In this document: in pieces, positions 1 through 42,624 of the stretch | How positions within the stretch are numbered: position 1 is the stretch's first letter | How the letters are laid out: every line of letters starts with the position of its first letter | DNA from: Clostridia bacterium | GTDB lineage: Bacteria > Bacillota > Clostridia > Christensenellales > UBA1242 | Direction: 5' to 3' | Assembly (NCBI GenBank): GCA_017505165.1 | Contig: JAFVPU010000217.1 | Span: forward strand, 1 to 42,624 | Length of the DNA stretch: 42,624 nucleotides | The notes under the pieces: generated by a model | Databases searched by the model: none | Seen by the model: the letters and a program-made list of their open reading frames with translations, nothing else | Told to the model about the DNA's origin: nothing | Position numbers and translations under genes: made by a program

Positions 1-471
1 ATAGCCGGCTAGAGAAACAATTCTAAAACCATCACGTTCATCAGATTCTCCAGCAGCTAATGCTTTCCGAATCTTGTCCGGAATAGAAGAAAGTTCGGAT
101 GAATCTATTTTTTGAAATTTTAACAAATATGATTTTAATACGGATGTTCCAGTATCCGTAACCTTAGCGAACATGGAACTGAGCTTCAATTTGGTTTTAA
201 AGAGAGAAGAACTTAAGTTTTCACATGCATCATCTAGATCGTTTTCGGTTATTTGATTTCCAATGAGAAATTCAATACTGGGAGTCCAACCGATAGCATC
301 AACACATTCTTTAAACAATAATAAATTATTTAAAGCTGTTTCTTTTTTGCTCAATTCACAATCTAATTCAGTTAATTCGTTTTCTAAAAGCATATATCTT
401 TCAATAGCTTCATAATGATCTTCAATTGAAAAAATCGAATCAACATCTTCATTCAATTTCAAATCTATCAT
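1..471 (-). CDS. hypothetical protein, 5' part only (runs off the left edge); paralog family member P1
   Basis: My hand translation of the minus strand from the ATG (complement of 469-471) stays open to base 1, 157 codons: MIDLKLNEDVDSIFSIEDHYEAIERYMLLENELTELD...DAIGWTPSIEFLIGNQI... AAGGAA lies 8 nt upstream. It is absent from the ORF track because it has no stop in the window. The N-terminal M-x-DL-[KG]-[LI] motif and the G-x3-[SA]-[IL]-E-[AF]-[ML]-[IV] block match ORFs 1428-2312 and 3422-4459c. Confidence 0.6.
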   Translation of the reverse strand, partial: MIDLKLNEDVDSIFSIEDHYEAIERYMLLENELTELDCELSKKETALNNLLLFKECVDAIGWTPSIEFLIGNQITENDLDDACENLSSSLFKTKLKLSSMFAKVTDTGTSVLKSYLLKFQKIDSSELSSIPDKIRKALAAGESDERDGFRIVSLAGY

Positions 472-479
472 AATTAGGT

Positions 480-523
480 TTCCTTATTGTAGATATGATA
501 TGTATCATATCTACAATAAGGAA
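480..523. repeat. perfect 21-bp inverted repeat (hairpin H1) with a 2-nt centre
   Basis: Read directly: ttccttattgtagatatgata-tg-tatcatatctacaataaggaa. It lies in a divergent intergenic region. Its outer arm (480-485) is the complement of the AAGGAA Shine-Dalgarno of the minus-strand gene starting at 471. Confidence 0.9.
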
Positions 524-539
524 CAGCTAACTAAAGATG

Positions 540-578
540 CCATACACGATGAGGGGCTGTCACCCTCATCGTGTATGG
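540..578. repeat. 16-bp inverted repeat (hairpin H2) with a 7-nt loop
   Basis: Read directly: ccatacacgatgaggg-gctgtca-ccctcatcgtgtatgg. It sits in tandem with H1 and is not downstream of any annotated gene, so its function is unclear. Confidence 0.85.
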
Positions 579-823
579 ACTTTTATGTTAACTATCAGTT
601 AGCGATGTTCTAGATGAGTCAAACAATGGAGAAACAAACCCTCACTAGAACCAGAAACGCAAACCACCATCGCCGAGAGGTAAAGGAGACCCTCTATAAC
701 TGATAATCTTACGTACTCGTTTCGCCCGGATGACAGCCAAGTACGCATAGTATGCTCATTACAGCAGAACCCCATTCTATGAGTACTATAACAAGTTAAA
801 CCTATAATAAAATAGAGGGCAAA

Positions 824-1285
824 ATGGCTGAAAATATCAATGCTTTGGATAAAGCTTTAAATAACCTTGAAGATACATTTACTTCTATCAGTGGAGATAG
901 AAAGTTCCTTATAGCTAAGTTAAAACAATCAATCGATGGAATAGTCTTAAATCCTAATGAAGATAGTCCTCGTATGACTGAAGTAAAACTAGCTACTATC
1001 AAAGCTTTGGATGATCTTCTTCGTAGTGCTGAAAGTAGTGCAACAACTATGGCTAAAACACAGCTTCAGAAGAAGAGTGATGAAAACTCTGAATCTACAA
1101 AACAGATGGTTGTTGAGATGCTTAAGCAAATCAATATATCTGTTGGTATTACTACTTCTGGAGGGGTTAAGAAACCAACTGTTGATATGGAATCAGTTGT
1201 TGAGAAAGCTTGTGAAGAAACTAATCATCCAATCAGCGATGACGAGCTCACTGTACCTGAGGTTCCTCTTAAAGAGGTTGAATAA
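824..1285 (+). CDS. hypothetical acidic protein (153 aa)
   Basis: ORF track. AGAGGG lies 5 nt before the ATG. Hairpin H3 and T-rich sequence follow the stop. No recognisable domain. Confidence 0.7.
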   Translation: MAENINALDKALNNLEDTFTSISGDRKFLIAKLKQSIDGIVLNPNEDSPRMTEVKLATIKALDDLLRSAESSATTMAKTQLQKKSDENSESTKQMVVEMLKQINISVGITTSGGVKKPTVDMESVVEKACEETNHPISDDELTVPEVPLKEVE

Positions 1286-1292
1286 AAATGTA

Positions 1293-1328
1293 TTGTCTAT
1301 ATAGGTACCAAGGTACCTATATAGACAA
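1293..1328. terminator. 17-bp perfect hairpin H3
   Basis: ttgtctatataggtacc-aa-ggtacctatatagacaa, 8 nt after the stop of 824-1285, followed by actatctttgtttcttt. Confidence 0.7.
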
Positions 1329-1341
1329 ACTATCTTTGTTT

Positions 1342-1376
1342 CTTTATAACAGTATATTATAGATACTGTTATAAAG
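1342..1376. terminator. 14-bp perfect hairpin H4, second of a tandem pair
   Basis: ctttataacagtat-attatag-atactgttataaag. No U-tract follows. It lies 52 nt upstream of the ATG at 1428, so it could be a 5' UTR or processing element rather than a terminator. Confidence 0.5.
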
Positions 1377-1427
1377 AATTATAGCATTTCGTACAAGTGT
1401 GTATCCAAACTAAAGGAATTTATCATT

Positions 1428-2312
1428 ATGATGGATTTAAAATTAAACGCATTAGAAGAACACAATTCAGAATATTCATCTGAAGAGTTGCTGCTCGATT
1501 CTATGGATATCGAACTACAATTCAACGATGAACAATCAATTTTCCGTAGCATCGAACATCTTGAATTTATCAGAGACTATGTCTCTAATCACGGAATCGA
1601 TGGTTCAATTGAAGCAATGATCGATGATCAAATTTCATACACTTCATCTGAAGATCTTGTAGAAAAAATCGACATTGCCATTGAAGGTTTATTGAGTAAA
1701 GTCACTGGAAATAGCATAGACAACACTCTACAACAAATTAAACAATTCGCTGATTATTTGCTTAGAGGTCATGGAACTATTGCTAAAACAACAGGAGACC
1801 AGAAGATAAAATTCGTAGATACCAGCGAAGCCAACCCAATAGCCCCATTTATAGCAGGAATAGCTGAAGTACTAAAGAATATGGGCAATTCTTTTAAAAC
1901 ACGAAATACCCCAAATCCCGATGAAATGAATCGTGTTATAAATACCCTGCAACAATACATTTCTACAGGAAATGATATCCTTCGTAAGATGAAGATGGTA
2001 GAAATGACACACGATGAATACGCATCTGCTTATAAAGATATGTACGAAGCTGCAAGAGAAGTCCGATCCAAATTACATATGTTGGAAATGGCAAAACTAT
2101 TATGTCCAAAGTCTTCGACAGCAGACATAATAAACAAACTTGTTAAAAACAGTACTGCGAACGATAAAGAGGGTAAGAAGACCTTAAAGTCAATGACTAA
2201 TCCTGCAGTTAATGCAAGATTAAACTCGTTGATCAGAGCAGGACTTAGAATCATTAGAATAATCCTGATGAAGGGATACACACTTGTTAAAGCAATCGCA
2301 AAAGGCGAATAA
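1428..2312 (+). CDS. hypothetical protein, paralog family member P2 (294 aa)
   Basis: ORF track. AAAGGA RBS. N-terminus MMDLKLNALEE. The blocks ELQFNDEQS and SNHGIDGSIEAMIDDQI match VMQFNDEAA and ADHGNSPALEALVGSNF in 3422-4459c. Confidence 0.75.
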   Translation: MMDLKLNALEEHNSEYSSEELLLDSMDIELQFNDEQSIFRSIEHLEFIRDYVSNHGIDGSIEAMIDDQISYTSSEDLVEKIDIAIEGLLSKVTGNSIDNTLQQIKQFADYLLRGHGTIAKTTGDQKIKFVDTSEANPIAPFIAGIAEVLKNMGNSFKTRNTPNPDEMNRVINTLQQYISTGNDILRKMKMVEMTHDEYASAYKDMYEAAREVRSKLHMLEMAKLLCPKSSTADIINKLVKNSTANDKEGKKTLKSMTNPAVNARLNSLIRAGLRIIRIILMKGYTLVKAIAKGE

Positions 2313-2339
2313 TATATAGTTTATATGTTACAAGAACAG

Positions 2340-2375
2340 CTCTACATAGAGGATCATTCGATCCTCTATGTAGAG
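2340..2375. terminator. 16-bp perfect hairpin H5 at a convergent junction
   Basis: ctctacatagaggatc-attc-gatcctctatgtagag, between the stop of 1428-2312 (+) and the stop of 2386-3336 (-). Confidence 0.7.
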
Positions 2376-2385
2376 ACAGCGCATA

Positions 2386-3336
2386 TCAACTGACATGTCC
2401 GATAGCAGCAGCCATGCCACGACCGACATTCTTGATGGTGTGAACAAGAACATCAATAGCTTTCTTCACAAAGCGAAGTTTAGCACTGAGGTTCTCTGCT
2501 TCTTCATGAACACCTTTCTGGTTCTTCATGTCTTTAAGCTTATACACCATATCGATAAGTTTCACGATACGATCAGCATATTCAACCAAAGAAGCTTTGG
2601 TATAACCTTTATCAGCAAGAGTACCACCATTAGAAGAAGTCATGTGTGCTCCTACTGTACTTGCAGGCCACGATATTCCAACAATAGCAGTACCGAGAAT
2701 CTTACCAATCCAATCACCACCAACTGCTTTCCAATCAGTAGTAATGATCTTACTGACATCACCTTTACCAGGATTGACATCGATACCACACTTACGAAGA
2801 GCTTCAGAAAGTGTACCAAGATCAAACTTAGGATCATTGATAGTACTTTCAATACCTTTAGCAAGCTGTTCAAGACCATCCATAAGGATTTTCATCTGCG
2901 ATGCAGGAGGGAGATAAAGAGAACGAGCTGTCCAGTTATCAAATTTCTCCTGGTCAACAGTGAGTTTAGCCTTAGCACAGATAGAACGAATGCGACTGAA
3001 GCGAGCAAGAATCGCACCTGCGATCATGCCAGCAACGCCCCAGCGAAGAAAGTCCTGAAGGAGATGTTCATTACTGGATTCCATACGAGCGATGATCTGT
3101 TCTTTAGGCTGTTCAGTACCAAAACAATCAACAAAAGTCTGATCGTTTGAAAGAAACTGAATAGCAATGTTCTCATCCGATGCAGAATCAATCATGTTGA
3201 ACAGACGACTCATTTCATCATACTGACGAGAATCAAGATCAAGAACATCATCGCCTTCCAGAACATCAAGAAGATATTCTTTCATATCGAACTCTTCAGC
3301 AGAAGGTTCGTTATTGATTCCGAGATCAATGTTCAT
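2386..3336 (-). CDS. hypothetical protein, paralog family member P3 (316 aa), probably an abundant virion protein
   Basis: ORF track. AAAGGTGA RBS. N-terminus MNIDLGINNEPSAEE. Codon usage is visibly more G/C-rich than in the neighbouring genes. Confidence 0.8.
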   Translation of the reverse strand: MNIDLGINNEPSAEEFDMKEYLLDVLEGDDVLDLDSRQYDEMSRLFNMIDSASDENIAIQFLSNDQTFVDCFGTEQPKEQIIARMESSNEHLLQDFLRWGVAGMIAGAILARFSRIRSICAKAKLTVDQEKFDNWTARSLYLPPASQMKILMDGLEQLAKGIESTINDPKFDLGTLSEALRKCGIDVNPGKGDVSKIITTDWKAVGGDWIGKILGTAIVGISWPASTVGAHMTSSNGGTLADKGYTKASLVEYADRIVKLIDMVYKLKDMKNQKGVHEEAENLSAKLRFVKKAIDVLVHTIKNVGRGMAAAIGHVS

Positions 3337-3364
3337 ATTTCACCTTTATTAAACAAAATAAAAA

Positions 3365-3398
3365 TAAGAGACATGTGTGTTAACACACATGTCTCTTA
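3365..3398. terminator. 34-nt perfect palindrome H6; intrinsic terminator on the minus strand
   Basis: taagagacatgtgtgt-ta-acacacatgtctctta. On the minus strand it is followed by TTTTTATTTTG, and then by the RBS of the gene starting at 3336. Confidence 0.8.
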
Positions 3399-3421
3399 CT
3401 AATCAAGTCAAAAGAGACTTA

Positions 3422-4459
3422 TTACTTGCTTTTCGGTTTGAAAGCAGACAGCGCATAAGAAGCATCGGCAATGGATTCGCGAGTAGCTTTTGCAAGATAC
3501 TTGCTGAACTCAGAGTGATACTTCATAACGCGAGAACGAAAGTCACCAGAAGCTTCGTCTTTTTTCTCGGCATTGGCGCGTTTGACATTGTCGTTCGTGG
3601 TCTTGCGTTGCTCAGCAGTCATACCGGCAGCTTCGGCTTGCGCCTTCGTCACCTGTTTGTTACTGTACTGTTCTTTTGTGATAGCGAAAGAATTCTTTTC
3701 GATACCATCAGCAACACGATCGATTTCAGCTTTGGCAGCTTCGAGAACAACAAGACGCTGCTCAAGTTTTTCAAGCAAAGCAATAGCTTTTTCGCCTTTA
3801 CCAGCAGAAACTTCAACTTCAGAACCAGCAGCCACCTTGAGCATACGTTCAAGCGGATCTTTTCCACTTTCAGTTTTTTTGGTGAATTCTTCAGTATCGA
3901 TTTTGAGATCAGGATCGTTAAGTGAAGCATTAACTTTCTTGATCGCATTGGCGAACAGCTCTTTCATCGCGTTGTTATTGTATTCGATAACACTCAATTC
4001 AGGAACTTTGATGACGAGTTTTTCGATACCACCAGCATTCTTAATAGCCTGGATACGTTCACGAATTTTGGTACGCATGGCTTTGGAAGAGCTGAAAAAT
4101 TTGGCAAAGAAAGCTTTGATTTTGGCCCAGAGGGTTTTCAGCCATTTGACGAAACGAGCCCAAAGACCTTCTTTGGCGTTTCCAGCGGCCTCGAGAGAGA
4201 AACCTTCACGGAAGTTGCTGCCAACGAGAGCTTCGAGAGCGGGGCTGTTACCATGATCTGCGAGAACTTCGCAGATAGCGCCGAGGTTCTCCATAGCGCT
4301 AGCAATAGCGCCGATGCCATCGGCGATAACAACTGCTTCAGCAGCTTCATCATTGAACTGCATGACAGTATCGAGATATTCATAAGAGAGAATATCACCG
4401 GTCACTTCAAGTTCCTGCTGATCAGCAAGAGCTTCGAGACCCAGATCGAATTTACTCAT
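3422..4459 (-). CDS. hypothetical protein, paralog family member P4 (345 aa), probably an abundant virion protein
   Basis: I trimmed ORF track entry 3422-4573 to the internal ATG at 4459 (MSKFDLGLEALADQQELE), which has AAGGAG 8 nt upstream. The 38 upstream codons have no RBS and a non-protein-like composition. The coding sequence is Ala/Lys/Glu-rich with G/C-rich codons. Confidence 0.8.
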   Translation of the reverse strand: MSKFDLGLEALADQQELEVTGDILSYEYLDTVMQFNDEAAEAVVIADGIGAIASAMENLGAICEVLADHGNSPALEALVGSNFREGFSLEAAGNAKEGLWARFVKWLKTLWAKIKAFFAKFFSSSKAMRTKIRERIQAIKNAGGIEKLVIKVPELSVIEYNNNAMKELFANAIKKVNASLNDPDLKIDTEEFTKKTESGKDPLERMLKVAAGSEVEVSAGKGEKAIALLEKLEQRLVVLEAAKAEIDRVADGIEKNSFAITKEQYSNKQVTKAQAEAAGMTAEQRKTTNDNVKRANAEKKDEASGDFRSRVMKYHSEFSKYLAKATRESIADASYALSAFKPKSK

Positions 4460-4659
4460 AAGAGAATCTCCTTGAATAACATTTGTTTGATCAATTCCAT
4501 ATGGGCTTCTTCCAGCACTTAAAAGAATATGGAATACGATTTTGTTGTAAAATGTGCTGATTTGGATACACACATATAATGATAGTACGCATACTTATTT
4601 ACACATAAACTTTTAATTAATAAGCACACAGTATATGATTTAACAGGAGGACATTTACT

Positions 4660-5025
4660 ATGAATGACTACGAATTACACGAAATGATATGCAATGCGTT
4701 TGGTAAATACACAGTACTAAACAAAATAAGTCTCTATGATTGTGAATTAATCGCTAGAACAATTGATAAAATCGACAACGATTTAAGTGGACCGACAACT
4801 ATACACAACTATATTACACTCAAACCTGTTAACAATAAGACAAATCTCTGTAAATCATGTAAAGAGTATATATCGAATCAAGATGGTCTTGATCTAAATT
4901 TTGAAGGTATATATCAATATGTTTCCGTTTTGTGTGAACTTGTAAAAGGTTCACTTGCTGCGAGCTTAATGAAATATACAATAACAACACCAGCCGATGA
5001 TGTTCTAAAAAGGAGAACAAAATGA
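4660..5025 (+). CDS. hypothetical protein (121 aa)
   Basis: ORF track. CAGGAGG RBS. ATGA overlap with the next ORF. Confidence 0.65.
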   Translation: MNDYELHEMICNAFGKYTVLNKISLYDCELIARTIDKIDNDLSGPTTIHNYITLKPVNNKTNLCKSCKEYISNQDGLDLNFEGIYQYVSVLCELVKGSLAASLMKYTITTPADDVLKRRTK

Positions 5026-5756
5026 ACGCTTATATCAACATGCACCTCGACGACATGATAGATGATGAAACCATTATCATACGTGATCTTTTCAATTTGG
5101 ACTTCTATGCAGAATTCGATCCATTATTCAATTATCTGTTCAAAATGGTAAGAAAGCAATACAATGAAGATAAAGTTACAACGACCATCCTCACACACGA
5201 CCAACTTGCATATAGAGCTTTTGCGTTTGCCCAACATTCATTTGCACGACACTTATCTGAAACAATAAATGTTAACCTGTATGATAAAGGTAAATTGAAT
5301 GTCTTTAAATTCTGTAAATCTGTGTTAAAATCGGATGATACATACAAAGATCCTGAAAAAGAATTGATTGCATATGCAGCACAATTCATTGATCTTATCA
5401 ACTTATTCACTTTAAAATACAGAAATGATAGAAAACTTCGAAAACTGTTAACAAACATAACAACTGAAATCAATCCTGTATTGTTTAATATCATCTCAGA
5501 ACACGTAGATAATGTTTCTGCAGGGATAGCTGCTATCGATATTATCTTTATGTTCGCATTAACACATATCCAATTATACAACTCAGATATAATCAGTGCA
5601 AAACTGACTCACACTGAACTACAGTCATTTGTACGTGATTTCTGTATGTGTTCACACCCGTGGTGGTTATCCAACGAACTTGATATAGCAAAAATCTACC
5701 ACGAAGATACACGCTTCTTCAGATTGAAATACCATATAAGAAACTTGTTCAAATAA
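5022..5756 (+). CDS. hypothetical protein (244 aa)
   Basis: ORF track. AAAGGAG RBS. Translationally coupled to 4660-5025. Confidence 0.7.
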   Translation: MNAYINMHLDDMIDDETIIIRDLFNLDFYAEFDPLFNYLFKMVRKQYNEDKVTTTILTHDQLAYRAFAFAQHSFARHLSETINVNLYDKGKLNVFKFCKSVLKSDDTYKDPEKELIAYAAQFIDLINLFTLKYRNDRKLRKLLTNITTEINPVLFNIISEHVDNVSAGIAAIDIIFMFALTHIQLYNSDIISAKLTHTELQSFVRDFCMCSHPWWLSNELDIAKIYHEDTRFFRLKYHIRNLFK

Positions 5757-5764
5757 CATAAAGC

Positions 5765-5802
5765 AAGATACTAGTGGGTCGATATCGACCCACTAGTATC
5801 TT
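5765..5802. terminator. 38-nt perfect palindrome H7 at a convergent junction
   Basis: aagatactagtgggtcgat/atcgacccactagtatctt, centred on GATATC, between the stops at 5756 (+) and 5810 (-). Confidence 0.8.
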
Positions 5803-5809
5803 CATATTT

Positions 5810-6139
5810 TTACAATCTTCCAAAATTCACAACTGTATTCGCACGAGTGAATGTCATAGGAATACTCATATCCAGTTCACTCAGCTTTCCAGTTGATGCG
5901 AGATTCTGTTTTGTCACGCCTTCTCTATATGATACGACTCCTGTAGTTGATACAGAAAATTGTCTCATATATTTGACGAAGTCGTCATATGGGATAACGT
6001 CAGAACCTATAGTAACGTCACCAGTGTTAGAATCAACCTGTGCATTTCCCAATCGTATCCATCCAGTCATCTCAGTTTTAACAGGATGTGTGGTAACTTG
6101 TTCAATACCAGTTTCACCTAGTTTAACAAAAATATTCAT
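5810..6139 (-). CDS. hypothetical protein (109 aa), last gene of the minus-strand structural block
   Basis: ORF track. AAGGAGG RBS. Confidence 0.65.
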   Translation of the reverse strand: MNIFVKLGETGIEQVTTHPVKTEMTGWIRLGNAQVDSNTGDVTIGSDVIPYDDFVKYMRQFSVSTTGVVSYREGVTKQNLASTGKLSELDMSIPMTFTRANTVVNFGRL

Positions 6140-6148
6140 ACATCCTCC

Positions 6149-8392
6149 TTAACCGATAAGATCGATCTGAACCAAATCGAATCGATCATTATTCAAACTG
6201 TTTGTACCAGTTCTGCTATTTAGCTTCATAGTGTAATTTGTACCATTGAACACTAGTGTACACGACACCAAACAAAGGTCGTCCACAAAATACAAAGCCT
6301 CAGCAGACAAGGTGGTATTTTGACAGTTTACTTTCTGAGAGCGTCCGATTAGATATTTCTCAGTATAACGATCAAACACTTTAAATTCAACCGCTTTAAC
6401 CTGTGTCAAATCAATATCTGTTCCAGTGATAATAGGAGTAACTTCGTAACCTGAAGTAAGTATTTCAGGAACATCGCCAAATTCTGCATCACTGTGGGAT
6501 ACAGATACTTCTTCTATTGCATTCATCGGAATACTTCCAACAAAAACAGTATATCCTGCAGGATATAACGGGACAAGATTGGATGTACGATCGATTGCGG
6601 ATTTCCAATCAAACACGTAACTCTTGCGTTTTTCTGAATCTTCAGTATAATCACCATAGCGAACCACATTGTTCGTATAGTAATCGACTTTTGTGTTATC
6701 AGTTCCAGGACGTTCTTTTCCAAGCGTATCAATCAAATCCCAAGGACTCTTTGCACCAGTCATATCATCAACAATAACAGTACAGAGAGTCGGAGTCTGA
6801 CTAGTCATAGACATCTGTAACATGATTCCTCGTTCCGTACCAGGTTTATCTGCAAGTTGAGCAGAACACCAGATAAGACGGAATTTAGGAAGAACTCGTT
6901 TTGTGAAGTACTCGAACTTGTTCTTATCAAATGATGGAATGTCTGCGTGGTACACTGAAATATCAATTACTTTTGCAGCATTCGTATCAAACGTGATCTT
7001 AACATCCATGAAGAAATCCATATCTGGAACTTTAATACGAAACTCTCCAATACAAGATGTTGGAACAGGAGCATCTGCCGTCCAAGGATTGCGATCTACA
7101 AATGCAATATTCACCCACTTATCTGTCTGTGCAGTTGTGTATTTGAATCTTTGTGACTGGAAGTGACCAATCGTGTGTTCAATCAACTGCTGACGATATA
7201 CGAGTTCTTTGATGATTGATGTATTTGACAGATTCGACACAGTGACAATGTCCATTGCAGTAACTGTGCGATAAACATTCTGAACAATGTCTTTCAAAGC
7301 GTTGATATCTGCTTGAGTAACTTCACCACCGAATGCCTGGTATGACACAAATACTTTTCCAACAAAGCTCTTTTTAAGAACAATGTATTCGTAAACTCCA
7401 CAAGTTGGATCAGAGACTGCTGTTTTTTCTTTATTGATGCCAGTTACGACATAATCACCTTCAATCACATTACCATTGGTATCTACTGTTTCTTTTGTCA
7501 AAACAGTTGTACCAGCTGTTGGATCCTGATCTGGTTGGAATTCCAATCTTAAAGATGATGTATTGTAGAAAGAACCACACTGAGGTCGAATGACATAAAG
7601 ATTATTGACAACATCAACTCGATGAACTTCTCCTGTGATGTAGTTCTCAATCTTAGCACCAGTAAGATCTTCTTCCAAACAATGCATGTCTGCTGTAGTT
7701 GTAGCAGATACATTGTTAATTGGATTACGAACGTAGTATAGCTCTTCAATCTTATCAATCATTGATCGCATGAGACCAGGGCTGTACTCAGGGCCAAGAC
7801 CATCCTGCTGAATTGCCATGCACTCAAGTTCAAGTGCTTGATACTCAACTGCAATTTCATATTCACCAGATTCAGCAATATCACTTGAAGAATCGTTCAT
7901 GAAGAACTTATTAATAAGTTCAAAATTCCACGTATCCTGATCTTTTTCATAGTACTGTATGTTTCCGGAAGAATCTTTAGGAATGGCAGCACCGACAGTA
8001 TACGAAGTAAACAATTTGTAAGTTGTTACACCATTTTCAATTGATTTGAAATAATAGTTCTTACCAGATTGATAATGAGTGTCTGCAGTTGGAAGAAACT
8101 CAGGAGCATCATAACCATATCTGAATTTGGCTTTTGCCGTAGCAGTAATATCTTTACAACTACTATCGATGTTCCATTGTTTAGCATAACTTCCTTTGTT
8201 GATCAATGTCAAACTCGGGTTGTTATTTTCATCGACACCAGTTACGAGATACACTTTAAGTGTATGTGCATAAGCAGTGTCTTCAAGATCCACTGTTTGG
8301 TTAGCAGTAAAGATTTTGAATCTTCGCAGATCCCTTTTATAACTACTATTCTCTCCAGTGAGATCTAATTGATTCGGATCAGTAATAATCAT
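6149..8392 (-). CDS. large virion protein (747 aa), possible tail fibre or baseplate component
   Basis: ORF track. GAGGA RBS. Contains the PTADTHYQSGKNYYFK motif also present in the next two upstream ORFs. The function is inferred only from size, context and this motif. Confidence 0.6.
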   Translation of the reverse strand: MIITDPNQLDLTGENSSYKRDLRRFKIFTANQTVDLEDTAYAHTLKVYLVTGVDENNNPSLTLINKGSYAKQWNIDSSCKDITATAKAKFRYGYDAPEFLPTADTHYQSGKNYYFKSIENGVTTYKLFTSYTVGAAIPKDSSGNIQYYEKDQDTWNFELINKFFMNDSSSDIAESGEYEIAVEYQALELECMAIQQDGLGPEYSPGLMRSMIDKIEELYYVRNPINNVSATTTADMHCLEEDLTGAKIENYITGEVHRVDVVNNLYVIRPQCGSFYNTSSLRLEFQPDQDPTAGTTVLTKETVDTNGNVIEGDYVVTGINKEKTAVSDPTCGVYEYIVLKKSFVGKVFVSYQAFGGEVTQADINALKDIVQNVYRTVTAMDIVTVSNLSNTSIIKELVYRQQLIEHTIGHFQSQRFKYTTAQTDKWVNIAFVDRNPWTADAPVPTSCIGEFRIKVPDMDFFMDVKITFDTNAAKVIDISVYHADIPSFDKNKFEYFTKRVLPKFRLIWCSAQLADKPGTERGIMLQMSMTSQTPTLCTVIVDDMTGAKSPWDLIDTLGKERPGTDNTKVDYYTNNVVRYGDYTEDSEKRKSYVFDWKSAIDRTSNLVPLYPAGYTVFVGSIPMNAIEEVSVSHSDAEFGDVPEILTSGYEVTPIITGTDIDLTQVKAVEFKVFDRYTEKYLIGRSQKVNCQNTTLSAEALYFVDDLCLVSCTLVFNGTNYTMKLNSRTGTNSLNNDRFDLVQIDLIG

Positions 8393-8405
8393 AAAAGGTC
8401 CTCAC

Positions 8406-9725
8406 TTACTGGTTATTGTTCATTGTAACAAGAGCTTCCTCAAGATGAGCAACCATTCCTTTTAGTCTGATATTTTCCATATAAATTTGATTTGTAGTTT
8501 GGAAATCAAACAAATTAGAATATGTAACTGTTGAGGATTTTTTATTCTCTTCTCGTTCTTTATTTATTTTTTCAGCTTCACTTGTTGTCAACCAGATATT
8601 ATCGTATTCTGTCAGTGTTACCAAAGACTCAGATACATTAGCTGGTTTGATACCATATCTCTTTTCAAAGAGCTTTGTGAGCACATCTTTCATATCTTCC
8701 AAATTAGACAATCCAGTATCAACTCCCATGTCTATTGTAAGAAGAATTTTTGAATATTTATCAACCGAAGGGTCTGCTTCTTTGATAAAGATCTGTGGCA
8801 TATAAATCACAACAGACTTATCTGTTGGATCAGACAATTTGTATATTGAAGTATCTGCCAACCTGTTTTTATCAGATTCATAGATTTCTTTTTTCAATCC
8901 AATTATCTGATACAAGTTAGCATATAAATCAATGCCAGCTGCAATCAAATCGAAATAAGGCATAACCTTTTCCAACTTGAACACACCAGCATTAATTGGT
9001 TGATTAGGAATTGGTTCTCCAGAGCTATCAACACGATAACCCAATACTTCAAAATCTGAAATAAACTTAAACCGATAAACCTTATCAATAGTCAAGTTCA
9101 TGTTGATATATCGATCTAATGTTCTCTGAACATAAACTTCTTTAGTTCGTACAACATTAGTCTCTCTATAAACATCACCTGTAACAAGATTTGTCGTTGT
9201 CGTAATTGTGGTGATTGTACCAGCAGTTTCGTCAACAATAGGATCACTGACAACAGAAGTGAATGAAGATTCATCCCAAATATCAACTCCTGCAGATGTG
9301 ATGGTAACGCCATCAGCATCTTCCCAAATAACACCAGGATGAGCTGGAGATATAGTGTCATCATCCAAAACTGCACAATAGACATAATTATCAGATGGAA
9401 CACCAGATATAATAGGAACAATTTCCCATTGACCTACATTAAAACGTTCGTAGTAAACATTTTGTGGAACTTCATCTGCTCTATCGTGCAACTCTTCATC
9501 TAGAACATATTGGTTGTTCACGTATTTATAATACGCTTTACCAGGTTCGAATGTTGCATCAGCAGTTAACCTATATTCAGGATTCAACTGTCTGTATCGC
9601 ATCCGGTACAATCTATCAACAGAATCCCACACTCTCGCTGTATTAATGGTATCTGCACTCAGAAGAGTGTAGGTACCATTAACATTTGGAGTAGGGAATC
9701 CTTTAATGAATATACCCTGAGACAT
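8406..9725 (-). CDS. virion protein (439 aa), possible tail fibre or baseplate component
   Basis: I trimmed ORF track entry 8406-9734 to ATG 9725 (MSQGIFIKG), which has AGGTGAGGA upstream. It overlaps the end of the upstream gene by 23 nt. Contains the LTADATFEPGKAYYKY motif. Confidence 0.6.
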   Translation of the reverse strand: MSQGIFIKGFPTPNVNGTYTLLSADTINTARVWDSVDRLYRMRYRQLNPEYRLTADATFEPGKAYYKYVNNQYVLDEELHDRADEVPQNVYYERFNVGQWEIVPIISGVPSDNYVYCAVLDDDTISPAHPGVIWEDADGVTITSAGVDIWDESSFTSVVSDPIVDETAGTITTITTTTNLVTGDVYRETNVVRTKEVYVQRTLDRYINMNLTIDKVYRFKFISDFEVLGYRVDSSGEPIPNQPINAGVFKLEKVMPYFDLIAAGIDLYANLYQIIGLKKEIYESDKNRLADTSIYKLSDPTDKSVVIYMPQIFIKEADPSVDKYSKILLTIDMGVDTGLSNLEDMKDVLTKLFEKRYGIKPANVSESLVTLTEYDNIWLTTSEAEKINKEREENKKSSTVTYSNLFDFQTTNQIYMENIRLKGMVAHLEEALVTMNNNQ

Positions 9726-11517
9726 GTTCCTCACCTGTAGTTACAATGACATTACCATCGAACACTCCCTCAGCTCCAGCAAGAGTAAGAACGTGGTATT
9801 CGGTTGAATTAGAAACAAAAGAATAATACTCTCGTTTCGAACCAGATCCTAGTTCTTCTCGTGTAAATTCATTGTCAGAAAGAGAGATTGTCTTATCGAT
9901 ACAAGCAGCAACACATCTAGCAAGCGACCAAGCAAATGCTTTTGTTGCAGAAGTCATTGTGTTCCAATCATCTTTTTCAATCACATAGATTCTCTCATAA
10001 ATCACAGGAGAAGTTGGAACTCCATCATTGAGATTATACACAACATCGTTAATTCGTGTGACACCAAATGTGATTGGAATGAATTCATGTTCTGCAAGTG
10101 GATTCTGATAGTAGTATTGCTTGTCGAGAAACACCGAATCATTTGTTGGTTTAAATTCAGTAACTGATCCAACAGAATCCAATGGTTGATAAGTCGGATG
10201 AATAGCAAGAATCGACTTATACAAGTTACTGTCATCAATACCTACAGGCATTGTAATCATGTACATGCCGTGACCAGGTGCTTGAATGATTTCTGCATAA
10301 TCAAACAATTGTTGATCAGTAAATTCATCTCCTGTAAAGATGTTTCTCAGACGAGAATACATGGTTTTATAATTGGAGATGTTCTGTTCAATGACGTTGT
10401 CTCCGAATGATGCACGCTGGTAGTAACATGGAAAAATATAAAAACCAGAATCAACAAAAAGATCTGGTAGTACTTTCTTCCACTCAGATTCATCTGCCAA
10501 CAATGATCCAGTGATACTATTTGTTTCAGCAAGAAGTTTTTCTTTAATTGCAGCACGCATTGCAGCAGACGAAGGAGCTGCACCTTTGTACATAACAACA
10601 AAACCCATCTGTGCATCACTCGATACATTAGCATGAACATATCTGGTTTTGTACACAGATATACCACTATGGTCTCGTGCAGTTATCGCATCATCAAGCA
10701 CAGAATCTTTGTAGTTTGAAGACTGAAGAACAGCTTTAACTTCACTTCCATACAGAACTGGATCCAAGATCCATTCTGGTTTACATGGATAAACTACGTC
10801 CGTTATAGTAGAGAAAGGATAATTGCTTTTGAACTCATCAGTACTCAGCCAAACTTTGATCTCAACTATATCTGTATCGTTCTCACCATACTTGAACTTG
10901 AATTCACACCAATTGTAGAAATCAAGATTATCAGAACTGAGTATAGTTGTATCTGGAACTTTGGTATAACGATAAACGGCACGTTCCGTGATTGTTGTTG
11001 AAAGCTTCAGAGATTCTGGAACATATCCTGCAAATGTTGATCCTGTTGCACCAGTTAGAATAGCTTCAATTGCAGATAAACTTTTAATATGAGCAGTATC
11101 TGTTCTTGCAAAAAATACAGCTTCGACAATATTGAACAGTGCAGCACGTCGAACAACTTTCTCGTTGATAACCGTATCGTTGTCATTTCCAACATCAACA
11201 GTGATAGAAGAAATAAATGCGCGTTCAGTAGATTCTGCAAGACCGAGCTTACTTGCATCGAGATTGAAAAACATTCTACCAACAGCACGCACAGCAACTG
11301 CTCCACCAGTAGATTCATCAACAGATTGACGAGTCGTTCTATTGATTGCTCGTGTCGAGCCAACTGGATCGTTGATAACTGTATGATCATCGAAATAATT
11401 CAACAAGTTGTCATCGAGGATACCGAGTTTATACTTCTGTATATCCTTAACTGGCATAACAGAAGACTGTGCGCTAGTTACAGCAAATGCTTCATCAGAA
11501 AGAAATGAATAAATCAT
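9703..11517 (-). CDS. virion protein (604 aa), function unknown
   Basis: ORF track. GAGGT RBS. First gene of the minus-strand block 5810-11517. Contains the KPTNDSVFLDKQYYYQ motif. Confidence 0.65.
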   Translation of the reverse strand: MIYSFLSDEAFAVTSAQSSVMPVKDIQKYKLGILDDNLLNYFDDHTVINDPVGSTRAINRTTRQSVDESTGGAVAVRAVGRMFFNLDASKLGLAESTERAFISSITVDVGNDNDTVINEKVVRRAALFNIVEAVFFARTDTAHIKSLSAIEAILTGATGSTFAGYVPESLKLSTTITERAVYRYTKVPDTTILSSDNLDFYNWCEFKFKYGENDTDIVEIKVWLSTDEFKSNYPFSTITDVVYPCKPEWILDPVLYGSEVKAVLQSSNYKDSVLDDAITARDHSGISVYKTRYVHANVSSDAQMGFVVMYKGAAPSSAAMRAAIKEKLLAETNSITGSLLADESEWKKVLPDLFVDSGFYIFPCYYQRASFGDNVIEQNISNYKTMYSRLRNIFTGDEFTDQQLFDYAEIIQAPGHGMYMITMPVGIDDSNLYKSILAIHPTYQPLDSVGSVTEFKPTNDSVFLDKQYYYQNPLAEHEFIPITFGVTRINDVVYNLNDGVPTSPVIYERIYVIEKDDWNTMTSATKAFAWSLARCVAACIDKTISLSDNEFTREELGSGSKREYYSFVSNSTEYHVLTLAGAEGVFDGNVIVTTGEEHVSGYIH

Positions 11518-11717
11518 GTAGCGTAACCTCGTAATTTGATTTAAATTTAGGGGAATAATCCCTTATTATACATGTATAGGATGGCATAATTTCAACCACC
11601 ATTATTGTACATTTTATTTATATTTTTTCTGGTATCATCAAATACTCGTAAGACATATATACATATATTACTATCATGAAGCACTTTCAGTAATCTTCAT
11701 GGTAGAAAGGATAAAAG

Positions 11718-12920
11718 ATGTCTTATGAGAAAGAACAGATTAACACAGGCCCACTGACTCGATGTTTTCCTGGTTACTATTCTGAAGTATTGATTCAGAA
11801 TAATACAAGAAACACTATTGTAGTCATAGACTGTAACAACAACAAAACAAACGTTCCTCCAATCAGTGGAAACCACATTGGAAGAGAAATGGTAATCATT
11901 TGGATACGAAAAACTATCAACCCAACTGTAGATACAAATAATAGACCGAATCAAATACCTGGAACAAGAATAAACATCCCATTACACGATCTTAATCGTG
12001 AAGGTGGATTTTACATAGATGAAATCAATATGGTACTTTGTACCGAAGCAACTGCAACAATCGCCTCTCACCCGAAAAGCAGTGTAACATTTGCTGATGC
12101 ATCCGATCAAGCAAGATCTCAAATGATCGAGGCACTTGATAAATCTCCAACGCTAAAATTAACAGCTAATGACCCAGAAGGGAGATACAACAAACTGTTC
12201 ACTACGTTTGGTGATATGCTAGTAGAAATAGAAGTACAGCACATGTATGGAGAAGCAGAAATGCAGATCAATTATTTCTACAAAGATAAGCAGGATTCAT
12301 TTGTGGTTGATCTCGATGAATTTTTCAATGGAGAAGAAGAAACACTTGAGCTTCAAGATCTTCCGATCACTTTCTTAACAACCAACAAAACACGAGCTCT
12401 TCGGTATACTGGGGAATATAAAAGAGTTCCACAGGCTGAAGTAGATGAATTATTGAAGAAAGCTGCAACAAGATCAGCTAAAGAAGTTTCAGCAGTAAAA
12501 GACAAATTCGAAACAGAATTAACTCTTAGAGATTCAGAAACAAAAAGACTCAACGATGCTCTTAAAAACATGACAGCAGAAAGAGATCAGTTAGAATTAA
12601 AACTTAAAGAACTGACTGCTGTTATAAGTGCATCAAATACCATGAAAGAAAAAGAAGTGAAATCTCAAGAGTTAGACAACAAAGCTCATATATCTAACAA
12701 CAATGTTGATATATCACATAACGATGTTAGGACATCTGAAGCAAAACGAGATTCAGCAGAAACAGAATCAAAATACAAACTTTGGCATATTGTCGCAGCA
12801 GCATCAATACCAGTAGCTGGAGCACTGATACTTAAGGTTATAAGTGGATCAACATCGAAACAAATCGTAGCACAAAGTACTACGACATCAAATATCGCAA
12901 ACTTAACATGTCTGTTATAA
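11718..12920 (+). CDS. coiled-coil protein with a C-terminal transmembrane helix (400 aa)
   Basis: ORF track. GAAAGGA RBS. A long heptad-like K/E/L-rich segment (about aa 240-330) is followed by LWHIVAAASIPVAGALILKVI near the C-terminus. Confidence 0.65.
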   Translation: MSYEKEQINTGPLTRCFPGYYSEVLIQNNTRNTIVVIDCNNNKTNVPPISGNHIGREMVIIWIRKTINPTVDTNNRPNQIPGTRINIPLHDLNREGGFYIDEINMVLCTEATATIASHPKSSVTFADASDQARSQMIEALDKSPTLKLTANDPEGRYNKLFTTFGDMLVEIEVQHMYGEAEMQINYFYKDKQDSFVVDLDEFFNGEEETLELQDLPITFLTTNKTRALRYTGEYKRVPQAEVDELLKKAATRSAKEVSAVKDKFETELTLRDSETKRLNDALKNMTAERDQLELKLKELTAVISASNTMKEKEVKSQELDNKAHISNNNVDISHNDVRTSEAKRDSAETESKYKLWHIVAAASIPVAGALILKVISGSTSKQIVAQSTTTSNIANLTCLL

Positions 12921-12932
12921 CAAGGAGGATAC

Positions 12933-14468
12933 ATGCAAGACATATGGAAAAGATTACTATCTGGAGCATCGGATCTTCTTCCTGATTTCAACGACGAATT
13001 ATTGTTGCATTTCAGACCAAGAAAGATTCATCAGATCAGAAATTATCTGAATGACTTATTCAGTGAATCCGTCAAAATGTTTGACGGAAGGTTGAAGTAT
13101 ATTGGTTGGAGAGAACTCTCTCCTGACGAGCGTATTGAATACATCAAAAACAACGCCATCACTAAGAAACGGATTGAAGTTCAGAAGAGTTCGTTTGAAC
13201 TTCTTGAATACGATTTTGAATTTGAAGGAGTGATACACCCTATCTACATTCATGTTCCTTATCTCGATCATGGTGCAGTGTGGTTAAGTGATACACAATA
13301 CTTTCCACTGTTCCCAATCGTAGAACGTGGTGGTTTGCATCGTACAGCACATGATATCATTATCAAAGTGATGAGAGCACCGCTTACGTTCAAAAGAAGC
13401 GAAACTTATACATTCAACACTGACAAAGGAAAACAGTTTAGAGAAACTGTCATTACAGTGAAGATTCACCAACGCAAAAGAGGACGTGGTGGTAAACGTA
13501 CTGATAGAACTCCGTTGTTGTTGTATCACCTTACTCAACAGCCTTTTGATAAAGTGATGCAGATGTATGGTTTTGCTCCTGGTGAAATCACACTTGTCAA
13601 CACATATGAACCTGATGAGAAATTCTCATATATCAAGATCAAAGACAACATTTTCCTGAAAGTTCTTGACACAGCTTTCGGTAATATCAACAAACGTCGC
13701 GTCATTGCAAGTTATCTCACATGTCTCGAAGAGTATCCGAAGTTTGACCTGAGAAACCTGCTTGATACACAGTTGAACTATTACTGGACTGTTCTCGGAA
13801 AATACACATATCCGACGAACACTAACGGATTGTTGCTGTATGATAATGCGAGAAAACATCTTGAAACAACAGATACATTGCTTGATCCTCCAGCACAGTA
13901 CCAGTTGAGTCAGATCGGTATCAATGTGAAAGATATCTACGAACTTCTGTTTGTTGTGTTCTTCAATATTGATAACTGGATCGTCACATACAACCCAACA
14001 AACTTATACGAAAAGAAGATTGGTGCACTTGACCAAATCATGGCACCTCTTGTCACACTCATCAATAACAAATTGTTCCAAATCGTCAACAACAAAGCTG
14101 AAGGTCTCACACAAGAAACTGTGAAACGATTCGCATCTTCTGCAAGTCAGCATGAAAGCTGGCTTATGGGTAACAATGCATTTCGTGCTAATCCTTCTAT
14201 CTGTAACGATTGTTGGATGTTGGCTATTGGTACAAAACGTTTCCGTTCACTTGAGAATACAGAAACAAAAGGAAGCAATGCTTCGCAGAACATGCCTGTG
14301 GCTTTGTTGAAAGCACATCCAAGTCAATTGGTTGTCGAATCATTATTAGCTCTTCCACCGTCAGCTCCAATACGCACGGGAGAAATCTCTGCGTTCATTC
14401 AAATCGATGAAGACGGAAACATCATACCGCCATCGTGGGCGAAGGAACTCGATCATGTCTTTGATTGA
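12933..14468 (+). CDS. putative multisubunit RNA polymerase beta subunit, N-terminal half (511 aa), highly diverged
   Basis: AAGGAGG RBS. Colinear matches by eye to bacterial RpoB: [29 protein letters not shown] ~ [49 protein letters not shown] ~ [32 protein letters not shown] ~ HLGNRRIRSVGEM; KRFRSL ~ KRRISAL; AHPSQ...[24 protein letters not shown] ~ [37 protein letters not shown]. The ORF ends where split beta subunits of jumbo phages end. Confidence 0.6.
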   Translation: [511 protein letters not shown]

Positions 14469-14604
14469 TACAGAACCAGATGAAGGTTTTGTTGAAGTAG
14501 AAAATATCATCGATGCTATCGCTAGTGCTGAAGATGAATTCATCAGAAACTACAACATATATTCCTTATATGAATCGAACCAAGAGTTGGCCACTCTTGA
14601 GTAA
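14455..14604 (+). CDS. small acidic hypothetical protein (49 aa)
   Basis: I trimmed ORF track entry 14407-14604 to ATG 14455, which has GAAGGA 8 nt upstream. It overlaps the RNAP-like gene stop by 14 nt. It is short, so this call is tentative. Confidence 0.4.
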   Translation: MSLIDTEPDEGFVEVENIIDAIASAEDEFIRNYNIYSLYESNQELATLE

Positions 14605-14634
14605 GTAAACATAACTAACGTTAGGAGAAACAAA

Positions 14635-16272
14635 ATGTACAATGGTTATCAGAACCAGGAACTCATGGCTGCAGAAGCTGAGTTCCAGAGACAACTGGGA
14701 AGTCTTGCTGCAACAGGAAGATTCTCTCAGCAACAGATCGCATACATCCAAAGTGTATGGGAACAACAGAAAGCGGTTGCGTATGACGGAGCCAGACAGA
14801 GACTCAACAGTCCTGTCATCGGAAGTGCCCTTACGAACTTCGTTCAGGGGTTCATCAACCTCGTCATCAAACAGATAACTTCTACTGTGCCAATGGGCAA
14901 TCCGTATGGTTACGGAATGGCAGCAGCTGGTCCGTTCATGGGAAATCCTTACGGAGGAATGCCGATGATGCAGATGAGTCCATTCTCACAGCCGTCATAT
15001 CAGCAGATGCAGGGAATCAATTACATGCCCCAGCAGACACCTGAACAGAGTAGTGGAAATCCGTATGCTTCCATACCTCAGCAGCATCCACAGACCACTC
15101 AGCAGACTGTCAAACAGGAACAGAAAGACACTGCACCTGCAAAGACGCTGACCATCAAGAAAGTGGAATATGTTGCACCTACAGTTGAAGACAACGACAC
15201 TGCATATGGAAACGAGGAACACATCACTTCGATCGGTTCCATAAAAGTAATCCCCATGAGGGATTGTATTGGTGCACCATTCAAACAGGTGATGATCAGA
15301 CTTGCACATCCGTGTCGTAACAAAATGGAAGCGATCAATCAAGCACGGTTGCTTTATAAAGACAAAAGTGTGTCTCACATTGATATCCAGTATGATCTTG
15401 CGATCACACTGCCTATCGCATATGACAAGGGAAAGAAAGTCTTCACCTCTCTCAAGAAAGCAATACCGAAAACAGTTGCCGCGGCCAACCAGCTGAAATA
15501 CATTCAAGCTATTCAGAAAGTTCTGGATGATGAAACTCGTGGTGTTGCGAATGTTCTTGAGGACTTCATGGTTGATCGGTTCAATTATGTCGCAGGTGTT
15601 GGGTGTGTTGATTGTGATTATAATGGAGTATTCTCTATTGAATCACTGAGAGCACTCATCAACTTGTCTGATAAAGACACTGCTGACAAAGCATGTCAGG
15701 CATGGCAGGCAAAAGCAGGTTTCATGAACGGTCTGATCAATTGCTGTAACAGCACGATCAAGAATGATATCACAAATTGTGAGATTCTTGACCCGTCAGA
15801 TCCGAAACGATTCATGACTATCATCAAGCACTTCACCGGACTCACTGAATCTGATGAAGGAAAGCTTATCGATGTTGGTCTGGAACTTCTTCCGAAAGCA
15901 GAAGAATTCTGTAAAGCATCTCAGAAAGAAAAAATGACCAACTTCGGAGCAGCTGGTGAAATTGTTGCAGGTTCCACAACGATTCTGTTGAAGAATCAGC
16001 ATCTTGTTCTGACTGATCTGATTCCTGAATCATCTATGGGTCGGATGTCTGACAACTCGCTATGTATTGCAGCTAAAACTCTTATCATTGGTGGTTACAC
16101 CAATGATGAACCGAATGAAATCGATAGCAACTTTGAGTACATGATGCTCAAAGCATCTCTCGGTTCCGAACATTGGGTTGATATTGTTGTCAACTACAAT
16201 CAGGTTCTCATGAGTATGAAAGCTGTTCAGTCTATTGATAAATGGACTGTCATCACACCAACCACATTCTGA
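14635..16272 (+). CDS. hypothetical protein (545 aa) with an N-proximal Q/P/M/G/Y low-complexity domain
   Basis: ORF track. TAGGAGA RBS. Residues about 86-163 contain three GNPY repeats and many Q, P and M residues. The C-terminal roughly 380 aa look globular and Cys-containing. Confidence 0.75.
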   Translation: MYNGYQNQELMAAEAEFQRQLGSLAATGRFSQQQIAYIQSVWEQQKAVAYDGARQRLNSPVIGSALTNFVQGFINLVIKQITSTVPMGNPYGYGMAAAGPFMGNPYGGMPMMQMSPFSQPSYQQMQGINYMPQQTPEQSSGNPYASIPQQHPQTTQQTVKQEQKDTAPAKTLTIKKVEYVAPTVEDNDTAYGNEEHITSIGSIKVIPMRDCIGAPFKQVMIRLAHPCRNKMEAINQARLLYKDKSVSHIDIQYDLAITLPIAYDKGKKVFTSLKKAIPKTVAAANQLKYIQAIQKVLDDETRGVANVLEDFMVDRFNYVAGVGCVDCDYNGVFSIESLRALINLSDKDTADKACQAWQAKAGFMNGLINCCNSTIKNDITNCEILDPSDPKRFMTIIKHFTGLTESDEGKLIDVGLELLPKAEEFCKASQKEKMTNFGAAGEIVAGSTTILLKNQHLVLTDLIPESSMGRMSDNSLCIAAKTLIIGGYTNDEPNEIDSNFEYMMLKASLGSEHWVDIVVNYNQVLMSMKAVQSIDKWTVITPTTF

Positions 16273-16281
16273 AAAGAATAA

Positions 16282-16317
16282 AGTAGATAGAGGAGTGCTA
16301 ACACTCCTCTATCTACT
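16282..16317. terminator. 16-bp perfect hairpin H8 at a convergent junction
   Basis: agtagatagaggagtg-ctaa-cactcctctatctact, followed by atttatttttt on the + strand. Confidence 0.85.
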
Positions 16318-16331
16318 ATTTATTTTTTGAC

Positions 16332-17237
16332 TTAAGCCAAATCACCATTGATACATGATTCAGATTCAAGTGTAACAACAGGACGAATATAGCTTCCAGG
16401 AGTAACTAGTTCTGAACCCCTGAAGCAATGTCCTTTTGCCAACTGAACAAATGCAGCTTCTTTATGAACTGCAGCTGCTGAGTCAGACGTCGGAATCCAC
16501 TCATCTGTAACATCGACATCACATCCAGTGTAGTATCCAATTTCAGACACTTTAGCGTAGTTGGTATCACCGTTATACAAAGCATTGACTGCTTCAATGA
16601 TTTCATCGTGACGAATTTCACACACTCCAGATGCACGAACAATAAGTCGATTCACATTGGTGTCAATACGTCCACCGACCTCATTGATAGCAGGAGTAGC
16701 AGGTTTCAACCACTTTTCATCAAGTGAATATGGTGTTTCCGTACCGTTGATATCTTTTCCAATGATAGAAATCGAAGGATCAAATGAGATAAGTTTCAAA
16801 TAATAACAAGCGTACTCAACACCATTGACTGTTCGTACAACACGAAGACGATATTTTGCACGATCTGAATTAGTGAACTTAGTGGTACCTTCTTCATCAA
16901 CTCGAACACATCGAATCGGAATAGGCATGTACAAGTCCATCATTCGTGCATCGCCAGGATAAGCAACTGACGAATAATCACCAACATTCACAAAACCACG
17001 AACACCAATACCAAAATAAGATAAAGCAGGTGTAGTGGGAGGAACTTCGAGATCAACAACAGATGATCGAAGAATCTGAGCTGATTCATGAGCATACTCT
17101 GAAGTAGAGTATTTATAATTCAAAGTAGTAGTATGCATAGCGTTATATGCCAGATCAGTAAGAGCTTGAAACTGATTCAATGCCCCGAGAACTGTCGTAT
17201 AGACACCAGAACTACGAAGAACTGTTTCTGTAGACAT
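16332..17237 (-). CDS. hypothetical virion-module protein (301 aa)
   Basis: ORF track. AGGAGA RBS. No recognisable motif. Confidence 0.7.
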   Translation of the reverse strand: MSTETVLRSSGVYTTVLGALNQFQALTDLAYNAMHTTTLNYKYSTSEYAHESAQILRSSVVDLEVPPTTPALSYFGIGVRGFVNVGDYSSVAYPGDARMMDLYMPIPIRCVRVDEEGTTKFTNSDRAKYRLRVVRTVNGVEYACYYLKLISFDPSISIIGKDINGTETPYSLDEKWLKPATPAINEVGGRIDTNVNRLIVRASGVCEIRHDEIIEAVNALYNGDTNYAKVSEIGYYTGCDVDVTDEWIPTSDSAAAVHKEAAFVQLAKGHCFRGSELVTPGSYIRPVVTLESESCINGDLA

Positions 17238-17250
17238 TATTTTCTCCTAT

Positions 17251-20214
17251 TTATGATTTCTTTTTTGTTCTTGTTCTTTTTGTAGAAACAACAGACTCTG
17301 GCATTTTGTGTAGTTCGGCATGAATGGCCCGATCGCACTTTATGCATGTATCTGTTGTTATAACATCATGTTCACATGTTGTTATTCCATGTTCTATGAT
17401 AGACTTCGTAGAAATAGTTGTATTATCAAAACTATCGCAACAGGTATCGCTAAGATAGAACGGTGTTACAGGGGGTTCAACCAAAATAGTTGAAATAATA
17501 TCTGTTGCACAAATCTTGTCTTCAAATCCATACCTGTATTTAACTTTCAGAGATTCTGTATCCACAAAGAATCTGGAAGTCATGTATGTTTCATTGGAAT
17601 CATAATCCTGTGTAATAAAATCACAAAGTGTTAGTGATGTATCTGATGCTCCAACAGAACCTTCAAGAAATGTTACATTATAACTGCAAAGATTTATGAA
17701 CAATTCTTTCAATCTGTTGAATCGGTTCATAGATACGCCGGCATTATCTTCGAGATAATCCGTATCCAATGGGAACAACGCTATTATCAAACTATTACCA
17801 AGTTTAGCATACTCGGTTCTAGCAACAGCAACTGTGTTATTTTCAATCTTTTCGACGAGCTCTTTAATATCAGCATTTGTTTCAATGAACTCTTTGAATG
17901 TCATACCACCAAAGACTTCTAATTTAACAACCTGATTAACAGTTCGATCTTTGATAACATCAGTAACACCAGTATGCTGTCTTGACCAATCGGAGCCATG
18001 TAATTCTTTGTAAATCTGTATATAACCTTGAGCTTGTTCATCTAACAACGTGATGAGTTCTTCATATGTAATTGTATCTCGATTTGGCATCAATCTATCA
18101 ATTAAATACTCATACGTTTCTACCTTAAGAACAGATGAATAAGAACTCAATCCTTGTTTCCATATGAACTCTTGATGTTTCCATCCGTTATACGGCATTT
18201 TAAAATCAGCAACAAGTGTATTTGCTTGCGTTTTCAATTTCCATACACGAACTGAATCAACATCTTCGAATTCAATAGTTGATGAACCACTTGTGTTAGT
18301 CCACACCCATTTTGTAGAATGAAGACTATCATCAACAATATAATAATCTCCTTTGATACTATCTGGGAGATCATCTCCTGTAAGAGACATTTTCGTAGGA
18401 ACAATTCTCAGAATATCAGTCGTATTAAACTTATGATTATTCCATTTGAACGTTTCTCTTATTGGATCAAACGATTCTTTGTAAGGCACTGTCAGATAAA
18501 TATACGGATACGATTTGGCATCATCGTTTTCATACCATCCGAGTTCTTTCAGTGCACAATACCACACAAGGCCTATTGCATCAACAACAGATATATTTAC
18601 AGAATAACTCATTCCATCAGGAACAAAACTGATAATGTAATCAGCTTGTCCGATAGCAGCTCTATACAACAACGACTCGGTCATGAATCTAGAATAGATC
18701 TGTTTAAATAGAGTTGAAACTGTAGTTTTAGAAATCTCCAAAACTTTTGTAACAAATGCCGTATGTGGTGTATTTGTAAACAACTTCGTTTGTTCTTCAG
18801 TTGATTTCTCAAACATGAATTGATTCTGATATTCAAGACCAGCTTCTCTTTCTTTGTCGTATAGACTCTGTAGAGATTCGATAGATCCTGAATTCATTTC
18901 TTGAAATAAACTCTTTCTATAATCAAAAGCATGTAGTTCATCATAGAACTTCATTGTTTTGTTAAGATATGATACATCGTTATTGTCGATATTTTTAAGA
19001 GTATCCAATACTGTTTCACCAACAACAATGGAATCAACAACAGGATAAGTCTTACAAGTTTCTTCAAACTTTTGTTCCTTATCCTTATCTTCAGTATTGA
19101 CCTTGGTTTGCAAAATATTCTTACCAGAAATTTCAATATTCCATTCTGAAAGAAGTTTATGGGCAAGAAGAATCAAGTTAAAATCTGATCCTCTATTTCT
19201 CAAAAGATATGGATAGTTTCTATATAAGAATAAAGCTTGTTTCATATTAAGAACATCACTGTAGTCATCTAAACCATGTGATTTTAGATATTCCCAAATG
19301 TGATATTCATGTGCTGCAGACGTTCTGATATTTACAATACGCTGCTTCATCAATGCAAGTAGCAATGTGTTCCAAATCTTCGACTGAATATCAAGTGCGT
19401 ATAGATCTTCATATACGAATTCGGACACATCCCATCTACGTTTTATCAGTTCCAGTATATCTAGAACGCATGTATACATTGTTGTTCGTTCATTCTCTCT
19501 AAGTTGTGTTAAATCACAACTAATGAGTGAATAATTACTCGCATTTACACACGCTTCGAGTGATGGAACAGGGTAAACAACAGCTTTAATTATGTCTACC
19601 ATGAGAGGGTAAGACTCGCACAATTTTGAATAATAGCGACTCGGCATCCTATACAGCGAAGCAGTCTTTTGGTGTTCTTTGCTCTTTAATGTAGTTGAAT
19701 TGAATGGAATAACTTTATGAGTATCGATTGAGTTGATTGTTATCAACTCATCGAATTTTTTATAAAGTAATTTCACAGGACAGATCTGCCCATAGTACCA
19801 AACACAATTAGGATAAACTCGTTTGACAGTTCCGTCAATATTAGCAAAATATGAACGAAGTTTAACGTGTATTCCATTTATTGTTTGATACTCAACAACA
19901 TCCGAATCCATCGGAAGAGCAACATAATCGAACCCATAATCAACTGCAAGTTGTGCATCGGATATAGTAAGATCAGAATGATCATCTTCATCAAAGGCAG
20001 GAATACCTGCTACTGATCTAAATTGATCAAAAGATTCATAAGCACACTTACCAAGAAGATGTCTATAATACGGATGGAGTTCATCTGGTAGCTTACCAAT
20101 GAAAGCATCTGCTACGTAGGTTTCTTCCATCTGATGTTTAAAGTACTCATTCTTGATTGTCATCGTCTTAAGGAATCTTGTGATTTCTCTGATGTACAGT
20201 TCAAGTTGAATCAT
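17251..20214 (-). CDS. large hypothetical protein (987 aa), probably structural
   Basis: I trimmed ORF track entry 17251-20229 (GTG start) to ATG 20214 (MIQLELYIREI), which has GGTGAAAGG upstream. No Walker or other catalytic motif seen. Confidence 0.7.
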   Translation of the reverse strand: MIQLELYIREITRFLKTMTIKNEYFKHQMEETYVADAFIGKLPDELHPYYRHLLGKCAYESFDQFRSVAGIPAFDEDDHSDLTISDAQLAVDYGFDYVALPMDSDVVEYQTINGIHVKLRSYFANIDGTVKRVYPNCVWYYGQICPVKLLYKKFDELITINSIDTHKVIPFNSTTLKSKEHQKTASLYRMPSRYYSKLCESYPLMVDIIKAVVYPVPSLEACVNASNYSLISCDLTQLRENERTTMYTCVLDILELIKRRWDVSEFVYEDLYALDIQSKIWNTLLLALMKQRIVNIRTSAAHEYHIWEYLKSHGLDDYSDVLNMKQALFLYRNYPYLLRNRGSDFNLILLAHKLLSEWNIEISGKNILQTKVNTEDKDKEQKFEETCKTYPVVDSIVVGETVLDTLKNIDNNDVSYLNKTMKFYDELHAFDYRKSLFQEMNSGSIESLQSLYDKEREAGLEYQNQFMFEKSTEEQTKLFTNTPHTAFVTKVLEISKTTVSTLFKQIYSRFMTESLLYRAAIGQADYIISFVPDGMSYSVNISVVDAIGLVWYCALKELGWYENDDAKSYPYIYLTVPYKESFDPIRETFKWNNHKFNTTDILRIVPTKMSLTGDDLPDSIKGDYYIVDDSLHSTKWVWTNTSGSSTIEFEDVDSVRVWKLKTQANTLVADFKMPYNGWKHQEFIWKQGLSSYSSVLKVETYEYLIDRLMPNRDTITYEELITLLDEQAQGYIQIYKELHGSDWSRQHTGVTDVIKDRTVNQVVKLEVFGGMTFKEFIETNADIKELVEKIENNTVAVARTEYAKLGNSLIIALFPLDTDYLEDNAGVSMNRFNRLKELFINLCSYNVTFLEGSVGASDTSLTLCDFITQDYDSNETYMTSRFFVDTESLKVKYRYGFEDKICATDIISTILVEPPVTPFYLSDTCCDSFDNTTISTKSIIEHGITTCEHDVITTDTCIKCDRAIHAELHKMPESVVSTKRTRTKKKS

Positions 20215-20257
20215 TATAAAACCTTTCACCCTATTTAATATAAGGAATTTGCATACA

Positions 20258-23065
20258 ATGCCTGGATTTAAAAAGAAGTATCCAGTAAGGAAACTTTCAA
20301 GACTTTACAAGATTTTTGGAGTTCAGTTTCCAGAGGATATGCCAAAAATGGAACACTCTGATTCCATCATCATGAACACACATACTCAGGCAGAACTTCG
20401 GCACATGCCTGGAATGATGGAATACGTTCAGAATGATCAAACACCGAACACTTCTGAGCTAACAAGCTATCTTACTAAAGTTGCAAAGTCTAACAATGAC
20501 TGGATTCAACAATCAGATGCTATTCGAGTTCTTACTCCAGAAATCGATCGTTCAGCAGAGATCATGGTGTCATCGATCCTAAGTCCCACAGACATGCAAT
20601 CTGATACGATCAATATCGTTTGTGATGGTTCTGATCTTGGAGAAGAAATTGAACAAAAAGTTGGTGATGAATTAACAAACTTCTTCAACGACAAATTGGA
20701 ACTTGGAGATCTTATTTACAAATACACAAGAGAATCTTTGTATGGATCTGGTTCATGTGCTATCATGGTACTCCCTCCAAGAAACATCGACATCTTGAAT
20801 ACTGCCATTGATAATGATCTCATTAAAGCTGGTGTTTTAAAATCTTCAAAAAGAAAAAGCACTAAGATATCTGCTGATAATACTGCCCTTGTTTCTCCAT
20901 CCATGGAATCAGCATTTGCTTCTACTGAATCAATGTTCACTTCAGTGCACACTAGTACTGAAGCACTTGAATCAGCAATTGAGCAAGACATGCTCCTAGC
21001 AATAGAAGCAGCAAATCCTATGGTCGGAATGAAACCAGGAGAAGTTATAACCAAATCTAAAGAAGCTCGTAAACAAATATTAGATCTATTCAAAGACAGC
21101 AAAAGCCATATTGTTATGTCATCAGATCTTACTGGTTTGAGAAAAGGAAAAGATCATCTGTCAGACGTAGCTTCTAAATTGAGTGATGAAATAGAAAAAC
21201 ATTTCTTATTTGATCAAAACTCACCAACATTTCTTTTGGATTCAGAATGCGATGATGGTAGTGATAAAAATCCTGCTATTATCGAAATTCCAACACGAGC
21301 AGTTGTGCCTGTTATAATTCCTGGATCTCCAGACAAACATATCGGATATTTTATTCTTGTTGATCAATGGGGAAATCCCATGGTTGAAGGAGAAGGTAAC
21401 AATCCTCCTGGATTTGGTCCAAGAAAACTTACAGAATCAGCAACTCAGGCGGCTTTTGGTGCTCCTAATCTTTATAGGTTCGGGTCTAATATTACCGATG
21501 AACAAAGATATGATATCACAAATACCATCTTTGGTATTACGTTTAAACACCTAATCGAAGCTAAACTCGATGACTTTGGATTGAGTGGTACTACAATCGG
21601 TGAGTACGATGCTATCACTTCTTGCATGTTCCGTAACTTGCTTAATAGAAAAAAATGTGTTCTTGTATTTGTACCAGAACCTCTTATGGTTTATTACAGA
21701 TTTGAACACAGACCAGATGGTACTGGTAAATCAATCACCGAAAGCATGAGTACAATGTTGGCATTGAGAACAGTTCTGCTTATGTCATACATCATGGCAG
21801 CTACTGAAAACTCGATTGACAACAAAGTGATTTCTGTTGCAGTTGATGAAAAACAAACAAACTTGCAGCAATATCTGGATATGATAAGAAATGCATATGT
21901 TGCAAAACGAATGATGCGTTTCGATATCAATCCTCTCACAGTTCAACAGGATCTTATTCAAAAGTCATTAACTATTCTCCCTAAAGGGATCAAGGGTATC
22001 TCAGATAGTTTAGATGTACAGACTGAACATAGATCAACTGGAGCTGTAATGCCAGATGATGGGCTACTTGAAAAAATCGGTAACTGGATCATCACGTGGC
22101 TTCAAGTGCCACATAGTGCACTTAATCATCTTTCAGAAAATGAATATTCCCGTTCTGTTGCAACAACTAACTTATTCTTCAGTAACAATGTGAAGAGTAA
22201 ACAAAAAGTTGTTATAAAACATTCTACCAAATTCGTACGGTTATACACAAGGTATTCACCACACCTACGTGGTAAGATTGAAGAAACTCTTAAAACAACA
22301 GAAAAGACTTCTAAAGCAAACGCATCAAGTGAAGCCGATACTTCACCAAAATCAAAGATAACAGTAGAAACAAATGATGACAGCATCAAGAAAAATGTTG
22401 CCAAAATTATAAGCTGTATCAAAACAACTCTTCCATCTCCCAAGATTGTTGTTGACAAAGCACAATACGAAGAGATTGAAAAATATCTTGATACTGTCGA
22501 GAAGATCTGTGATTACATTTACAGTGACGATCTTGTATCTGGTGGAGAACAAGTACAAGAACTCGCTGATACACTCAAGATGATGCGTGCTAATATCAGA
22601 TCCAATATGGTACGTGATTACATCGATAATATCGGATTCCAGAGTTCTTATGATCTCCCATATCCTGAAGATGTCAACTTCAAGAATACTCAGGATCTTG
22701 TACAATTACTTTCTAACCAGAGAAAAGGTCTTAACGACTGGATGACCTTCATTGTTCAGAAAGCTAAATCGGATGATCTCGAAAATCCTGAAGGTTCTGA
22801 AAACAATAATTCTGGATCTTATACATATGGAAATGACTATGGAAGTCAACCAGAAGATACTGGCATGAATGAAGACTACGGTGTGCCCAATCCCCCTGAA
22901 TTAGGAGATGAAGGCAATCCTGAAGAAGGAACCACCAACGCTGGTGGGGACGAAACTGAAGGAGTACCAAATCCTCCAAGTTTGGACGAAGGATCACCTG
23001 AAGAAGAAAACGCTGGAACAAATGAAGAAACCTACGAAGATGTTCCTCCACCACCTAGCCTCTAA
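20258..23065 (+). CDS. large virion protein (935 aa), possible portal protein
   Basis: I trimmed ORF track entry 20249-23065 (TTG start) to ATG 20258, which has TAAGGAA 10 nt upstream. The portal call rests only on size, position in the structural module and an acidic Pro-rich C-terminal tail. No diagnostic motif was verified. Confidence 0.4.
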   Translation: MPGFKKKYPVRKLSRLYKIFGVQFPEDMPKMEHSDSIIMNTHTQAELRHMPGMMEYVQNDQTPNTSELTSYLTKVAKSNNDWIQQSDAIRVLTPEIDRSAEIMVSSILSPTDMQSDTINIVCDGSDLGEEIEQKVGDELTNFFNDKLELGDLIYKYTRESLYGSGSCAIMVLPPRNIDILNTAIDNDLIKAGVLKSSKRKSTKISADNTALVSPSMESAFASTESMFTSVHTSTEALESAIEQDMLLAIEAANPMVGMKPGEVITKSKEARKQILDLFKDSKSHIVMSSDLTGLRKGKDHLSDVASKLSDEIEKHFLFDQNSPTFLLDSECDDGSDKNPAIIEIPTRAVVPVIIPGSPDKHIGYFILVDQWGNPMVEGEGNNPPGFGPRKLTESATQAAFGAPNLYRFGSNITDEQRYDITNTIFGITFKHLIEAKLDDFGLSGTTIGEYDAITSCMFRNLLNRKKCVLVFVPEPLMVYYRFEHRPDGTGKSITESMSTMLALRTVLLMSYIMAATENSIDNKVISVAVDEKQTNLQQYLDMIRNAYVAKRMMRFDINPLTVQQDLIQKSLTILPKGIKGISDSLDVQTEHRSTGAVMPDDGLLEKIGNWIITWLQVPHSALNHLSENEYSRSVATTNLFFSNNVKSKQKVVIKHSTKFVRLYTRYSPHLRGKIEETLKTTEKTSKANASSEADTSPKSKITVETNDDSIKKNVAKIISCIKTTLPSPKIVVDKAQYEEIEKYLDTVEKICDYIYSDDLVSGGEQVQELADTLKMMRANIRSNMVRDYIDNIGFQSSYDLPYPEDVNFKNTQDLVQLLSNQRKGLNDWMTFIVQKAKSDDLENPEGSENNNSGSYTYGNDYGSQPEDTGMNEDYGVPNPPELGDEGNPEEGTTNAGGDETEGVPNPPSLDEGSPEEENAGTNEETYEDVPPPPSL

Positions 23066-23080
23066 ATAAATACATATAAC

Positions 23081-23116
23081 ACAACACTAGTAGGCAACAT
23101 TGCCTACTAGTGTTGT
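23081..23116. terminator. 16-bp perfect hairpin H9
   Basis: acaacactagtaggca-acat-tgcctactagtgttgt, followed by ttattcttttt, 16 nt after the stop at 23065. Confidence 0.85.
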
Positions 23117-23216
23117 TTATTCTTTTTAAGCTATATATTACATTAGTGTCTTACTAAATGTCAAATCTATAAATTGGTGACCAGAAAAACAGACTCTGTA
23201 ATCATGATGTGAAGAC

Positions 23217-23252
23217 GAGTAGAGTGTGGTGCTGTAACACCACACTCTACTC
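23217..23252. terminator. 15-bp perfect hairpin H10 (orphan: no adjacent gene)
   Basis: gagtagagtgtggtg-ctgtaa-caccacactctactc. No U-tract on either strand. Confidence 0.5.
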
Positions 23253-23460
23253 TAAGGATCATTCGCTACACAATCATAACAAAAATGAAAGAAGTTTCAT
23301 ATGACTGGTATATTCATCAGAGCTAAGAAACTTCAGGTTGGTGCGCCCACAAAGCCCCAACCAAAGAAGTTCAACGTTAACCTTATTGCACGATTCGTGT
23401 AACTGGTTGATGATCCTATTGCACATTAGTGCATAATACTGATCAGCTTCTATACATTTA

Positions 23461-23490
23461 AAAAGTAAAGTATCCTGTACTTTATTTTTT
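23461..23490. terminator. short hairpin H11 flanked by an A-run and a T-run
   Basis: aaaag-taaagta-tcctg-tacttta-tttttt. The shape is that of a classic bidirectional intrinsic terminator. Confidence 0.6.
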
Positions 23491-23503
23491 GTCAAAATAA
23501 GAA

Positions 23504-23539
23504 AACACAGAGTGGAGCACTGGTGCTCCACTCTGTGTT
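23504..23539. terminator. 17-bp perfect hairpin H12, terminator of the tail tube/sheath operon
   Basis: aacacagagtggagcac-tg-gtgctccactctgtgtt, 10 nt beyond the stop at 23549. On the minus strand it is followed by ttcttattttg. Confidence 0.85.
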
Positions 23540-23548
23540 AGATGATTA

Positions 23549-24616
23549 TCAGGCGTTGGTCGTGGTTTCTTTAACTGCGAATTCCACGTTGTTATACGCG
23601 GTATCCACATGTTTGGTAGCAGGATCTGCTGCCCATGCACGACGGTCGACCATTTCACCTTCGAGACCGAACTCAGAGAGACCACGGTCAACAGTGAGTT
23701 TGTTCGGAGGTGCCACATTGTAGTTGTGGACATGGAGCTGAAGTTTTTCAGCAATAGCCATGGCCAGAGACTTGATGTAGGGGTTGTGCTGAACGATGGC
23801 CTGGAACGTAATAGAACGTTCGGGAACCTTGACGGTACCGATCGTACGTTCAAAACCGATATCACCAGTTCCAGTCGGGAAGACGTTCACATAGTGAGCA
23901 GCATCGATGATACGATCAGGTCTCATCGTTGGGTCGAACTGAATAACCATGAAGGAAGCAGCATAAGCGCTCATGGTGTAAGCGCCAGGGAACTGCACCT
24001 GTGCCATAGACACGTTTGTATCGGGATGATTGATGTCCCAGATCCATTTCTTAGCCCAGTTGAACACAAGGTCACCACTGAGTTCAGTAAAGGTGAAAGT
24101 AGGACTCGGCTGGTTACGAGTAGTCTTTCCAGGAACACCGAACATCTGACTGTCCATACCGACGTTAGCAGAAGTATCAACACCCAGAGAATATCCGAAG
24201 TCAATACCGCTGACAGATTTGGCATGAGACTCCATAAGGTCTTTCGTAAGCTGAGCCATGACTGTGGGTTTGGAACCATCAATCATGTACATCGCAGGAA
24301 CAGAAGTCACAACGATAACAGCAGGGGTGAAAGAACAAGGAGTTGCAACGTCCAACATGGGGGCATTGATACCCATACCAAGCTGGAAGTTTTCGCCAAA
24401 ACGAGGCATCATATCTTCCTGGAGAACACCAGAGATGGTTCCCTGATAAGAACCAGGTAGATAATACTTGGCAGACAGATCATCCTTCTGACCAGTCCAG
24501 TTAACACCAGTATTGGTGAAATCATTGTAGAGGTTGGAACCCCAATCAATGGCGGACTTAGCGTTACGTGCCACAGCAGCGAGGCTACGATTGAAAACAT
24601 GTGCGTCAGTTGACAT
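23549..24616 (-). CDS. putative tail tube protein (355 aa)
   Basis: ORF track. GTGAGG RBS. It lies immediately downstream of the sheath-like gene (2-nt gap). G/C-rich codon bias is typical of abundant structural proteins. The call is by gene order, not by motif. Confidence 0.5.
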   Translation of the reverse strand: MSTDAHVFNRSLAAVARNAKSAIDWGSNLYNDFTNTGVNWTGQKDDLSAKYYLPGSYQGTISGVLQEDMMPRFGENFQLGMGINAPMLDVATPCSFTPAVIVVTSVPAMYMIDGSKPTVMAQLTKDLMESHAKSVSGIDFGYSLGVDTSANVGMDSQMFGVPGKTTRNQPSPTFTFTELSGDLVFNWAKKWIWDINHPDTNVSMAQVQFPGAYTMSAYAASFMVIQFDPTMRPDRIIDAAHYVNVFPTGTGDIGFERTIGTVKVPERSITFQAIVQHNPYIKSLAMAIAEKLQLHVHNYNVAPPNKLTVDRGLSEFGLEGEMVDRRAWAADPATKHVDTAYNNVEFAVKETTTNA

Positions 24617-24618
24617 GA

Positions 24619-26976
24619 TTAGGCCTCACTTTCTGTGCCATAACCTTCGCGGTTAACTTCGATATCGAAGTTGATAACACGCATGGTGGCAGGGAAGATA
24701 AGTTTCAGTTTGACATGCTCAACATATCCAAGCTTCTGCTCTTCCTCAGTCTTATACACGGTAACCACGAAATCGTATTTACCGTTATACAGATAAGCAA
24801 GCTTACCTTCAAGATAAGTTTTGATAGCAGCTTCAAGGATAGCCTGGCTGTCATTACGACCGGAGAAACGAGCCCATGCCTTACGGCATTCATGCTTGGT
24901 GTAAACCAGAGCATCAACGACCCACTGGTCGGTGAGCACCGAAGTTTCTTCGCGATACACAGTACGCAGAGCAGGATAGAAAATTCTGGTCATGTCGGCA
25001 TACTGGCAATAGTTCAGACCAGCATTCCAGGTCTTCTCTTTGAGAAGTTCACTGTAATTGGTCCAGTTCCATGTCTTGAACAGCTCGTTGTAGCTGTAGG
25101 GCAATCCGCGAGGTTCCTGGACACTCATCTGATCCGTATTACCATATTTGGCATGCTGAATAGCAGACCAGAAGGAGAACGGAACAGGTTTAGTCCAAGT
25201 TGCCGCAACTGGTTTCCCAGCCTGAGGATAGATGGATGCACGCATGCAGTCGGTACCTTTGAGGACGCTTTCACGCATGAGCAGAGCACGTTCACGAAGA
25301 ACCATACCATCCTGGATGTCCTTGGCTTGATCATTCAATTTGATATCGCGTTCAAAACCAGTAGCCCACTTACTCGGGAACAGAACCTGAGTACTGAGTT
25401 CCACGGCAACATCATCACGAGTATCGAGGAAATCGAGCATCGCGTATTTAGTTGTCATGGAGTAACCCATATCGTAGATATGAGTCATGGGGTAACGGAA
25501 TTTGTCGACGATCTTGGGATTCACATACAGCTTCAGGAAGCGATACATGAAGTGATCAGCGAAGTCATCGCGTTCTTTTTCAGTGGCAGTATCAAGTTCA
25601 CCATCAGAACCACCAGTCAGGAAGATATCGATATCCTGATCGAGGATAACGCGTTCATCCTGTTCGTCATAAGACGTGGTATTATCTTCAGCAACCTGTT
25701 TTTCATAAGCCACATCAGCAGGGATCGCATCACCGACATAGTAATCTTCGTCAACGATCATCTTGGTGTATTTCACAAAAGAAGTACCAGGAATTTCGGC
25801 TTTAGCGAAGTAAACTTTGTCTTCTGCGTAAACAGTATCAGAAGTTGCAACATATTCGTAAACAACTTCGGGATCAACATCAACACGACCACTGATAGCG
25901 ACGTGGTCGTAGGGAACACCCTTGATATTGGTACCACTGATAACGTTGATCTGATAACCGTTCATTTCTGAAGCAGATTCGTATCCGAATTCAGTAAAAG
26001 CAAGACTGCGTCCTTCGTTGTACTCTGATTCGATTTCGATGATCTTTTCACCAATGACACGAAGGTTTTCTTCGAATGTATAGACAGTGAAGGGGAAGTC
26101 AGATCCTTCAGAACCTTCAATATCAAAAGCATTGGTGATAACGTTGCTCATACCCATCTGAACACCAGTTTCAGGATCCGCGCAATCGGGATCAGCAGCA
26201 AAGGTGTTATAGGTACGACCGAAAATATCATACACAATGTTGGTGGTAGTGTTGTTATATTCACGGCGAGCAACAGTCAGACTATTGAAAATCGTCTTGA
26301 ACAAAGCAGTGTTAGCTGCACTGTTCTCAGCGTCTTTGTAGAAGAAACGGAAAGTAAGGTCATTGCCATACTGACCAGGATACAGAGCTCTGAAAGCAAG
26401 AATCGGATACTGTTTGGTGTTATCACTCACAGGGACAGGTTTCAGAGAATCCAGACCTTTCTTCAGTTCTGCCTCAGTTGCAGGACGAACTTTGAAAGTA
26501 ATCTTGACACCCTCTTCCACTGTACCGGTAGGAATGTACTTACCATAAGTCTCAGAATCAGTATCAACGTCGACAAGACGATCTCCGTAAGTATCACTGA
26601 GTTCGTCATCATCGATCTGATATTGGGCAATTCCAACTCCTTCAGTCACTTCGGCAAGCAAAATGGCAGTTGCATATCTCGCAGATTCAGGAAGAGCACG
26701 AACGATAAAAGCACCGTTGTACGACATAACCTGATTCAGGTAGAAACTCTGAGTAGAAGCGAACTTGGGATTAGCAAGGTTAAGCGTCTGCTCGCCGAAT
26801 TTCTTTTTGAGATAAGATGCAGTAGGACACCACACGGGCTCACCGACAGGACCTTCCTGACAAACCAGCGTATACAGCGGGCGATGCACAGGAAGAATCT
26901 CTTCGACTGCAAAAGTATAGATGGAATTGTCCTTCACATTGATCTCGTAATGAGGATACGGCTTCAATGCTGACAT
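24619..26976 (-). CDS. putative contractile tail sheath protein (785 aa)
   Basis: ORF track. GGAGGA RBS. The N-terminus (…GPVGEPVWCPTASYLKKKFGEQT…SFYLNQVMSYNGAFIVRALPE) and the C-terminal region (AGLNYCQYADMTRIFYPALRTVY…WARFSGRND…IKTYLEGKLAYLYNGKYDFVVTVYKTEEEQKLGYVEHVKLKLIFPATMRVINFDIEV) follow the conserved pattern of phage sheath N- and C-terminal domains as I remember it from T4 gp18-like proteins. Confidence 0.6.
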   Translation of the reverse strand: MSALKPYPHYEINVKDNSIYTFAVEEILPVHRPLYTLVCQEGPVGEPVWCPTASYLKKKFGEQTLNLANPKFASTQSFYLNQVMSYNGAFIVRALPESARYATAILLAEVTEGVGIAQYQIDDDELSDTYGDRLVDVDTDSETYGKYIPTGTVEEGVKITFKVRPATEAELKKGLDSLKPVPVSDNTKQYPILAFRALYPGQYGNDLTFRFFYKDAENSAANTALFKTIFNSLTVARREYNNTTTNIVYDIFGRTYNTFAADPDCADPETGVQMGMSNVITNAFDIEGSEGSDFPFTVYTFEENLRVIGEKIIEIESEYNEGRSLAFTEFGYESASEMNGYQINVISGTNIKGVPYDHVAISGRVDVDPEVVYEYVATSDTVYAEDKVYFAKAEIPGTSFVKYTKMIVDEDYYVGDAIPADVAYEKQVAEDNTTSYDEQDERVILDQDIDIFLTGGSDGELDTATEKERDDFADHFMYRFLKLYVNPKIVDKFRYPMTHIYDMGYSMTTKYAMLDFLDTRDDVAVELSTQVLFPSKWATGFERDIKLNDQAKDIQDGMVLRERALLMRESVLKGTDCMRASIYPQAGKPVAATWTKPVPFSFWSAIQHAKYGNTDQMSVQEPRGLPYSYNELFKTWNWTNYSELLKEKTWNAGLNYCQYADMTRIFYPALRTVYREETSVLTDQWVVDALVYTKHECRKAWARFSGRNDSQAILEAAIKTYLEGKLAYLYNGKYDFVVTVYKTEEEQKLGYVEHVKLKLIFPATMRVINFDIEVNREGYGTESEA

Positions 26977-27048
26977 AATTCCTCCATAAGAGTTGTCGTT
27001 TGGGCCATTCCTATGTACAGAAATAGCCTTAAATTAAAGGAGCTAAGC

Positions 27049-28089
27049 ATGAATAATTTCACACTTTTCGACACGTCCTTCGCTAAGGCGCGTTCATTGA
27101 CTTCTATGGCACAGCAAGCTGTACCATTTCTTATCAAAAACGGACCTTTGGTAATCGTGGAAGATATTCGAGATCTCGAATCAGTTAGAGTGTTTTCTTC
27201 TACTCCTCTCAGCAAATTGTTCCAGGACATAACAAATGCTGGAAAGTTGTCGAATTTCACATTCTTGAACCTATCAAGATTCAACAAAGATATTCCAGAA
27301 ATACTTGCATTGGACGATGTTGTTATAGACGCCAAGTTTATTCCAAACACTCCAGTGCCGGCACAGCTCCAGAAATGCTGGGTGAATATCACACCTATAA
27401 CGTCTATTAAGGACTCATACAATGGATCGTTAAATGTGTCAGATGCAGCGGCATTTGCAAGTATGATTGTTCGTGCTGCTATCGTGCAATCATACAACGA
27501 TTCTACATCTGCATGGTTAAATCCAAGACTAGCTACTGTTGTTATTGAAAGTTATGCAATGACAATTTCTCACGTACTTCGTCAAGCATTCACTCTTGGA
27601 TTTGAAGAAGAAAAATTTGTCCAGACTTTATTTGCTGCATACTTTGCACAGATGCTTGGAGATTCAAATGCTCCTCTTAAAGTTCCTCCGATGCTGATGA
27701 GATGTACCTTCCTTGGTTCTGCAGCCGACATCCTCGGACGACTTGAACAGATCGAACAGTACCGTGAGAATAGAGGAGAGGACATTCTTCATCCTATCAA
27801 GATCTGTAATATTCTCTCACAATGTGGTCCTGAACGCATGAAGAAGTTTGTTCCAACAATGTTGTACAGATTTATGAGTTCATCAAGCCTTGATAGCCAA
27901 ACGATGATGATCGCTGTTGACTACCCTGCTTACTGGGTGTTTCAGATGCTTCGTGTTGCTTCTGGTTATAAAAACCCTGTCATGAGCAATGTCATCAAAC
28001 TCAACACGAAAATGAAAACACAGTTAAATGGATTTGCTATGGAACTTCAGAGTTCTAACCAAATTCTTAATAAATTGAATAGAGGATGA
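27049..28089 (+). CDS. hypothetical protein (346 aa)
   Basis: I trimmed ORF track entry 27013-28089 to ATG 27049 (MNNFTLFD), which has AAAGGAG upstream. First gene of the long + strand block. Confidence 0.7.
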   Translation: MNNFTLFDTSFAKARSLTSMAQQAVPFLIKNGPLVIVEDIRDLESVRVFSSTPLSKLFQDITNAGKLSNFTFLNLSRFNKDIPEILALDDVVIDAKFIPNTPVPAQLQKCWVNITPITSIKDSYNGSLNVSDAAAFASMIVRAAIVQSYNDSTSAWLNPRLATVVIESYAMTISHVLRQAFTLGFEEEKFVQTLFAAYFAQMLGDSNAPLKVPPMLMRCTFLGSAADILGRLEQIEQYRENRGEDILHPIKICNILSQCGPERMKKFVPTMLYRFMSSSSLDSQTMMIAVDYPAYWVFQMLRVASGYKNPVMSNVIKLNTKMKTQLNGFAMELQSSNQILNKLNRG

Positions 28090-28090
28090 A

Positions 28091-31000
28091 ATGCTTACTA
28101 CAGTTGACACTGAAAAAGTGATGCACCAGACTATCTTCTCATATCTTTCAGAAAATGTCTGGAACAACCCGCTTATGGAGTGTCGCCGTAACATTGTCCC
28201 TATGCCATACAACAATGGATTTGCAGCAGTGAATACGGTAGATCTCGGATGCGCATCCGTAGATCTACCTTATAAATCAAATCTTACCACAAAGAAATCG
28301 TTCTATGTGTTTGCTGCAGCTAGCTGTTGCATGGGAGGACTTGTTATCGACACAGAACTCCCTTCTCTGAAAGAGTTGCTTTCAGAATACTACAATGATG
28401 GATGGCTCCCTCTGGATATATACCTTAATAATAGACCATTTGATCTGCGAATTCATGGCATGAATGGTGAATGGTTATACCGTCATGAAATTTACATCAG
28501 AAACCACCCATACCAAGATTTATTTTTGATTGCCGTTGAAGTCAAAATGGCCCAACGAATTCTGGGCAAAACTTACAACTTCAAAAATATCTGGTTGAGT
28601 GTTTATTATGACAGTGATAATGATCTCAACAACCTCTCATCTACATCAAAACATATTCAGTGTTTTCATCCACAAAACAACGATGAAACTGAACTAAACA
28701 AAGCTTATAATGCATATGCTGGTTTGTCTTCTGATATTATTGAAGGAACACATGTGTCTGAACGAGATCGTGTTATGTACTTTATTGATGGAAGGGAATC
28801 AGTTCCAGCATCGATGAGTGATATCACTTTTGGTCAATATATCGAAGTTGTGTATGATCCAGATATCATTTACAACGACATCCTCGATCTTACTGTAGTT
28901 GGAAAAAATAACATTTACAGAAGTCCAATTGATGATACGTACAAATATATTGTACACATACCTAAAGCTGTAAATCCGGAGAACTACATCATAACACATA
29001 ACACATGTGATATGTTTGTTCGTCCAACAAACACTGTTGTAAGTTCAGATGAACGTTTAAAAGGTTTGTTCCTACATCGTTTCAGCACATCATCTCGTCT
29101 AGACAACGGTCAACTTATCGACCACATGATCACTCAGATCACTCATAATGATTTTGGCATTAGTGAAAAACTCATCATGACAAGGTGTGAGAACATTCTT
29201 AACACTACAGAATTTGTTTTGAGAACTGTTGTTCGTCGTCACAACAAATCAAAAGTGCTAAGAGATGATGCAAACTTCATAAAGCTGTTGTACAACTTCA
29301 ACGATGATGATCAGATTCTAAAAATCCTAACAGGATATGGTGATCCGTCACTATACTTCTGGAAAGCAGAATATCTTGAGAAGACCAATTTCTCAAAAAT
29401 GCTTGTAAACCTTCCTGTTTTGACAGATCAATCAAATACTCAATACTACATGGATGCACTTGGGTATTTCAATTCTCTTTGTGTTGTTACACCTAGAGTT
29501 TTCCATGGAGTTGTATCTGACATAAACACTAGTACATTCCAAGTATCAATTCCTGTTAGTATGCTAGATTGTGATAGAATTGGTTTGCTCATCTATCTCA
29601 ACGGTGTTAAAGTTCCGAATAATGCATTCACTTATGATAGAGAATACCAATATCTCACTGTCCATCTTGGAAGTTCTGTTACACTGAAAACAAACGACAA
29701 AATCACGTTTGAATTGTTCGACGATGATGATCTCCGAGGTTTAATTGTAAACCCATCATCGGAAGAACCTTCAGTTGTGCTATATCAAGACATTGCATTC
29801 GATGTGTATGAAATCGTAGAAGAACTTCCTATTGAAGATTATTATACGAAAAACTACAACATCACACAACCAGAATCGTACAAAAAATTGGATCCAACAG
29901 AAGTGTTCCAGGGTGAACCGATTCATAATAAAGAAAACGACACATGGGCTTATGTTGTCGATACGTCTTACTATGGAAAGAAACTCCTTGTTCTTTCAAG
30001 AGTAGTATTTGCAAGATTCGATAATACTGCAATAGAAGAAGCAGGTGGCAATACAGTGTTTGGTGGCATTGATACGACATATGGAACCTGTACGGATTTG
30101 ATGCACAGTGGAATTCTCAAACTCCCGGTTCACCCAATGGTAGGTTATGAAAACAATGAAGTTTTCTATATACCTATTATTAATAAGGATTGGAATCCAA
30201 TAGTCTTTATGAACAATAAAGAACTCGTTGAAGATGTGGATTTCACATTCAAACCAGTGTATGGTCCATCTGGGGTAAAATCAATGGTGTGGTTTTTCAA
30301 TAATATCACATATTTGAAGAAGACAGATAACACATTTGAATTGTTTGTAACTTCTGATAACGAATTTACTAACCACAATGGATTCATGCACAATCGTTAC
30401 AGATATAATCTATCTTTAAATACAAAACACTTCAACTATGGAACAATTGAAGAGGTTACACCTTATATCTATTGGTTTGATAGACTTTGCGTCGGATCAA
30501 TCGATGGATTGAATAGACCAGATATTAAACAAGATCAGGGCTATCTTAAGGTGTTCAATGAGTGTCGTCAAGGTGGTCTCTATCAAACGAGAGGACTTGT
30601 TCCTATCACAACACATGAGTTTGTTGACAAATATCTTGACATCGATGATGATCTCAAAAAGCTCAATGCTATTACTGAATACAGAAAAGAAAATGCACCT
30701 GTACTTGAACCAGAAATAGAAGTTATTCCTTATTCACACCATATCGCATCGATAACGATGAATGCTGTTGTTAAGGATGTTCTTACTGGTAAGAAAACTT
30801 TAGCATATGAAAGTGATCCATTCATGATGCTTAAACAGCTCACGGAATATGAATCGCTTAAACAGTATGATGCTGCTATGTCTGGAATTGCCAAAGAACT
30901 GACAATAACTAAAGCTGGATACGTAAGAGCAAACAACACTTACAAACTCGAAAACGCTTCCATGACAGGTATCAATCGTAAGTGGATCAATAATGCAAAT

Positions 31001-31345
31001 AATATCATCATCTGGTGGAATTGTGAAGATGACAAACACCGTTGGGAAATTTCAGTTGTTGGTCTGCTAAGTAAAACCACATACTACTATGCTGATGACC
31101 CAACTGGCACAAAAGATCCTTGGGAACTTGAGTGGAAATATGCAGTAGACGCAAGTGGTGTTCCTATCGACACTAACCTGTCATTACCTGTTGTTGAATC
31201 AGGAAGCATTGATCTCAACTATCTCGATCTTTTTCCATCCTATAGTTCAGACCTTAAACAAGTCATGGATGATATAACGTTAAGACAAGCAATGCGTGCA
31301 TTGTTCCCAATTGATGATGTTAAAGATGGAGACACAGCGAGATGA
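28091..31345 (+). CDS. large hypothetical virion protein (1084 aa)
   Basis: ORF track. GAGGATG RBS. It starts 1 nt after the upstream stop. Confidence 0.75.
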   Translation: MLTTVDTEKVMHQTIFSYLSENVWNNPLMECRRNIVPMPYNNGFAAVNTVDLGCASVDLPYKSNLTTKKSFYVFAAASCCMGGLVIDTELPSLKELLSEYYNDGWLPLDIYLNNRPFDLRIHGMNGEWLYRHEIYIRNHPYQDLFLIAVEVKMAQRILGKTYNFKNIWLSVYYDSDNDLNNLSSTSKHIQCFHPQNNDETELNKAYNAYAGLSSDIIEGTHVSERDRVMYFIDGRESVPASMSDITFGQYIEVVYDPDIIYNDILDLTVVGKNNIYRSPIDDTYKYIVHIPKAVNPENYIITHNTCDMFVRPTNTVVSSDERLKGLFLHRFSTSSRLDNGQLIDHMITQITHNDFGISEKLIMTRCENILNTTEFVLRTVVRRHNKSKVLRDDANFIKLLYNFNDDDQILKILTGYGDPSLYFWKAEYLEKTNFSKMLVNLPVLTDQSNTQYYMDALGYFNSLCVVTPRVFHGVVSDINTSTFQVSIPVSMLDCDRIGLLIYLNGVKVPNNAFTYDREYQYLTVHLGSSVTLKTNDKITFELFDDDDLRGLIVNPSSEEPSVVLYQDIAFDVYEIVEELPIEDYYTKNYNITQPESYKKLDPTEVFQGEPIHNKENDTWAYVVDTSYYGKKLLVLSRVVFARFDNTAIEEAGGNTVFGGIDTTYGTCTDLMHSGILKLPVHPMVGYENNEVFYIPIINKDWNPIVFMNNKELVEDVDFTFKPVYGPSGVKSMVWFFNNITYLKKTDNTFELFVTSDNEFTNHNGFMHNRYRYNLSLNTKHFNYGTIEEVTPYIYWFDRLCVGSIDGLNRPDIKQDQGYLKVFNECRQGGLYQTRGLVPITTHEFVDKYLDIDDDLKKLNAITEYRKENAPVLEPEIEVIPYSHHIASITMNAVVKDVLTGKKTLAYESDPFMMLKQLTEYESLKQYDAAMSGIAKELTITKAGYVRANNTYKLENASMTGINRKWINNANNIIIWWNCEDDKHRWEISVVGLLSKTTYYYADDPTGTKDPWELEWKYAVDASGVPIDTNLSLPVVESGSIDLNYLDLFPSYSSDLKQVMDDITLRQAMRALFPIDDVKDGDTAR

Positions 31346-33093
31346 ATGTGAAATCAGTTCTATTCGGTGAGAGAGCCGCTGGTGTTTATCGTAAATCAGA
31401 AATATACGACCCAAAACTCGGAACAAGTCCAGAAGCCTCTGGTAAGATCGTTCCACAAGTTGGGTCACTTGTGATCGATGATACTGTCGGACTCCACAAT
31501 CAAATATATGTTGTCACAGCCGTAAATCAGCTGACATACGAATCAACCCTTATTCCTGCAACATTTGTTGTAGACGCAGAAGCGCAAGTTGATCGTGTTC
31601 TTTCCTATGGAAATGACATTTTCATGTTGTACTTCTCATCTGTTGTTAAAACTGTCAGTGGATCAAATATCAATCTCACCAGGTTGATTGTTGATAACAA
31701 ACTCAGTTTATTCGGAAAACATGCTGCTACTTATCAACTTATTCGTATTGATGATGACGGAAACGAACAAATCATCAGTAGAAAATACAGTGTTGGTAAT
31801 GCGAATGAACTTGTCCCAGAAGGAACAAGTATACCAATGTTAGACACTGGCGTTGAAGGTGTCCGTAAATGTGATGGATGTTACACTGATGTCACACTTG
31901 ATGAAGGTGAAGAAGTAAGATGTGATGTCTACACTGCTGGTGGTATTCTTATTTCACAGATCAGATTGATTGCCAAAAAGGCGCATCTGTTGAATGAAAC
32001 CATTGACACTTCCAATCCTATTATTGGAATGGAAATCAAAGGAACACAACAAACTGCAGAAGGAGATTTATATCTCTTCCAAGGTCAAAATGTGCGTGAA
32101 AATGCAATCTATGTCGATCTTAAATACAAAGATGGTTCATCACAGATTGTTGCCATCGATAACAGACGAGGCTTCTGTTATGGACTTGAAACTGTAACAT
32201 CTGGAATAGTTGGATCTGAATTTGAAATCACAGTTAAATACTATCTGTCAGACAGTGATGCAACTGGAGAGATCATTCAGGGTGGTGGTGATGTTGTATC
32301 AGATAACAGAACAAGATTCATCACTAAAACAGCAAAGATCAAAATCATCTCTGGAGCAAAAGACCTCATTTCAAAAATTTCTCCTATTCCAAAATGGAAT
32401 GTATCTACAGGAAAATGGGAATTAGATTTCTTACGCTACAGAGATTCAAGACTTCAGTCTCCTTATGCTGCAGAACATTCTTCCGATCCTGAATTTGTTA
32501 CAATCAGAGATTTCGATGGTGGTAAATTCTTGGAAGAACAAACTGTTACAGTAACTCACAGAGAAATCATAAACAATCTCGGTTCTATTGAGGAGAAAAC
32601 TCAAGCATTCATTATTGAACTTCGTGATAAGACAGATCCAGATACGGGTAACAACTTCTGGCTCATCAAAGACACAGTTGATGCTCCTGTATCTTACGGT
32701 GATTATACTAATGGACACCTTCGTCCAAGAATTGTGTATAGAGCTGGTTCTGGATACTTCATCCCTGATACTGTATTTGCTGAAAACACAACTCAATCAG
32801 CAGTTGAAGTATTTCTAGAAAACTTCTACACCAATGCTAATCCTCCGAAGAGATCTGATGAATCAATCGCGCCTACCCCAACACATTTCCGTGTGAAAAT
32901 GGCAGATGCAAATGGAACTCCTCTTACAAGAACAGCAATTCCTGTTGAAAACTTCGCAGACAATCTCAACATCATTACAGCTGGAAATCAAGAAAACTTC
33001 TTGCTTGGTAAGACTGTTGTTGTTGAATTTCTGAGAGAGATTGACAGTGCAACTTGTGAGTACTTGTATGGTGTTCCAGTTGATGTGATTTAA
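31342..33093 (+). CDS. hypothetical virion protein (583 aa)
   Basis: ORF track. ATGA overlap with the upstream gene. Confidence 0.75.
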   Translation: MNVKSVLFGERAAGVYRKSEIYDPKLGTSPEASGKIVPQVGSLVIDDTVGLHNQIYVVTAVNQLTYESTLIPATFVVDAEAQVDRVLSYGNDIFMLYFSSVVKTVSGSNINLTRLIVDNKLSLFGKHAATYQLIRIDDDGNEQIISRKYSVGNANELVPEGTSIPMLDTGVEGVRKCDGCYTDVTLDEGEEVRCDVYTAGGILISQIRLIAKKAHLLNETIDTSNPIIGMEIKGTQQTAEGDLYLFQGQNVRENAIYVDLKYKDGSSQIVAIDNRRGFCYGLETVTSGIVGSEFEITVKYYLSDSDATGEIIQGGGDVVSDNRTRFITKTAKIKIISGAKDLISKISPIPKWNVSTGKWELDFLRYRDSRLQSPYAAEHSSDPEFVTIRDFDGGKFLEEQTVTVTHREIINNLGSIEEKTQAFIIELRDKTDPDTGNNFWLIKDTVDAPVSYGDYTNGHLRPRIVYRAGSGYFIPDTVFAENTTQSAVEVFLENFYTNANPPKRSDESIAPTPTHFRVKMADANGTPLTRTAIPVENFADNLNIITAGNQENFLLGKTVVVEFLREIDSATCEYLYGVPVDVI

Positions 33094-33104
33094 CGACTTT
33101 ATCA

Positions 33105-33138
33105 ACACAGTAGGTGGTGATATCACCACCTACTGTGT
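33105..33138. terminator. 34-nt perfect palindrome H13
   Basis: acacagtaggtggtgat/atcaccacctactgtgt, centred on GATATC, 11 nt after the stop at 33093. The downstream U-tract is weak. Confidence 0.65.
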
Positions 33139-33194
33139 ATGCTTATATTCAGGCCATCGTATACGTATTATTATAACCCTCATTAGGAGGTATT

Positions 33195-34874
33195 ATGACG
33201 ACTATTGGAGTTATATTGAACAAACTTATGTCGTCCAAATGCATGTCAGTGGATGTTATCACATTCTCTGAATTTGAACTGTGTGCAGCATCGTATTCGG
33301 TTGCCACAATAGTGTTGCAATTGGATGATGACTCTTTTCTTTTTATAGATGCGCTAAAACTGTTTTCAGATCAACCTCTTACTCTTACAAATGGTGAAAC
33401 AACTACTCCTGTTTCATCATGGGAAGAATTTAACACCTATATTTCTGGCTTGGAAACAGATATACTTCAAAAATATCTTACTGTTTCTATTGTTCCAAGA
33501 TATTGGCAAAAAGAGAAGTGGACTGATGATAATGGTAAGATCAACTATAAATCAGAACTCACACCATTCTTCTCTAACACTGGTTCACAGTTAAGAATAA
33601 GAAGTATTGAAAATTCTTTTGGTTTTGATGTTCAGTACTGTGATCACAACAACTTTTATGAAAGACGAAATCTTGGTAGATCTTGGAACTATCCAGATAT
33701 TTCCATTATCAATACTGGTGCTGGTGATTCTATCAATTTACACAATTCAATTCCTATTGTAAATGGTGCTGTATTCTATCCAGAAGTAAGATTAAACGTA
33801 GAAACTGGTTATGAAGAACTTATAGCACACGAAGCTGGCAAATGGTTGATAACCAGTGATTGGAATCAAGCTAATGTCAAAACTGTTAAACACAACAAAA
33901 TACACCAAGACGACAAACTCGTTTTCGATATATACGAAGGCGGTGAAGAGTCAACAGAAAACGCATATTGCTATAACAAGAACATTATGTTGGTTGATTT
34001 CAGTCCTGTTGGTAACATTTCTATTATAAAACTCAGCGATTGTTTAAATGGAAAAATCGAACACGATTATAATGATATCGTTAACGATCCGATACCAACA
34101 ATAACTGATAAACGAACAAATATTCATACTGCTTACATCAAAGGTGACATTCATCACCCAAGATGTTCGTATTACACAATCACGTTTGATCTTCCAACTG
34201 GGACAGAGATTGGTATACCAATCGTTTGTATAGGTGGTAGATTGTTTTATCTACACGACGACAGTGAAATAAGAGTGTCTGATAACAAGATATCTCTTTC
34301 TGTGAAAATTGATAGAGCATTATTAAACAACATCATTTTGTCAAACTTACAATGGTTTGGAAAACAAAATCTCGACACAAGTATCGTTGAAGAGAAAGCA
34401 TTGTTTACACTAAATGAATTGTTCAAAGATACTGCTTACGGTAATGGTACTCCAGAAGATATAGCAAGACTGAGACATGAAGATAACTCTGTTCCATTCG
34501 TTATAATGTTACATACTGACAAAACACTTGTTTGTTCAAAATGTGAACCCATCATGACAATTGGTCCAGATAAGTTTCTCTTTCCTCCTAATGCAGGAGG
34601 TCTTCTTGTTAACAAACGAACACGAGAGATTGTTGATTATGTTCGTCAGTTCTATGCTTCAGGTACTCTTGTTGAAACCACATTACAACGTCCTATCAAT
34701 TACATAAACAAAGACATAAAACAGATCACAAGTGATTCTTTAGCTTTTGAATTTAACAATTACAGATCTAAATCAAAATATAAGAATTTCGATACCTTTG
34801 TAGAAGGTAGAAATATCAATGAATATGTTTTGATAGATTTTGCTTACACGGAGTCACCAAATGGATCTGAATAA
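33195..34874 (+). CDS. hypothetical protein (559 aa)
   Basis: ORF track. TAGGAGG RBS. Confidence 0.75.
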   Translation: MTTIGVILNKLMSSKCMSVDVITFSEFELCAASYSVATIVLQLDDDSFLFIDALKLFSDQPLTLTNGETTTPVSSWEEFNTYISGLETDILQKYLTVSIVPRYWQKEKWTDDNGKINYKSELTPFFSNTGSQLRIRSIENSFGFDVQYCDHNNFYERRNLGRSWNYPDISIINTGAGDSINLHNSIPIVNGAVFYPEVRLNVETGYEELIAHEAGKWLITSDWNQANVKTVKHNKIHQDDKLVFDIYEGGEESTENAYCYNKNIMLVDFSPVGNISIIKLSDCLNGKIEHDYNDIVNDPIPTITDKRTNIHTAYIKGDIHHPRCSYYTITFDLPTGTEIGIPIVCIGGRLFYLHDDSEIRVSDNKISLSVKIDRALLNNIILSNLQWFGKQNLDTSIVEEKALFTLNELFKDTAYGNGTPEDIARLRHEDNSVPFVIMLHTDKTLVCSKCEPIMTIGPDKFLFPPNAGGLLVNKRTREIVDYVRQFYASGTLVETTLQRPINYINKDIKQITSDSLAFEFNNYRSKSKYKNFDTFVEGRNINEYVLIDFAYTESPNGSE

Positions 34875-35535
34875 ACATCTTACTAAGAAAGGGAATCAAG
34901 TAATTGTCACAAAAGGACCAATCACGATTCTCATTCCTCGTTCGTACGAAAAATACAAACGTTTGACAGTTACCGACGAAGTTGATACATTAGCTATGTT
35001 TGAAATCACTATCGACGGAGAAACAAAAGGATTCTTTGCCAGTGCATCAGTTATTATGAAACCATCAACAGTTGAATATGTTACTGATTCTGGACAAGAA
35101 TATCTTAAGTGTACATTTACTGAAGGTGACATCTTCTTCAAAAGTACCTCTGTTGTTAAAAATTCAAACATCGCATATATCGTCTTCTCTGAATATATCG
35201 AAAAAGGCCAGATTCCTCGATTCATGAAATACGACGATCTTGCGTTCTTATTCGATACCGTCAAACGTCTTACAGGCTGTAGTATACCGGCAGAACATGC
35301 AACAATTGAAATGATCTACGCACACTTGTCCAGAAACAGGAACAATCTTAAAGTTCCTTATCGTCTAACCACGATGAACGAACCTCCTTTGTTTCTTAAA
35401 CTGAAAGATGTGCCTCATGCTGCAACTTCTACTACAGCCAAATTGATTGGATCTTATCTCAATGATTCAATTGCAACAAGTATGGTAAATGCTGCTGAAG
35501 ATCAATCTGATATTGAAGATCTTCTCAGACATTAA
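34861..35535 (+). CDS. hypothetical protein (224 aa) immediately upstream of the protease genes
   Basis: I trimmed ORF track entry 34840-35535 to ATG 34861 (MDLNKHLTKKG), which has ACGGAG upstream. It overlaps the upstream stop by 14 nt. Confidence 0.6.
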   Translation: MDLNKHLTKKGNQVIVTKGPITILIPRSYEKYKRLTVTDEVDTLAMFEITIDGETKGFFASASVIMKPSTVEYVTDSGQEYLKCTFTEGDIFFKSTSVVKNSNIAYIVFSEYIEKGQIPRFMKYDDLAFLFDTVKRLTGCSIPAEHATIEMIYAHLSRNRNNLKVPYRLTTMNEPPLFLKLKDVPHAATSTTAKLIGSYLNDSIATSMVNAAEDQSDIEDLLRH

Positions 35536-35547
35536 ATTGGAGTTAAT

Positions 35548-35751
35548 ATGGCAAATATTGCATTCGACATTTCTAGTGCGCTGTATGTTGAAGGTGCACA
35601 GAAAAATTTTCAACCAGATGAAAATGGTGTGTGGAAAGACTTTCCTGTTATGGTAATAGGAAAAGTAAGTCGCAACAACAAGGAGTATGAAGTAAACTCC
35701 ATGGTAGACGCTATCACCAATCCTGGTTCTATTTTTTATAAAAAACTTTAA
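35548..35751 (+). CDS. T4 gp21-like prohead protease, N-terminal fragment (67 aa) ending at an in-frame TAA
   Basis: TGGAG RBS. ...KVSRNNKEYEVNSMVDAI... resembles gp21 ...VVNRNKRLYPKRILEKAV... It is in the same frame as 35752-36333, separated from it only by TAA 35749-35751. Confidence 0.55.
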   Translation: MANIAFDISSALYVEGAQKNFQPDENGVWKDFPVMVIGKVSRNNKEYEVNSMVDAITNPGSIFYKKL

Positions 35752-36333
35752 ATGGGTCAGCTTCACGGAGAATACGGACATCCTCTCGTTCTTTGTGAAA
35801 AAGACCTTCCTCGCATTGCTGTTGTTGATCCAACAAAAGTATCACATGTTATTCACAGTGTGAGATGTGGTGAACCAACAGAAAAAGGTCATCGCATCGT
35901 CTATGCTGACATTGAACCATTTGGTCCATATGGCGAGTATCTTGAAAAATCTCTTCGTAATCCAAGAATCAACACAGCATTCTCTTTGAGAAGTTTGGTT
36001 TCTAAAATCGGAACTTCTGGAAACGTGATCAAACAGAGAGTTACAGCGCTTATCACGATTGATGCTGTAGACGCACCTGGTTACGCAGAAGCATCAAAAG
36101 TCCGTGTTCCTTCTATGGAAGGAATCAGTATCGATATTGAGCATCCTGAAGATCACCTAGAAGAGCTTGCTATGGCATGCGGATGTGAGTCCGTAGATGA
36201 TCAACAATTGCTTGATACTTTACAAGTCAATAAGGTTGAAATCAAACACAGTATCAATGGTATCGTCGATGTCAATGGTCGACTCATATCTACTTCAAAC
36301 GGAAAGAAATCACTCTTTCACGAGTTATTCTAA
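35752..36333 (+). CDS. T4 gp21-like prohead protease, catalytic portion (193 aa)
   Basis: GEYGHP ~ gp21 GELNHP; AFSLRSLVS ~ GVSSRGLGS; ITIDAVDAPGYAEA ~ VGVDAVWGPSAPDA (gp21 sequence recalled from memory). ATG 35752 has no Shine-Dalgarno and directly abuts the TAA of the upstream fragment. Confidence 0.6.
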   Translation: MGQLHGEYGHPLVLCEKDLPRIAVVDPTKVSHVIHSVRCGEPTEKGHRIVYADIEPFGPYGEYLEKSLRNPRINTAFSLRSLVSKIGTSGNVIKQRVTALITIDAVDAPGYAEASKVRVPSMEGISIDIEHPEDHLEELAMACGCESVDDQQLLDTLQVNKVEIKHSINGIVDVNGRLISTSNGKKSLFHELF

Positions 36334-36350
36334 TATAAAGGAGTAAACCA

Positions 36351-37034
36351 ATGTACGATTACGACGAATCAGAAGCATCGTTTTTCGACGAGCTTCAGGT
36401 AGCACCTCCAGTTGCACCAATTGAAAGTCCTGCTAACCCTGTAAATCCTAATGCACCAAAAGTGCCTGGGAATATTCCTATTGGATCTCCTATGGAGTCT
36501 GGGTTTGTAACAGTTATTCCTAATGGAGAACGTAAAAAGTATGTTTGCAATATCGACTGGTTTGTTGGAAAACCAGATCCGTACATGAACATCACACATA
36601 TTCTCTATACTGCTGAACCTGGTGACGAAGTTGTGTTCAATTTGTATTCTTATGGAGGTTCTGTTGAAACAGGATGCATGATCATCAATGCTATCAAGAA
36701 TACTAAAGCGACCGTTACAACAGTGGCGTTTGGATTGTGTGCATCTATCGCTGCTATGATCTGGTCATGTGGACACATACGTGAAGTTATGCCAACCGCT
36801 ACTATCATGTACCATATGCCATCTGGTATGGTTTTTGGTAAAACAGCAGATAATGAAGAAGAATCTCGTCATATCCAAGGATACTTCAGTGAATTCATGC
36901 GTGAAGTTACTAAAGGTATCCTAACTGAAGATGAACTTGATAAGATCATCAATAAACGTATGGATATGTTTATCCCTGCAGCAACTATTCAAGCAAGACT
37001 TGCTGTAACTAAAGAGGAGAATACAAATGAGTAA
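36351..37034 (+). CDS. ClpP-family (clan SK, S14-like) serine peptidase (227 aa)
   Basis: AAAGGAG RBS. VVFNLYSYGGSVETGCMIINAIKNTKATVTTVAFGLCASIAAMIWSCG...IMYHMPSG...KRMDMFIPA aligns with E. coli ClpP [43 protein letters not shown]...VMIHQPLG...RDRFLSA. Ser, His and Asp all fall at the expected positions. It has a Pro-rich N-terminal extension. Confidence 0.7.
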   Translation: MYDYDESEASFFDELQVAPPVAPIESPANPVNPNAPKVPGNIPIGSPMESGFVTVIPNGERKKYVCNIDWFVGKPDPYMNITHILYTAEPGDEVVFNLYSYGGSVETGCMIINAIKNTKATVTTVAFGLCASIAAMIWSCGHIREVMPTATIMYHMPSGMVFGKTADNEEESRHIQGYFSEFMREVTKGILTEDELDKIINKRMDMFIPAATIQARLAVTKEENTNE

Positions 37035-37785
37035 ATTTAATCTCTTTGGTTCTGATGATCGCCCTATCGAAACTTTTGGTGAAGTAACATTCAAAGAAAG
37101 TCATGAAGAAATTATTCCATCTAACGAATCTGTTAGTTTGGAAACTATCAATGCATACGATATGAATGAGCGTAAACAGATGAGTGCTGCTATATTGAGT
37201 AACAAAAGCAACTTTTTGGATTGTGTTTGTGATGGTGGTCCTAGAAAGAAACCACTTATCTTCACAAAAACTATCTGCAAAGAAACAAAAAGCTGTTGCT
37301 GGGAGTTCTTCCTTAATTATATCTGTTTCACAGTAACCAATGATTTCATCACTAAACTCGAACAAGTTAAAGAAAATGATTGTGTTCTTATTCACGGACC
37401 TGCTTGTTGTTACACTGATGATGCTGAAGTTATTTGTGCTGCAATCAGTCGTTGTAAAGCAAAAGAAAAACTTATCAGTTCTCCTTATATCTTAGATATC
37501 GGAGCTGCTTCTATTCTGCTTACAGCAACCAAAATCATTCATTCTGTATGTAACCTCATTCGTCTCAGTCCTCCAATGGTGTCAGGAGGAGGTGCTATGC
37601 AAGATGCACGTATGACTTTTGAAAACAATGTTTACAGAAACACTATCGTTATTAAGAACTTGCTTAAAGCTGGTTTTATTACACAAGATGAATACAATCA
37701 TCTTGTCGAAGAACAAGGTGGTGTGTGTCTTCATGGTAAACGTTTGAAAGAGATCATTGATATCTTCAATCAAAAACATGCATAA
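37027..37785 (+). CDS. ClpP-like paralog, probably catalytically inactive (252 aa)
   Basis: AGAGGAGA RBS. 8-nt overlap with 36351-37034. CVLIHGPACCYTDDAEVICAAI...ILDIGAASILLTA...LIRLSPPMVSGGG...ITQDEYNHLVEEQGG.CLHGKRL follows the ClpP fold pattern. The Ser is retained in GAAS, but the His of the (M/I)xHxP motif is replaced (RLSPP). Confidence 0.5.
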   Translation: MSKFNLFGSDDRPIETFGEVTFKESHEEIIPSNESVSLETINAYDMNERKQMSAAILSNKSNFLDCVCDGGPRKKPLIFTKTICKETKSCCWEFFLNYICFTVTNDFITKLEQVKENDCVLIHGPACCYTDDAEVICAAISRCKAKEKLISSPYILDIGAASILLTATKIIHSVCNLIRLSPPMVSGGGAMQDARMTFENNVYRNTIVIKNLLKAGFITQDEYNHLVEEQGGVCLHGKRLKEIIDIFNQKHA

Positions 37786-37790
37786 GTTTA

Positions 37791-37823
37791 AGAGATAGAT
37801 GGACGTTTCGTCCATCTATCTCT
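37791..37823. terminator. 15-bp perfect hairpin H14
   Basis: agagatagatggacg-ttt-cgtccatctatctct, 6 nt after the stop at 37785. No U-tract. Confidence 0.65.
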
Positions 37824-38000
37824 GAATCTCATATTCGTCATTTTAATCCTAAGTTTGTCTATAGTTTAGCCTCAAATTATCAACATTTTTTAACGAGTCT
37901 GCATCTCATATCAGGGTTAAAAATATGTAATAAATTAGATATCAAAAATGAGTAATGTTATACTCGGCTATGAGTAAAATCTAAATAGAAGGAGCTTAAA

Positions 38001-39242
38001 ATGAATGTTATTAAGCGTAATGGTGATGTTGTAGAATTTGATTCTTCTAAAATTACCAAAGCCATTGAAAAAGCAAACAATAAAGTCGAAAATCGGTTCA
38101 GACTTCATATGCTCCCGAGAGATATCGCAAGAGAACTTTCAAACGATATTGGCAAACGTGAAAGCATCAGTGTTGAAGAGATTCAGGATCTTGTAGAGAA
38201 GAAACTCTATGAAGTTGGAGCTTCATTCGAACTTATCAAAGAATACGTAACTTATCGGTATCGCCGTTCGCTTGAACGTGATAAGTATAACGCTTTCATT
38301 TCAGGGATCAAAGAAAAACTCCAAGCAAAGAATGTAAAAAATCAGAATGCTAATGTTGATGAACATTCGTTTAGTGGTCGTTATGGAGAAGCAACCAACT
38401 ACATGACAAAAGAGATTGCTCTTACTACCAGACTTTCTCCTATGGCTAGAAACAATCACCTTGGAAATATGATTTATATTCACGATCTCGATCATTACGA
38501 ATTGGGAGATCACAACTGTCTCACAATTCCATTCGACGATCTTCTTAAAAACGGTTTTGAAATAAGACAGACCGATATCCGTACAGCTAGGAGCGTTGAT
38601 ACCGCATTTCAGTTATTGGCTGTTATTTTCCAGCTACAGAGTCTTAATCAGTTTGGTGGAGTCAGCTCTGGACATCTTGACCACACAATGGTACCATATG
38701 TACGTATTTCATTTTACAAACATTTCAAAGATGGTCTTGAATTCGTTGAAGAAGTAGACAAAACTGATGTCATTTGGACTAAGATTTGCGATTCTCTTTC
38801 TGTTGATGATGAAATCTACAAGTCTCACAAGAAAGCATACAATTATGCAACACGTATGACATTGAAAGAAATACGTCAAGCTGTTGAAGGAATGTTCCAT
38901 AATCTGAATTCGCTCCAAAGTAGAGCAGGTGGACAACTTCCATTCACTTCAATCAACTATGGTACTTGTACTAATACTGAAGGTAGATGGATAATCAAAA
39001 ACCTTCTTGAAGTTAATATTGAAGGTATCGGTAAGAACAAAAGAACTCCCATATTTCCATGTTCTATCTTCCAGTGTATGAAAGGTGTTAATCGACATCC
39101 GGGTGATCCAAATTACGATATGTTCAGGTTGGCACTTAAATCAACAGCATCTAGACTTTACCCCAATTATGTAAATTGTGATTGGTCTGGTAATGCTGGT
39201 TATGATATCAATGATCCAAAAACATACATGTCCACAATGGGT
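38001..39242 (+). CDS. nrdD: anaerobic ribonucleoside-triphosphate reductase NrdD, exon 1 of 3 (414 codons)
   Basis: GAAGGAG RBS. ATP-cone N-terminus MNVIKRNGDVVEFDSSKITKAIEKA. FPCSIFQCMKGVNRHPGDPNYDMFRLALKSTASRLYPN is typical of NrdD. The exon ends ...STMG (GGT, last base T 39242). The remaining 11 codons of the track ORF are intron sequence. Confidence 0.85.
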
Positions 39243-39497
39243 AAGTGTAAATGCAGCCCATTTAAAACTTTCTGAACCTCGCCCGAGGGTGTAGTAGTGT
39301 TAATCTACTGCTAACGGTTAGGACTCTATGAGTTGAGACCGTGCTAAATTCTACATATGTAGATAAATGTGTATCGACTATCCCCGATGAATGTAAGGGA
39401 GTAGGGTGTGAGATAGGCACACACTCGAAGCGGAAAGCTATATTAGTATTAATATAGAAGATATAGTCAGTGTCATCAGTGATGATGAATTAAAACG
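39243..39497 (+). mobile_element. group I intron (IA2, T4 td-like core), ORF-less, 255 nt
   Basis: The 5' exon ends in U. Exon AAUGGGU (39236-39242) pairs with intron GCCCAUU (39256-39262), giving the U.G wobble at the splice site. The intron ends in G 39497. Core strings CCGUGCUAAAUU, AUAAAUG, CGACUAUCCC, GGGAGUAGGGU, ACUCGAA and AGAUAUAGUC match the T4 td intron as I recall it. P6 is a simple hairpin, ucuacauauguaga. Confidence 0.8.
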
Positions 39498-39995
39498 TGC
39501 AGAACAACCAACGGCTTTGATATCAACGGTCTCGGACAGCAAAAAGATGGTCGTGGTAATATCTGTCCTGTAACTATCATTCTTCCTGAGCTTGCTATGC
39601 AGGTTAAAGCAAGAGAATACAAAAAACTATCGAGTAAAGATAACATTTCTTTGTTCCTTGAACTTCTTGATAAAAAGATTCATGAAGCCAAAGACATGCT
39701 TCTTGAAAGATTTGAGTGGATATGTTCTCAATCTCCTGAATGTGCCAAATTTATGTACGATAACAACGTGATGGCAGGTTATGTTCCTGAAGAAGGAATT
39801 AGAAGTGCTCTCAAACATGGTACAATTGTCATCGGTCAGCTTGGTCTTGCTGAGTGTTTACAAATATTGGTTGGTTGTGATCATACTGAACCACTTGGTA
39901 TGAAATTAGCAAAACTTATTGAACAACTTTTTAAAGATCGTTGTGCTGAATTCAAACAACAATATAAATTAAACTTTGGTGTTTATTTTACCCCT
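39498..39995 (+). CDS. nrdD: NrdD exon 2 of 3 (166 codons)
   Basis: Starts TGC AGA (CRTTNGFDINGLGQQKDGRGNICPVTIILPELA...), restoring MGCR across the junction. It is in frame with track ORF 39597-40031. It ends ...FGVYFTP (CCT, last base T 39995). Confidence 0.85.
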
Positions 39996-40975
39996 GAATT
40001 CTGTGGGGGCTGCTACAGAGATGTAGCATGAGAAAGTCGGCTAACCGAGAAAACTCGGGTGTGCTCATTATGAGTGCTAACAGGGAACCCAAGAACCCTG
40101 TGCTAAATAGAAACACAACAAAGGATTTGTTAAATGAAAATCGAAAAGATACCTGACGATGCTGTACTTATTCCTGGAACCAAAGATGAATATATCGATA
40201 GACAAGGAAATGTCTATGGACATGATCATCGATCAGGACACAAGGGTGAACCGTTTATACGGGAACAAAACACCGTACATGGTTATAAGTACACAAAAAT
40301 ACGTGGAGTATCTACGAGAGTTCATAGAGTTGTTGCAGAAGTCTTTATTCCAAACCCAGATAACTTACCGATTGTTATGCACAAAAACAATAACAAAGCA
40401 GACAACCGGGTAGAGAATTTAAAATGGGGTACCATTAAAGAAAATACGCAACAAGCAGTTGACGATGGATTAATGGTGAACGCTAAAGGTGCTGAGGATT
40501 CACAAAGCATCCCTTGCGACATGTATGATACAGTTACAAACAAACGCATTGCTTCATTTGGTTCCACATCAGAAGCAATGCGTGCAACAGGTATCAATAA
40601 AGTAACAATATGTGCCCAAATCCGCTCATCTGCACCAATACGTAAACCTGTCTACTTCACGCGCAAAGACGAAGGAAGTAGACCTCATGACATTGTAGTG
40701 GCGACCGATTTAAAAACTGGTGAAGAAATTGGAAGATATCCAAACGTAGGACGTGCCTCGGCAGCAACTGGCATTCCTCAAAACACCATTGCTCAACAAT
40801 GTCAAACTGGAAAACGTAAATGGTCTAAAACAAACGTGGTATTTTCACGTGTGTTTCTTAAAGGTGAAGAGATCATCGAAAGCGATAAGCGAGTAGAGTA
40901 GTGTATGAGTGAAACTCTCATATGCGAAAGACCGACACCCACCAGTGCGGTGGGATAAAATATGATCCATTAAAG
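39996..40975 (+). mobile_element. group I intron carrying an HNH homing endonuclease gene, 980 nt
   Basis: The 5' exon ends in U. Exon CCCCU pairs with intron GGGGG (40005-40009), including a U.G pair. GCUAACAGGGAACC...CCCUGUGCUAAAU resembles td CUAAACGGGGAACC...CCCGUGCUAAAU. The ORF follows in the position of the P6 loop. The intron ends in G 40975. Removing it restores TP|AENLC. Confidence 0.75.
40134..40901 (+). CDS. intron-encoded HNH homing endonuclease, I-HmuI-like (255 aa)
   Basis: AAAGGA RBS. VHRVVAEVFIPNPDNLPIVMHKNNNKADNRVENLKWGTIKEN is the HNH_3 / I-HmuI-type motif. It is followed by two helix-turn-helix-like modules (GSTSEAMRATGINKVTICAQI and PNVGRASAATGIPQNTIAQQC), NUMOD/IENR-like. 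Confidence 0.8.
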   Translation: MKIEKIPDDAVLIPGTKDEYIDRQGNVYGHDHRSGHKGEPFIREQNTVHGYKYTKIRGVSTRVHRVVAEVFIPNPDNLPIVMHKNNNKADNRVENLKWGTIKENTQQAVDDGLMVNAKGAEDSQSIPCDMYDTVTNKRIASFGSTSEAMRATGINKVTICAQIRSSAPIRKPVYFTRKDEGSRPHDIVVATDLKTGEEIGRYPNVGRASAATGIPQNTIAQQCQTGKRKWSKTNVVFSRVFLKGEEIIESDKRVE

Positions 40976-41443
40976 GCAGAAAACCTCTGTTATACAGCTA
41001 TGCTTAAGTTCAAAGAAAAATGGGGTGAAATACCAAACGTTTCAGATAGAGACTTCTTTACTAATTCAATACATGTTCCTGTGTGGAAAAAGATGACTCC
41101 TTTTGAAAAGATCGATATTGAATCTCAGCTCACAGGATACAGCAATGCTGGATGTATAACTTACATTGAACTAGATTCTAGTTGTAAAAATAACATCGAT
41201 TCTATCGAATCTATTGTCAATTACGCAATGGATAAAGATATTCCATATTTCGCTATCAATGTACCAAATGACCAGTGCTCAGAATGTGGATACATTGATG
41301 AAATAGGAACCAACTGTCCTGTATGTGGAAACGATGATATCAAACGTCTTCGCAGAGTCACAGGATACTTAACAGGAAACTACACTACTGCTTTCAACTA
41401 TGGAAAGCAGAAAGAAGTTGAAGCTCGCGTTAAACATTGCTAA
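40976..41443 (+). CDS. nrdD: NrdD exon 3 of 3 (155 codons plus stop)
   Basis: Starts GCA GAA AAC (AENLCYTAMLKF...). Contains the CSEC...CPVC zinc ribbon and the glycyl-radical motif RRVTGYLTG. The upstream 18 codons of track ORF 40922-41443 are intron sequence. Confidence 0.85.
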   Translation, partial: AENLCYTAMLKFKEKWGEIPNVSDRDFFTNSIHVPVWKKMTPFEKIDIESQLTGYSNAGCITYIELDSSCKNNIDSIESIVNYAMDKDIPYFAINVPNDQCSECGYIDEIGTNCPVCGNDDIKRLRRVTGYLTGNYTTAFNYGKQKEVEARVKHC

Positions 41444-41453
41444 CATACATATT

Positions 41454-41488
41454 AAGAACCCTAGTCAATGAAATCGACTAGGGTTCTT
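41454..41488 (+). terminator. hairpin H15 with U-tract between nrdD and nrdG
   Basis: aagaaccctagtc-aatgaaatc-gactagggttctt, followed by ttttattt. Confidence 0.8.
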
Positions 41489-41506
41489 TTATTTAAAGGA
41501 GACAAA

Positions 41507-42082
41507 ATGAACTATTGTGAAATCAATGCATGTGATATCGCGAATGGAGATGGTGTGAGAGTATCGTTATTCGTCTCTGGATGCGATAAAAAATGTAAGG
41601 GTTGTTTTAACCCTTCTACGTGGGACCCTAAGTATGGGAGATTGTGGTCTGAAGAGACTTATGATCTACTCCGCACGATGCTCATGAAACCATATATTAA
41701 AGGTCTTACTCTTCTTGGTGGAGATCCTTTTTTTTCTGGTAATAGAAGTGATATATCTAATCTTCTTAGACTACTCAGAAGTGATATCAAAGAGTTCTCT
41801 ACTGGAGAGAAAGATATCTGGATGTATACTGGTTATCTCTATGAAGATCTTGTTCAGTATGATCAAGAAGAAAGAAAGAAGTTTGGTTGTCAGATAATCA
41901 ACGGAGAAGTTCATACAGGTTCAAGACTCATACTTCACTACATCGATGTTCTTGTTGATGGCCCGTTCATTGAAGAACAGAAAGATCTTAGTCTTAAGTT
42001 CAGAGGTTCTTCTAATCAGAGAATCATCGATGTCAAGAAATCTTTAAAAGAAGGCAAGGTTGTGTTGTACTATGGAAAATAG
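41507..42082 (+). CDS. nrdG: anaerobic ribonucleotide reductase activating protein (radical SAM) NrdG (191 aa)
   Basis: I trimmed ORF track entry 41468-42082 to ATG 41507 (MNYCEINACDIANGDGVRVSLFVSGCDKKCKGCFNP), which has AAAGGAG upstream. It has the CxxxCxxC cluster, GGDP, and DGPF...FRGSSNQRIID. The longer track start lies inside terminator H15. Confidence 0.85.
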   Translation: MNYCEINACDIANGDGVRVSLFVSGCDKKCKGCFNPSTWDPKYGRLWSEETYDLLRTMLMKPYIKGLTLLGGDPFFSGNRSDISNLLRLLRSDIKEFSTGEKDIWMYTGYLYEDLVQYDQEERKKFGCQIINGEVHTGSRLILHYIDVLVDGPFIEEQKDLSLKFRGSSNQRIIDVKKSLKEGKVVLYYGK

Positions 42083-42413
42083 ACCACCGATAGAAGCTGC
42101 GATATTTTACAGTCTTCTAAACAAAGAGAAAATAACTCTCGATGAATTGATGAACAAAATAAGAGATCTGATAAAGTCAGATGAGTTCTGTAAACTCTGG
42201 TTCCCATTCGATCGTAAAGATGTAATGAAATTCACAATGAGTCATCAAAAATATCTTAGTATCGATTATACCAAAGAAGGTTGGGTTCTCACAAAAAAGA
42301 AACAACCAGAAGGCGATACATACTTCACTGAAGAGAACATAGATAAAATATTTTGTGATCCTTGGTTCGAAGATAAAAAACTCATGCAACGTTTTAAAGA
42401 AACATTTGTATAA
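42072..42413 (+). CDS. hypothetical protein (113 aa)
   Basis: I trimmed ORF track entry 42060-42413 (TTG start) to ATG 42072. It overlaps the nrdG stop. No recognisable domain. Confidence 0.55.
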   Translation: MENRPPIEAAIFYSLLNKEKITLDELMNKIRDLIKSDEFCKLWFPFDRKDVMKFTMSHQKYLSIDYTKEGWVLTKKKQPEGDTYFTEENIDKIFCDPWFEDKKLMQRFKETFV

Positions 42414-42416
42414 AAC

Positions 42417-42455
42417 TCATCTAGAGATAGTGGAACTTCCACTATCTCTAGATGA
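42417..42455. terminator. 18-bp perfect hairpin H16
   Basis: tcatctagagatagtgga-act-tccactatctctagatga, 3 nt after the stop at 42413. No U-tract. Confidence 0.7.
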
Positions 42456-42481
42456 ATATTAAAAGTTATTATAAAAATGGA

Positions 42482-42624
42482 ATGGAATGTATAATAAAAG
42501 ATACATTACCCTCAAATAATAACAAAGATTGTTCTGCTGATTTAGTAACTGTAACTAGAAGTAATTTAAATAAAGGTTATGTAATATCAGAAGGAGAATA
42601 TTATAATGAATTAAGCTGCGTTAC
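42482..42624 (+). CDS. possible start of a further ORF running off the right edge
   Basis: Hand translation from ATG 42482 (MECIIKDTLPSNNNKDCSADLVTVTRSNLNKGYVISEGEYYNELSCV...) stays open to the window end. No convincing RBS and only 47 codons are visible. Confidence 0.25.
   Translation, partial: MECIIKDTLPSNNNKDCSADLVTVTRSNLNKGYVISEGEYYNELSCV

What the first reader, a model, noticed from the sequence alone, without database searches (positions are those of the whole stretch)
1..4459. Four paralogous proteins sharing an M-x-DL-[KG]-[LI] N-terminus followed by x-x-E: candidate capsid-targeting/propeptide signal
N-termini:
- P1 MIDLKLNEDVD (471c)
- P2 MMDLKLNALEEHN (1428)
- P3 MNIDLGINNEPSAEE (3336c)
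- P4 MSKFDLGLEALADQQELE (4459c)
P1, P2 and P4 also share a G-x3-[SA]-[IL]-E-[AF]-[ML]-[IV] block (GWTPSIEFLIG / GIDGSIEAMID / GNSPALEALVG). P2 and P4 share QFNDE. Each has an x-x-E within the first 8-14 residues (LNE, ALE, NNE/SAE, GLE). T4 gp21 removes the N-terminal capsid targeting sequence of internal proteins at L/I-x-E. phiKZ-type proteases cut head and inner-body proteins at S/A/G-x-E. P3 and P4 have the same G/C-rich codon bias as the sheath and tube genes, suggesting abundance. I infer an expanded family of packaged (ejected or inner-body-like) proteins with a shared targeting/cleavage leader.
Basis: partly seen in the sequence, partly recalled or inferred. Interest (0 to 1): 0.65.

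Follow-up and report, generated by a model that had tools for sequence, protein, structure and literature searches.

The report
Jumbo-phage internal head protein paralogs
Four neighbouring genes of an uncultured phiKZ-like giant gut phage encode diverged copies of the known "internal head protein" family, which share a short N-terminal leader, an acidic front part and a conserved protease-cutting motif; this arrangement is already documented in phages phiKZ and SPN3US, so it is a new example, not a new mechanism.

Summary
All four ORFs exist at the stated coordinates and start M-x(0-3)-[DN]-L-[GK]-[LI].

They are homologous at profile level:
- P4 passes Pfam PF12699 (phiKZ_IP), 35.9 bits against a cut-off of 27.
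- The P2 family matches the P4 family (95%, E 4e-8).
- P1 matches the P2 family (67%, E 5e-5).
- P3 matches only through a 55-member profile (95%, E 2e-8).

Every protein has the same layout: a leader, then about 90 acidic residues (net -16 to -19), then a conserved [SAG]-x-E (ACE-84, AIE-86, SNE-90, SLE-90/AKE-97), then a basic helical body. The contig also encodes a Peptidase_S80 prohead protease, the enzyme family that cuts at [SAG]-x-E.

This matches published data. SPN3US gp53 and gp54 have identical 15-residue N-termini and propeptides of 125-137 residues. phiKZ gp93 is cut at SLE-13.

It needs two corrections:
- The main cut most likely lies near residue 84-97, not only in the first 8-14 residues.
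- By analogy with phiKZ gp93, the segment after the leader may stay bound to the capsid.

The modest new points are the LGLE-type leader consensus and the P3 subfamily, which no Pfam or PHROG model covers. No cleavage or virion data exist for this phage.

The parts
3422..4459 (-). P4, 345 aa. PF12699 (phiKZ_IP) internal head protein, and the best-conserved and probably most abundant member.
   Evidence: Pfam PF12699 at 35.9 bits against a cut-off of 27. phrog_2497 and phrog_5750, 'internal head protein'. 26 homologs, nearly all carrying PF12699. AF2 model is all-helical, pLDDT 66. GC3 0.419.
4433..4459 (-). P4 leader MSKFDLGLE, ending in G-L-E-9, a candidate first cut.
   Evidence: L6, G7 and L8 are invariant and GLE is kept in 23/26 homologs. 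Parallels SLE-13 of phiKZ gp93 (PMC5694885).
4169..4198 (-). P4 SLE-90 ... AKE-97, a double candidate maturation site directly before the helix GLWARFVKWLKTLWAKIKAFF.
   Evidence: Kept as [SAG]-x-E in 24/26 and 23/26 homologs. SLE-90 aligns with the mapped AQE-125 of SPN3US gp53. AKE-97 aligns with SNE-90 of P3. Coordinates checked.
2386..3336 (-). P3, 316 aa. Diverged member of the same superfamily, in a subfamily that no Pfam or PHROG model covers.
   Evidence: 76 cluster representatives. No Pfam or PHROG match. Wide profile against the P4 family: 95.3%, E 2.1e-8, 150 columns starting at Met1.
3067..3075 (-). P3 S-N-E-90, candidate maturation site before HLLQDFLRWG.
   Evidence: [SAG]-x-E is kept in 51/55 members of the wide family, and E90 is the only nearly invariant residue besides M1 and G244.
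3313..3336 (-). P3 leader MNIDLGIN.
   Evidence: Distant family members start MELGLEAL, MNLGLEAL, MKIDLGLEAL or MPLSLGLENL, which is the P4-type leader.
1428..2312 (+). P2, 294 aa. Paralog related to P4 over its N-terminal ~120 residues.
   Evidence: BLASTP against P4, E 4e-5. P2 family against P4 family, 95%, E 4e-8. Does not reach the Pfam cut-off on its own.
1677..1685 (+). P2 A-I-E-86, candidate maturation site before GLLSKV.
   Evidence: Kept as [SAG]-x-E in 6/6 family members. Aligned to the P4 AKE|GLW region.
1..471 (-). P1, 157 of 164 aa. A P2-like paralog that is dispensable and possibly decaying.
   Evidence: BLASTP against P2, E 0.002. Against the P2 family, 67%, E 5e-5, 124 columns from residue 1. 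Full length and the in-frame TAA are seen in L009. Absent from relative L005. Lowest GC3 on the contig.
220..228 (-). P1 A-C-E-84, candidate maturation site.
   Evidence: Aligned with AIE-86 of P2. Coordinates checked.
35548..36333 (+). Peptidase_S80 (phiKZ gp175 / SPN3US gp245 type) prohead protease, the presumed processing enzyme. In this assembly it is interrupted by TAA at 35749-35751.
   Evidence: PF20034 at 85-105 bits. phrog_3014. The stop is visible. Other samples read AAA, and most cluster members are 261 aa.

Best explanation
P1-P4 are an expanded set of phiKZ-type internal head (inner-body / ejection) proteins, of the PF12699 kind, in an uncultured phiKZ-like jumbo phage from gut metagenomes.

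Each is made as a precursor with four parts:
1. A short shared leader, whose family consensus (taken as ancestral) is M-x(0-3)-[DN]-L-G-L-E-[AS]-L.
2. A strongly acidic N-terminal region of about 80-90 residues.
3. A conserved [SAG]-x-E site at residue 84-97.
4. A basic, helix-rich body that evolves fast.

Inferred mechanism, by homology with SPN3US gp53/gp54 and phiKZ gp93/gp162:
- The N-terminal region brings the precursor into the assembling prohead.
- The phage's S80 prohead protease cuts after Glu at the [SAG]-x-E sites. An early cut follows the leader where one exists (GLE-9 in P4, ALE-10 in P2). The main cut comes just before the first body helix.
- The acidic piece is either expelled or, as for gp93 residues 14-84, stays bound under the capsid shell.
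- The basic body stays inside the head with the DNA and is probably ejected into the host.

Shown here: homology, the shared layout, motif conservation and the presence of the protease gene. Inferred only: targeting, actual cleavage positions, virion location and ejection.
For: **Family membership.** P4 passes Pfam PF12699 and hits the 'internal head protein' PHROGs.

**Homology chain.**
- P2 family to P4 family: 95%, E 4e-8.
- P1 to P2 family: E 5e-5.
- P3 wide family to P4 family: 95.3%, E 2.1e-8, collinear from Met1.
- Reference profile (gp53/54/93/94/95) to P4 family: 79.5%, E 1.5e-5, placing gp53's mapped AQE-125 on SLE-90.

**Shared layout.**
- Residues 1-90 carry net charge -16 to -19; the rest carries +4 to +14.
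- [SAG]-x-E conservation: SNE-90 51/55, SLE-90 24/26, AKE-97 23/26, AIE-86 6/6. Sites in the P4 body are kept in only 2-3/26.
- In the P4 family the leader and residues 25-125 are about twice as conserved as the body: 0.71 and 0.68 against 0.32.

**Enzyme and context.** An S80 protease lies on the same contig and is intact in sister samples. The contig is phiKZ-like, with sheath and virion PHROGs.

**Literature.**
- gp53 and gp54 have identical 15-aa N-termini with AXE-12 and SXE-15 and propeptides of 125 and 137 aa; gp93 is cut at SLE-13; each phage has 2-7 paralogs (PMC5694885, PMC10052503).
- The phiKZ paralogs gp93, gp94 and gp95 all have S-L-E at residue 11-13.
- gp93 residues 14-84 and gp162 residues 19-134 are bound to the inner capsid surface (PMC11297242).

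**Not recent copying.** There are no DNA-level repeats between the genes, so the leader is kept at protein level.
Against: - There are no proteomic, structural or expression data for this phage, and no RNA run was found.
- Only P4 passes the Pfam threshold. P2 and P3 do not match the phiKZ/SPN3US reference profile directly.
- The close-homolog P3 profile gave only 26%.
- The AF2 models have modest confidence, and the fold searches gave nothing significant.
- The early [SAG]-x-E is not at a fixed position. In P1 and P3 the residue right after the leader does not fit the motif.
- Some family members lack the leader, for example L013 3329-4357 and many wide-family P3 members.
- The protease gene in this particular assembly carries a nonsense codon.
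Confidence: 0.75

Rival explanations
1. The shared N-terminus is only a leftover of common descent among duplicated genes. It has no role of its own as a signal or as a cut site.
For: The four proteins are homologous over 100-150 N-terminal residues, so a similar start is expected. Some family members lack the leader.
Against: In the P4 family the leader is more conserved than the stretch that follows it, 0.71 against 0.42. It survives between subfamilies that BLASTP can no longer connect (against 38, 70). phiKZ and SPN3US paralogs show the same selective conservation, and the site in gp93 is cut in experiments (PMC5694885). The leader's G-L-E is itself a protease motif.
Confidence: 0.12
2. 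A T4-style short capsid-targeting sequence. Only the first 8-17 residues are removed, at an x-x-E, and the rest of the protein is the mature packaged form.
For: Each protein has an early x-x-E, and P4 and P2 have good [SAG]-x-E at residues 9 and 10. T4 internal proteins work this way (PMC5694885, introduction).
Against: The protease is S80, not T4 gp21. The homologous SPN3US proteins lose 125-137 residues (PMC10052503). The best-conserved site in all four lies at residue 84-97. The charge switch from acidic to basic occurs there. LNE (P1) and NNE (P3) do not fit the S80 motif.
Confidence: 0.08
3. They are scaffold or core proteins that are fully degraded and expelled during maturation, so nothing remains in the virion.
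For: They are helical and acidic at the front, carry several [SAG]-x-E motifs and sit in a head-assembly gene region.
Against: Motifs in the C-terminal body are not conserved, at 2-3/26 in the P4 family. The body is basic. Family homologs in phiKZ and SPN3US are abundant in mature heads (PMC5694885).
Confidence: 0.05

Closest known systems
SPN3US 'paralog family A', gp53 and gp54 (pfam12699), the major ejection proteins
   Same: Adjacent paralogs with a selectively conserved N-terminus that holds an early A/S-x-E. Both have a long acidic propeptide. The maturation cut comes directly before an amphipathic helix: AQE|GWKETL and ARE|SLWDDI there, against AKE|GLWARF and SNE|HLLQDF here. gp54 has a double site (E-124 and E-137), like SLE-90 and AKE-97 in P4. 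An S80 protease is present in both.
   Different: The leader sequence differs: MANFVKSKLARESVE there, M..DLGLEAL here. The propeptides here are shorter, about 85-97 aa against 125-137. The proteins here are smaller, 294-345 aa against about 420. Only the region around the cut site is detectably similar. There are no experimental data here.
phiKZ inner-body proteins gp93, gp94, gp95, gp162 and gp163 (PF12699)
   Same: A multi-copy paralog family in a phiKZ-like phage. It has a shared short leader ending in S-L-E at residue 11-13, a helix-rich body and gp175 processing at S/A/G-x-E.
   Different: The phiKZ proteins are longer, 435-547 aa, with long variable inserts after the leader. BLAST finds no similarity. 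In phiKZ the post-leader segment is known to bind the capsid shell, which is only a guess here.
T4 internal proteins (IPI-III, Alt) with a capsid targeting sequence
   Same: The concept is the same: an N-terminal signal directs a protein into the prohead core, the prohead protease removes it after Glu, and the product is packaged and ejected.
   Different: The family is unrelated and the protease family differs (gp21, motif L/I-x-E). The T4 signal is only 10-20 residues and has been shown to be sufficient for targeting. Sufficiency is untested here, and the removed part is probably far longer.

Membership tests
Pfam PF12699 phiKZ_IP (phiKZ-like internal head proteins) | Scores above the curated gathering cut-off (27 bits) | tested here: met
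   P4 scores 35.9 bits, E 6.7e-9, and 36.2 bits in the six-frame search. This holds for P4 only. P1, P2 and P3 give no hit.
Pfam PF12699 phiKZ_IP (phiKZ-like internal head proteins) | For P1, P2 and P3: profile-level homology to a member that passes the cut-off | tested here: met
   P2 family against P4 family: 95%, E 4e-8. P3 wide family against P4 family: 95.3%, E 2.1e-8. P1 against P2 family: 67%, E 5e-5, which is the weakest link. None matches the phiKZ/SPN3US reference profile directly, so membership is transitive and limited to the N-terminal 100-150 residues.
Pfam PF12699 phiKZ_IP (phiKZ-like internal head proteins) | Helix-rich body domain | tested here: inconclusive
   The AF2 models are almost wholly helical but of modest confidence, pLDDT 66 and 60. 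Foldseek found nothing at E <= 0.001, although the top hits are mostly jumbo-phage virion or internal head proteins.
Substrates of S80 (gp175/gp245-type) prohead protease | Conserved S/A/G-x-E motif at the boundary between the N-terminal region and the body | tested here: met
   ACE-84; AIE-86 (6/6); SNE-90 (51/55); SLE-90 (24/26); AKE-97 (23/26). These are aligned with each other and with gp53 AQE-125.
Substrates of S80 (gp175/gp245-type) prohead protease | A cognate S80 protease is encoded by the same phage | tested here: met
   PF20034 at 85-105 bits, window 35548-36333. This assembly has a TAA at 35749, but sister samples read AAA and most cluster members are 261 aa.
Substrates of S80 (gp175/gp245-type) prohead protease | Cleavage actually occurs after the Glu of the motif | not testable with these tools
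   This needs mass spectrometry of particles or an in-vitro protease assay.
Internal head / ejection proteins (functional class) | Present inside the mature capsid and ejected with the DNA | not testable with these tools
   The phage is uncultured and known only from gut metagenomes. No RNA runs were found.
T4-type capsid targeting sequence (CTS) | A 10-20-residue N-terminal peptide, cut at L/I-x-E by a gp21-type protease, that is sufficient for targeting | tested here: not met
   The protease is S80, not gp21-type. The conserved common site lies at residue 84-97. Sufficiency for targeting is not testable here. The resemblance is functional only.

The most novel reading that the evidence does not exclude
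The M-x-[DN]-L-G-L-E-[AS]-L leader is a portable prohead-entry tag of this uncultured gut jumbo-phage clade. It is carried both by classical PF12699 proteins and by the uncharacterised P3 subfamily (QDFLRWG motif plus a Gly/Ala-rich hydrophobic segment). If so, the leader together with a downstream [SAG]-x-E could be used to predict the packaged, ejected proteome of uncultured jumbo phages from sequence alone. The P3 subfamily would then be a new class of ejected protein, possibly membrane-active.
Probability: 0.25. Interest if true: 0.5.

Novelty: new member of a known kind. Interest (0 to 1): 0.3.

Why it matters
Internal head and ejection proteins are the first phage molecules to enter the host, yet they are poorly understood even in the model jumbo phages.

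This locus shows that one precursor layout extends to a very distant, uncultured gut clade that BLAST cannot link to any cultured phage. That layout is a shared leader, an acidic N-terminal region, a conserved [SAG]-x-E site and a basic helical body. The locus also yields a simple sequence rule, and a set of marker peptides, for finding such proteins in metagenomes and metaproteomes.

It adds one subfamily, P3 with 76 cluster representatives, that current Pfam and PHROG models miss. It does not reveal a new mechanism.

Tried and rejected
- megablast of window 1-6000 and tblastn of P2, P3, P4 and three distant homologs against 50,697 phage records: no match. No cultured relative can lend annotation.
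- IMG/VR scan with P4: nothing.
- Direct hhalign of the phiKZ/SPN3US reference profile against the P2 and P3 families: no similarity.
- Close-homolog P3 profile against the P4 family: only 26%. The link needed the wide profile.
- Foldseek against BFVD for both AF2 models: no hit at E <= 0.001 and TM-scores of 0.2-0.3. I did not use this as evidence.
- The idea that cleavage exposes a membrane-active helix, or that P3 has transmembrane segments: the hydrophobic moment of P4 98-122 is not significant against shuffles (p 0.07), and P3's best Kyte-Doolittle window scores 1.3. Dropped to speculation.
- The idea that the in-frame TAAs reflect recoding: there is no suppressor tRNA in the bin, and other samples read AAA at the protease site. 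Rejected for the protease; open for P1.
- Whether the ORF after P1's stop is the missing body of P1: no significant similarity to the P2 or P4 bodies. Unresolved.
- Whether the 153-aa ORF at 824-1285 belongs to the family: no similarity.
- Recent gene conversion as the source of the shared leader: no DNA repeats, and the codons differ.

Full report
**What is there.** The window is a whole 42.6-kb contig (C218) of a 230-contig metagenomic bin. It is a piece of a phiKZ-like jumbo phage. It carries a tail sheath (phrog_3242), several phiKZ-type virion protein PHROGs, an RNA-polymerase beta-like gene and a Peptidase_S80 prohead protease. Near-identical sequence occurs in gut and faecal metagenomes from several independent studies. 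Relatives with about 250-kb contigs exist.

The four ORFs of the finding are real and begin as stated:
- P1: 1-471 (-)
- P2: 1428-2312 (+)
- P3: 2386-3336 (-)
- P4: 3422-4459 (-)

**Is the similarity more than chance?**
- BLASTP links P4 to P2 (E 4e-5 over 118 N-terminal residues) and P2 to P1 (E 0.002). It finds nothing for P3.
- After collecting homologs, profile comparison is clear. The P2 family matches the P4 family at 95%, E 4e-8. P1 matches the P2 family at 67%, E 5e-5, from residue 1.
- A 55-member P3 profile matches the P4 family at 95.3%, E 2.1e-8, over 150 columns starting at the initiator Met. The narrower P3 profile had given only 26%.
- The strict leader pattern hits 29 of 25,059 candidate starts in the bin. 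Four distinct genes among those hits are these neighbours.
- The LGL leader core is present in 26/26 P4-family, 13/18 P3-family and 16/54 wide-P3-family members, against 1.2% of background ORFs.
- Distant P3 relatives and P2 relatives start M..LGLE[AS]L, exactly like the P4 family. The family consensus, taken as ancestral, is therefore M-x(0-3)-[DN]-L-G-L-E-[AS]-L.
- The genes share no DNA repeats and use different codons for the leader. It is therefore kept at protein level.

**What they are.** P4 passes Pfam PF12699, 'phiKZ-like phage internal head proteins', at 35.9 bits against a cut-off of 27. It also hits two 'internal head protein' PHROGs. Nearly all its homologs carry PF12699. P1, P2 and P3 do not reach Pfam on their own, and the P3 subfamily has no Pfam or PHROG model at all. 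The bin holds at least two more members:
- a 5'-truncated ORF at the start of C3, containing GSSPALEALIG...SMEAEEAA (E 3e-6);
- probably C65:3505-4494, containing MFDLKL...YSLEAW.

**Common layout.**
- In all four proteins, residues 1-90 are strongly acidic (net -16 to -19) and the remainder is basic (net +4 to +14).
- At the switch lies a conserved [SAG]-x-E. These are ACE-84 in P1, AIE-86 in P2 (6/6), SNE-90 in P3 (51/55 of the wide family) and SLE-90 plus AKE-97 in P4 (24/26 and 23/26).
- These sites align with each other.
- In contrast, [SAG]-x-E motifs in the P4 body are kept in only 2-3/26 members.
- In the P4 family the leader (0.71) and residues 25-125 (about 0.68) are twice as conserved as the body (0.32).
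- The AF2 models are helical with disordered leaders, at modest confidence.

**Comparison with what is known.** I fetched the characterised proteins and confirmed that they match PF12699 strongly.
- phiKZ gp93, gp94 and gp95 begin MSLLKMLDKLSLES, MNLNKLLDSLEG and MTFKLNEYLDSLED. All three have a shared short leader ending in S-L-E at residue 11-13.
- PMC5694885 reports several relevant facts. gp93 is cut at SLE-13. SPN3US gp53 and gp54 ('paralog family A', pfam12699) have identical 15-residue N-termini carrying AXE-12 and SXE-15, although they are only 34% identical overall. Phages carry 2-7 such paralogs.
- PMC10052503 maps the maturation cuts at AQE-125|GWKETLKDLFER (gp53) and ARE-137|SLWDDIK (gp54), with a second gp54 cut at E-124.
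- A profile of these five proteins aligns gp53's AQE-125 with P4's SLE-90 (79.5%, E 1.5e-5). P4's AKE-97|GLWARFVKW lies seven residues further on, which echoes gp54's double site.
- The 2024 phiKZ capsid structure (PMC11297242) shows gp93 residues 14-84 and gp162 residues 19-134 bound to the inner face of the shell between capsomers. The helix-rich C-terminal domains are released by cleavage, presumably for the inner body.

**Most likely mechanism (inferred).** The N-terminal region, with the leader at its tip, recruits each precursor to the assembling prohead. The S80 protease then cuts after Glu. It cuts early where a motif follows the leader (GLE-9, ALE-10; less clearly SIE-17 and SAE-14). 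It makes its main cut at residue 84-97. The acidic segment either leaves or remains as a capsid-bound strap, and the basic helical body stays with the DNA. The higher conservation of the N-terminal region fits a partner that evolves slowly, such as the capsid or core. The fast-evolving body fits host-facing ejected proteins.

**The protease.** In this assembly the S80 frame reads ...SIFYKKL*MGQLHGEYGHP, with TAA at 35749-35751. Contigs from three other runs read A at 35749 (AAA, Lys). The contigs of a fourth run end exactly there. Eight of the nine other members of the 90% cluster are 261 aa. The lineage therefore has an intact enzyme, and the stop is a local variant or an assembly choice.

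**P1.** A public scaffold extending 1,250 bases further left (L009) shows P1 ending after 164 aa at a TAA. The frame then stays open for 178 more codons, which would give a 343-aa read-through product, the normal family size. The downstream part has no significant similarity to the P2 or P4 bodies. The relative L005 lacks P1 altogether, and P1 has the lowest GC3 on the contig. P1 is best seen as a dispensable and possibly decaying duplicate of the P2 type. This is not settled.

**Verdict.** It needs three corrections. The conserved maturation site is at residue 84-97, not only in the first 8-14. T4's L/I-x-E rule is not the relevant one. Part of the N-terminal region may be retained on the capsid instead of being discarded. 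The phenomenon is already described for phiKZ and SPN3US, so this is a new member of a known kind. Two modest additions are the LGLE leader consensus and a P3 subfamily missed by current family models.

Noticed in passing
window 35548-36333 (stop at 35749-35751): The S80 prohead protease gene is split by a single in-frame TAA directly followed by ATG. Three other metagenome runs read AAA there, and most cluster members are 261 aa, so it is a local nonsense variant or an assembly choice.
   Followed up: yes
L009 1227-1229 (22-24 bases left of window position 1): P1 ends at an in-frame TAA after 164 codons, and the frame stays open for 178 more codons (343 aa read-through, the normal family size). 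Two assemblies, the window and L010, end about 22 bases from this stop, which suggests sequence heterogeneity there. This is the second in-frame TAA in a head gene of this assembly. No suppressor tRNA was found in the bin.
   Followed up: partly
window 480-523, 1340-1378, 2340-2375, 3365-3398: Four perfect intergenic palindromes with 16-21-nt arms flank the paralog genes. The one at 480-523 includes the AAGGAA Shine-Dalgarno of P1. The one at 2340-2375 lies between the convergent ends of P2 and P3 and looks like a two-way terminator.
   Followed up: no
G000 contig C3:1-1059 (+) and contig C65:3505-4494 (+): Further family members on other contigs of the bin. The C3 ORF is 5'-truncated and contains GSSPALEALIG...SMEAEEAA (hmmsearch E 3e-6). 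The C65 ORF is 329 aa and starts MFDLKL, with YSLEAW at residue 75-80.
   Followed up: partly
window 824-1285 (+): A 153-aa ORF (MAENINALDKALNNLEDTF...) sits inside the paralog cluster and is conserved in the relative L005. It has no family match and no detectable similarity to the paralogs. Its start loosely resembles the phiKZ leader pattern LDK.L..LE.
   Followed up: partly
window 14635-16272 (+): A 545-aa ORF with no PHROG match has the third-highest GC3 on the contig (0.44, like the sheath and the putative tube gene). This suggests a very highly expressed protein of unknown identity.
   Followed up: no
window 36351-37034 (+): A ClpP-like protease gene (PF00574, 63.8 bits) lies directly downstream of the S80 prohead protease. 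A ClpP-like gene also lies near the PF12699 gene in the distant relative L013.
   Followed up: no
L013 3329-4357 (+): In a distant relative, a 342-aa protein next to the PF12699 gene has the family hallmarks (ILSYPYQLDEMD, YSLE|INNIF) but starts MEQKDISHVY. The leader is therefore not universal.
   Followed up: no

Follow-up and report, generated by a model that had tools for sequence, protein, structure and literature searches.

An RNA polymerase beta N-terminal subunit, probably of the non-virion type, encoded among the structural genes of an uncultured jumbo phage

Gene content of the locus

We analysed a stretch of DNA of 42,624 nucleotides (the window), in which ORF calling identified one uninterrupted ORF of 511 aa at 12933-14468 on the forward strand. 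Using PHROG, profile and hhalign searches, an AlphaFold (AF2) model and Foldseek, we annotate it as the gene of a beta N-terminal subunit (beta-N) of a jumbo-phage multisubunit RNA polymerase (RNAP), very probably of the non-virion type. A strong Shine-Dalgarno sequence read from the sequence, AAGGAGGA (12922-12929, forward strand), is separated from the ATG by 3 nt, and 12 nt lie between the stop codon of the upstream ORF and the gene.

This upstream gene, ORF-B (11718-12920, forward strand), encodes 400 aa with a C-terminal coiled coil and a hydrophobic tail. Its place next to beta-N is conserved, as homologues are found directly upstream of the beta-N gene in related loci L008-L019. The downstream gene, ORF-C (14635-16272, forward strand), encodes a protein of 545 aa whose N-terminal region is Q/P/M/G-rich; BLAST detects homologues downstream of beta-N in L008, L009, L013 and L018, and the other relatives have a similar-sized ORF at this position without a detectable match. 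Neither protein had any PHROG, Pfam or PDB match. Comparison of ORF-B with the protein at the phiKZ gp122 position by hhalign gave a weak hint (probability 23 %, E 9e-4), and ORF-C compared with gp124 gave nothing. Both were considered as extra RNAP subunits and rejected, as there were no PDB or PHROG matches and that weak hint for ORF-B was the best that hhalign returned.

A bidirectional intrinsic-terminator hairpin with a 16-bp stem and T-runs on both sides (16282-16317) was found by a terminator scan of both strands and closes the unit of ORF-B, beta-N and ORF-C; the same scan found no terminator-like site in the gap between beta-N and ORF-C. Upstream of ORF-B lies an AT-rich divergent intergenic region of 200 bp (11518-11717), which is likely to be the promoter region. 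Matches to sigma-70-like promoters in 11518-11717 were no commoner than in shuffled sequences. Judging from this arrangement, the three genes are probably co-transcribed from the intergenic region to the terminator.

Around this unit PHROG searches identified virion structural proteins (9703-11517, 20249-23065, 23549-24616, 31342-33093 and 34840-35535), a tail sheath (24619-26976) and a head protease (35752-36333), in agreement with the first-pass annotation, which placed the ORF inside a virion gene block. The order and orientation of beta-N (+), a 992-aa ORF (-) and a 938-aa ORF (+) are the same as those of beta-N (+), a 724-aa ORF (-) and an 896-aa ORF (+) in phiKZ-type phages, so the two flanking genes are colinear. 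The phiKZ locus differs in that the genes upstream of ORF-B are inverted here and in that ORF-B and ORF-C show no detectable homology to gp122 and gp124. The beta-N gene thus has the position expected in the conserved capsid/structural block, core block 5 of Chimalliviridae, where an RNAP beta subunit occurs together with the capsid protein and structural genes (PMC10299810). No capsid gene was identified in the window; a 747-aa ORF was tried as the capsid protein and rejected, having no PHROG, Pfam or PDB match. Searches of the ~32 ORFs in the 42.6-kb window with PHROG and Pfam found no RNAP partner pieces, and no tRNAs were found in the window.

Homology of beta-N to phage RNA polymerase subunits

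The sole PHROG matched by beta-N is 2943 (E 6.6e-54), with the match spanning residues 10-499 of 511. The phiKZ-type gp123 belongs to the same PHROG (E 5.7e-209), and gp178, gp180, gp149, gp80, gp71-73 and gp74 are each assigned to other PHROGs. A family profile built from 31 metagenomic homologues, with identity down to 26 %, was compared with proteins of the PDB. It matched phiKZ gp123 (PHIKZ123; PDB 7OGP/7OGR/8QUE/9RJS chain E) with E 2.8e-32 and 115 bits (31-506 against 39-532 of 543) and the AR9 non-virion beta-N (PDB 7S00/7S01/7UM0/7UM1 chain c; UniProt A0A172JI16, 496 aa) with E 2e-30 and 109 bits (13-494 against 12-470 of 496). By hhalign, a gp123-like protein was recovered with a probability of 98.8 % and E 1.3e-16 (9-507 against 7-532 of 543). 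The alignments come to within ~5-25 residues of the termini of both proteins, and the lengths are similar (511 aa here and 543 aa in gp123). These end-to-end matches bear out the earlier proposal that beta is split in the manner of the phiKZ/AR9 jumbo phages.

Despite these matches, identity to characterised proteins is just 16-23 %, and the best identity to cultured phages is 20-23.5 %. For phiKZ gp123 it is ~16 % in the structural alignment and ~21 % by BLAST, and for AR9 beta-N it is 18 %. Erwinia phage RAY gp002 ('nvRNAP beta subunit 1') was matched by tblastn with E 4e-13 and 21 % identity over residues 8-374; this BLAST match is limited to the N-terminal three quarters, and RAY differs in being a chimallin-encoding phage of proteobacteria. 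No near-identical DNA was found among cultured phages. In metagenomes we recovered 941 cluster representatives at 50 % identity. Among the top 150 of them almost all are ~490-590 aa long and most align end to end, indicating that the split site of beta is conserved.

The AF2 model of beta-N (pLDDT 83.4, pTM 0.80) pointed to the same proteins. The top PDB matches from Foldseek were gp123, chain E of the phiKZ non-virion RNAP (nvRNAP; 9rjs_E, 8que_E; TM 0.75-0.80), and AR9 7s00_c gave TM 0.73-0.78, with E values of 1e-22 to 1e-23 for the phiKZ and AR9 beta-N chains. Bacterial beta chains and Pol II Rpb2 were recovered with E 9e-8 to 1e-5 and a probability of 1.00, and TMq to many bacterial beta chains was 0.42-0.49. 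The BFVD search returned two tiers. The first contains 12 proteins of 496-589 aa, AR9 beta-N among them (TMq 0.73-0.86), and the second contains longer proteins (921-1463 aa; TMq 0.45-0.59) that are as large as virion beta. The predicted model thus has the beta lobe/protrusion fold of the solved nvRNAPs.

Taken together, beta-N is genuinely homologous to the N-terminal half of RNAP beta, although strongly diverged, and the similarity is far beyond chance. PHROG 2943, the family profile and Foldseek agree on this, and the first-pass annotation, which had proposed it from the sequence, was correct.

Conserved segments and the relation to bacterial RpoB

Regarding cellular RpoB, the situation was different. 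No Pfam Rpb2 domain (RNA_pol_Rpb2_1, _2 or _3) was found in beta-N at E up to 10, and when the family profile was compared with E. coli RpoB by hhalign the probability was below 1 %. Of the two kinds of profile comparison suggested in the first-pass annotation, the one with the phiKZ and AR9 subunits therefore succeeded and the one with RpoB did not. That annotation had relied on landmark segments resembling RpoB. We scored three segments against E. coli RpoB without gaps, and for all three the best match fell outside the homologous region; in 1000 shuffles of each, an equally good score came up 23, 162 and 927 times. The C-terminal segment, the only one scored at the homologous register of E. 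coli RpoB, had a score of -6. As direct matches to RpoB are not above chance, the motif resemblance is not statistical evidence. The conclusion drawn from the landmarks holds and the motif matches themselves do not carry it: the link of beta-N to RpoB is provided by the structure and the solved phage enzymes. By inspection, the landmark segments do occur in the same order as in bacterial RpoB, and by Foldseek the fold matches its N-terminal ~600 residues. The difference is that beta-N is a stand-alone polypeptide stopping at about E. coli residue 600.

Three segments can be placed on the bacterial subunit. Residues 116-146 (13278-13370, forward strand) are the counterpart of bacterial beta 'NGxERVxVSQLxRSPG' and align with gp123 'VTINGAKYIGSPVLTDVGFSV' and AR9 'IINGNRYYPIYQLLDSGTYRT' in HMM and hhalign alignments. 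By inspection they would be equivalent to E. coli beta 133-155, the direct match being not significant. Residues 417-440 (14181-14252, forward strand) are proposed, from inspection, as the counterpart of the Rif-cluster I/fork region, possibly equivalent to E. coli 514-533. Within them R418, P421, N425, D426 and N427 are nearly invariant in the alignment of 31 homologues.

Residues 461-498 (14313-14426, forward strand) are the counterpart of bacterial beta 'HPxHYGRxCPxETPEGxNIGL...YGF'. They align with AR9 'HPSYLGRLGLTSTSAGDPGASGSLTPF' / 'HPSYLGRLGLTSTSAGDPGASGSLTPFLE' and with the C-terminus of gp123 in the HMM alignment and, by inspection, correspond to E. coli beta 550-587. Across the 31 homologues little or no variation is seen at A461, H462, S464, S470, P475, S477, P479, G483, N486 and G495. 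AR9 beta-N shares this C-terminal 'HPS...G..G' segment and the split architecture, but it retains more of the bacterial motif (HPSYLGR). The C-terminus of our protein lies 13 residues past the segment, which is the non-virion split site, so the earlier reading that the ORF stops right after the HP..G...G motif is confirmed by the HMM alignment.

Probable assignment to the non-virion polymerase

The split sites of beta differ between the virion and non-virion enzymes (PMC7598289). In phiKZ, gp123 is a subunit of the nvRNAP and the virion enzyme consists of gp178/149/180/80 (PMC8287921). The non-virion architecture is found in beta-N, which is stand-alone, belongs to the ~500-550 aa class and ends just after 'HPS...G...G' (~E. 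coli beta 600). The virion-beta architecture, in which a unique N-terminus is followed by a beta-N region continuous with the DPBB part and the split comes only ahead of the final ~200 aa (the gp149 piece), is not. We therefore consider beta-N to be a subunit of a phage nvRNAP, orthologous to phiKZ gp123, AR9 gp105 and RAY gp002, with a probability of roughly 85 %.

The first-pass annotation instead suggested a subunit of the virion-packaged RNAP. Such a subunit would enter the cell together with the DNA and serve early transcription. In its favour are the location among virion structural genes and, in five relatives, a gp149-like virion beta-C domain (PHROG 3233, E 1e-57 to 1e-64) that lies two genes upstream of the beta-N gene and is the nearest RNAP gene. 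Moreover, virion beta may consist of up to three polypeptides according to Iyer et al. (PMC7824862), so some phages can have a separate virion beta-N. However, beta-N had no match to PHROG 3148 (gp178 type), 14872 or 38251 even at E up to 10. The beta-N profile did not match the gp178-like ORF in hmmsearch with filters off (--max), and hhalign of the two gave a probability of 0.55 %. By comparison, the phiKZ-derived PHROG easily recognises the virion beta-C of this lineage. PHROG, end-to-end architecture and split site are all shared with gp123.

The gp178-type virion beta (PHROG 3148, ~1450 aa) is itself related only distantly. Internally it has a region homologous to the part of bacterial beta that beta-N represents, with 'IPVIDNDGRFMSNGVTYRQ' at ~570-590 and 'GDGGRG...DSGDVGVIAYL' at ~990-1030 by eye, and its distant structural similarity is what forms the second tier in BFVD. 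In the gp178-like protein of 1451 aa, residues 1054-1446 match Thermus beta 536-910, the DPBB part. In contrast to beta-N, the gp178 type is three times longer, has a unique ~500-aa N-terminal region, carries its beta-N region fused to the DPBB part, is split at another site and is packaged in virions, and there is no significant sequence match between the two. A virion beta made of our protein, ending at ~E. coli beta 600, and the gp149-like beta-C would lack the DPBB-containing middle, and none of the intervening conserved ORFs had an RNAP-family match.

The position of the gene, taken earlier as a sign of packaging, does not help to decide. The phiKZ gp123 gene lies 3 genes past the major capsid gene, in the capsid/structural block to which our locus is colinear; the non-virion beta-N gene is normally found within this block, and position is thus no guide to packaging. 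In RAY a GFP fusion of nvRNAP beta subunit 1 (gp002) localised to the phage nucleus and not to capsids (PMC10299810). A virion subunit is therefore unlikely in our view, and the annotation should be corrected for this tempting inference: the gp123-type PHROG, length and split site, the missing gp178 signal and the separate virion beta-C in relatives all speak for the nvRNAP.

Somewhat less likely still is a rearranged or hybrid polymerase set, in which beta-N serves both enzymes or belongs to the only RNAP of the phage. Each IMG/VR contig has one copy of beta-N, no second beta-N-like protein was seen within ±10 kb, and the virion beta-C is close to beta-N in relatives, all of which would fit such a set. 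However, all characterised jumbo phages of this group with multisubunit RNAPs have two sets whose beta pieces are distinct (PMC7598289, PMC7824862), and the argument draws on a pure absence of data. Moreover, the beginning of the gp149-like domain is at profile position 2-5 of 225, just as it is in phiKZ, and this implies a gp178-type partner with its own beta-N region. We likewise give only a slight chance to a non-canonical division of labour in this lineage, with beta-N also packaged or serving both polymerases; it would fit the conserved cluster that the beta-N gene forms with a virion-type beta-C in relatives. The least probable reading, a decayed or exapted RpoB-N relic without a polymerase role (e.g. 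a structural protein), could appeal to the very low identity to characterised proteins and to the lack of a Pfam Rpb2 match, but the full-length fold is kept in the predicted model, the HPS...P.S.P...G segment is invariant or nearly so in 31 homologues down to 26 % identity, the same architecture is present in 941 representatives, and gp123 and AR9 beta-N, which are equally remote from cellular RpoB, do function as subunits (PMC8287921, PMC9209446).

Proposed role of beta-N

The role proposed for this nvRNAP subunit is modelled on the solved phiKZ and AR9 enzymes and on the literature. The nvRNAPs of phiKZ (PMC8287921) and RAY (PMC10299810) are made during infection, are not found in virions and act on middle and late promoters. 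By analogy with phiKZ, where the injected virion RNAP transcribes the nvRNAP genes, beta-N would be made after infection. It would join a separate beta-C polypeptide carrying the DPBB domain and the catalytic lysines, and two beta' pieces and probably a fifth, lineage-specific subunit would complete the complex; a complete nvRNAP in this lineage is assumed. Within the complex, beta-N would form the beta lobe/protrusion side of the DNA cleft and supply the fork/'HPS' segment beside the RNA-DNA hybrid. The assembled enzyme may then transcribe middle and late phage genes without the host RNAP. The AR9 nvRNAP reads uracil-containing promoters in the template strand via gp226 (PMC9209446). In this role beta-N is an expected core component of an uncultured phage lineage and implies no new mechanism.

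Relatives and placement of the lineage

Contigs related to the beta-N lineage are 235-360 kb long. The family profile is about equally distant from phiKZ and AR9, which supports a placement of the phage near but outside the cultured phiKZ/AR9 lineages. The earlier claim that it belongs in or near these lineages despite very low similarity is thus narrowed to near. While phiKZ is cultured, the phage encoding our beta-N is not, and beta-N marks the contig as part of a large, uncultured, deeply branching jumbo-phage group with its own multisubunit RNAPs.

We searched for the remaining nvRNAP pieces in several ways. No beta-C, beta'-N, beta'-C or fifth nvRNAP subunit was found within ±10 kb of 13 related loci, and a DxDGD regular expression had no match in the window and the related loci scanned with it. 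A search with a beta-C alignment from 5 phages returned mostly phiKZ-like clusters. The NADFDGD DNA-pattern scan of IMG/VR recovered mostly giant viruses, with none of the lineage contigs among the matches listed, and the best 80 of 274 relatives of low-GC beta'-N sequences contained neither lineage contigs nor useful shared genes. The gp149-like virion beta-C was the sole other RNAP piece near beta-N in relatives (±10 kb).

Two features of the relatives are of modest further interest. In some of them the virion beta-C is fused to an SNF2 helicase, a GNAT acetyltransferase and an HD domain. The SNF2 helicase of RAY is reportedly packaged with the virion RNAP and has been proposed to work with the polymerase, and a natural fusion of virion beta-C and SNF2 helicase fits both the co-packaging and this proposal. 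The other feature is a structured, group I-like insertion (L008/L009) by which the most conserved motif of the beta-N gene is interrupted; the insertion of L008 had no match in Rfam. Intron mobility is said to have given rise to the split RNAP genes, and the insertion in a beta-N gene bears on this idea.

Genomic setting of the beta-N gene

The beta-N gene is an uninterrupted ORF of 511 aa at 12933-14468 (+), read from the window sequence. Its ATG is preceded by the ribosome-binding site AAGGAGGA (12922-12929, +), and strong AGGAGG-type ribosome-binding sites are a feature of the window genes. Only 12 nt separate its start from the stop of the upstream ORF-B (11718-12920, +). Virion genes like those of phiKZ surround it. 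Besides virion structural proteins (9703-11517, 20249-23065, 23549-24616, 31342-33093 and 34840-35535), PHROG recognised a tail sheath (24619-26976), an internal head protein (3422-4573) and a head maturation protease of phiKZ type (35752-36333, +; PHROG 3014, E 5e-26). Pfam added a phiKZ vertex-protein family (27013-28089). This agrees with the first-pass annotation as regards the ORF, its coordinates and its place among virion genes.

The terminator scan of the window found no terminator-like site between beta-N and the downstream ORF-C (14635-16272, +), and a bidirectional terminator with a 16-bp stem (16282-16317, both strands) closes the ORF-B/beta-N/ORF-C unit. Long perfect hairpins with T-runs occupy nearly all intergenic gaps of the window, several of them between convergent genes (e.g. 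1286-1427, 2313-2385, 5757-5809, 16273-16331, 23066-23548 and 33094-33194). ORF-C starts with about 190 aa of low complexity rich in Q, P, M, G and Y, followed by a globular part; searches of PHROG, Pfam and PDB and hhalign comparisons detected no relatives with assigned function for either ORF-B or ORF-C.

No capsid gene was recognised in the whole window. A 747-aa ORF at 6149-8392 (-) is identical in length to the phiKZ major capsid protein and had no match in PHROG, Pfam or PDB sequences. Next to the head protease lies a second protease gene, for an ATP-dependent subunit resembling ClpP (PHROG 1827, E 7e-35); the pair spans 35752-37034 (+). Further downstream, NrdD, the large subunit of anaerobic ribonucleotide reductase (PHROG 487), is present in three pieces (38001-39275, 39597-40031 and 40922-41443, +). 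The first gap contains a match to the group I intron family RF00028 (39222-39489; 29 bits, E 5e-5, under the gathering score), the second an HNH endonuclease ORF (40134-40901), and NrdG (41468-42082) follows the third piece, so that the NrdD-NrdG region covers 38001-42082 (+).

Identification as the N-terminal half of RNAP beta

The sole PHROG match of beta-N was family 2943 ('polymerase'; E 6.6e-54, residues 10-499). Using tblastn against 50,697 phage records, we recovered 102 jumbo phages with 20-23.5 % identity, infecting Pseudomonas, Erwinia, Ralstonia, Aeromonas, Burkholderia, Bacillus and other hosts; the annotated matches were labelled RNAP beta subunit or 'nvRNAP beta subunit 1'. Metagenomic relatives also numbered 102 (25-96 % identity), and 31 of these were aligned to build a family profile (A1). 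Searched against PDB sequences, this profile had two matches only, each full length: phiKZ gp123 (E 2.8e-32) and chain c, the 'beta subunit' of the AR9 nvRNAP (E 2e-30). The AlphaFold2 model based on the same alignment is confident (pLDDT 83.4, pTM 0.80). Its best structural matches in PDB were gp123 in three phiKZ nvRNAP structures (TM 0.75-0.80); AR9 7s00_c gave TM 0.73-0.77, and dozens of bacterial beta chains and Pol II Rpb2 ranked lower (E about 1e-7 to 1e-5). The evidence that the ORF encodes the N-terminal half of an RNAP beta subunit is strong, and the PHROG family, the profile matches and the predicted fold all bear out the initial identification.

The gp123 and AR9 alignments also place the landmark segments named in the first-pass annotation at homologous positions. 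Residues 461-498, ending with DGNII, lie opposite 'HPSYLGRLGLTSTSAGDPGASGSLTPF' of AR9 and correspond by inspection to residues 550-587 of E. coli beta, the protein ending 13 residues further on. Invariant or nearly invariant residues of the A1 family gather in the C-terminal segment (A461, H462, S464, S470, P475, S477, P479, G483, N486, G495 and P500). Taken alone, however, the likeness to cellular RpoB does not exceed what chance would give. We found no Pfam Rpb2 domain in beta-N, hhalign of the A1 profile with E. coli RpoB gave a probability below 1 %, and the best ungapped matches of three landmark segments to this protein fell outside the homologous region and were reached by shuffled sequences; in the homologous register the C-terminal segment, the only one scored there, had a score of -6. 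The motif cues to RpoB therefore led to a correct conclusion but were not statistical evidence for it.

Virion or non-virion polymerase

Phages of the phiKZ type encode two enzymes, a virion-packaged one (vRNAP; gp178/gp149/gp180/gp80) and a non-virion one made during infection (nvRNAP; gp55/gp68/gp71-73/gp74/gp123) (PMC8287921). We assigned each subunit to its PHROG using the phiKZ-type genome of Pseudomonas phage fMGyn-Pae01. The nvRNAP families are 2943 (gp123, beta-N), 3295 (gp71-73, beta-C) and 3015 (gp74, beta'-C), and the vRNAP families are 3148 (gp178, beta), 3233 (gp149, beta-C), 2986 (gp180, beta'-N) and 2962 (gp80, beta' middle). With all filters off, the A1 HMM scored 116 bits on the gp123-like ORF of this genome and had no score on its gp178-like or gp180-like ORF. 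Similarly, hhalign gave a probability of 98.8 % for the gp123-like protein (E 1.3e-16, 9-507 versus 7-532 of 543) and 0.55 % for the gp178-like one. The window ORF goes with gp123, the non-virion beta-N.

The position of the split points the same way, as split sites in beta differ between virion and non-virion enzymes (PMC7598289; cf. PMC7824862). In contrast to the 511 aa of the window ORF, the gp178-like virion beta has 1451 aa, with an N-terminal region unique to it, an internal beta-N-like region (by eye) and residues 1054-1446 similar to Thermus beta 536-910, so its split lies far nearer the C-terminus. The window protein carries the non-virion split. An exhaustive profile search yielded 941 cluster representatives; among the best 150, almost all are about 490-590 aa long and most align end to end, again with the non-virion split. 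Structural matches in BFVD fell into two tiers, a first of 12 proteins of 496-589 aa including the AR9 beta-N (TMq 0.73-0.86) and a second of proteins of virion-beta size (921-1463 aa, TMq 0.45-0.59).

The proposal that this is a virion RNAP subunit, drawn in part from its place among structural genes, does not agree with its gp123 family, split and length, nor with the lack of any match to gp178-type beta. In the phiKZ-type genome gp123 itself lies three genes past the major head protein, with virion structural genes on either side. The window is arranged colinearly with it: after beta-N (+) come a large (-) gene (992 aa versus 724 aa, E 1e-18) and then a large (+) virion protein (938 aa versus 896 aa, E 1e-23). 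Core block 5 of the Chimalliviridae comprises structural genes, the capsid protein and an RNAP beta subunit (PMC10299810). Placement among structural genes is hence no evidence for packaging. In phage RAY, GFP-tagged nvRNAP beta subunit 1 (gp002) was found with DNA inside the phage nucleus, while vRNAP subunits track capsids (PMC10299810); the RAY tblastn match of our ORF is annotated 'putative nvRNAP beta subunit 1'. We consider it very improbable that beta-N is shared with, or forms part of, the packaged enzyme.

By analogy with the solved phiKZ and AR9 enzymes, non-virion beta-N would form the lobe/protrusion half of the beta pincer, supply the fork/'HPS' segment along the hybrid-binding site, and partner a beta-C polypeptide (DPBB and catalytic lysines) and two beta' pieces in a host-independent polymerase that would transcribe middle and late genes. 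It is a divergent member of a known family, expected in this kind of phage. The suggested placement of the phage near the phiKZ and AR9 lineages is supported, although it falls outside their cultured members. The protein is about equally distant from both (115 versus 109 bits with the A1 profile) and belongs to a large uncultured radiation.

In IMG/VR, 274 relatives (L146-L225 among them) were found for a further beta'-N family, whose ORFs measure about 510-540 aa and contain 'INRNPT...LNADFDGD'; its three seed loci have 28-35 % GC. The family differs from the beta'-N proteins of phiKZ type that the same scan recovered, and it indicates another large uncultured group of msRNAP-encoding jumbo phages.

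Related loci in IMG/VR

The window itself comes from an ENA metagenome scaffold of 43.8 kb. Our search of IMG/VR gave 13 related loci. They are spread over 12 contigs, mostly of 235-360 kb, with one beta-N per contig and a single exception. IMGVR_UViG_3300045988_163688 (361 kb; L009 and L010) has a beta-N locus near both ends in opposite orientations, and is probably an inverted-duplication assembly artefact, not a real 361-kb genome. Gene order is kept across the relatives: ORF-B, beta-N and a gene of ORF-C size are followed by two large genes, the first (-) and the second, a virion gene, (+).

Five relatives carry a gp149-like virion beta-C domain two genes 5' of beta-N (PHROG 3233, E 1e-57 to 1e-64, profile positions 2-5 to 222-223 of 225), which forms the C-terminal part of ORFs ranging from 441 to more than 2425 aa (L008 1623-6854, L011 6071-7393, L012 1-7275, L013 3559-7251 and L014 5583-7316). 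The window, in contrast, has minus-strand structural genes 5' of ORF-B and no such domain. Finding it in the relatives shows that a virion polymerase with a beta-C boundary of the phiKZ type exists in the lineage, and that profiles derived from phiKZ readily detect its virion subunits; the missing match of our ORF to the virion beta family is therefore significant. Moreover, if this ORF and the gp149-like piece formed a virion enzyme, it would be without the DPBB-containing middle of beta. The conserved ORFs between beta-C and beta-N matched no RNAP family, and neither the window nor the 10 kb on each side of beta-N in the relatives contained an nv beta-C, the two beta' pieces, a fifth subunit or a gp178-type beta.

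Three of the five beta-C ORFs (L008, L012 and L013) also contain an SNF2 helicase, and some have in addition a GNAT acetyltransferase, HD or DUF5662 domain. An SNF2 helicase of this kind was reported as packaged in RAY (PMC10299810), so these ORFs are natural fusions of a virion polymerase piece with a helicase of the packaged kind.

Insertions splitting RNAP genes

The beta-N gene is broken by insertions of about 424 bp in L008 (about 11414-11837) and about 308 bp in L009 (about 11423-11730). They lie between residues 475/476 and 478/479, inside the counterpart of ETPEG, which is the motif with the strongest conservation, and the reading frame differs between the two sides. Both share a conserved core. 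The L008 insertion has a folding z-score of -4.6 and, by eye, a group I-like 'AGATAGTCCGAAC' element; it had no match in Rfam. In fMGyn-Pae01 (OR228460.1; L002 42766-44901, -), the annotated CDS of the gp180-like virion beta'-N stops at '...SILAPLGAD', and its continuation 'FDGDTVSFNAVYSEEA...' is found in another frame, inside the 666-bp gap ahead of the gp178-like gene. The deposited CDS is thus cut short where an intervening sequence divides the catalytic DFDGD motif.

Follow-up and report, generated by a model that had tools for sequence, protein, structure and literature searches.

Two adjacent open reading frames in the window, by which we mean the whole stretch of 42,624 nucleotides analysed here, raise the question of whether a phage prohead protease is built from two pieces, completed by readthrough of a stop codon, or interrupted by a nonsense mutation. 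The ORFs at 35548-35751 (67 codons and TAA) and 35752-36333 (193 codons and TAA) lie in one reading frame (204 nt, or 68 codons), and their sole separator is the TAA at 35749-35751, which is followed directly by ATG (AAA AAA CTT TAA ATG GGT CAG). The original prediction described this arrangement, placed the stop approximately ten residues ahead of the His motif and inside the fold, and saw no Shine-Dalgarno (SD) sequence at ATG 35752. Our reading of the sequence confirms the arrangement, the alignments and an AlphaFold model agree with the position of the stop, and the statement on the SD holds as well, given that most other starts in the window have GGAG or AGGA upstream at a normal spacing.

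The two pieces and their protease family

Both pieces belong to one protease, in this order, as judged from the profile scores. The C-terminal piece alone matches the Pfam family Peptidase_S80 (PF20034) with 85.3 bits (4.7e-24; profile positions 62-208), whereas the joined sequence reaches 105.1 bits (E 4.1e-30; profile positions 10-208 of 229), the curated cut-off of the family being 23.4 bits. Such an ordered match of both pieces to a single protease profile is far above chance. PF20034 is the only family reported by the Pfam search, and the joined sequence also matches PHROG 3014, annotated as 'head maturation protease' (2.6e-32). Comparison of the joined sequence with known proteases by profile and by structure had been proposed as a check on the original prediction, and both routes led to a match. 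When a family profile of 71 sequences was aligned to phiKZ gp175 using hhalign, the probability was 99.3% (E 9.1e-21), and this alignment runs unbroken across the TAA-ATG junction; gp175 is the type enzyme of MEROPS family S80 (PMC5694885). The same profile gave no significant match to the real T4 gp21 sequence (E 0.041, probability 1.3%), and an HMM search of PDB sequences with the family profile returned no match at E <= 1. At the level of structure, a Foldseek search of the PDB retrieved chains A-C of 5JBL (T4 gp21) as the only matches with E <= 0.001, the best of them at E 7.9e-6 with a probability of 1.00 and a TM of 0.64 normalised to the target. The AlphaFold model has a mean pLDDT of 72.7, with about 80-96 in the core.

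The colinear alignment with gp21 described in the original prediction is recovered in part: its four motif pairs all reappear in the alignment to the real gp21 sequence, but the match at the sequence level is not significant. Similarly, the description as a 'gp21-like prohead protease' is correct with regard to function and to the gp21 fold seen in 5JBL, whereas the family is S80, represented by phiKZ gp175, and not gp21/S77. We firmly conclude that the protease is gp21-like in fold and S80 by family, and that the gene is a new, distant member of this known family.

The positions of the catalytic triad were taken from gp245 (H77/S153/D178; PMC5694885). In the alignments, His-78 corresponds to the H of 'EYKHP' in gp175 and of 'GELNHP' in T4 gp21, Ser-146 to 'YCSVRS' and 'GVSSRG', and Asp-172 to the D of 'TWDMV' and of 'VDAV' (Table 1). 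The entire predicted triad is contained in the C-terminal fragment (Met-69 to Phe-261), together with the C-terminal region. The stop occupies codon 68, 10 residues from the invariant His at codon 78, and sits inside the conserved block S-x-F-Y-K-K-L-x-x-G-Q-L-x-G-E-x-x-H-P. In the AlphaFold model, residue 68 ends a helix (62-68) that is followed by a loop (69-72) and a strand (73-76), so the break point is the end of a helix beside a short loop and not an interdomain position. The same model assigns core elements to the N-terminal fragment, namely strands 29-37 and 45-47 and helices 49-57 and 62-68. Two residues of this fragment, G27 and Y47, are invariant in the 71 homologues, and P23, V36, G38, K39, S41, N43, K45, S51, M52, S61, F63 and L67 are conserved in at least 90% of them.

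Table 1. Features of the interrupted protease gene (positions refer to the window)
Feature	Position	Strand	Remarks
Shine-Dalgarno GGAG	35539..35542	+	5 nt 5' of ATG 35548; read from sequence
N-terminal fragment, codons 1-67 of S80 prohead protease	35548..35748	+	100% identical to P0001 residues 1-67
Ochre TAA in place of Lys-68	35749..35751	+	T at 35749; intact allele A (AAA)
C-terminal fragment, 193 aa, codons 69-261 and natural TAA	35752..36333	+	Identical to P0001 residues 69-261
His-78 (CAT), predicted catalytic His, motif GEYGHP	35779..35781	+	Invariant in 71 homologues; gp175/gp21 alignment
Ser-146 (TCT), predicted catalytic Ser, motif AFSLRS	35983..35985	+	Invariant in 71 homologues; gp175/gp21 alignment
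Asp-172 (GAT), predicted third catalytic residue, motif TIDAVD	36061..36063	+	At least 90% conserved; homology only

The two start codons differ in their upstream regions. The sequence 5' of ATG 35548, including its SD, is unchanged in contigs carrying the intact allele (see below). Directly 5' of ATG 35752, the sequence reads tataaaaaactttaa, which contains no SD motif, and neither GGAG nor AGGA occurs in the upstream 25 nt (ttctattttttataaaaaactttaa).

The contig derives from an uncultured phiKZ-like jumbo phage, as is evident from the neighbouring genes and from the GenBank matches. Neighbours of the protease gene in the window match phiKZ_gp29PR, Phage_TTP_14, DUF7194 and DUF7208, which form a phiKZ-like structural module, and the phage protease matches in GenBank (191-192 records) all belong to named jumbo phages. 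The visible 42.6 kb are probably part of a genome of more than 200 kb. Gene order around the protease is kept in relatives. Cultured phages are only remotely related: the protease shares no more than about 34% identity with any of their homologues, and blastn against GenBank phages found no close DNA relative, with distant matches at the protein level only.

Origin and distribution of the TAA allele

The stop is a single A-to-T transversion at 35749, which turns AAA (Lys-68) into the ochre codon TAA (K68*). The best match of the joined protein, P0001 (261 aa), equals it at every residue and carries Lys at position 68. Its contig, scaffold_955 of ENA ERZ28653803, matches the window over a length of 16.9-37.9 kb and departs from it only by A (not T) at 35749, by G (not A) at 38055 and in its own last ~25 nt. 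Likewise, A at 35749 is the only difference in the 1,547 nt shared with the Logan contig SRR32129108_1489149. The TAA is present in a further contig of 31.6 kb, k141_535184 of ENA ERZ27256852, whose only differences from the window are at 17964 and 38055. Records of the 67-aa and 193-aa products exist for exactly two contigs, this one and the 42,624-bp contig that makes up the whole window and is itself deposited in NCBI/ENA. Apart from 35749, the gene equals the intact allele at all bases, relatives that have diverged by 21 nt are intact, and both closer and more distant relatives read AAA or AAG at codon 68. A search of IMG/VR, JGI metagenomes and GTDB genomes found the exact junction pattern in neither allele, and a degenerate version of the pattern recovered one further relative only, which is intact. 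Most likely, the intact allele co-circulates with the TAA allele in one near-clonal phage population. Given that near-identical contigs keep the intact gene, the stop is a recent mutation and not an evolved device for recoding or for splitting the protein. Among the explanations offered in the original prediction, it is the nonsense mutation that prevails: otherwise identical contigs read AAA, no homologue is split, and the comparison of orthologous loci that had been suggested yields a sense codon at this site in relatives.

The survey of homologues extends this picture to more distant members of the family. A search of a large protein database yielded 71 homologues, nearly all of them single chains of 259-287 aa, and the shorter ones (210, 250 and 251 aa) have no stop or gap at the site of codon 68. 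The 70 homologues other than P0001 (29-89% identity), as well as the 261-aa members of the 90% cluster, carry a sense codon and no gap. When 1.84 billion representatives were searched exhaustively with the profile, 1,080 matches emerged, of which we examined the best 150; 147 of these are full-length, one is truncated by a contig end and two are shortened elsewhere. Across the more than 200 homologue clusters examined, there was no split and no stop or gap at the site. S80 proteases are single chains of ~255-300 aa, which applies to the AAA allele and to all homologues examined, but not to the allele in the window. Two kinds of candidates for a split were considered and rejected. The start of P0218 lies no more than 3 residues from the junction, but the gene runs off the edge of a 786-bp contig with its frame still open, and it sets no precedent. 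In several cultured phages, one match covered two annotated features, which in the three phages checked (EL, LAh10 and Aphrodite1) reflects an overlap of a few bases with the upstream gene.

Position 68 varies among family members (K, V, H, R, I, T, L, C or Q), and Met-69 is restricted to the 20 closest relatives. A break at a variable position on a helix/loop boundary also speaks for the explanation favoured below. Purifying selection is evident in relatives over both halves of the gene: 16 synonymous codon differences stand against 4 non-synonymous ones in the nearest relative, and 98-111 against 29-39 in more distant relatives.

We are largely confident that the ochre allele is real and recent and does not reflect an artefact of sequencing or assembly. 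For the true base to be A, the T at 35749 would have to be a consensus error at the TT/AAAA boundary. Some sequencing platforms miscall bases at homopolymer boundaries, and the change (TTAAAA to TTTAAA) lies at such a boundary, converting T2A4 into T3A3 without a change in length, as is typical of homopolymer miscalls; moreover, an otherwise identical assembly has AAA. The window and k141_535184 also end at one identical base, so the two may lack independence through shared or overlapping read sets, and their reads or assembler may be common. Judging by the sample labels (XIEF21, LIUQ22), the same public metagenomes may have been re-assembled by different pipelines. We nevertheless consider an error improbable: T occurs in two contigs that were deposited separately and are distinguished by two further positions, the k141 name (from which we infer a short-read, MEGAHIT-type assembly) points to a kind of data in which majority substitution errors are rare, and the two other SNPs among the assemblies represent genuine microdiversity.

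Expression and fate of the interrupted gene

How, then, is a gene with this stop expressed? TAA ends about two thirds of the genes in the window, where it is the commonest true stop, and reassignment of this codon in the genetic code is therefore ruled out. Frameshifting at the A-rich tract was dismissed as well, because both pieces lie in one frame. The remaining explanations of the original prediction, programmed ochre readthrough and an evolved two-piece protease, are excluded as designs, since the stop is conserved in no relative examined; the split is likewise not conserved in the homologues examined, TAA is the main terminator of the window, and the window revealed no suppressor tRNA or RNA element. 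A different matter is suppression without design, in which an ochre suppressor tRNA of the host or the phage, or context-dependent readthrough, would restore the full-length protease. Almost any inserted residue should be acceptable at position 68, given that nine residues are tolerated there in homologues. Jumbo phage genomes often include tRNA genes in other regions, and only 42.6 kb of this one are visible. Despite these points, we regard suppression as very unlikely: an ARAGORN scan of the 42.6-kb window revealed no tRNA gene, an Rfam scan of the window matched no family, RNA structure at or after the stop is not significant (z = -0.58), and no relative examined conserves the stop. Efficient ochre suppression would also be broadly harmful to a phage that relies on TAA for the majority of its terminations in the window. 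Fold-internal gene splits do exist in phiKZ-like phages, and an evolved, programmed two-piece protease would be comparable to the split RNA polymerase subunits of this group. While the TAA-ATG geometry is indeed that of translationally coupled gene pairs (PMC10666635), we give this idea almost no credence, given that all other bases equal the intact allele, that relatives diverged by 21 nt are intact, that no homologue cluster examined is split, and that the second piece has evolved no SD.

We lean towards a nonsense allele that is real and recent and gives rise to two fragments via termination-reinitiation, irrespective of whether these fragments are active. Ribosomes starting at ATG 35548, with its good SD, would terminate after Leu-67, and a fraction of them would reinitiate at the adjoining AUG (0 nt) to produce a 193-aa fragment. 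This fragment would begin with (M)GQLHGEYGHPLVLCEK and carry His-78, Ser-146, Asp-172 and the C-terminal region. That a fraction of ribosomes would reinitiate is suggested by the immediate vicinity of the AUG and by its location in an unstructured, A/U-rich tract, in which AUG 35752 is unpaired in the predicted RNA fold. The stop-start distance of 0 nt is inside the range of -8 to +10 nt reported as permissive for termination-reinitiation (PMC10666635). In the mutant allele, fortuitous termination-reinitiation at TAA-ATG is plausible, with a yield that is probably reduced because no SD precedes ATG 35752; of five E. coli gene pairs deprived of their SD, three lost 60-90% of reinitiation and a fourth lost it completely (PMC6728339). 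The observed stop abuts the only start that retains His-78, as no start further downstream does, and a reinitiated 193-aa fragment with the full triad is possible for this reason. The 67-aa peptide alone cannot be active, and activity would need non-covalent complementation of the larger fragment by the 67-aa N-terminal one, which contributes conserved core strands and helices.

Whether such fragments sustain the phage is a separate issue. The allele may be tolerated, as indicated by a coincidence and by its genetic background. Of the 95 single-base nonsense mutations possible, one directly precedes an ATG, and it is the one observed; this would happen by chance in about 1% of cases, or 2% if TTG counts as a start. 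In the simplest genealogy of the three haplotypes, TAA arises on an internal branch and its lineage then divides in two, each sub-lineage having one private non-synonymous SNP, at 17964 or 38055 (the wild type having T, A and G at 17964, 35749 and 38055); this topology implies continued replication of TAA genomes. The three 'haplotypes' may, however, be chimeric consensus sequences from a polymorphic sample; the genealogy would then no longer hold, and the allele count would shrink. Tolerance is further challenged by the conservation of the N-terminal 67 residues, which the structural model makes part of the core fold, by a TAA-ATG junction without SD, and by the finding that no natural split was found elsewhere in the S80 family.

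The conserved core in the N-terminal fragment and the restart codon without SD are equally expected if TAA is a null allele of a defective genome, which would replicate only in co-infection with a phage carrying the intact allele. A diffusible protease acting in trans can be supplied to mutant proheads, and the intact allele co-circulates in near-identical DNA. In addition, a Logan contig from run SRR12529307 starts 9 nt past the SNP at 35749, a position that fits an assembly-graph bubble and hints at the presence of both alleles in this run. SPN3US cannot do without its S80 protease, nonsense mutants of which are conditional-lethal (PMC7411985). A null allele could have arisen equally well from any of the 95 nonsense mutations or from a frameshift, yet the sole stop-ATG one was seen (~1-2%). 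Furthermore, TAA is the consensus in two assemblies and on two SNP backgrounds, which implies many rounds of replication and would be hard to achieve for an obligately complemented mutant without a persistently high MOI. Overall, we judge a null allele to be unlikely, albeit a serious contender. If the allele is real, the leading outcome is that reinitiation and fragment complementation keep the phage viable alone, though we would hesitate to call it probable; a null allele that persists through wild-type protease in co-infections is a possibility that ranks behind it, and suppression or other causes account for the remainder. When the reality of the allele is included in the assessment, we propose only tentatively that SD-less reinitiation provides a viable two-piece enzyme and that the split lineage propagates itself in the wild.

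On present evidence, the interruption constitutes no new biological device. Its significance is mainly one of annotation: the deposited proteins of 67 aa and 193 aa represent one S80 gene with a nonsense polymorphism, and the two ORFs should not be taken as evidence for recoding or for a new family of split proteases. Should the TAA lineage be viable alone, the locus would show gene fission at its very first step in nature, with a single mutation having placed a stop next to a start within a folded catalytic domain, and would offer a simple test of how far SD-less reinitiation and fragment complementation can buffer nonsense mutations in phages. Should the allele be null, it would be a candidate for a natural 'cheater' genotype that depends on trans-acting wild-type protease from co-infection.

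Comparison with known proteases, nonsense mutants and coupled genes

When compared to phiKZ gp175 and SPN3US gp245, the protease keeps the His, Ser and Asp motifs and has a similar length (261 aa here, 270 aa in gp175), whereas its chain in the window is broken at codon 68. Unlike the genes for these two proteins, the protease gene of the window lineage is followed directly at its 3' side by a ClpP-family gene. T4 gp21 (5JBL), which has a herpesvirus-assemblin-like fold, presents its His, Ser and Asp motifs in matching order. The record of T4 gene 21 also annotates a shorter product made via internal initiation; however, this product lacks just 22 N-terminal residues, and its start lies within an uninterrupted ORF.

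The SPN3US mutants 245(am59) and 245(am66) are nonsense mutations in a gene of the same family and document the consequences of losing the protease: when unsuppressed, proheads accumulate and no cleavage takes place (PMC7411985). Entry of the SPN3US protease into the prohead appears to be directed by its C-terminal region (PMC7411985). These mutations are laboratory-induced amber (TAG) alleles that truncate the protein at residues 155 and 241, not 68, and a restart fragment with the full triad is not possible in either, since no in-frame AUG follows. The allele in the window, in contrast, is natural, ochre and abuts Met-69.

The closest parallel in terms of geometry is provided by translationally coupled gene pairs (PMC6728339; PMC10666635). 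As in these pairs, stop and start are adjacent (0 nt), and the two products would form one complex; genes for subunits of a complex are the class enriched for such junctions. The junction in the window differs from those of coupled pairs in having no SD, in being born of one recent mutation and in not being conserved.

The interrupted NrdD gene

The anaerobic ribonucleotide reductase gene NrdD was recovered by Pfam search as three collinear pieces within positions 38001-41443 of the window (see the table). Pieces 1 and 2 are separated by an ORF-free gap of 321 nt, and pieces 2 and 3 by a gap of 890 nt, which houses a homing-endonuclease ORF. Judged from the sequence, the two gaps look like intervening sequences, perhaps introns; a scan of the window with Rfam at the gathering threshold returned no group I or II intron. 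In a relative (L009), a 330-aa NrdD piece is followed by a GIY-YIG endonuclease in place of the arrangement seen in the window.

Features of the window outside the S80 protease gene
Feature	Position	Description
SNP	17964	T/A; Thr/Ser, codon 756 of a 992-aa gene, minus strand
ClpP-family protein gene	36351-37034	PF00574, E 2.5e-17; adjoins 3' end of S80 protease gene
252-aa gene	37027-37785	overlaps ClpP-family gene
NrdD piece 1	38001-39275	ATP-cone and NRDD
SNP	38055	A/G; Thr/Ala, codon 19 of NrdD
NrdD piece 2	39597-40031	Pfam NRDD profile 292-414
HNH_3/NUMOD1 homing-endonuclease ORF	40134-40901	inside 890-nt NrdD gap
NrdD piece 3	40922-41443	NRDD profile 415-562 and glycyl-radical domain

Variation among the near-clonal assemblies

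Besides position 35749, in the interrupting TAA of the S80 prohead protease gene, the three near-clonal assemblies (the window, scaffold_955 and k141_535184) differ only at two sites, both non-synonymous, one of which lies in NrdD; the window's NrdD allele has no record in the gene-position collection. At the contig ends, k141_535184 terminates exactly at the window's last base, and the final ~25 nt of scaffold_955 (L001 16938-16962) are unlike the window (compared region 42485-42624). These sequences suggest that just past 42488 there is either a repeat or a junction that varies between strains, or else an artefact of the contig ends.

The prohead protease, its neighbours and T4 gp21

The ClpP-family gene and the overlapping 252-aa gene, whose product gave no match in a Pfam search, lie 3' of the S80 protease gene in the same order in all relatives fetched. 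With the former, the head module has two protease-family genes rather than one, and the phage's requirement for S80 activity could be affected by this. A prohead protease shortened at its N-terminus has a known precedent in T4: the T4 record NC_000866 (L028 3449-4087) annotates an additional, shorter gp21 product whose translation begins at an internal start, 22 codons inside gene 21, and this T4 short form retains the whole fold.

Follow-up and report, generated by a model that had tools for sequence, protein, structure and literature searches.

Gene layout around the S80 protease gene

The window, i.e. the whole stretch of 42,624 nucleotides that was analysed, derives from an uncultured phiKZ-like giant gut phage. 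On its forward strand, an S80 prohead protease gene is followed by two open reading frames, ORF1 and ORF2 (Table 1), both of which were confirmed where the initial annotation had placed a tandem ClpP-like pair. ORF1 and ORF2 lie at the 3′ end of a predicted operon, of which the S80 head-maturation protease gene is also a part.

Table 1. Coordinates of the genes and sequence features at the locus
Feature	Position in window	Strand	Size	Description
S80 (phiKZ gp175-type) prohead protease gene	35548..36333	+		Pfam Peptidase_S80, 85 bits; phrog_3014
ORF1	36351..37034	+	227 aa	Predicted ClpP-family serine peptidase; Ser132-His155-Asp205 triad intact
ORF2	37027..37785	+	252 aa	Predicted ClpP-fold pseudo-protease; D157/S181/G232 at the ClpP Ser/His/Asp positions
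ORF2 codons S37-L38-E39	37135..37143	+		Conserved [S/A/G]-x-E; putative S80 protease cleavage site
Translational-coupling junction	37012..37034	+		Shine-Dalgarno AAAGAGGAG for ORF2, inside ORF1
Strong hairpin	37786..37826	+		Immediately 3′ of the ORF2 stop codon; −25 kcal/mol, z-score −7.15

ORF1 has the ribosome-binding site AAAGGAG upstream of it. The two reading frames overlap by 8 nt, with the Shine-Dalgarno sequence of ORF2 lying within the 3′ end of ORF1, and the start of ORF2 overlaps the stop of ORF1 at the junction (ATGAGTAA). A GGAG-type Shine-Dalgarno sequence precedes the ORF2 start in nine of ten related loci, and where gene calls were available the overlap was 4–11 nt, the one exception being a 3-nt gap (L018). 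Judging by the hairpin, the transcription unit is likely to end just after ORF2; perfect, lineage-specific hairpins were found at the same place in nine of the ten related loci. Past the hairpin a 215-nt gap leads to nrdD, which is preceded by a promoter-like site and a ribosome-binding site of its own.

In the window the S80 gene is interrupted by a TAA codon at 35749-35751, the result of a single T/A difference. Contigs from three other runs (X2, X3 and X4) have an A at 35749, giving AAA, and are otherwise identical to the window over the compared stretch. The relatives likewise carry AAA (Lys) at this position, and the S80 gene is intact in all of the divergent ones. The stop noted in the initial annotation of this ‘gp21-like’ gene is therefore real in the window, but it is a strain-level SNP, absent from the three other samples. 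Recoding or readthrough of the stop was ruled out because those samples carry AAA. The suggestion that the stop codon puts in question which protease works at this locus does not hold, since the S80 gene is intact in the three samples and in the divergent relatives.

Fold and catalytic residues of ORF1 and ORF2

In the S14 profile search proposed in the initial annotation, ORF1 passed the curated threshold of Pfam CLP_protease (PF00574; 63.8 bits, cut-off 20.2, E 2.5e-17). Its best match in PHROGs was phrog_1827 (E 7e-35), and profile comparison with a cellular ClpP gave 97.4% probability (hhalign, E 9.5e-12). The Ser, His and Asp that had been read as lying in ClpP register do so in the alignment with this cellular ClpP, and Ser132 (GLCASIA), His155 (MYHMP) and Asp205 (RMDMF) were invariant in a 14-sequence alignment of divergent relatives. 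These data identify ORF1 as a member of the ClpP peptidase family (MEROPS S14) with an intact catalytic triad, preceded by a Pro/Asn-rich N-terminal extension of ∼70 residues. With the SppA/lambda gpC (S49) profiles, ORF1 reached 16.6 bits for Peptidase_S49_N, below the cut-off of 27, and ORF2 had no match. ORF1 does share its clan fold with lambda gpC and with the S14-type head maturation proteases (PHROGs 94, 133 and 1684, its secondary matches at E 1e-18 to 1e-13). In those systems a single protease, often with a fused scaffold domain, carries out maturation, whereas here a separate S80 protease has that role.

Direct comparison of ORF2 with Pfam and PHROGs returned noise only (SHOCT, E 0.06), and a profile built from 10 ORF2 sequences found only chance matches among PDB sequences (e.g. 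cytokinin dehydrogenase, E 0.046). Profile–profile alignment of ORF2 with the ORF1 family covered 188 columns at 13% identity with 97.8% probability (hhalign, E 8.6e-13), and the ORF2-family HMM scored 58 bits on ORF1 and matched every phage ClpP-like sequence that was fetched. An AlphaFold model of ORF2 based on a 46-sequence alignment had a pLDDT of 84.4, and each 10-residue block from residue 81 onwards averaged at least 91; a model from a shallow 10-sequence alignment (pLDDT 49) was not used. The top PDB matches of the model in Foldseek were all ClpP (target TM-scores 0.57–0.65, E 4e-5) and its top viral matches in BFVD were phage ClpP-like proteins (E down to 4e-10), that of Pectobacterium phage My1 being the best by target TM-score (0.74); SppA ranked only 39th. 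The profile alignment, the cross-match to ORF1 and the model all bear out the earlier proposal that ORF2 retains the ClpP fold. From these comparisons, ORF2 is a ClpP-fold paralogue of ORF1 that has diverged far from it, with an N-terminal extension of ∼75 residues containing an S-x-E motif.

Two independent profile alignments place D157, S181 and G232 of ORF2 at the positions of the ClpP Ser, His and Asp. As first noted, ORF2 has RLSPP in place of the His motif; ClpP carries MIHQP there, and S181 is aligned to the His. The nucleophile, which had been thought to survive in the GAASILL motif, is not retained: D157 occupies its position, and the serine of that motif (S162) lies five residues downstream in a column that is variable across the ORF2 family (Y in 19, L in 9, S in 6 and F in 6). 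Inactivity had been attributed to loss of the His, which is indeed missing, but all three triad residues are gone, and a full triad was found in none of the 46 family members. An alternative catalytic set (H123, S173 and D118) was set aside, H123 and S173 not being invariant. ORF2 is therefore predicted to be a catalytically dead ClpP-fold pseudo-protease.

The loss of all three triad residues and the lack of a Pfam or PHROG match would also suit a functionless duplicate undergoing pseudogene-like decay. Against this, dN/dS for ORF2 was 0.155 at an unsaturated dS of 0.28 (range 0.11–0.16), which indicates purifying selection on what is still a working gene. Length and motifs are conserved across the family, which has 43 representative clusters at 50% identity; AlphaFold models the protein with confidence; and four gut samples carry the gene intact and without differences. 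Decay, to which we give almost no weight, is effectively refuted by these data on selection and conservation.

Conservation of the module and a putative processing site

The gene order S80 prohead protease, ClpP, pseudo-ClpP was observed in all ten metagenomic loci whose sequence extends upstream, at ORF2 identities as low as 21%, and a ClpP gene followed by an ORF2-like gene in 12 of 12 loci. The genes downstream of the module differ between loci while S80 stays directly upstream: nrdD follows ORF2 only in closer relatives (L004, L006 and probably L024), and in L015, L016, L018 and L019 opposite-strand genes come after it. Variants of the module itself were also seen. One protein (P0022, on two contigs) is a natural in-frame fusion of both domains with S-A-E-G-L in its linker, the L021 lineage has an extra gene between the ClpP and ORF2-like genes, and another protein (P0031) carries an insertion of ∼290 residues.

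No match was found for ORF2 (tblastn) or the region (megablast) among 50,697 phage records; with the ORF2-family consensus as query, cultured phages yielded ordinary, annotated ClpP-like genes only and no orthologue; no relatives were confirmed in viral contigs searched with the 10-sequence ORF2 alignment; and a profile search for homologous proteins added few members. Literature searches for phage ClpP/ClpR pairs found none. The phiKZ-like phage PhiPA3 has no such pair after its protease, and the pair is therefore not needed for S80-type head maturation.

E39 is the sole invariant column of the 46-sequence ORF2 family. It ends an [S/A/G]-x-E motif present in 45 of the 46 members (P3 being S in 41, A in three and G in one), located 18–80 residues from the N-terminus; in ORF2, cleavage at this putative site (S37-L38-E39) would free a 39-residue N-terminal propeptide. 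According to published work, the prohead protease of SPN3US recognises A-x-E and that of phiKZ S-x-E (PMC5694885, PMC10052503), a specificity that the ORF2 motif equals. The gene adjoining ORF1 belongs to the same family as these proteases (phiKZ gp175 and SPN3US gp245, MEROPS S80). Its product has a conserved [S/G]-x-E-G-[ILV] (PSMEGIS) in the C-terminal region, where phiKZ-type proteases auto-cleave, and the S80 proteins encoded at the loci of the ORF2 homologues have [S/G/A]-x-E-[G/S] in the region where self-cleavage is expected. The ORF2 motif also resembles the sites that bound short propeptides in SPN3US gp45 (ASE-20) and phiKZ gp93 (SLE-13); no ClpP-fold protein is named among the S80 substrates described in two SPN3US proteomic studies.

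The motif suggests that ORF2 is probably processed by the S80 head protease at E39. Short [S/A/G]-x-E sequences are common by chance, and the conservation argues for a function of the site without identifying the protease; its reader could be ORF1 or a binding partner. A candidate S80-type site in ORF1 (PME, PMD, PTE or STE before G-[FY]) was rejected: because it is not conserved and lacks S, A or G at P3, we do not propose ORF1 as a direct S80 substrate. Lacking a conserved S-x-E of its own, the active subunit would have to enter the prohead riding on ORF2, which counts against a role of the pair in the head. The retention of the pair beside the head protease across loci and the S80-type cleavage motif of ORF2 indicate that this siting is not accidental.

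A proposed mixed ClpP-type complex and its possible relation to the phage head

ClpP proteins with inactive paralogues occur in cyanobacteria, plastids and some bacteria. The phage pair is similar to ClpP/ClpR of cyanobacteria and plastids and to ClpP1/ClpP2 of actinobacteria and Listeria in that ClpP-fold paralogues are encoded together, and the structural matches of ORF2 include chains of Mtb ClpP1P2, Listeria ClpP1/2 and the Chlamydomonas Clp core. ClpR, like ORF2, lacks catalytic residues, and it functions only within a mixed ring. In contrast to ClpP/ClpR, the phage ORF2 is without all three triad residues, has an N-terminal extension of ∼75 residues with an S-x-E motif, and belongs to a pair whose genetic link is with a capsid protease rather than with Clp ATPases. 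The likeness to ClpP/ClpR pointed out in the initial annotation thus stands as regards an active-looking ClpP followed by a dead paralogue; it probably does not extend to origin. Because the closest structural matches of ORF2 are phage ClpP-like proteins (BFVD E 4e-10 versus PDB 4e-5), the modelled fold suggests an independent duplication in the phage lineage.

Our favoured reading, which we hold to be somewhat better than evenly supported, is that the two proteins form a heteromeric ClpP/pseudo-ClpP complex that is probably processed by the S80 head protease and tied to head assembly. ORF1 and ORF2, a duplicated ClpP pair, would be made together by coupled translation and would co-assemble into mixed ClpP-type rings, in which ORF1 would give the active sites and ORF2 would be a structural or regulatory subunit, much as in ClpP/ClpR or ClpP1/ClpP2. 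ORF2 would be made with an N-terminal propeptide of ∼39 residues ending in S-L-E. The cleavage specificity of the neighbouring S80 protease fits this end, and the complex would therefore probably be brought to the prohead or mature inside it, with processing taking place there. Hetero-oligomer formation, S80 cleavage at E39 and a capsid location are steps that we infer rather than observe directly. The fold, the homology, the triad loss, the selection on ORF2, the tandem order, the coupling signals and the natural fusion, as seen in sequences and models, all point towards an intact-triad ClpP followed by a catalytically dead paralogue, a pair that resembles ClpP/ClpR.

An action of ORF2 alone appears improbable by comparison. 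It could be a ClpP decoy that poisons or redirects host ClpXP or ClpAP, or a ClpP-derived protein without proteolytic function that serves the prohead core as a ring or scaffold. The strong constraint on a protein that has lost every catalytic residue would fit such a role, as would its far divergence from ORF1 (hhalign identity 13%), the extra gene separating the two in the L021 lineage and the large insertion in P0031. However, a ClpP-like gene lies upstream in every one of the 12 loci, and the translational coupling and the natural fusion with an active domain argue for joint function.

Joint function could also be exercised outside the head. The pair might be a late, cytoplasmic, non-virion ClpP/pseudo-ClpP protease that remodels the host or phage proteome, with or without a host Clp unfoldase; its position after S80 would then reflect nothing more than shared late transcription, and the S-x-E would serve for removal of the propeptide by autoprocessing or through ORF1, not by S80. 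We regard this as rather unlikely, though it draws on several observations that count against a prohead location. The best PHROG families of ORF1 (phrog_1827 and phrog_5410) are annotated ‘ATP-dependent protease’ and are not head-maturation families. ORF1 shares family, fold and triad with the stand-alone ClpP-like proteins of PHROG 1827 phages (T5-like, rV5-like, FelixO1-like, KVP40-like and Xoo-sp13), in which the gene is single, lies amid replication and nucleotide-metabolism genes as would fit a cytoplasmic role, and has neither a dead paralogue nor a prohead protease gene linked to it; the closest cultured relatives of ORF1 are those of the T5-like, rV5-like and KVP40-like phages. In the window nrdD adjoins the pair, and the ClpP-like genes of rV5-like phages are also near nrdD/nrdG. 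PhiPA3, which lacks the pair, likewise counts against the favoured reading. Finally, removal of the propeptide by the ClpP active site is established for cellular ClpPs. On the other side, the linkage to S80 holds in ten of ten loci while the downstream neighbours change, and a hairpin stands between ORF2 and nrdD. The ORF2 motif has the exact P3/P1 pattern of S80 proteases and recurs in the linker of the P0022 fusion, and we know of no ClpP propeptide site that is Glu-specific.

A more specific form of the head-linked complex is that the ORF2 propeptide targets it into the prohead, where S80 would remove the propeptide at S-L-E39. We offer this tentatively, as a possibility less likely than not, by analogy with the internal proteins of T4, which have capsid-targeting sequences. 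If it were true, the mature, self-compartmentalised peptidase could help to rid the giant head of the large mass of inner-body and scaffold fragments left by cleavage, or alternatively be ejected with the DNA and degrade host proteins at the onset of infection. It would be the first ClpP-type machine packaged in a virion, and a new class of virion cargo.

In the literature searched, we found no description of a ClpP paired with an inactive paralogue in a virus. A family of 43 protein clusters (at 50% identity), missed by every Pfam and PHROG model, can now be given a fold and a likely role. Within a clade of widespread gut giant phages, selection has kept a predicted dead ClpP-fold subunit, whose gene is coupled to that of an active one and fixed in place beside the S80 gene. 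The pair thus gives a concrete and testable connection, in the assembly of giant-phage heads, between two protease systems, and a natural system in which to ask what inactive subunits contribute to ClpP-type machines.

The ClpP-like gene and its phage

ORF1 matched the Pfam CLP_protease profile at 63.8 bits (cut-off 20.2), and its top PHROG was 1827 'ATP-dependent protease' (E 7e-35), with ClpP-type head-maturation PHROGs as secondary, weaker matches. When ORF1 was compared by hhalign with a canonical ClpP encoded elsewhere in the same metagenome bin, GLCAS132 aligned with GMAAS and MYH155MP with MIHQP. The only invariant columns in an alignment of 14 sequences (divergent metagenomic relatives, three ClpP-like proteins of cultured phages and cellular ClpP) were G102, G103, V122, S132, H155 and D205. 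Together, the profile matches, the register of the alignment and the invariance of S132, H155 and D205 identify ORF1, at the level of sequence, as a peptidase of the ClpP family whose triad is complete, bearing out the initial annotation, which had placed the Ser, His and Asp in ClpP register. The ClpP core is preceded by a low-complexity, Pro/Asn-rich extension of ~70 residues (e.g. PVNPNAPKVPGNIPIGSP); such an extension is common to ORF1 and its relatives and absent from cellular ClpP.

The window (42.6 kb) is a single contig (C218) within a 1.5-Mb metagenome bin. It encodes phiKZ-type virion proteins with only ~30% identity to cultured relatives, and most occurrences of near-identical sequence were in metagenomes of gut or faeces, from several studies. 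These observations indicate that the window is a piece of an uncultured phiKZ-like giant gut phage. According to a 2026 paper (PMC12880540), CLP_protease domains and an intron-split nrdD are frequent in gut 'Jug' jumbo phages, and the phage of the window may be a member of this group or close to it. The nrdD of the window, which may be compared with the split nrdD of the 'Jug' phages, lies in three pieces, the second gap holding an HNH endonuclease gene.

Features of the window and of related loci
Feature	Location	Strand	Remarks
S80 (phiKZ gp175-type) prohead protease gene	35548-36333	+	
TAA in S80 gene	35749-35751		
ORF1	36351-37034	+	227 aa
ORF1 N-terminal extension	36351-36560	+	residues 1-70
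ORF2	37027-37785	+	252 aa
Hairpin	37786-37826		-25 kcal/mol, z -7.15
nrdD	38001-41443		
Tail sheath	window		phrog_3242
Structural proteins	window		phrog_3004, 3185, 3430, 2926
phiKZ gp176 homologue	window		~30% identity to PhiPA3 gp206
Phage polymerase subunit	window		phrog_2943
Fused gene (P0022)	L015:2042-3424		460 aa
Intervening gene	L021:726-1181		151 aa
ORF2-family variant (P0031)	L018:3951-5498		515 aa
Further ClpP-like gene (L003)	C119:17946-18233	-	258-aa frame

The bin itself (G000) holds a canonical clpP-clpX pair on contig C59 (L001). Should the bin represent the host, the ClpP-like proteins of the phage would have a Clp unfoldase of the host on hand, although composition alone may underlie the binning. 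A further ClpP-like gene in the bin, with the active-looking motifs ACSCG and LYHSM, adjoins a repeat-rich gene resembling a tail fibre gene, and may come from another phage or from another part of the window's phage.

Fold and catalytic positions of ORF2

Direct searches with ORF2 gave no family match in Pfam or PHROG, no sequence match in the PDB and no tblastn match among 50,697 phage records. Metagenomes yielded nine relatives at 35–91% identity by a word-indexed search, and an exhaustive profile search extended the family to 43 representative clusters at 50% identity. By hhalign, the ORF2 family (46-sequence alignment) matched the ORF1 family over 188 columns (97.8% probability, E 8.6e-13), and its HMM scored 58 bits on the window's ORF1 and detected every phage ClpP-like protein fetched. 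The AlphaFold model of ORF2, built with a deep alignment, had a mean pLDDT of 84.4, with lower confidence across the N-terminal 77 residues and an average of at least 91 in each 10-residue block from 81 onward. The top Foldseek matches of this model in the PDB were ClpP (S. aureus, M. tuberculosis ClpP1P2 and Listeria ClpP1/2; target TM-scores 0.57–0.65), and those in a viral library were ClpP-like proteins of phages (lowest E 4e-10; TM 0.74 for My1). Therefore, ORF2 keeps the ClpP fold, as had been proposed.

Two independent profile alignments, to the ORF1 family and to cellular ClpP, agreed in placing D157 at the nucleophile position and S181 (of RLSPP) at the His position; G232 is at the Asp position in the alignment to the ORF1 family. 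The initial annotation was correct that RLSPP replaces the His motif, but not that the Ser is retained: the Ser of GAASILL, S162, is five residues C-terminal to the nucleophile position, in a variable column (Y19, L9, S6, F6 of 46). Across the 46 family members the Ser position is mostly N16, D12, S10 or G4 and the His position D14, S8, T8 or H2, the Asp position is never Asp, and no member has the full triad. Because two distant members (P0041 and P0050) keep both Ser and His, and P0050 is still above the Pfam ClpP threshold, the family fits a stepwise decay from an active ancestor. ORF2 has a dN/dS of 0.155 at a dS of 0.28 (against a 92%-identical relative), and neither ORF1 nor ORF2 showed any difference among contigs of four gut samples, which indicates that the gene itself is not in decay.

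Gene order and the upstream protease gene

The ClpP-like gene was upstream of the ORF2-like gene at all 12 loci examined around divergent ORF2-family members, and an S80 protease gene directly preceded it at each of the 10 with enough upstream sequence. This order holds even for L014 and L016, with only 21–23% identity to ORF2; L016 also has a tubulin-like gene nearby. The Shine-Dalgarno sequence of ORF2 lies within the 3′ end of ORF1, and the two genes overlap by 4–11 nt among the loci, except for a 3-nt gap at L018. The L015 lineage has them fused in frame (P0022, on two contigs). One distant lineage carries a gene without a family match between them. In P0031, a ~290-aa insertion without a Pfam match separates an N-terminal S-T-E-G-L from the ClpP-fold core.

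The genes 3′ of ORF2 vary, being nrdD in the window and close relatives and opposite-strand genes elsewhere. A hairpin directly follows the ORF2 stop, and perfect hairpins of unrelated sequence occupy the same site in 9/10 relatives (12–17 bp, T-tails weak or absent; including L004, L005, L006, L014, L016, L018, L019 and L024). This position-conserved hairpin would be a terminator-like or RNA-processing element ending the operon, and because of it ORF2 is probably the final gene of the unit, separated from nrdD. The window's nrdD comes with a promoter-like site and a ribosome-binding site of its own.

The stop codon that interrupts the S80 gene had been taken to raise doubt over which protease is the working one. 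This TAA arises from one T/A difference. Divergent relatives have AAA (Lys) here, and contigs of three other gut samples have A at 35749 and no other difference across the compared stretch. The unitigs of the best-matching run break precisely at 35749, which suggests a within-sample polymorphism. A normal S80 protease is thus present in the phage population, and that doubt falls away.

Judged by these comparisons, an intact-triad ClpP, a dead, selectively kept ClpP-fold paralogue and an S80 prohead protease form a conserved module of an uncultured giant phage clade. No such genes follow the protease gene of the cultured phiKZ-like phage PhiPA3, and cultured phages with ORF1-type genes have one copy, amid replication and nucleotide-metabolism genes. 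Literature searches turned up no description of a ClpP/pseudo-ClpP pair in phages, and the module looks like an independent phage invention. Its mode of working would be closest to that of ClpP/ClpR or ClpP1/ClpP2 heteromers, and the pair may co-assemble.

A conserved Glu and the S80 protease

E39, in S37-L38-E39, is the sole invariant column of the ORF2 family (46 sequences). The residue two before it is S (41), A (3) or G (1), and the two residues after it are small and hydrophobic, in that order, in a region of otherwise poor conservation and lower model confidence. The specificity of the S80 family is [S/A/G]-x-E, cut after the Glu, taking the form A-x-E for SPN3US and S-x-E for phiKZ (e.g. 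SLE-13 of gp93), and there are examples of short N-terminal propeptides 20–24 residues long (PMC5694885, PMC10052503). The S80 proteins of the ORF2 loci themselves have [S/G/A]-x-E-[G/S] (PSMEGIS in the window) in the C-terminal region where the phiKZ and SPN3US proteases self-cut. P0022, the natural fusion, also carries the motif in its linker (GFSAEGLQ, i.e. S-A-E-G-L), and P0031 carries it near the N-terminus, ahead of the insertion. Recognition of the motif by ORF1 or by another partner would be an alternative. The reading favoured here is that ORF2 is made with an N-terminal propeptide that the S80 protease removes; ORF2, and with it probably ORF1, would then enter the prohead. Such a role as capsid cargo, if true, would raise the interest of the finding further.

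What the first reader, a model, noticed from the sequence alone, without database searches (positions are those of the whole stretch)
38001..41443. nrdD is a three-exon gene interrupted at two catalytic-core motifs
Three same-strand ORF pieces translate to consecutive parts of a class III RNR: ATP cone; ...STMG / CRTTNGF...GRGNICPVTIILP...FGVYFTP / AENLCYTA...; zinc ribbon CSEC...CPVC; and glycyl-radical RRVTGYLTG. Joining 39242 to 39498 and 39995 to 40976 keeps the frame and recreates the conserved MGCR and TPAE strings. Both upstream exons end in T and both intervening sequences end in G. Intron 1 sits immediately before the Cys codon of MGCR, which as I recall is the finger-loop radical Cys of class III RNRs. 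Such highly conserved DNA is what homing introns typically target. T4 has a single intron in nrdD, so two in one nrdD with different ORF content is noteworthy but not unprecedented for phage nucleotide-metabolism genes.
Basis: partly seen in the sequence, partly recalled or inferred. Interest (0 to 1): 0.65.

Follow-up and report, generated by a model that had tools for sequence, protein, structure and literature searches.

The report
Phage nrdD with two introns
The anaerobic ribonucleotide reductase gene of this uncultured gut phage is split into three coding pieces by two self-splicing-type (group I) introns, one carrying a homing endonuclease gene; the reading is correct, but this is an ordinary case of a well-known habit of phage nucleotide-metabolism genes.

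Summary
Exons 38001-39242, 39498-39995 and 40976-41443 join in frame to a 735-aa NrdD. It aligns end to end, with no gap at either junction, with a solved NrdD (E 7e-113).

Both inserts have group I intron anatomy of the T4 sunY (IA2) kind:
- P1 with a U.G pair at the 5' splice site
- P10
- P3 to P8, with P7.1 and P7.2
- a terminal G

Intron 1 (255 nt, no ORF) gets a sub-threshold Rfam hit (29 bits, E 6e-5). Its fold is backed by 28 compensatory pairs among relatives. Intron 2 (980 nt) holds a 255-aa HNH/NUMOD1 endonuclease gene in the P6a loop. Rfam does not detect it. Three IMG/VR relatives keep the helices tabulated for them, with different sequences.

Contigs from related strains in other gut metagenomes lack exactly 39243-39497, exactly 39996-40975, or both.

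Splicing itself is not shown, because no RNA data were found.

The arrangement is not new. The same two sites are interrupted in cultured coliphages (Avunavirus) and in three IMG/VR contigs. Site 1 is interrupted in Lactococcus phage 949. Site 2 carries a homologous endonuclease in Enterococcus phage EF1. Published work already describes split, multi-intron phage nrdD genes.

Verdict: new member of a known kind, low interest.

The parts
38001..39242 (+). nrdD exon 1 (414 codons: ATP cone and N-terminal barrel half; ends ...STMG, last base T)
39243..39497 (+). Intron 1: 255-nt ORF-less group I (IA2, sunY-like) intron. P1 39236-42/39256-62; P10 39252-55/39498-501; P3 39268-74/39431-37; extra hairpins 39277-88 and 39293-309; P4-P5 39314-42; P6a 39349-64; P7 39376-80/39464-68; P7.1 39381-400; P7.2 39404-26; P8 39438-57; P9 39473-88; terminal G 39497
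   Evidence: RF00028 29 bits, E 6e-5; 88.6% identity to the T4 nrdD intron core over 44 nt; covariation; helix check
39498..39995 (+). nrdD exon 2 (166 codons, CRTTNGF...FGVYFTP; starts with the Cys equivalent to T4 Cys290)
39996..40975 (+). Intron 2: 980-nt group I intron carrying an ORF. P1 39991-95/40005-09; P10 39999-40004/40976-81; P2 40011-28; P3 40036-41/40931-36; extra hairpins 40045-58 and 40063-75; P4 40080-101; P6a 40109-16/40851-58; P7 40871-75/40963-67; P7.1 40875-86; P7.2 40901-25; P8 40938-54; terminal G 40975; no P9 hairpin
   Evidence: helix table against three relatives; family motif scan; relatives at the same site
40134..40901 (+). Intron-encoded HNH homing endonuclease gene (255 aa, HNH_3 and NUMOD1). 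AAAGGA lies 8 nt before the ATG. The last ~17 codons overlap P6a', P6', P7 and P7.1
   Evidence: Pfam; 48% identity to the HNH endonuclease in the nrdD intron of Enterococcus phage EF1
40976..41443 (+). nrdD exon 3 (155 codons plus stop: AENLCY..., Zn ribbon CSEC...CPVC, glycyl-radical RRVTGYLTG)
41468..42082 (+). nrdG (radical-SAM activase), the functional partner of nrdD
   Evidence: Pfam Fer4_12 147 bits

Best explanation
nrdD of this uncultured gut phage is one gene carrying two independent group I introns of the phage IA2 (T4 sunY-like) kind.

Inferred mechanism. The gene is transcribed as one pre-mRNA. Each intron folds into its ribozyme core. An external guanosine attacks after the U of the U.G pair in P1 (after 39242 and after 39995). 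The freed 5' exon then attacks after the terminal G (39497 and 40975), guided by P10. This yields an mRNA for a 735-aa class III ribonucleotide reductase, which NrdG (encoded downstream) would activate.

Intron 2 also carries an I-HmuI-like HNH/NUMOD1 endonuclease gene in the loop of P6a. At the DNA level this enzyme would nick or cut intronless nrdD alleles at the TP|AE site during mixed infection, and repair would copy the intron in (homing). Intron 1 has no endonuclease gene. It is a passenger that either lost its gene or spreads by recombination or co-conversion.

What is shown:
- exon continuity
- intron boundaries
- ribozyme helices and their covariation
- presence/absence polymorphism in DNA

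What is inferred:
- actual splicing
- endonuclease activity and its target
For: Exons and boundaries:
- The spliced ORF is a full NrdD.
- Intronless relatives and intronless alleles lack exactly the two inserts. X4 lacks both, X5 lacks only intron 2, and X16 lacks intron 1.
- X1-X3 contigs bridge every junction, so this is not a misassembly.

Intron 1:
- RF00028 E 6e-5.
- Core 88.6% identical to the T4 nrdD intron, which itself scores 105 bits.
- 43 of 44 modelled pairs form in the window copy.
- Across 7 family members, 96.7% of cells are paired and 28 pairs have compensatory changes. No shuffle out of 500 reaches this, and slid controls give at most 9.

Intron 2:
- P1, P10, P2, P4, P6a, P7, P7.1, P7.2 and P8 are fully complementary, and P3 forms 5 of 6 pairs.
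- P2, P3, P4, P6a and P8 have different sequences but stay paired in L342, L291 and L335.
- The window's P7 is GAUCA/UGAUC against GACUA/UAGUC in relatives, a double compensatory change also seen in L108, L126 and L176.
- Enterococcus phage EF1 has a homologous HNH gene in an intron at the identical CCT|GCA site.

Exon flanks:
- The wobble bases next to the splice sites fit the guide sequences in the intron-bearing allele (GGT|TGCA; CCT|GCAGAA). They differ in intronless alleles (GGA TGT CGT; CCC GCC GAA).
Against: - No RNA evidence: no metatranscriptome holding this phage was found.
- Intron 1 is below Rfam's gathering score, and intron 2 has no Rfam hit at all.
- Intron 2's lineage has a very short P5 and no P9 hairpin. 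Its endonuclease ORF runs through P6a', P7 and P7.1, so translation and folding compete. Efficient self-splicing without a helper is not guaranteed.
- P3 of intron 2 has one C.A mismatch.
- The covariation set for intron 2 is only four sequences, aligned by hand.
Confidence: 0.9

Rival explanations
1. Intron 2 (and possibly intron 1) is a real group I intron but no longer splices on its own. It would need a protein helper, either a host or phage RNA chaperone or its own endonuclease acting as a maturase, or it splices only poorly.
For: The lineage has a 1-3 bp P5 and no P9 hairpin. There is a C.A mismatch in P3. The ORF overlaps P6a' to P7.1.
Against: The same reduced architecture is kept in L342, L291 and L335 with compensatory changes, which points to selection on the RNA fold. 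The exons are intact and conserved. IMG/VR holds ORF-less introns of the same broad family as short as 190 nt (L197), so small size is normal for this family.
Confidence: 0.12
2. The gene is a dead, fragmented nrdD. The inserts are decayed mobile elements that are not removed, so the three ORFs are pseudogene pieces.
For: No RNA data. Rfam scores are below threshold.
Against: The 735 codons contain no stops or frameshifts and align full length with the catalytic Cys, the Zn ribbon and the glycyl-radical motif intact. Both ribozyme cores are complete. The guide sequences match the flanking exons. The same allele occurs in several samples at 99-100% identity. nrdG is intact.
Confidence: 0.04
3. 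Assembly artefact: the inserts come from other phages in the metagenome and were joined in by the assembler.
For: The window is a contig binned into a fragmented MAG (230 contigs, 5.35% contamination), and related strains co-occur.
Against: Independent Logan contigs from runs X1, X2 and X3 cross all four exon-intron borders with 0-1 differences. X10 and X14 carry intron 2 in about 95% identical strains.
Confidence: 0.01

Closest known systems
Phage T4 nrdD (sunY) group IA2 intron with I-TevII
   Same: Same host gene. Same intron subclass anatomy (P7.1/P7.2, GAUAUAGUC J8/7-P7', GNRA-capped P9). The 44-nt core is 88.6% identical to intron 1.
   Different: T4's intron sits about 114 codons upstream (codon 180...AYE|YEVN...), and T4 MGCRS is uninterrupted. 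It carries a GIY-YIG endonuclease gene (annotation). T4 has one nrdD intron, not two.
Escherichia Avunavirus phages 24-2-1, 19-1-2, 18-1-2 and vB_EcoM_TH18: nrdD annotated as three CDS
   Same: Two introns at the identical nucleotide positions (GGT|TGY and CCT|GCA). Their intron 1 scores 79.8 bits on RF00028.
   Different: Both of their introns lack ORFs. Their site-2 intron belongs to another lineage (with a P9 hairpin and a different P4-P6). Their NrdD is only about 30-44% identical.
Enterococcus phage EF1/EF5 nrdD intron with HNH homing endonuclease
   Same: Intron at the same CCT|GCA (TP|AE) site. The endonuclease is 48% identical over 95% of its length. It has the same extra hairpins between P3 and P4 and the same 3' core strings.
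   Different: EF1 keeps a P9 hairpin, and its ORF ends before P6a'. tblastn found no break at site 1.
Lactococcus phage 949 nrdD 'non-coding intron' (Dwivedi et al. 2013, PMC3653736)
   Same: ORF-less intron at the identical GGT|TGC site. Its 5' part is 78.7% identical to intron 1.
   Different: 320 nt with a larger P5 and P7.2. Exon 2 of 949 also carries intein/HEG remnants (per the paper). No site-2 intron.
Staphylococcus phage Twort nrdE with two self-splicing introns, and Jug gut jumbo phages with nrdD in up to four pieces
   Same: Several group I introns in one RNR gene, next to conserved residues, one with an HNH endonuclease (cited in PMC3653736). RNA-seq proof of splicing exists for Jug phage nrdD (PMC12880540).
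   Different: Different genes or phage lineages. I did not compare sequences with them.

Membership tests
Group I intron (intron 1, 39243-39497) | P1 pairs the 5' exon end with an internal guide, with a U.G pair at the splice site | tested here: met
   AAUGGGU (39236-42) pairs with GCCCAUU (39256-62), 7/7, with U39242.G39256
Group I intron (intron 1, 39243-39497) | Terminal G and P10 with the 3' exon | tested here: met
   G39497; UGCA 39252-55 pairs with UGCA 39498-501
Group I intron (intron 1, 39243-39497) | Conserved core P3-P8 with the P7 pseudoknot, supported by covariation | tested here: met
   43/44 pairs form in the window. Across the family, 28 compensatory pairs and 0/500 shuffles as high. 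P7 itself is invariant, so it is uninformative.
Group I intron (intron 1, 39243-39497) | Rfam RF00028 at or above the gathering score (50 bits) | tested here: not met
   29 bits, E 6e-5 in a 2-kb search; no hit at gathering threshold. The model also misses the ORF-less intron of phage 949 and the Avunavirus site-2 intron, so its sensitivity is low for this lineage.
Group I intron (intron 2, 39996-40975) | P1 with U.G, P10, terminal G | tested here: met
   CCCCU/GGGGG 5/5 with U39995.G40005; UUCUGU/GCAGAA 6/6; G40975
Group I intron (intron 2, 39996-40975) | Core helices P3, P4, P6, P7, P8 kept by compensatory change in relatives | tested here: met
   Helix table for the window, L342, L291 and L335. 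P2, P3, P4, P6a and P8 differ in sequence and stay paired. The window's P7 is GAUCA/UGAUC. The set is only four sequences, aligned by hand.
Group I intron (intron 2, 39996-40975) | Match to Rfam RF00028 | tested here: not met
   No hit even at E 10. The 768-nt ORF splits the core, and an ORF-deleted sequence could not be given to the tool.
Group I intron (both) | GTP-dependent self-splicing, or ligated exons in RNA | not testable with these tools
   No RNA run holds the phage. X16 turned out to be a DNA-level variant.
Subgroup IA2 (T4 td/sunY type) | Extra P7.1/P7.2 hairpins between P7 and P3' | tested here: met
   Intron 1: 39381-400 and 39404-26, in register with T4 sunY. Intron 2: 40875-86 and 40901-25. 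That these hairpins define IA2 is from my own knowledge of the Michel-Westhof classification.
HNH homing endonuclease (I-HmuI-like) | HNH catalytic motif plus a NUMOD DNA-binding module, encoded inside an intron | tested here: met
   HNH_3 34 bits (cut-off 24.8) and NUMOD1 31.8 bits (cut-off 22.8). The ORF lies in the P6a loop. Cleavage activity was not tested.
Class III ribonucleotide reductase NrdD | NRDD barrel, ATP cone, finger-loop Cys, Zn ribbon, C-terminal glycyl-radical motif, adjacent NrdG | tested here: met
   Pfam NRDD 478 bits and ATP-cone 65 bits. Full-length alignment to 8p23. MGC corresponds to T4 Cys290. CSEC..CPVC and RRVTGY are present. nrdG is downstream.

The most novel reading that the evidence does not exclude
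Both introns, and many relatives (Enterococcus phage EF1, L342, L291 intron 1, L189, L191, L208, L230, phage 949), carry a conserved two-hairpin module with near-invariant linkers: P3 - (U)AA - hairpin - GUGU/UGUG - hairpin - GC UAA - P4. It is inserted in J3/4, where canonical group I introns have only 2-3 nt that make triples with P6. Minimal members (L197, L291 intron 2, L335) lack it. It may be an undescribed peripheral domain that marks a widespread phage IA2 sub-lineage which Rfam largely misses.
Probability: 0.25. Interest if true: 0.4.

Novelty: new member of a known kind. Interest (0 to 1): 0.2.

Why it matters
The main value is for annotation. Gene callers will report three nrdD fragments plus an 'HNH endonuclease' where there is one functional gene.

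The locus also adds a clean natural example of two points:
- Intron presence/absence polymorphism among near-identical gut phage strains: both introns, one, none, or a different intron at the same site.
- Recurrent invasion of the same two conserved nrdD codon boundaries by different intron lineages. One boundary sits directly beside the codon of the thiyl-radical Cys.

It does not open a new question. Multi-intron phage RNR genes, and homing into conserved catalytic sequence, are established.

Tried and rejected
- Rfam at gathering threshold over the whole window: nothing.
- Megablast of the locus against 50,697 phage records: no near relative.
- blastn of intron 2 against phages hit only the HNH coding part, not the ribozyme flanks.
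- The search for related loci with the endonuclease returned only short HNH-motif matches, no close homologues.
- About two thirds of the hits to the pattern ATGGGT..GCCCATTTAAAA were not nrdD introns. Only 35 could be confirmed.
- RNA search: the one candidate run (X16, kind unknown) proved to be a strain lacking intron 1 at the DNA level (GGA TGT CGT codons), not spliced RNA.
- My first hand assignments were wrong and were dropped:
  - I took UGCU/AGCG as P3 of intron 1. RNAalifold and covariation give CUUUCUG/CGGAAAG.
  - I took UAAAUGAAAAUCGAAAAG at the ORF start as the P7 region of intron 2. The real P7 is at 40871-75, found by alignment with the family motif.
  - I took GAGUAGAG as P3' of intron 2. 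It is the P7.1/P7.2 linker.
- Intein, group II intron and translational bypass were considered and rejected. The inserts have stops in the exon frame, no reverse transcriptase or intein motifs, and complete group I cores.
- A scan of the window for further IA2 cores found only these two.
Full report
**1. Observation**

ORF listing and sequence show three same-strand ORF pieces flanking two inserts. Joining 38001-39242, 39498-39995 and 40976-41443 gives 1242 + 498 + 468 nt, each divisible by three, and a 735-aa ORF.

The product matches Pfam NRDD (478 bits), ATP-cone (65 bits) and Gly_radical. It aligns over residues 2-734 with the solved NrdD chain 8p23_A (E 7e-113). There is no gap at ...STMG|CRT... 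or ...FTP|AEN....

nrdG follows at 41468-42082. Both 5' exons end in T and both inserts end in G. I numbered T4 NrdD so that the radical glycine is G580. On that numbering the Cys of MGCR is Cys290 and TPAE is 443-446. Intron 1 therefore sits directly before the codon of the Cys that the T4 literature assigns to the finger loop. That assignment is from my own knowledge of Logan et al. 1999.

**2. Where the window comes from**

The window is an entire 42.6-kb contig binned into a 1.53-Mb, 230-contig gut MAG. Earlier notes of this scan call it a phiKZ-like jumbo phage. I did not test that.

The closest cultured phage NrdD is from Thomasclavelia phage TR-TP1/TP2, at 61% identity.

**3. Boundaries confirmed by DNA of relatives**

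Eighty IMG/VR relatives at 61-67% identity (best matching segment) carry an uninterrupted gene. Logan contigs from other gut metagenomes show the following:

| Run | What it carries |
|---|---|
| X1-X3 | The window allele, with contigs crossing every exon-intron border |
| X4 (~87% identical) | Skips 39242-39503 with 7 letters between, and 39995-40990 with 16 letters between. These are exactly the exon letters expected if 39243-39497 and 39996-40975 are absent |
| X5 | Has intron 1 but lacks intron 2 exactly (86 exon letters between 39991 and 41058) |
| X16 | Lacks intron 1 (GGATGTCGT before 39504) and has a different sequence after 39999, i.e. another insert at site 2 |
| X10, X14 | Carry intron 2 with its ORF at about 95% identity |

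This is the presence/absence pattern expected of mobile introns. It also rules out misassembly.

The wobble bases next to the sites differ between alleles. The intron-bearing allele has GGT|TGC AGA and CCT|GCA GAA. Intronless alleles have GGA TGT CGT and CCC GCC GAA. The intron-bearing versions are the ones that pair with the guide sequences.

**4. Intron 1 (39243-39497, 255 nt, no ORF)**

- RF00028 matches 39222-39489 at 29 bits, E 6e-5. This is below the gathering score of 50.
- The core at 39364-39407 is 88.6% identical to the T4 nrdD (sunY) intron. The 5' part is 78.7% identical to the intron of Lactococcus phage 949 nrdD.
- T4's intron scores 105 bits, and the site-1 intron of the Avunavirus coliphage scores 79.8 bits.
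- I collected 35 site-1 introns from IMG/VR: 14 ORF-less (190-322 nt) and 21 with ORFs.
- An alignment of the window intron with six distinct ORF-less relatives gave an RNAalifold consensus of 41 pairs, 28 of them with compensatory changes.
- After adding P7 as a pseudoknot, 96.7% of cells pair. No shuffle out of 500 reaches the observed covariation, and slid controls give at most 9 compensatory pairs.
- In the window copy 43 of 44 pairs form.
- P1 (AAUGGGU/GCCCAUU with U.G), P10 (UGCA/UGCA), P6a, P8 and a GUGA-capped P9 are all present.

**5. Intron 2 (39996-40975, 980 nt)**

Rfam finds nothing. The ORF at 40134-40901 encodes an HNH_3 plus NUMOD1 protein. Its best relative (48% identity, 95% coverage) is the HNH endonuclease annotated as 'Phage intron' between two nrdD pieces of Enterococcus phage EF1. 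That intron sits at the identical CCT|GCA site.

The 3' part of intron 2 carries the strings AUCGAAAG...CGAGUAGAGUA. In that family P7 is usually GACU.../...AGUC. A few members (L108, L126, L176) have GAUC/GAUC, as the window does. This is a double compensatory change.

Three IMG/VR contigs belong to the same lineage at the same nrdD site: L342, L291 (the same contig as L128/L334) and L335.

| Helix | Window intron 2 |
|---|---|
| P1 | 5/5 |
| P10 | 6/6 |
| P2 | 7/7 |
| P3 | 5/6 |
| P4 | 6/6 |
| P6a | 8/8; encloses most of the ORF |
| P7 | 5/5 |
| P8 | 6/6 |

P2, P3, P4, P6a and P8 have different sequences in the four introns yet stay complementary.

The lineage has a minimal P5 and no P9 hairpin. 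The last ~17 codons of the ORF run through P6a', P6', P7 and P7.1, and the stop codon abuts P7.2. An AAAGGA lies 8 nt upstream of the ATG.

**6. Mechanism**

The best-supported reading is a single pre-mRNA from which both ribozymes excise themselves by the standard two-step guanosine-initiated reaction. Intron 2 would be mobile through its HNH endonuclease. Intron 1 would be an endonuclease-less passenger.

Splicing and cleavage are inferred, not shown. Because of the reduced P5/P9 and the ORF-core overlap, I give about 0.12 to intron 2 needing a helper. A pseudogene reading (0.04) is contradicted by the intact, conserved exons and cores.

**7. Comparison with what is known**

T4's nrdD intron is of the same subclass but at another site. 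It sits at codon 180, about 114 codons upstream, and carries a GIY-YIG gene.

| Site | Where it is also interrupted |
|---|---|
| Site 1 (GGT\|TGY) | Lactococcus phage 949; Avunavirus coliphages; at least 35 IMG/VR contigs |
| 4 nt upstream of site 1 | Thomasclavelia phage TR-TP2, with an HNH gene |
| Site 2 (CCT\|GCA) | Avunavirus coliphages; EF1; L086, L090, L132, L152, L171, L183, L291, L335, L342 |
| Both sites together | Avunavirus phages; L132; L171; L291 |

Other nrdD intron sites (about aa 175, 219|220 and 311-313) also occur.

Published work already covers this ground:
- nrdD is the most frequently split phage RNR gene (PMC3653736).
- Phage 949 has a 'non-coding intron' in nrdD (PMC3653736).
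- Twort nrdE has two self-splicing introns next to conserved residues (cited in PMC3653736).
- Gut jumbo phages have nrdD in up to four pieces, with RNA-seq proof of splicing (PMC12880540).

This scan's own notes list many multi-intron nrdD genes.

**8. Verdict**

The feature is a new member of a known kind, and interest is low (0.2).

The one thing I could not place in the literature is a conserved pair of hairpins inserted between P3 and P4 in both introns and many relatives. I record it as the novel case at modest odds.

Noticed in passing
39277-39311 and 40045-40078; also L342, L291 intron 1, L344 (EF1), L189, L191, L208, L230: Two extra hairpins with near-invariant linkers (AA - hairpin - GUGU/UGUG - hairpin - GC UAA) sit between P3 and P4, inside what is normally the 2-3 nt J3/4. 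Both stems covary. L197, L291 intron 2 and L335 lack the module. I found no description of it (one literature search).
   Followed up: partly
window 39996 onward, as seen in run X16: A 98-99% identical strain lacks intron 1. After ...CCCCTGAAT it continues with ATCTGCGGGCGGCGTAAGAGTGATCTTACG. This is a different insert at the same TP|AE site, so two intron variants compete for one site among near-identical phages.
   Followed up: partly
39240-39503 and 39993-40981, compared with intronless alleles in X4, X5 and X16: Synonymous bases flanking both sites differ between intron-bearing alleles (GGT|TGC AGA; CCT|GCA) and intronless alleles (GGA TGT CGT; CCC GCC). The intron-bearing versions are the ones that form P1/P10. 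This fits co-conversion or selection for guide pairing.
   Followed up: partly
L001 (Thomasclavelia phage TR-TP2) 4247-5125: The closest cultured relative has one HNH-bearing intron 4 nt upstream of site 1 (ACC AT|G GGT TGT) and none at site 2. It is annotated as two NrdD CDS plus an HNH endonuclease.
   Followed up: partly
L335 / L333 (IMG/VR), intron at nrdD site 2: The homologous endonuclease ORF is broken by an in-frame stop (only a 113-aa C-terminal ORF remains) while the ribozyme helices stay intact. This looks like a stage in the homing-endonuclease decay cycle.
   Followed up: no
IMG/VR loci L088, L095, L189, L230, L245, L249: Related nrdD genes are interrupted at further positions (about aa 175, 219|220 and 311-313 of the window protein), giving three or more exons.
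   Followed up: no
L003 (Lactococcus phage 949) 3326-5575: The second nrdD CDS is 749 aa, far longer than the ~320 aa expected downstream of site 1. The NrdD match stops at ...VVTIQRV (query residue 708), so the glycyl-radical GY motif is not matched there, and about 1.2 kb more follows in the same ORF. The literature attributes this to intein/HEG remnants (PMC3653736).
   Followed up: no
36351-37785: Two overlapping ORFs lie just upstream of nrdD. The first matches Pfam CLP_protease (63.8 bits). The second has no Pfam hit.
   Followed up: no
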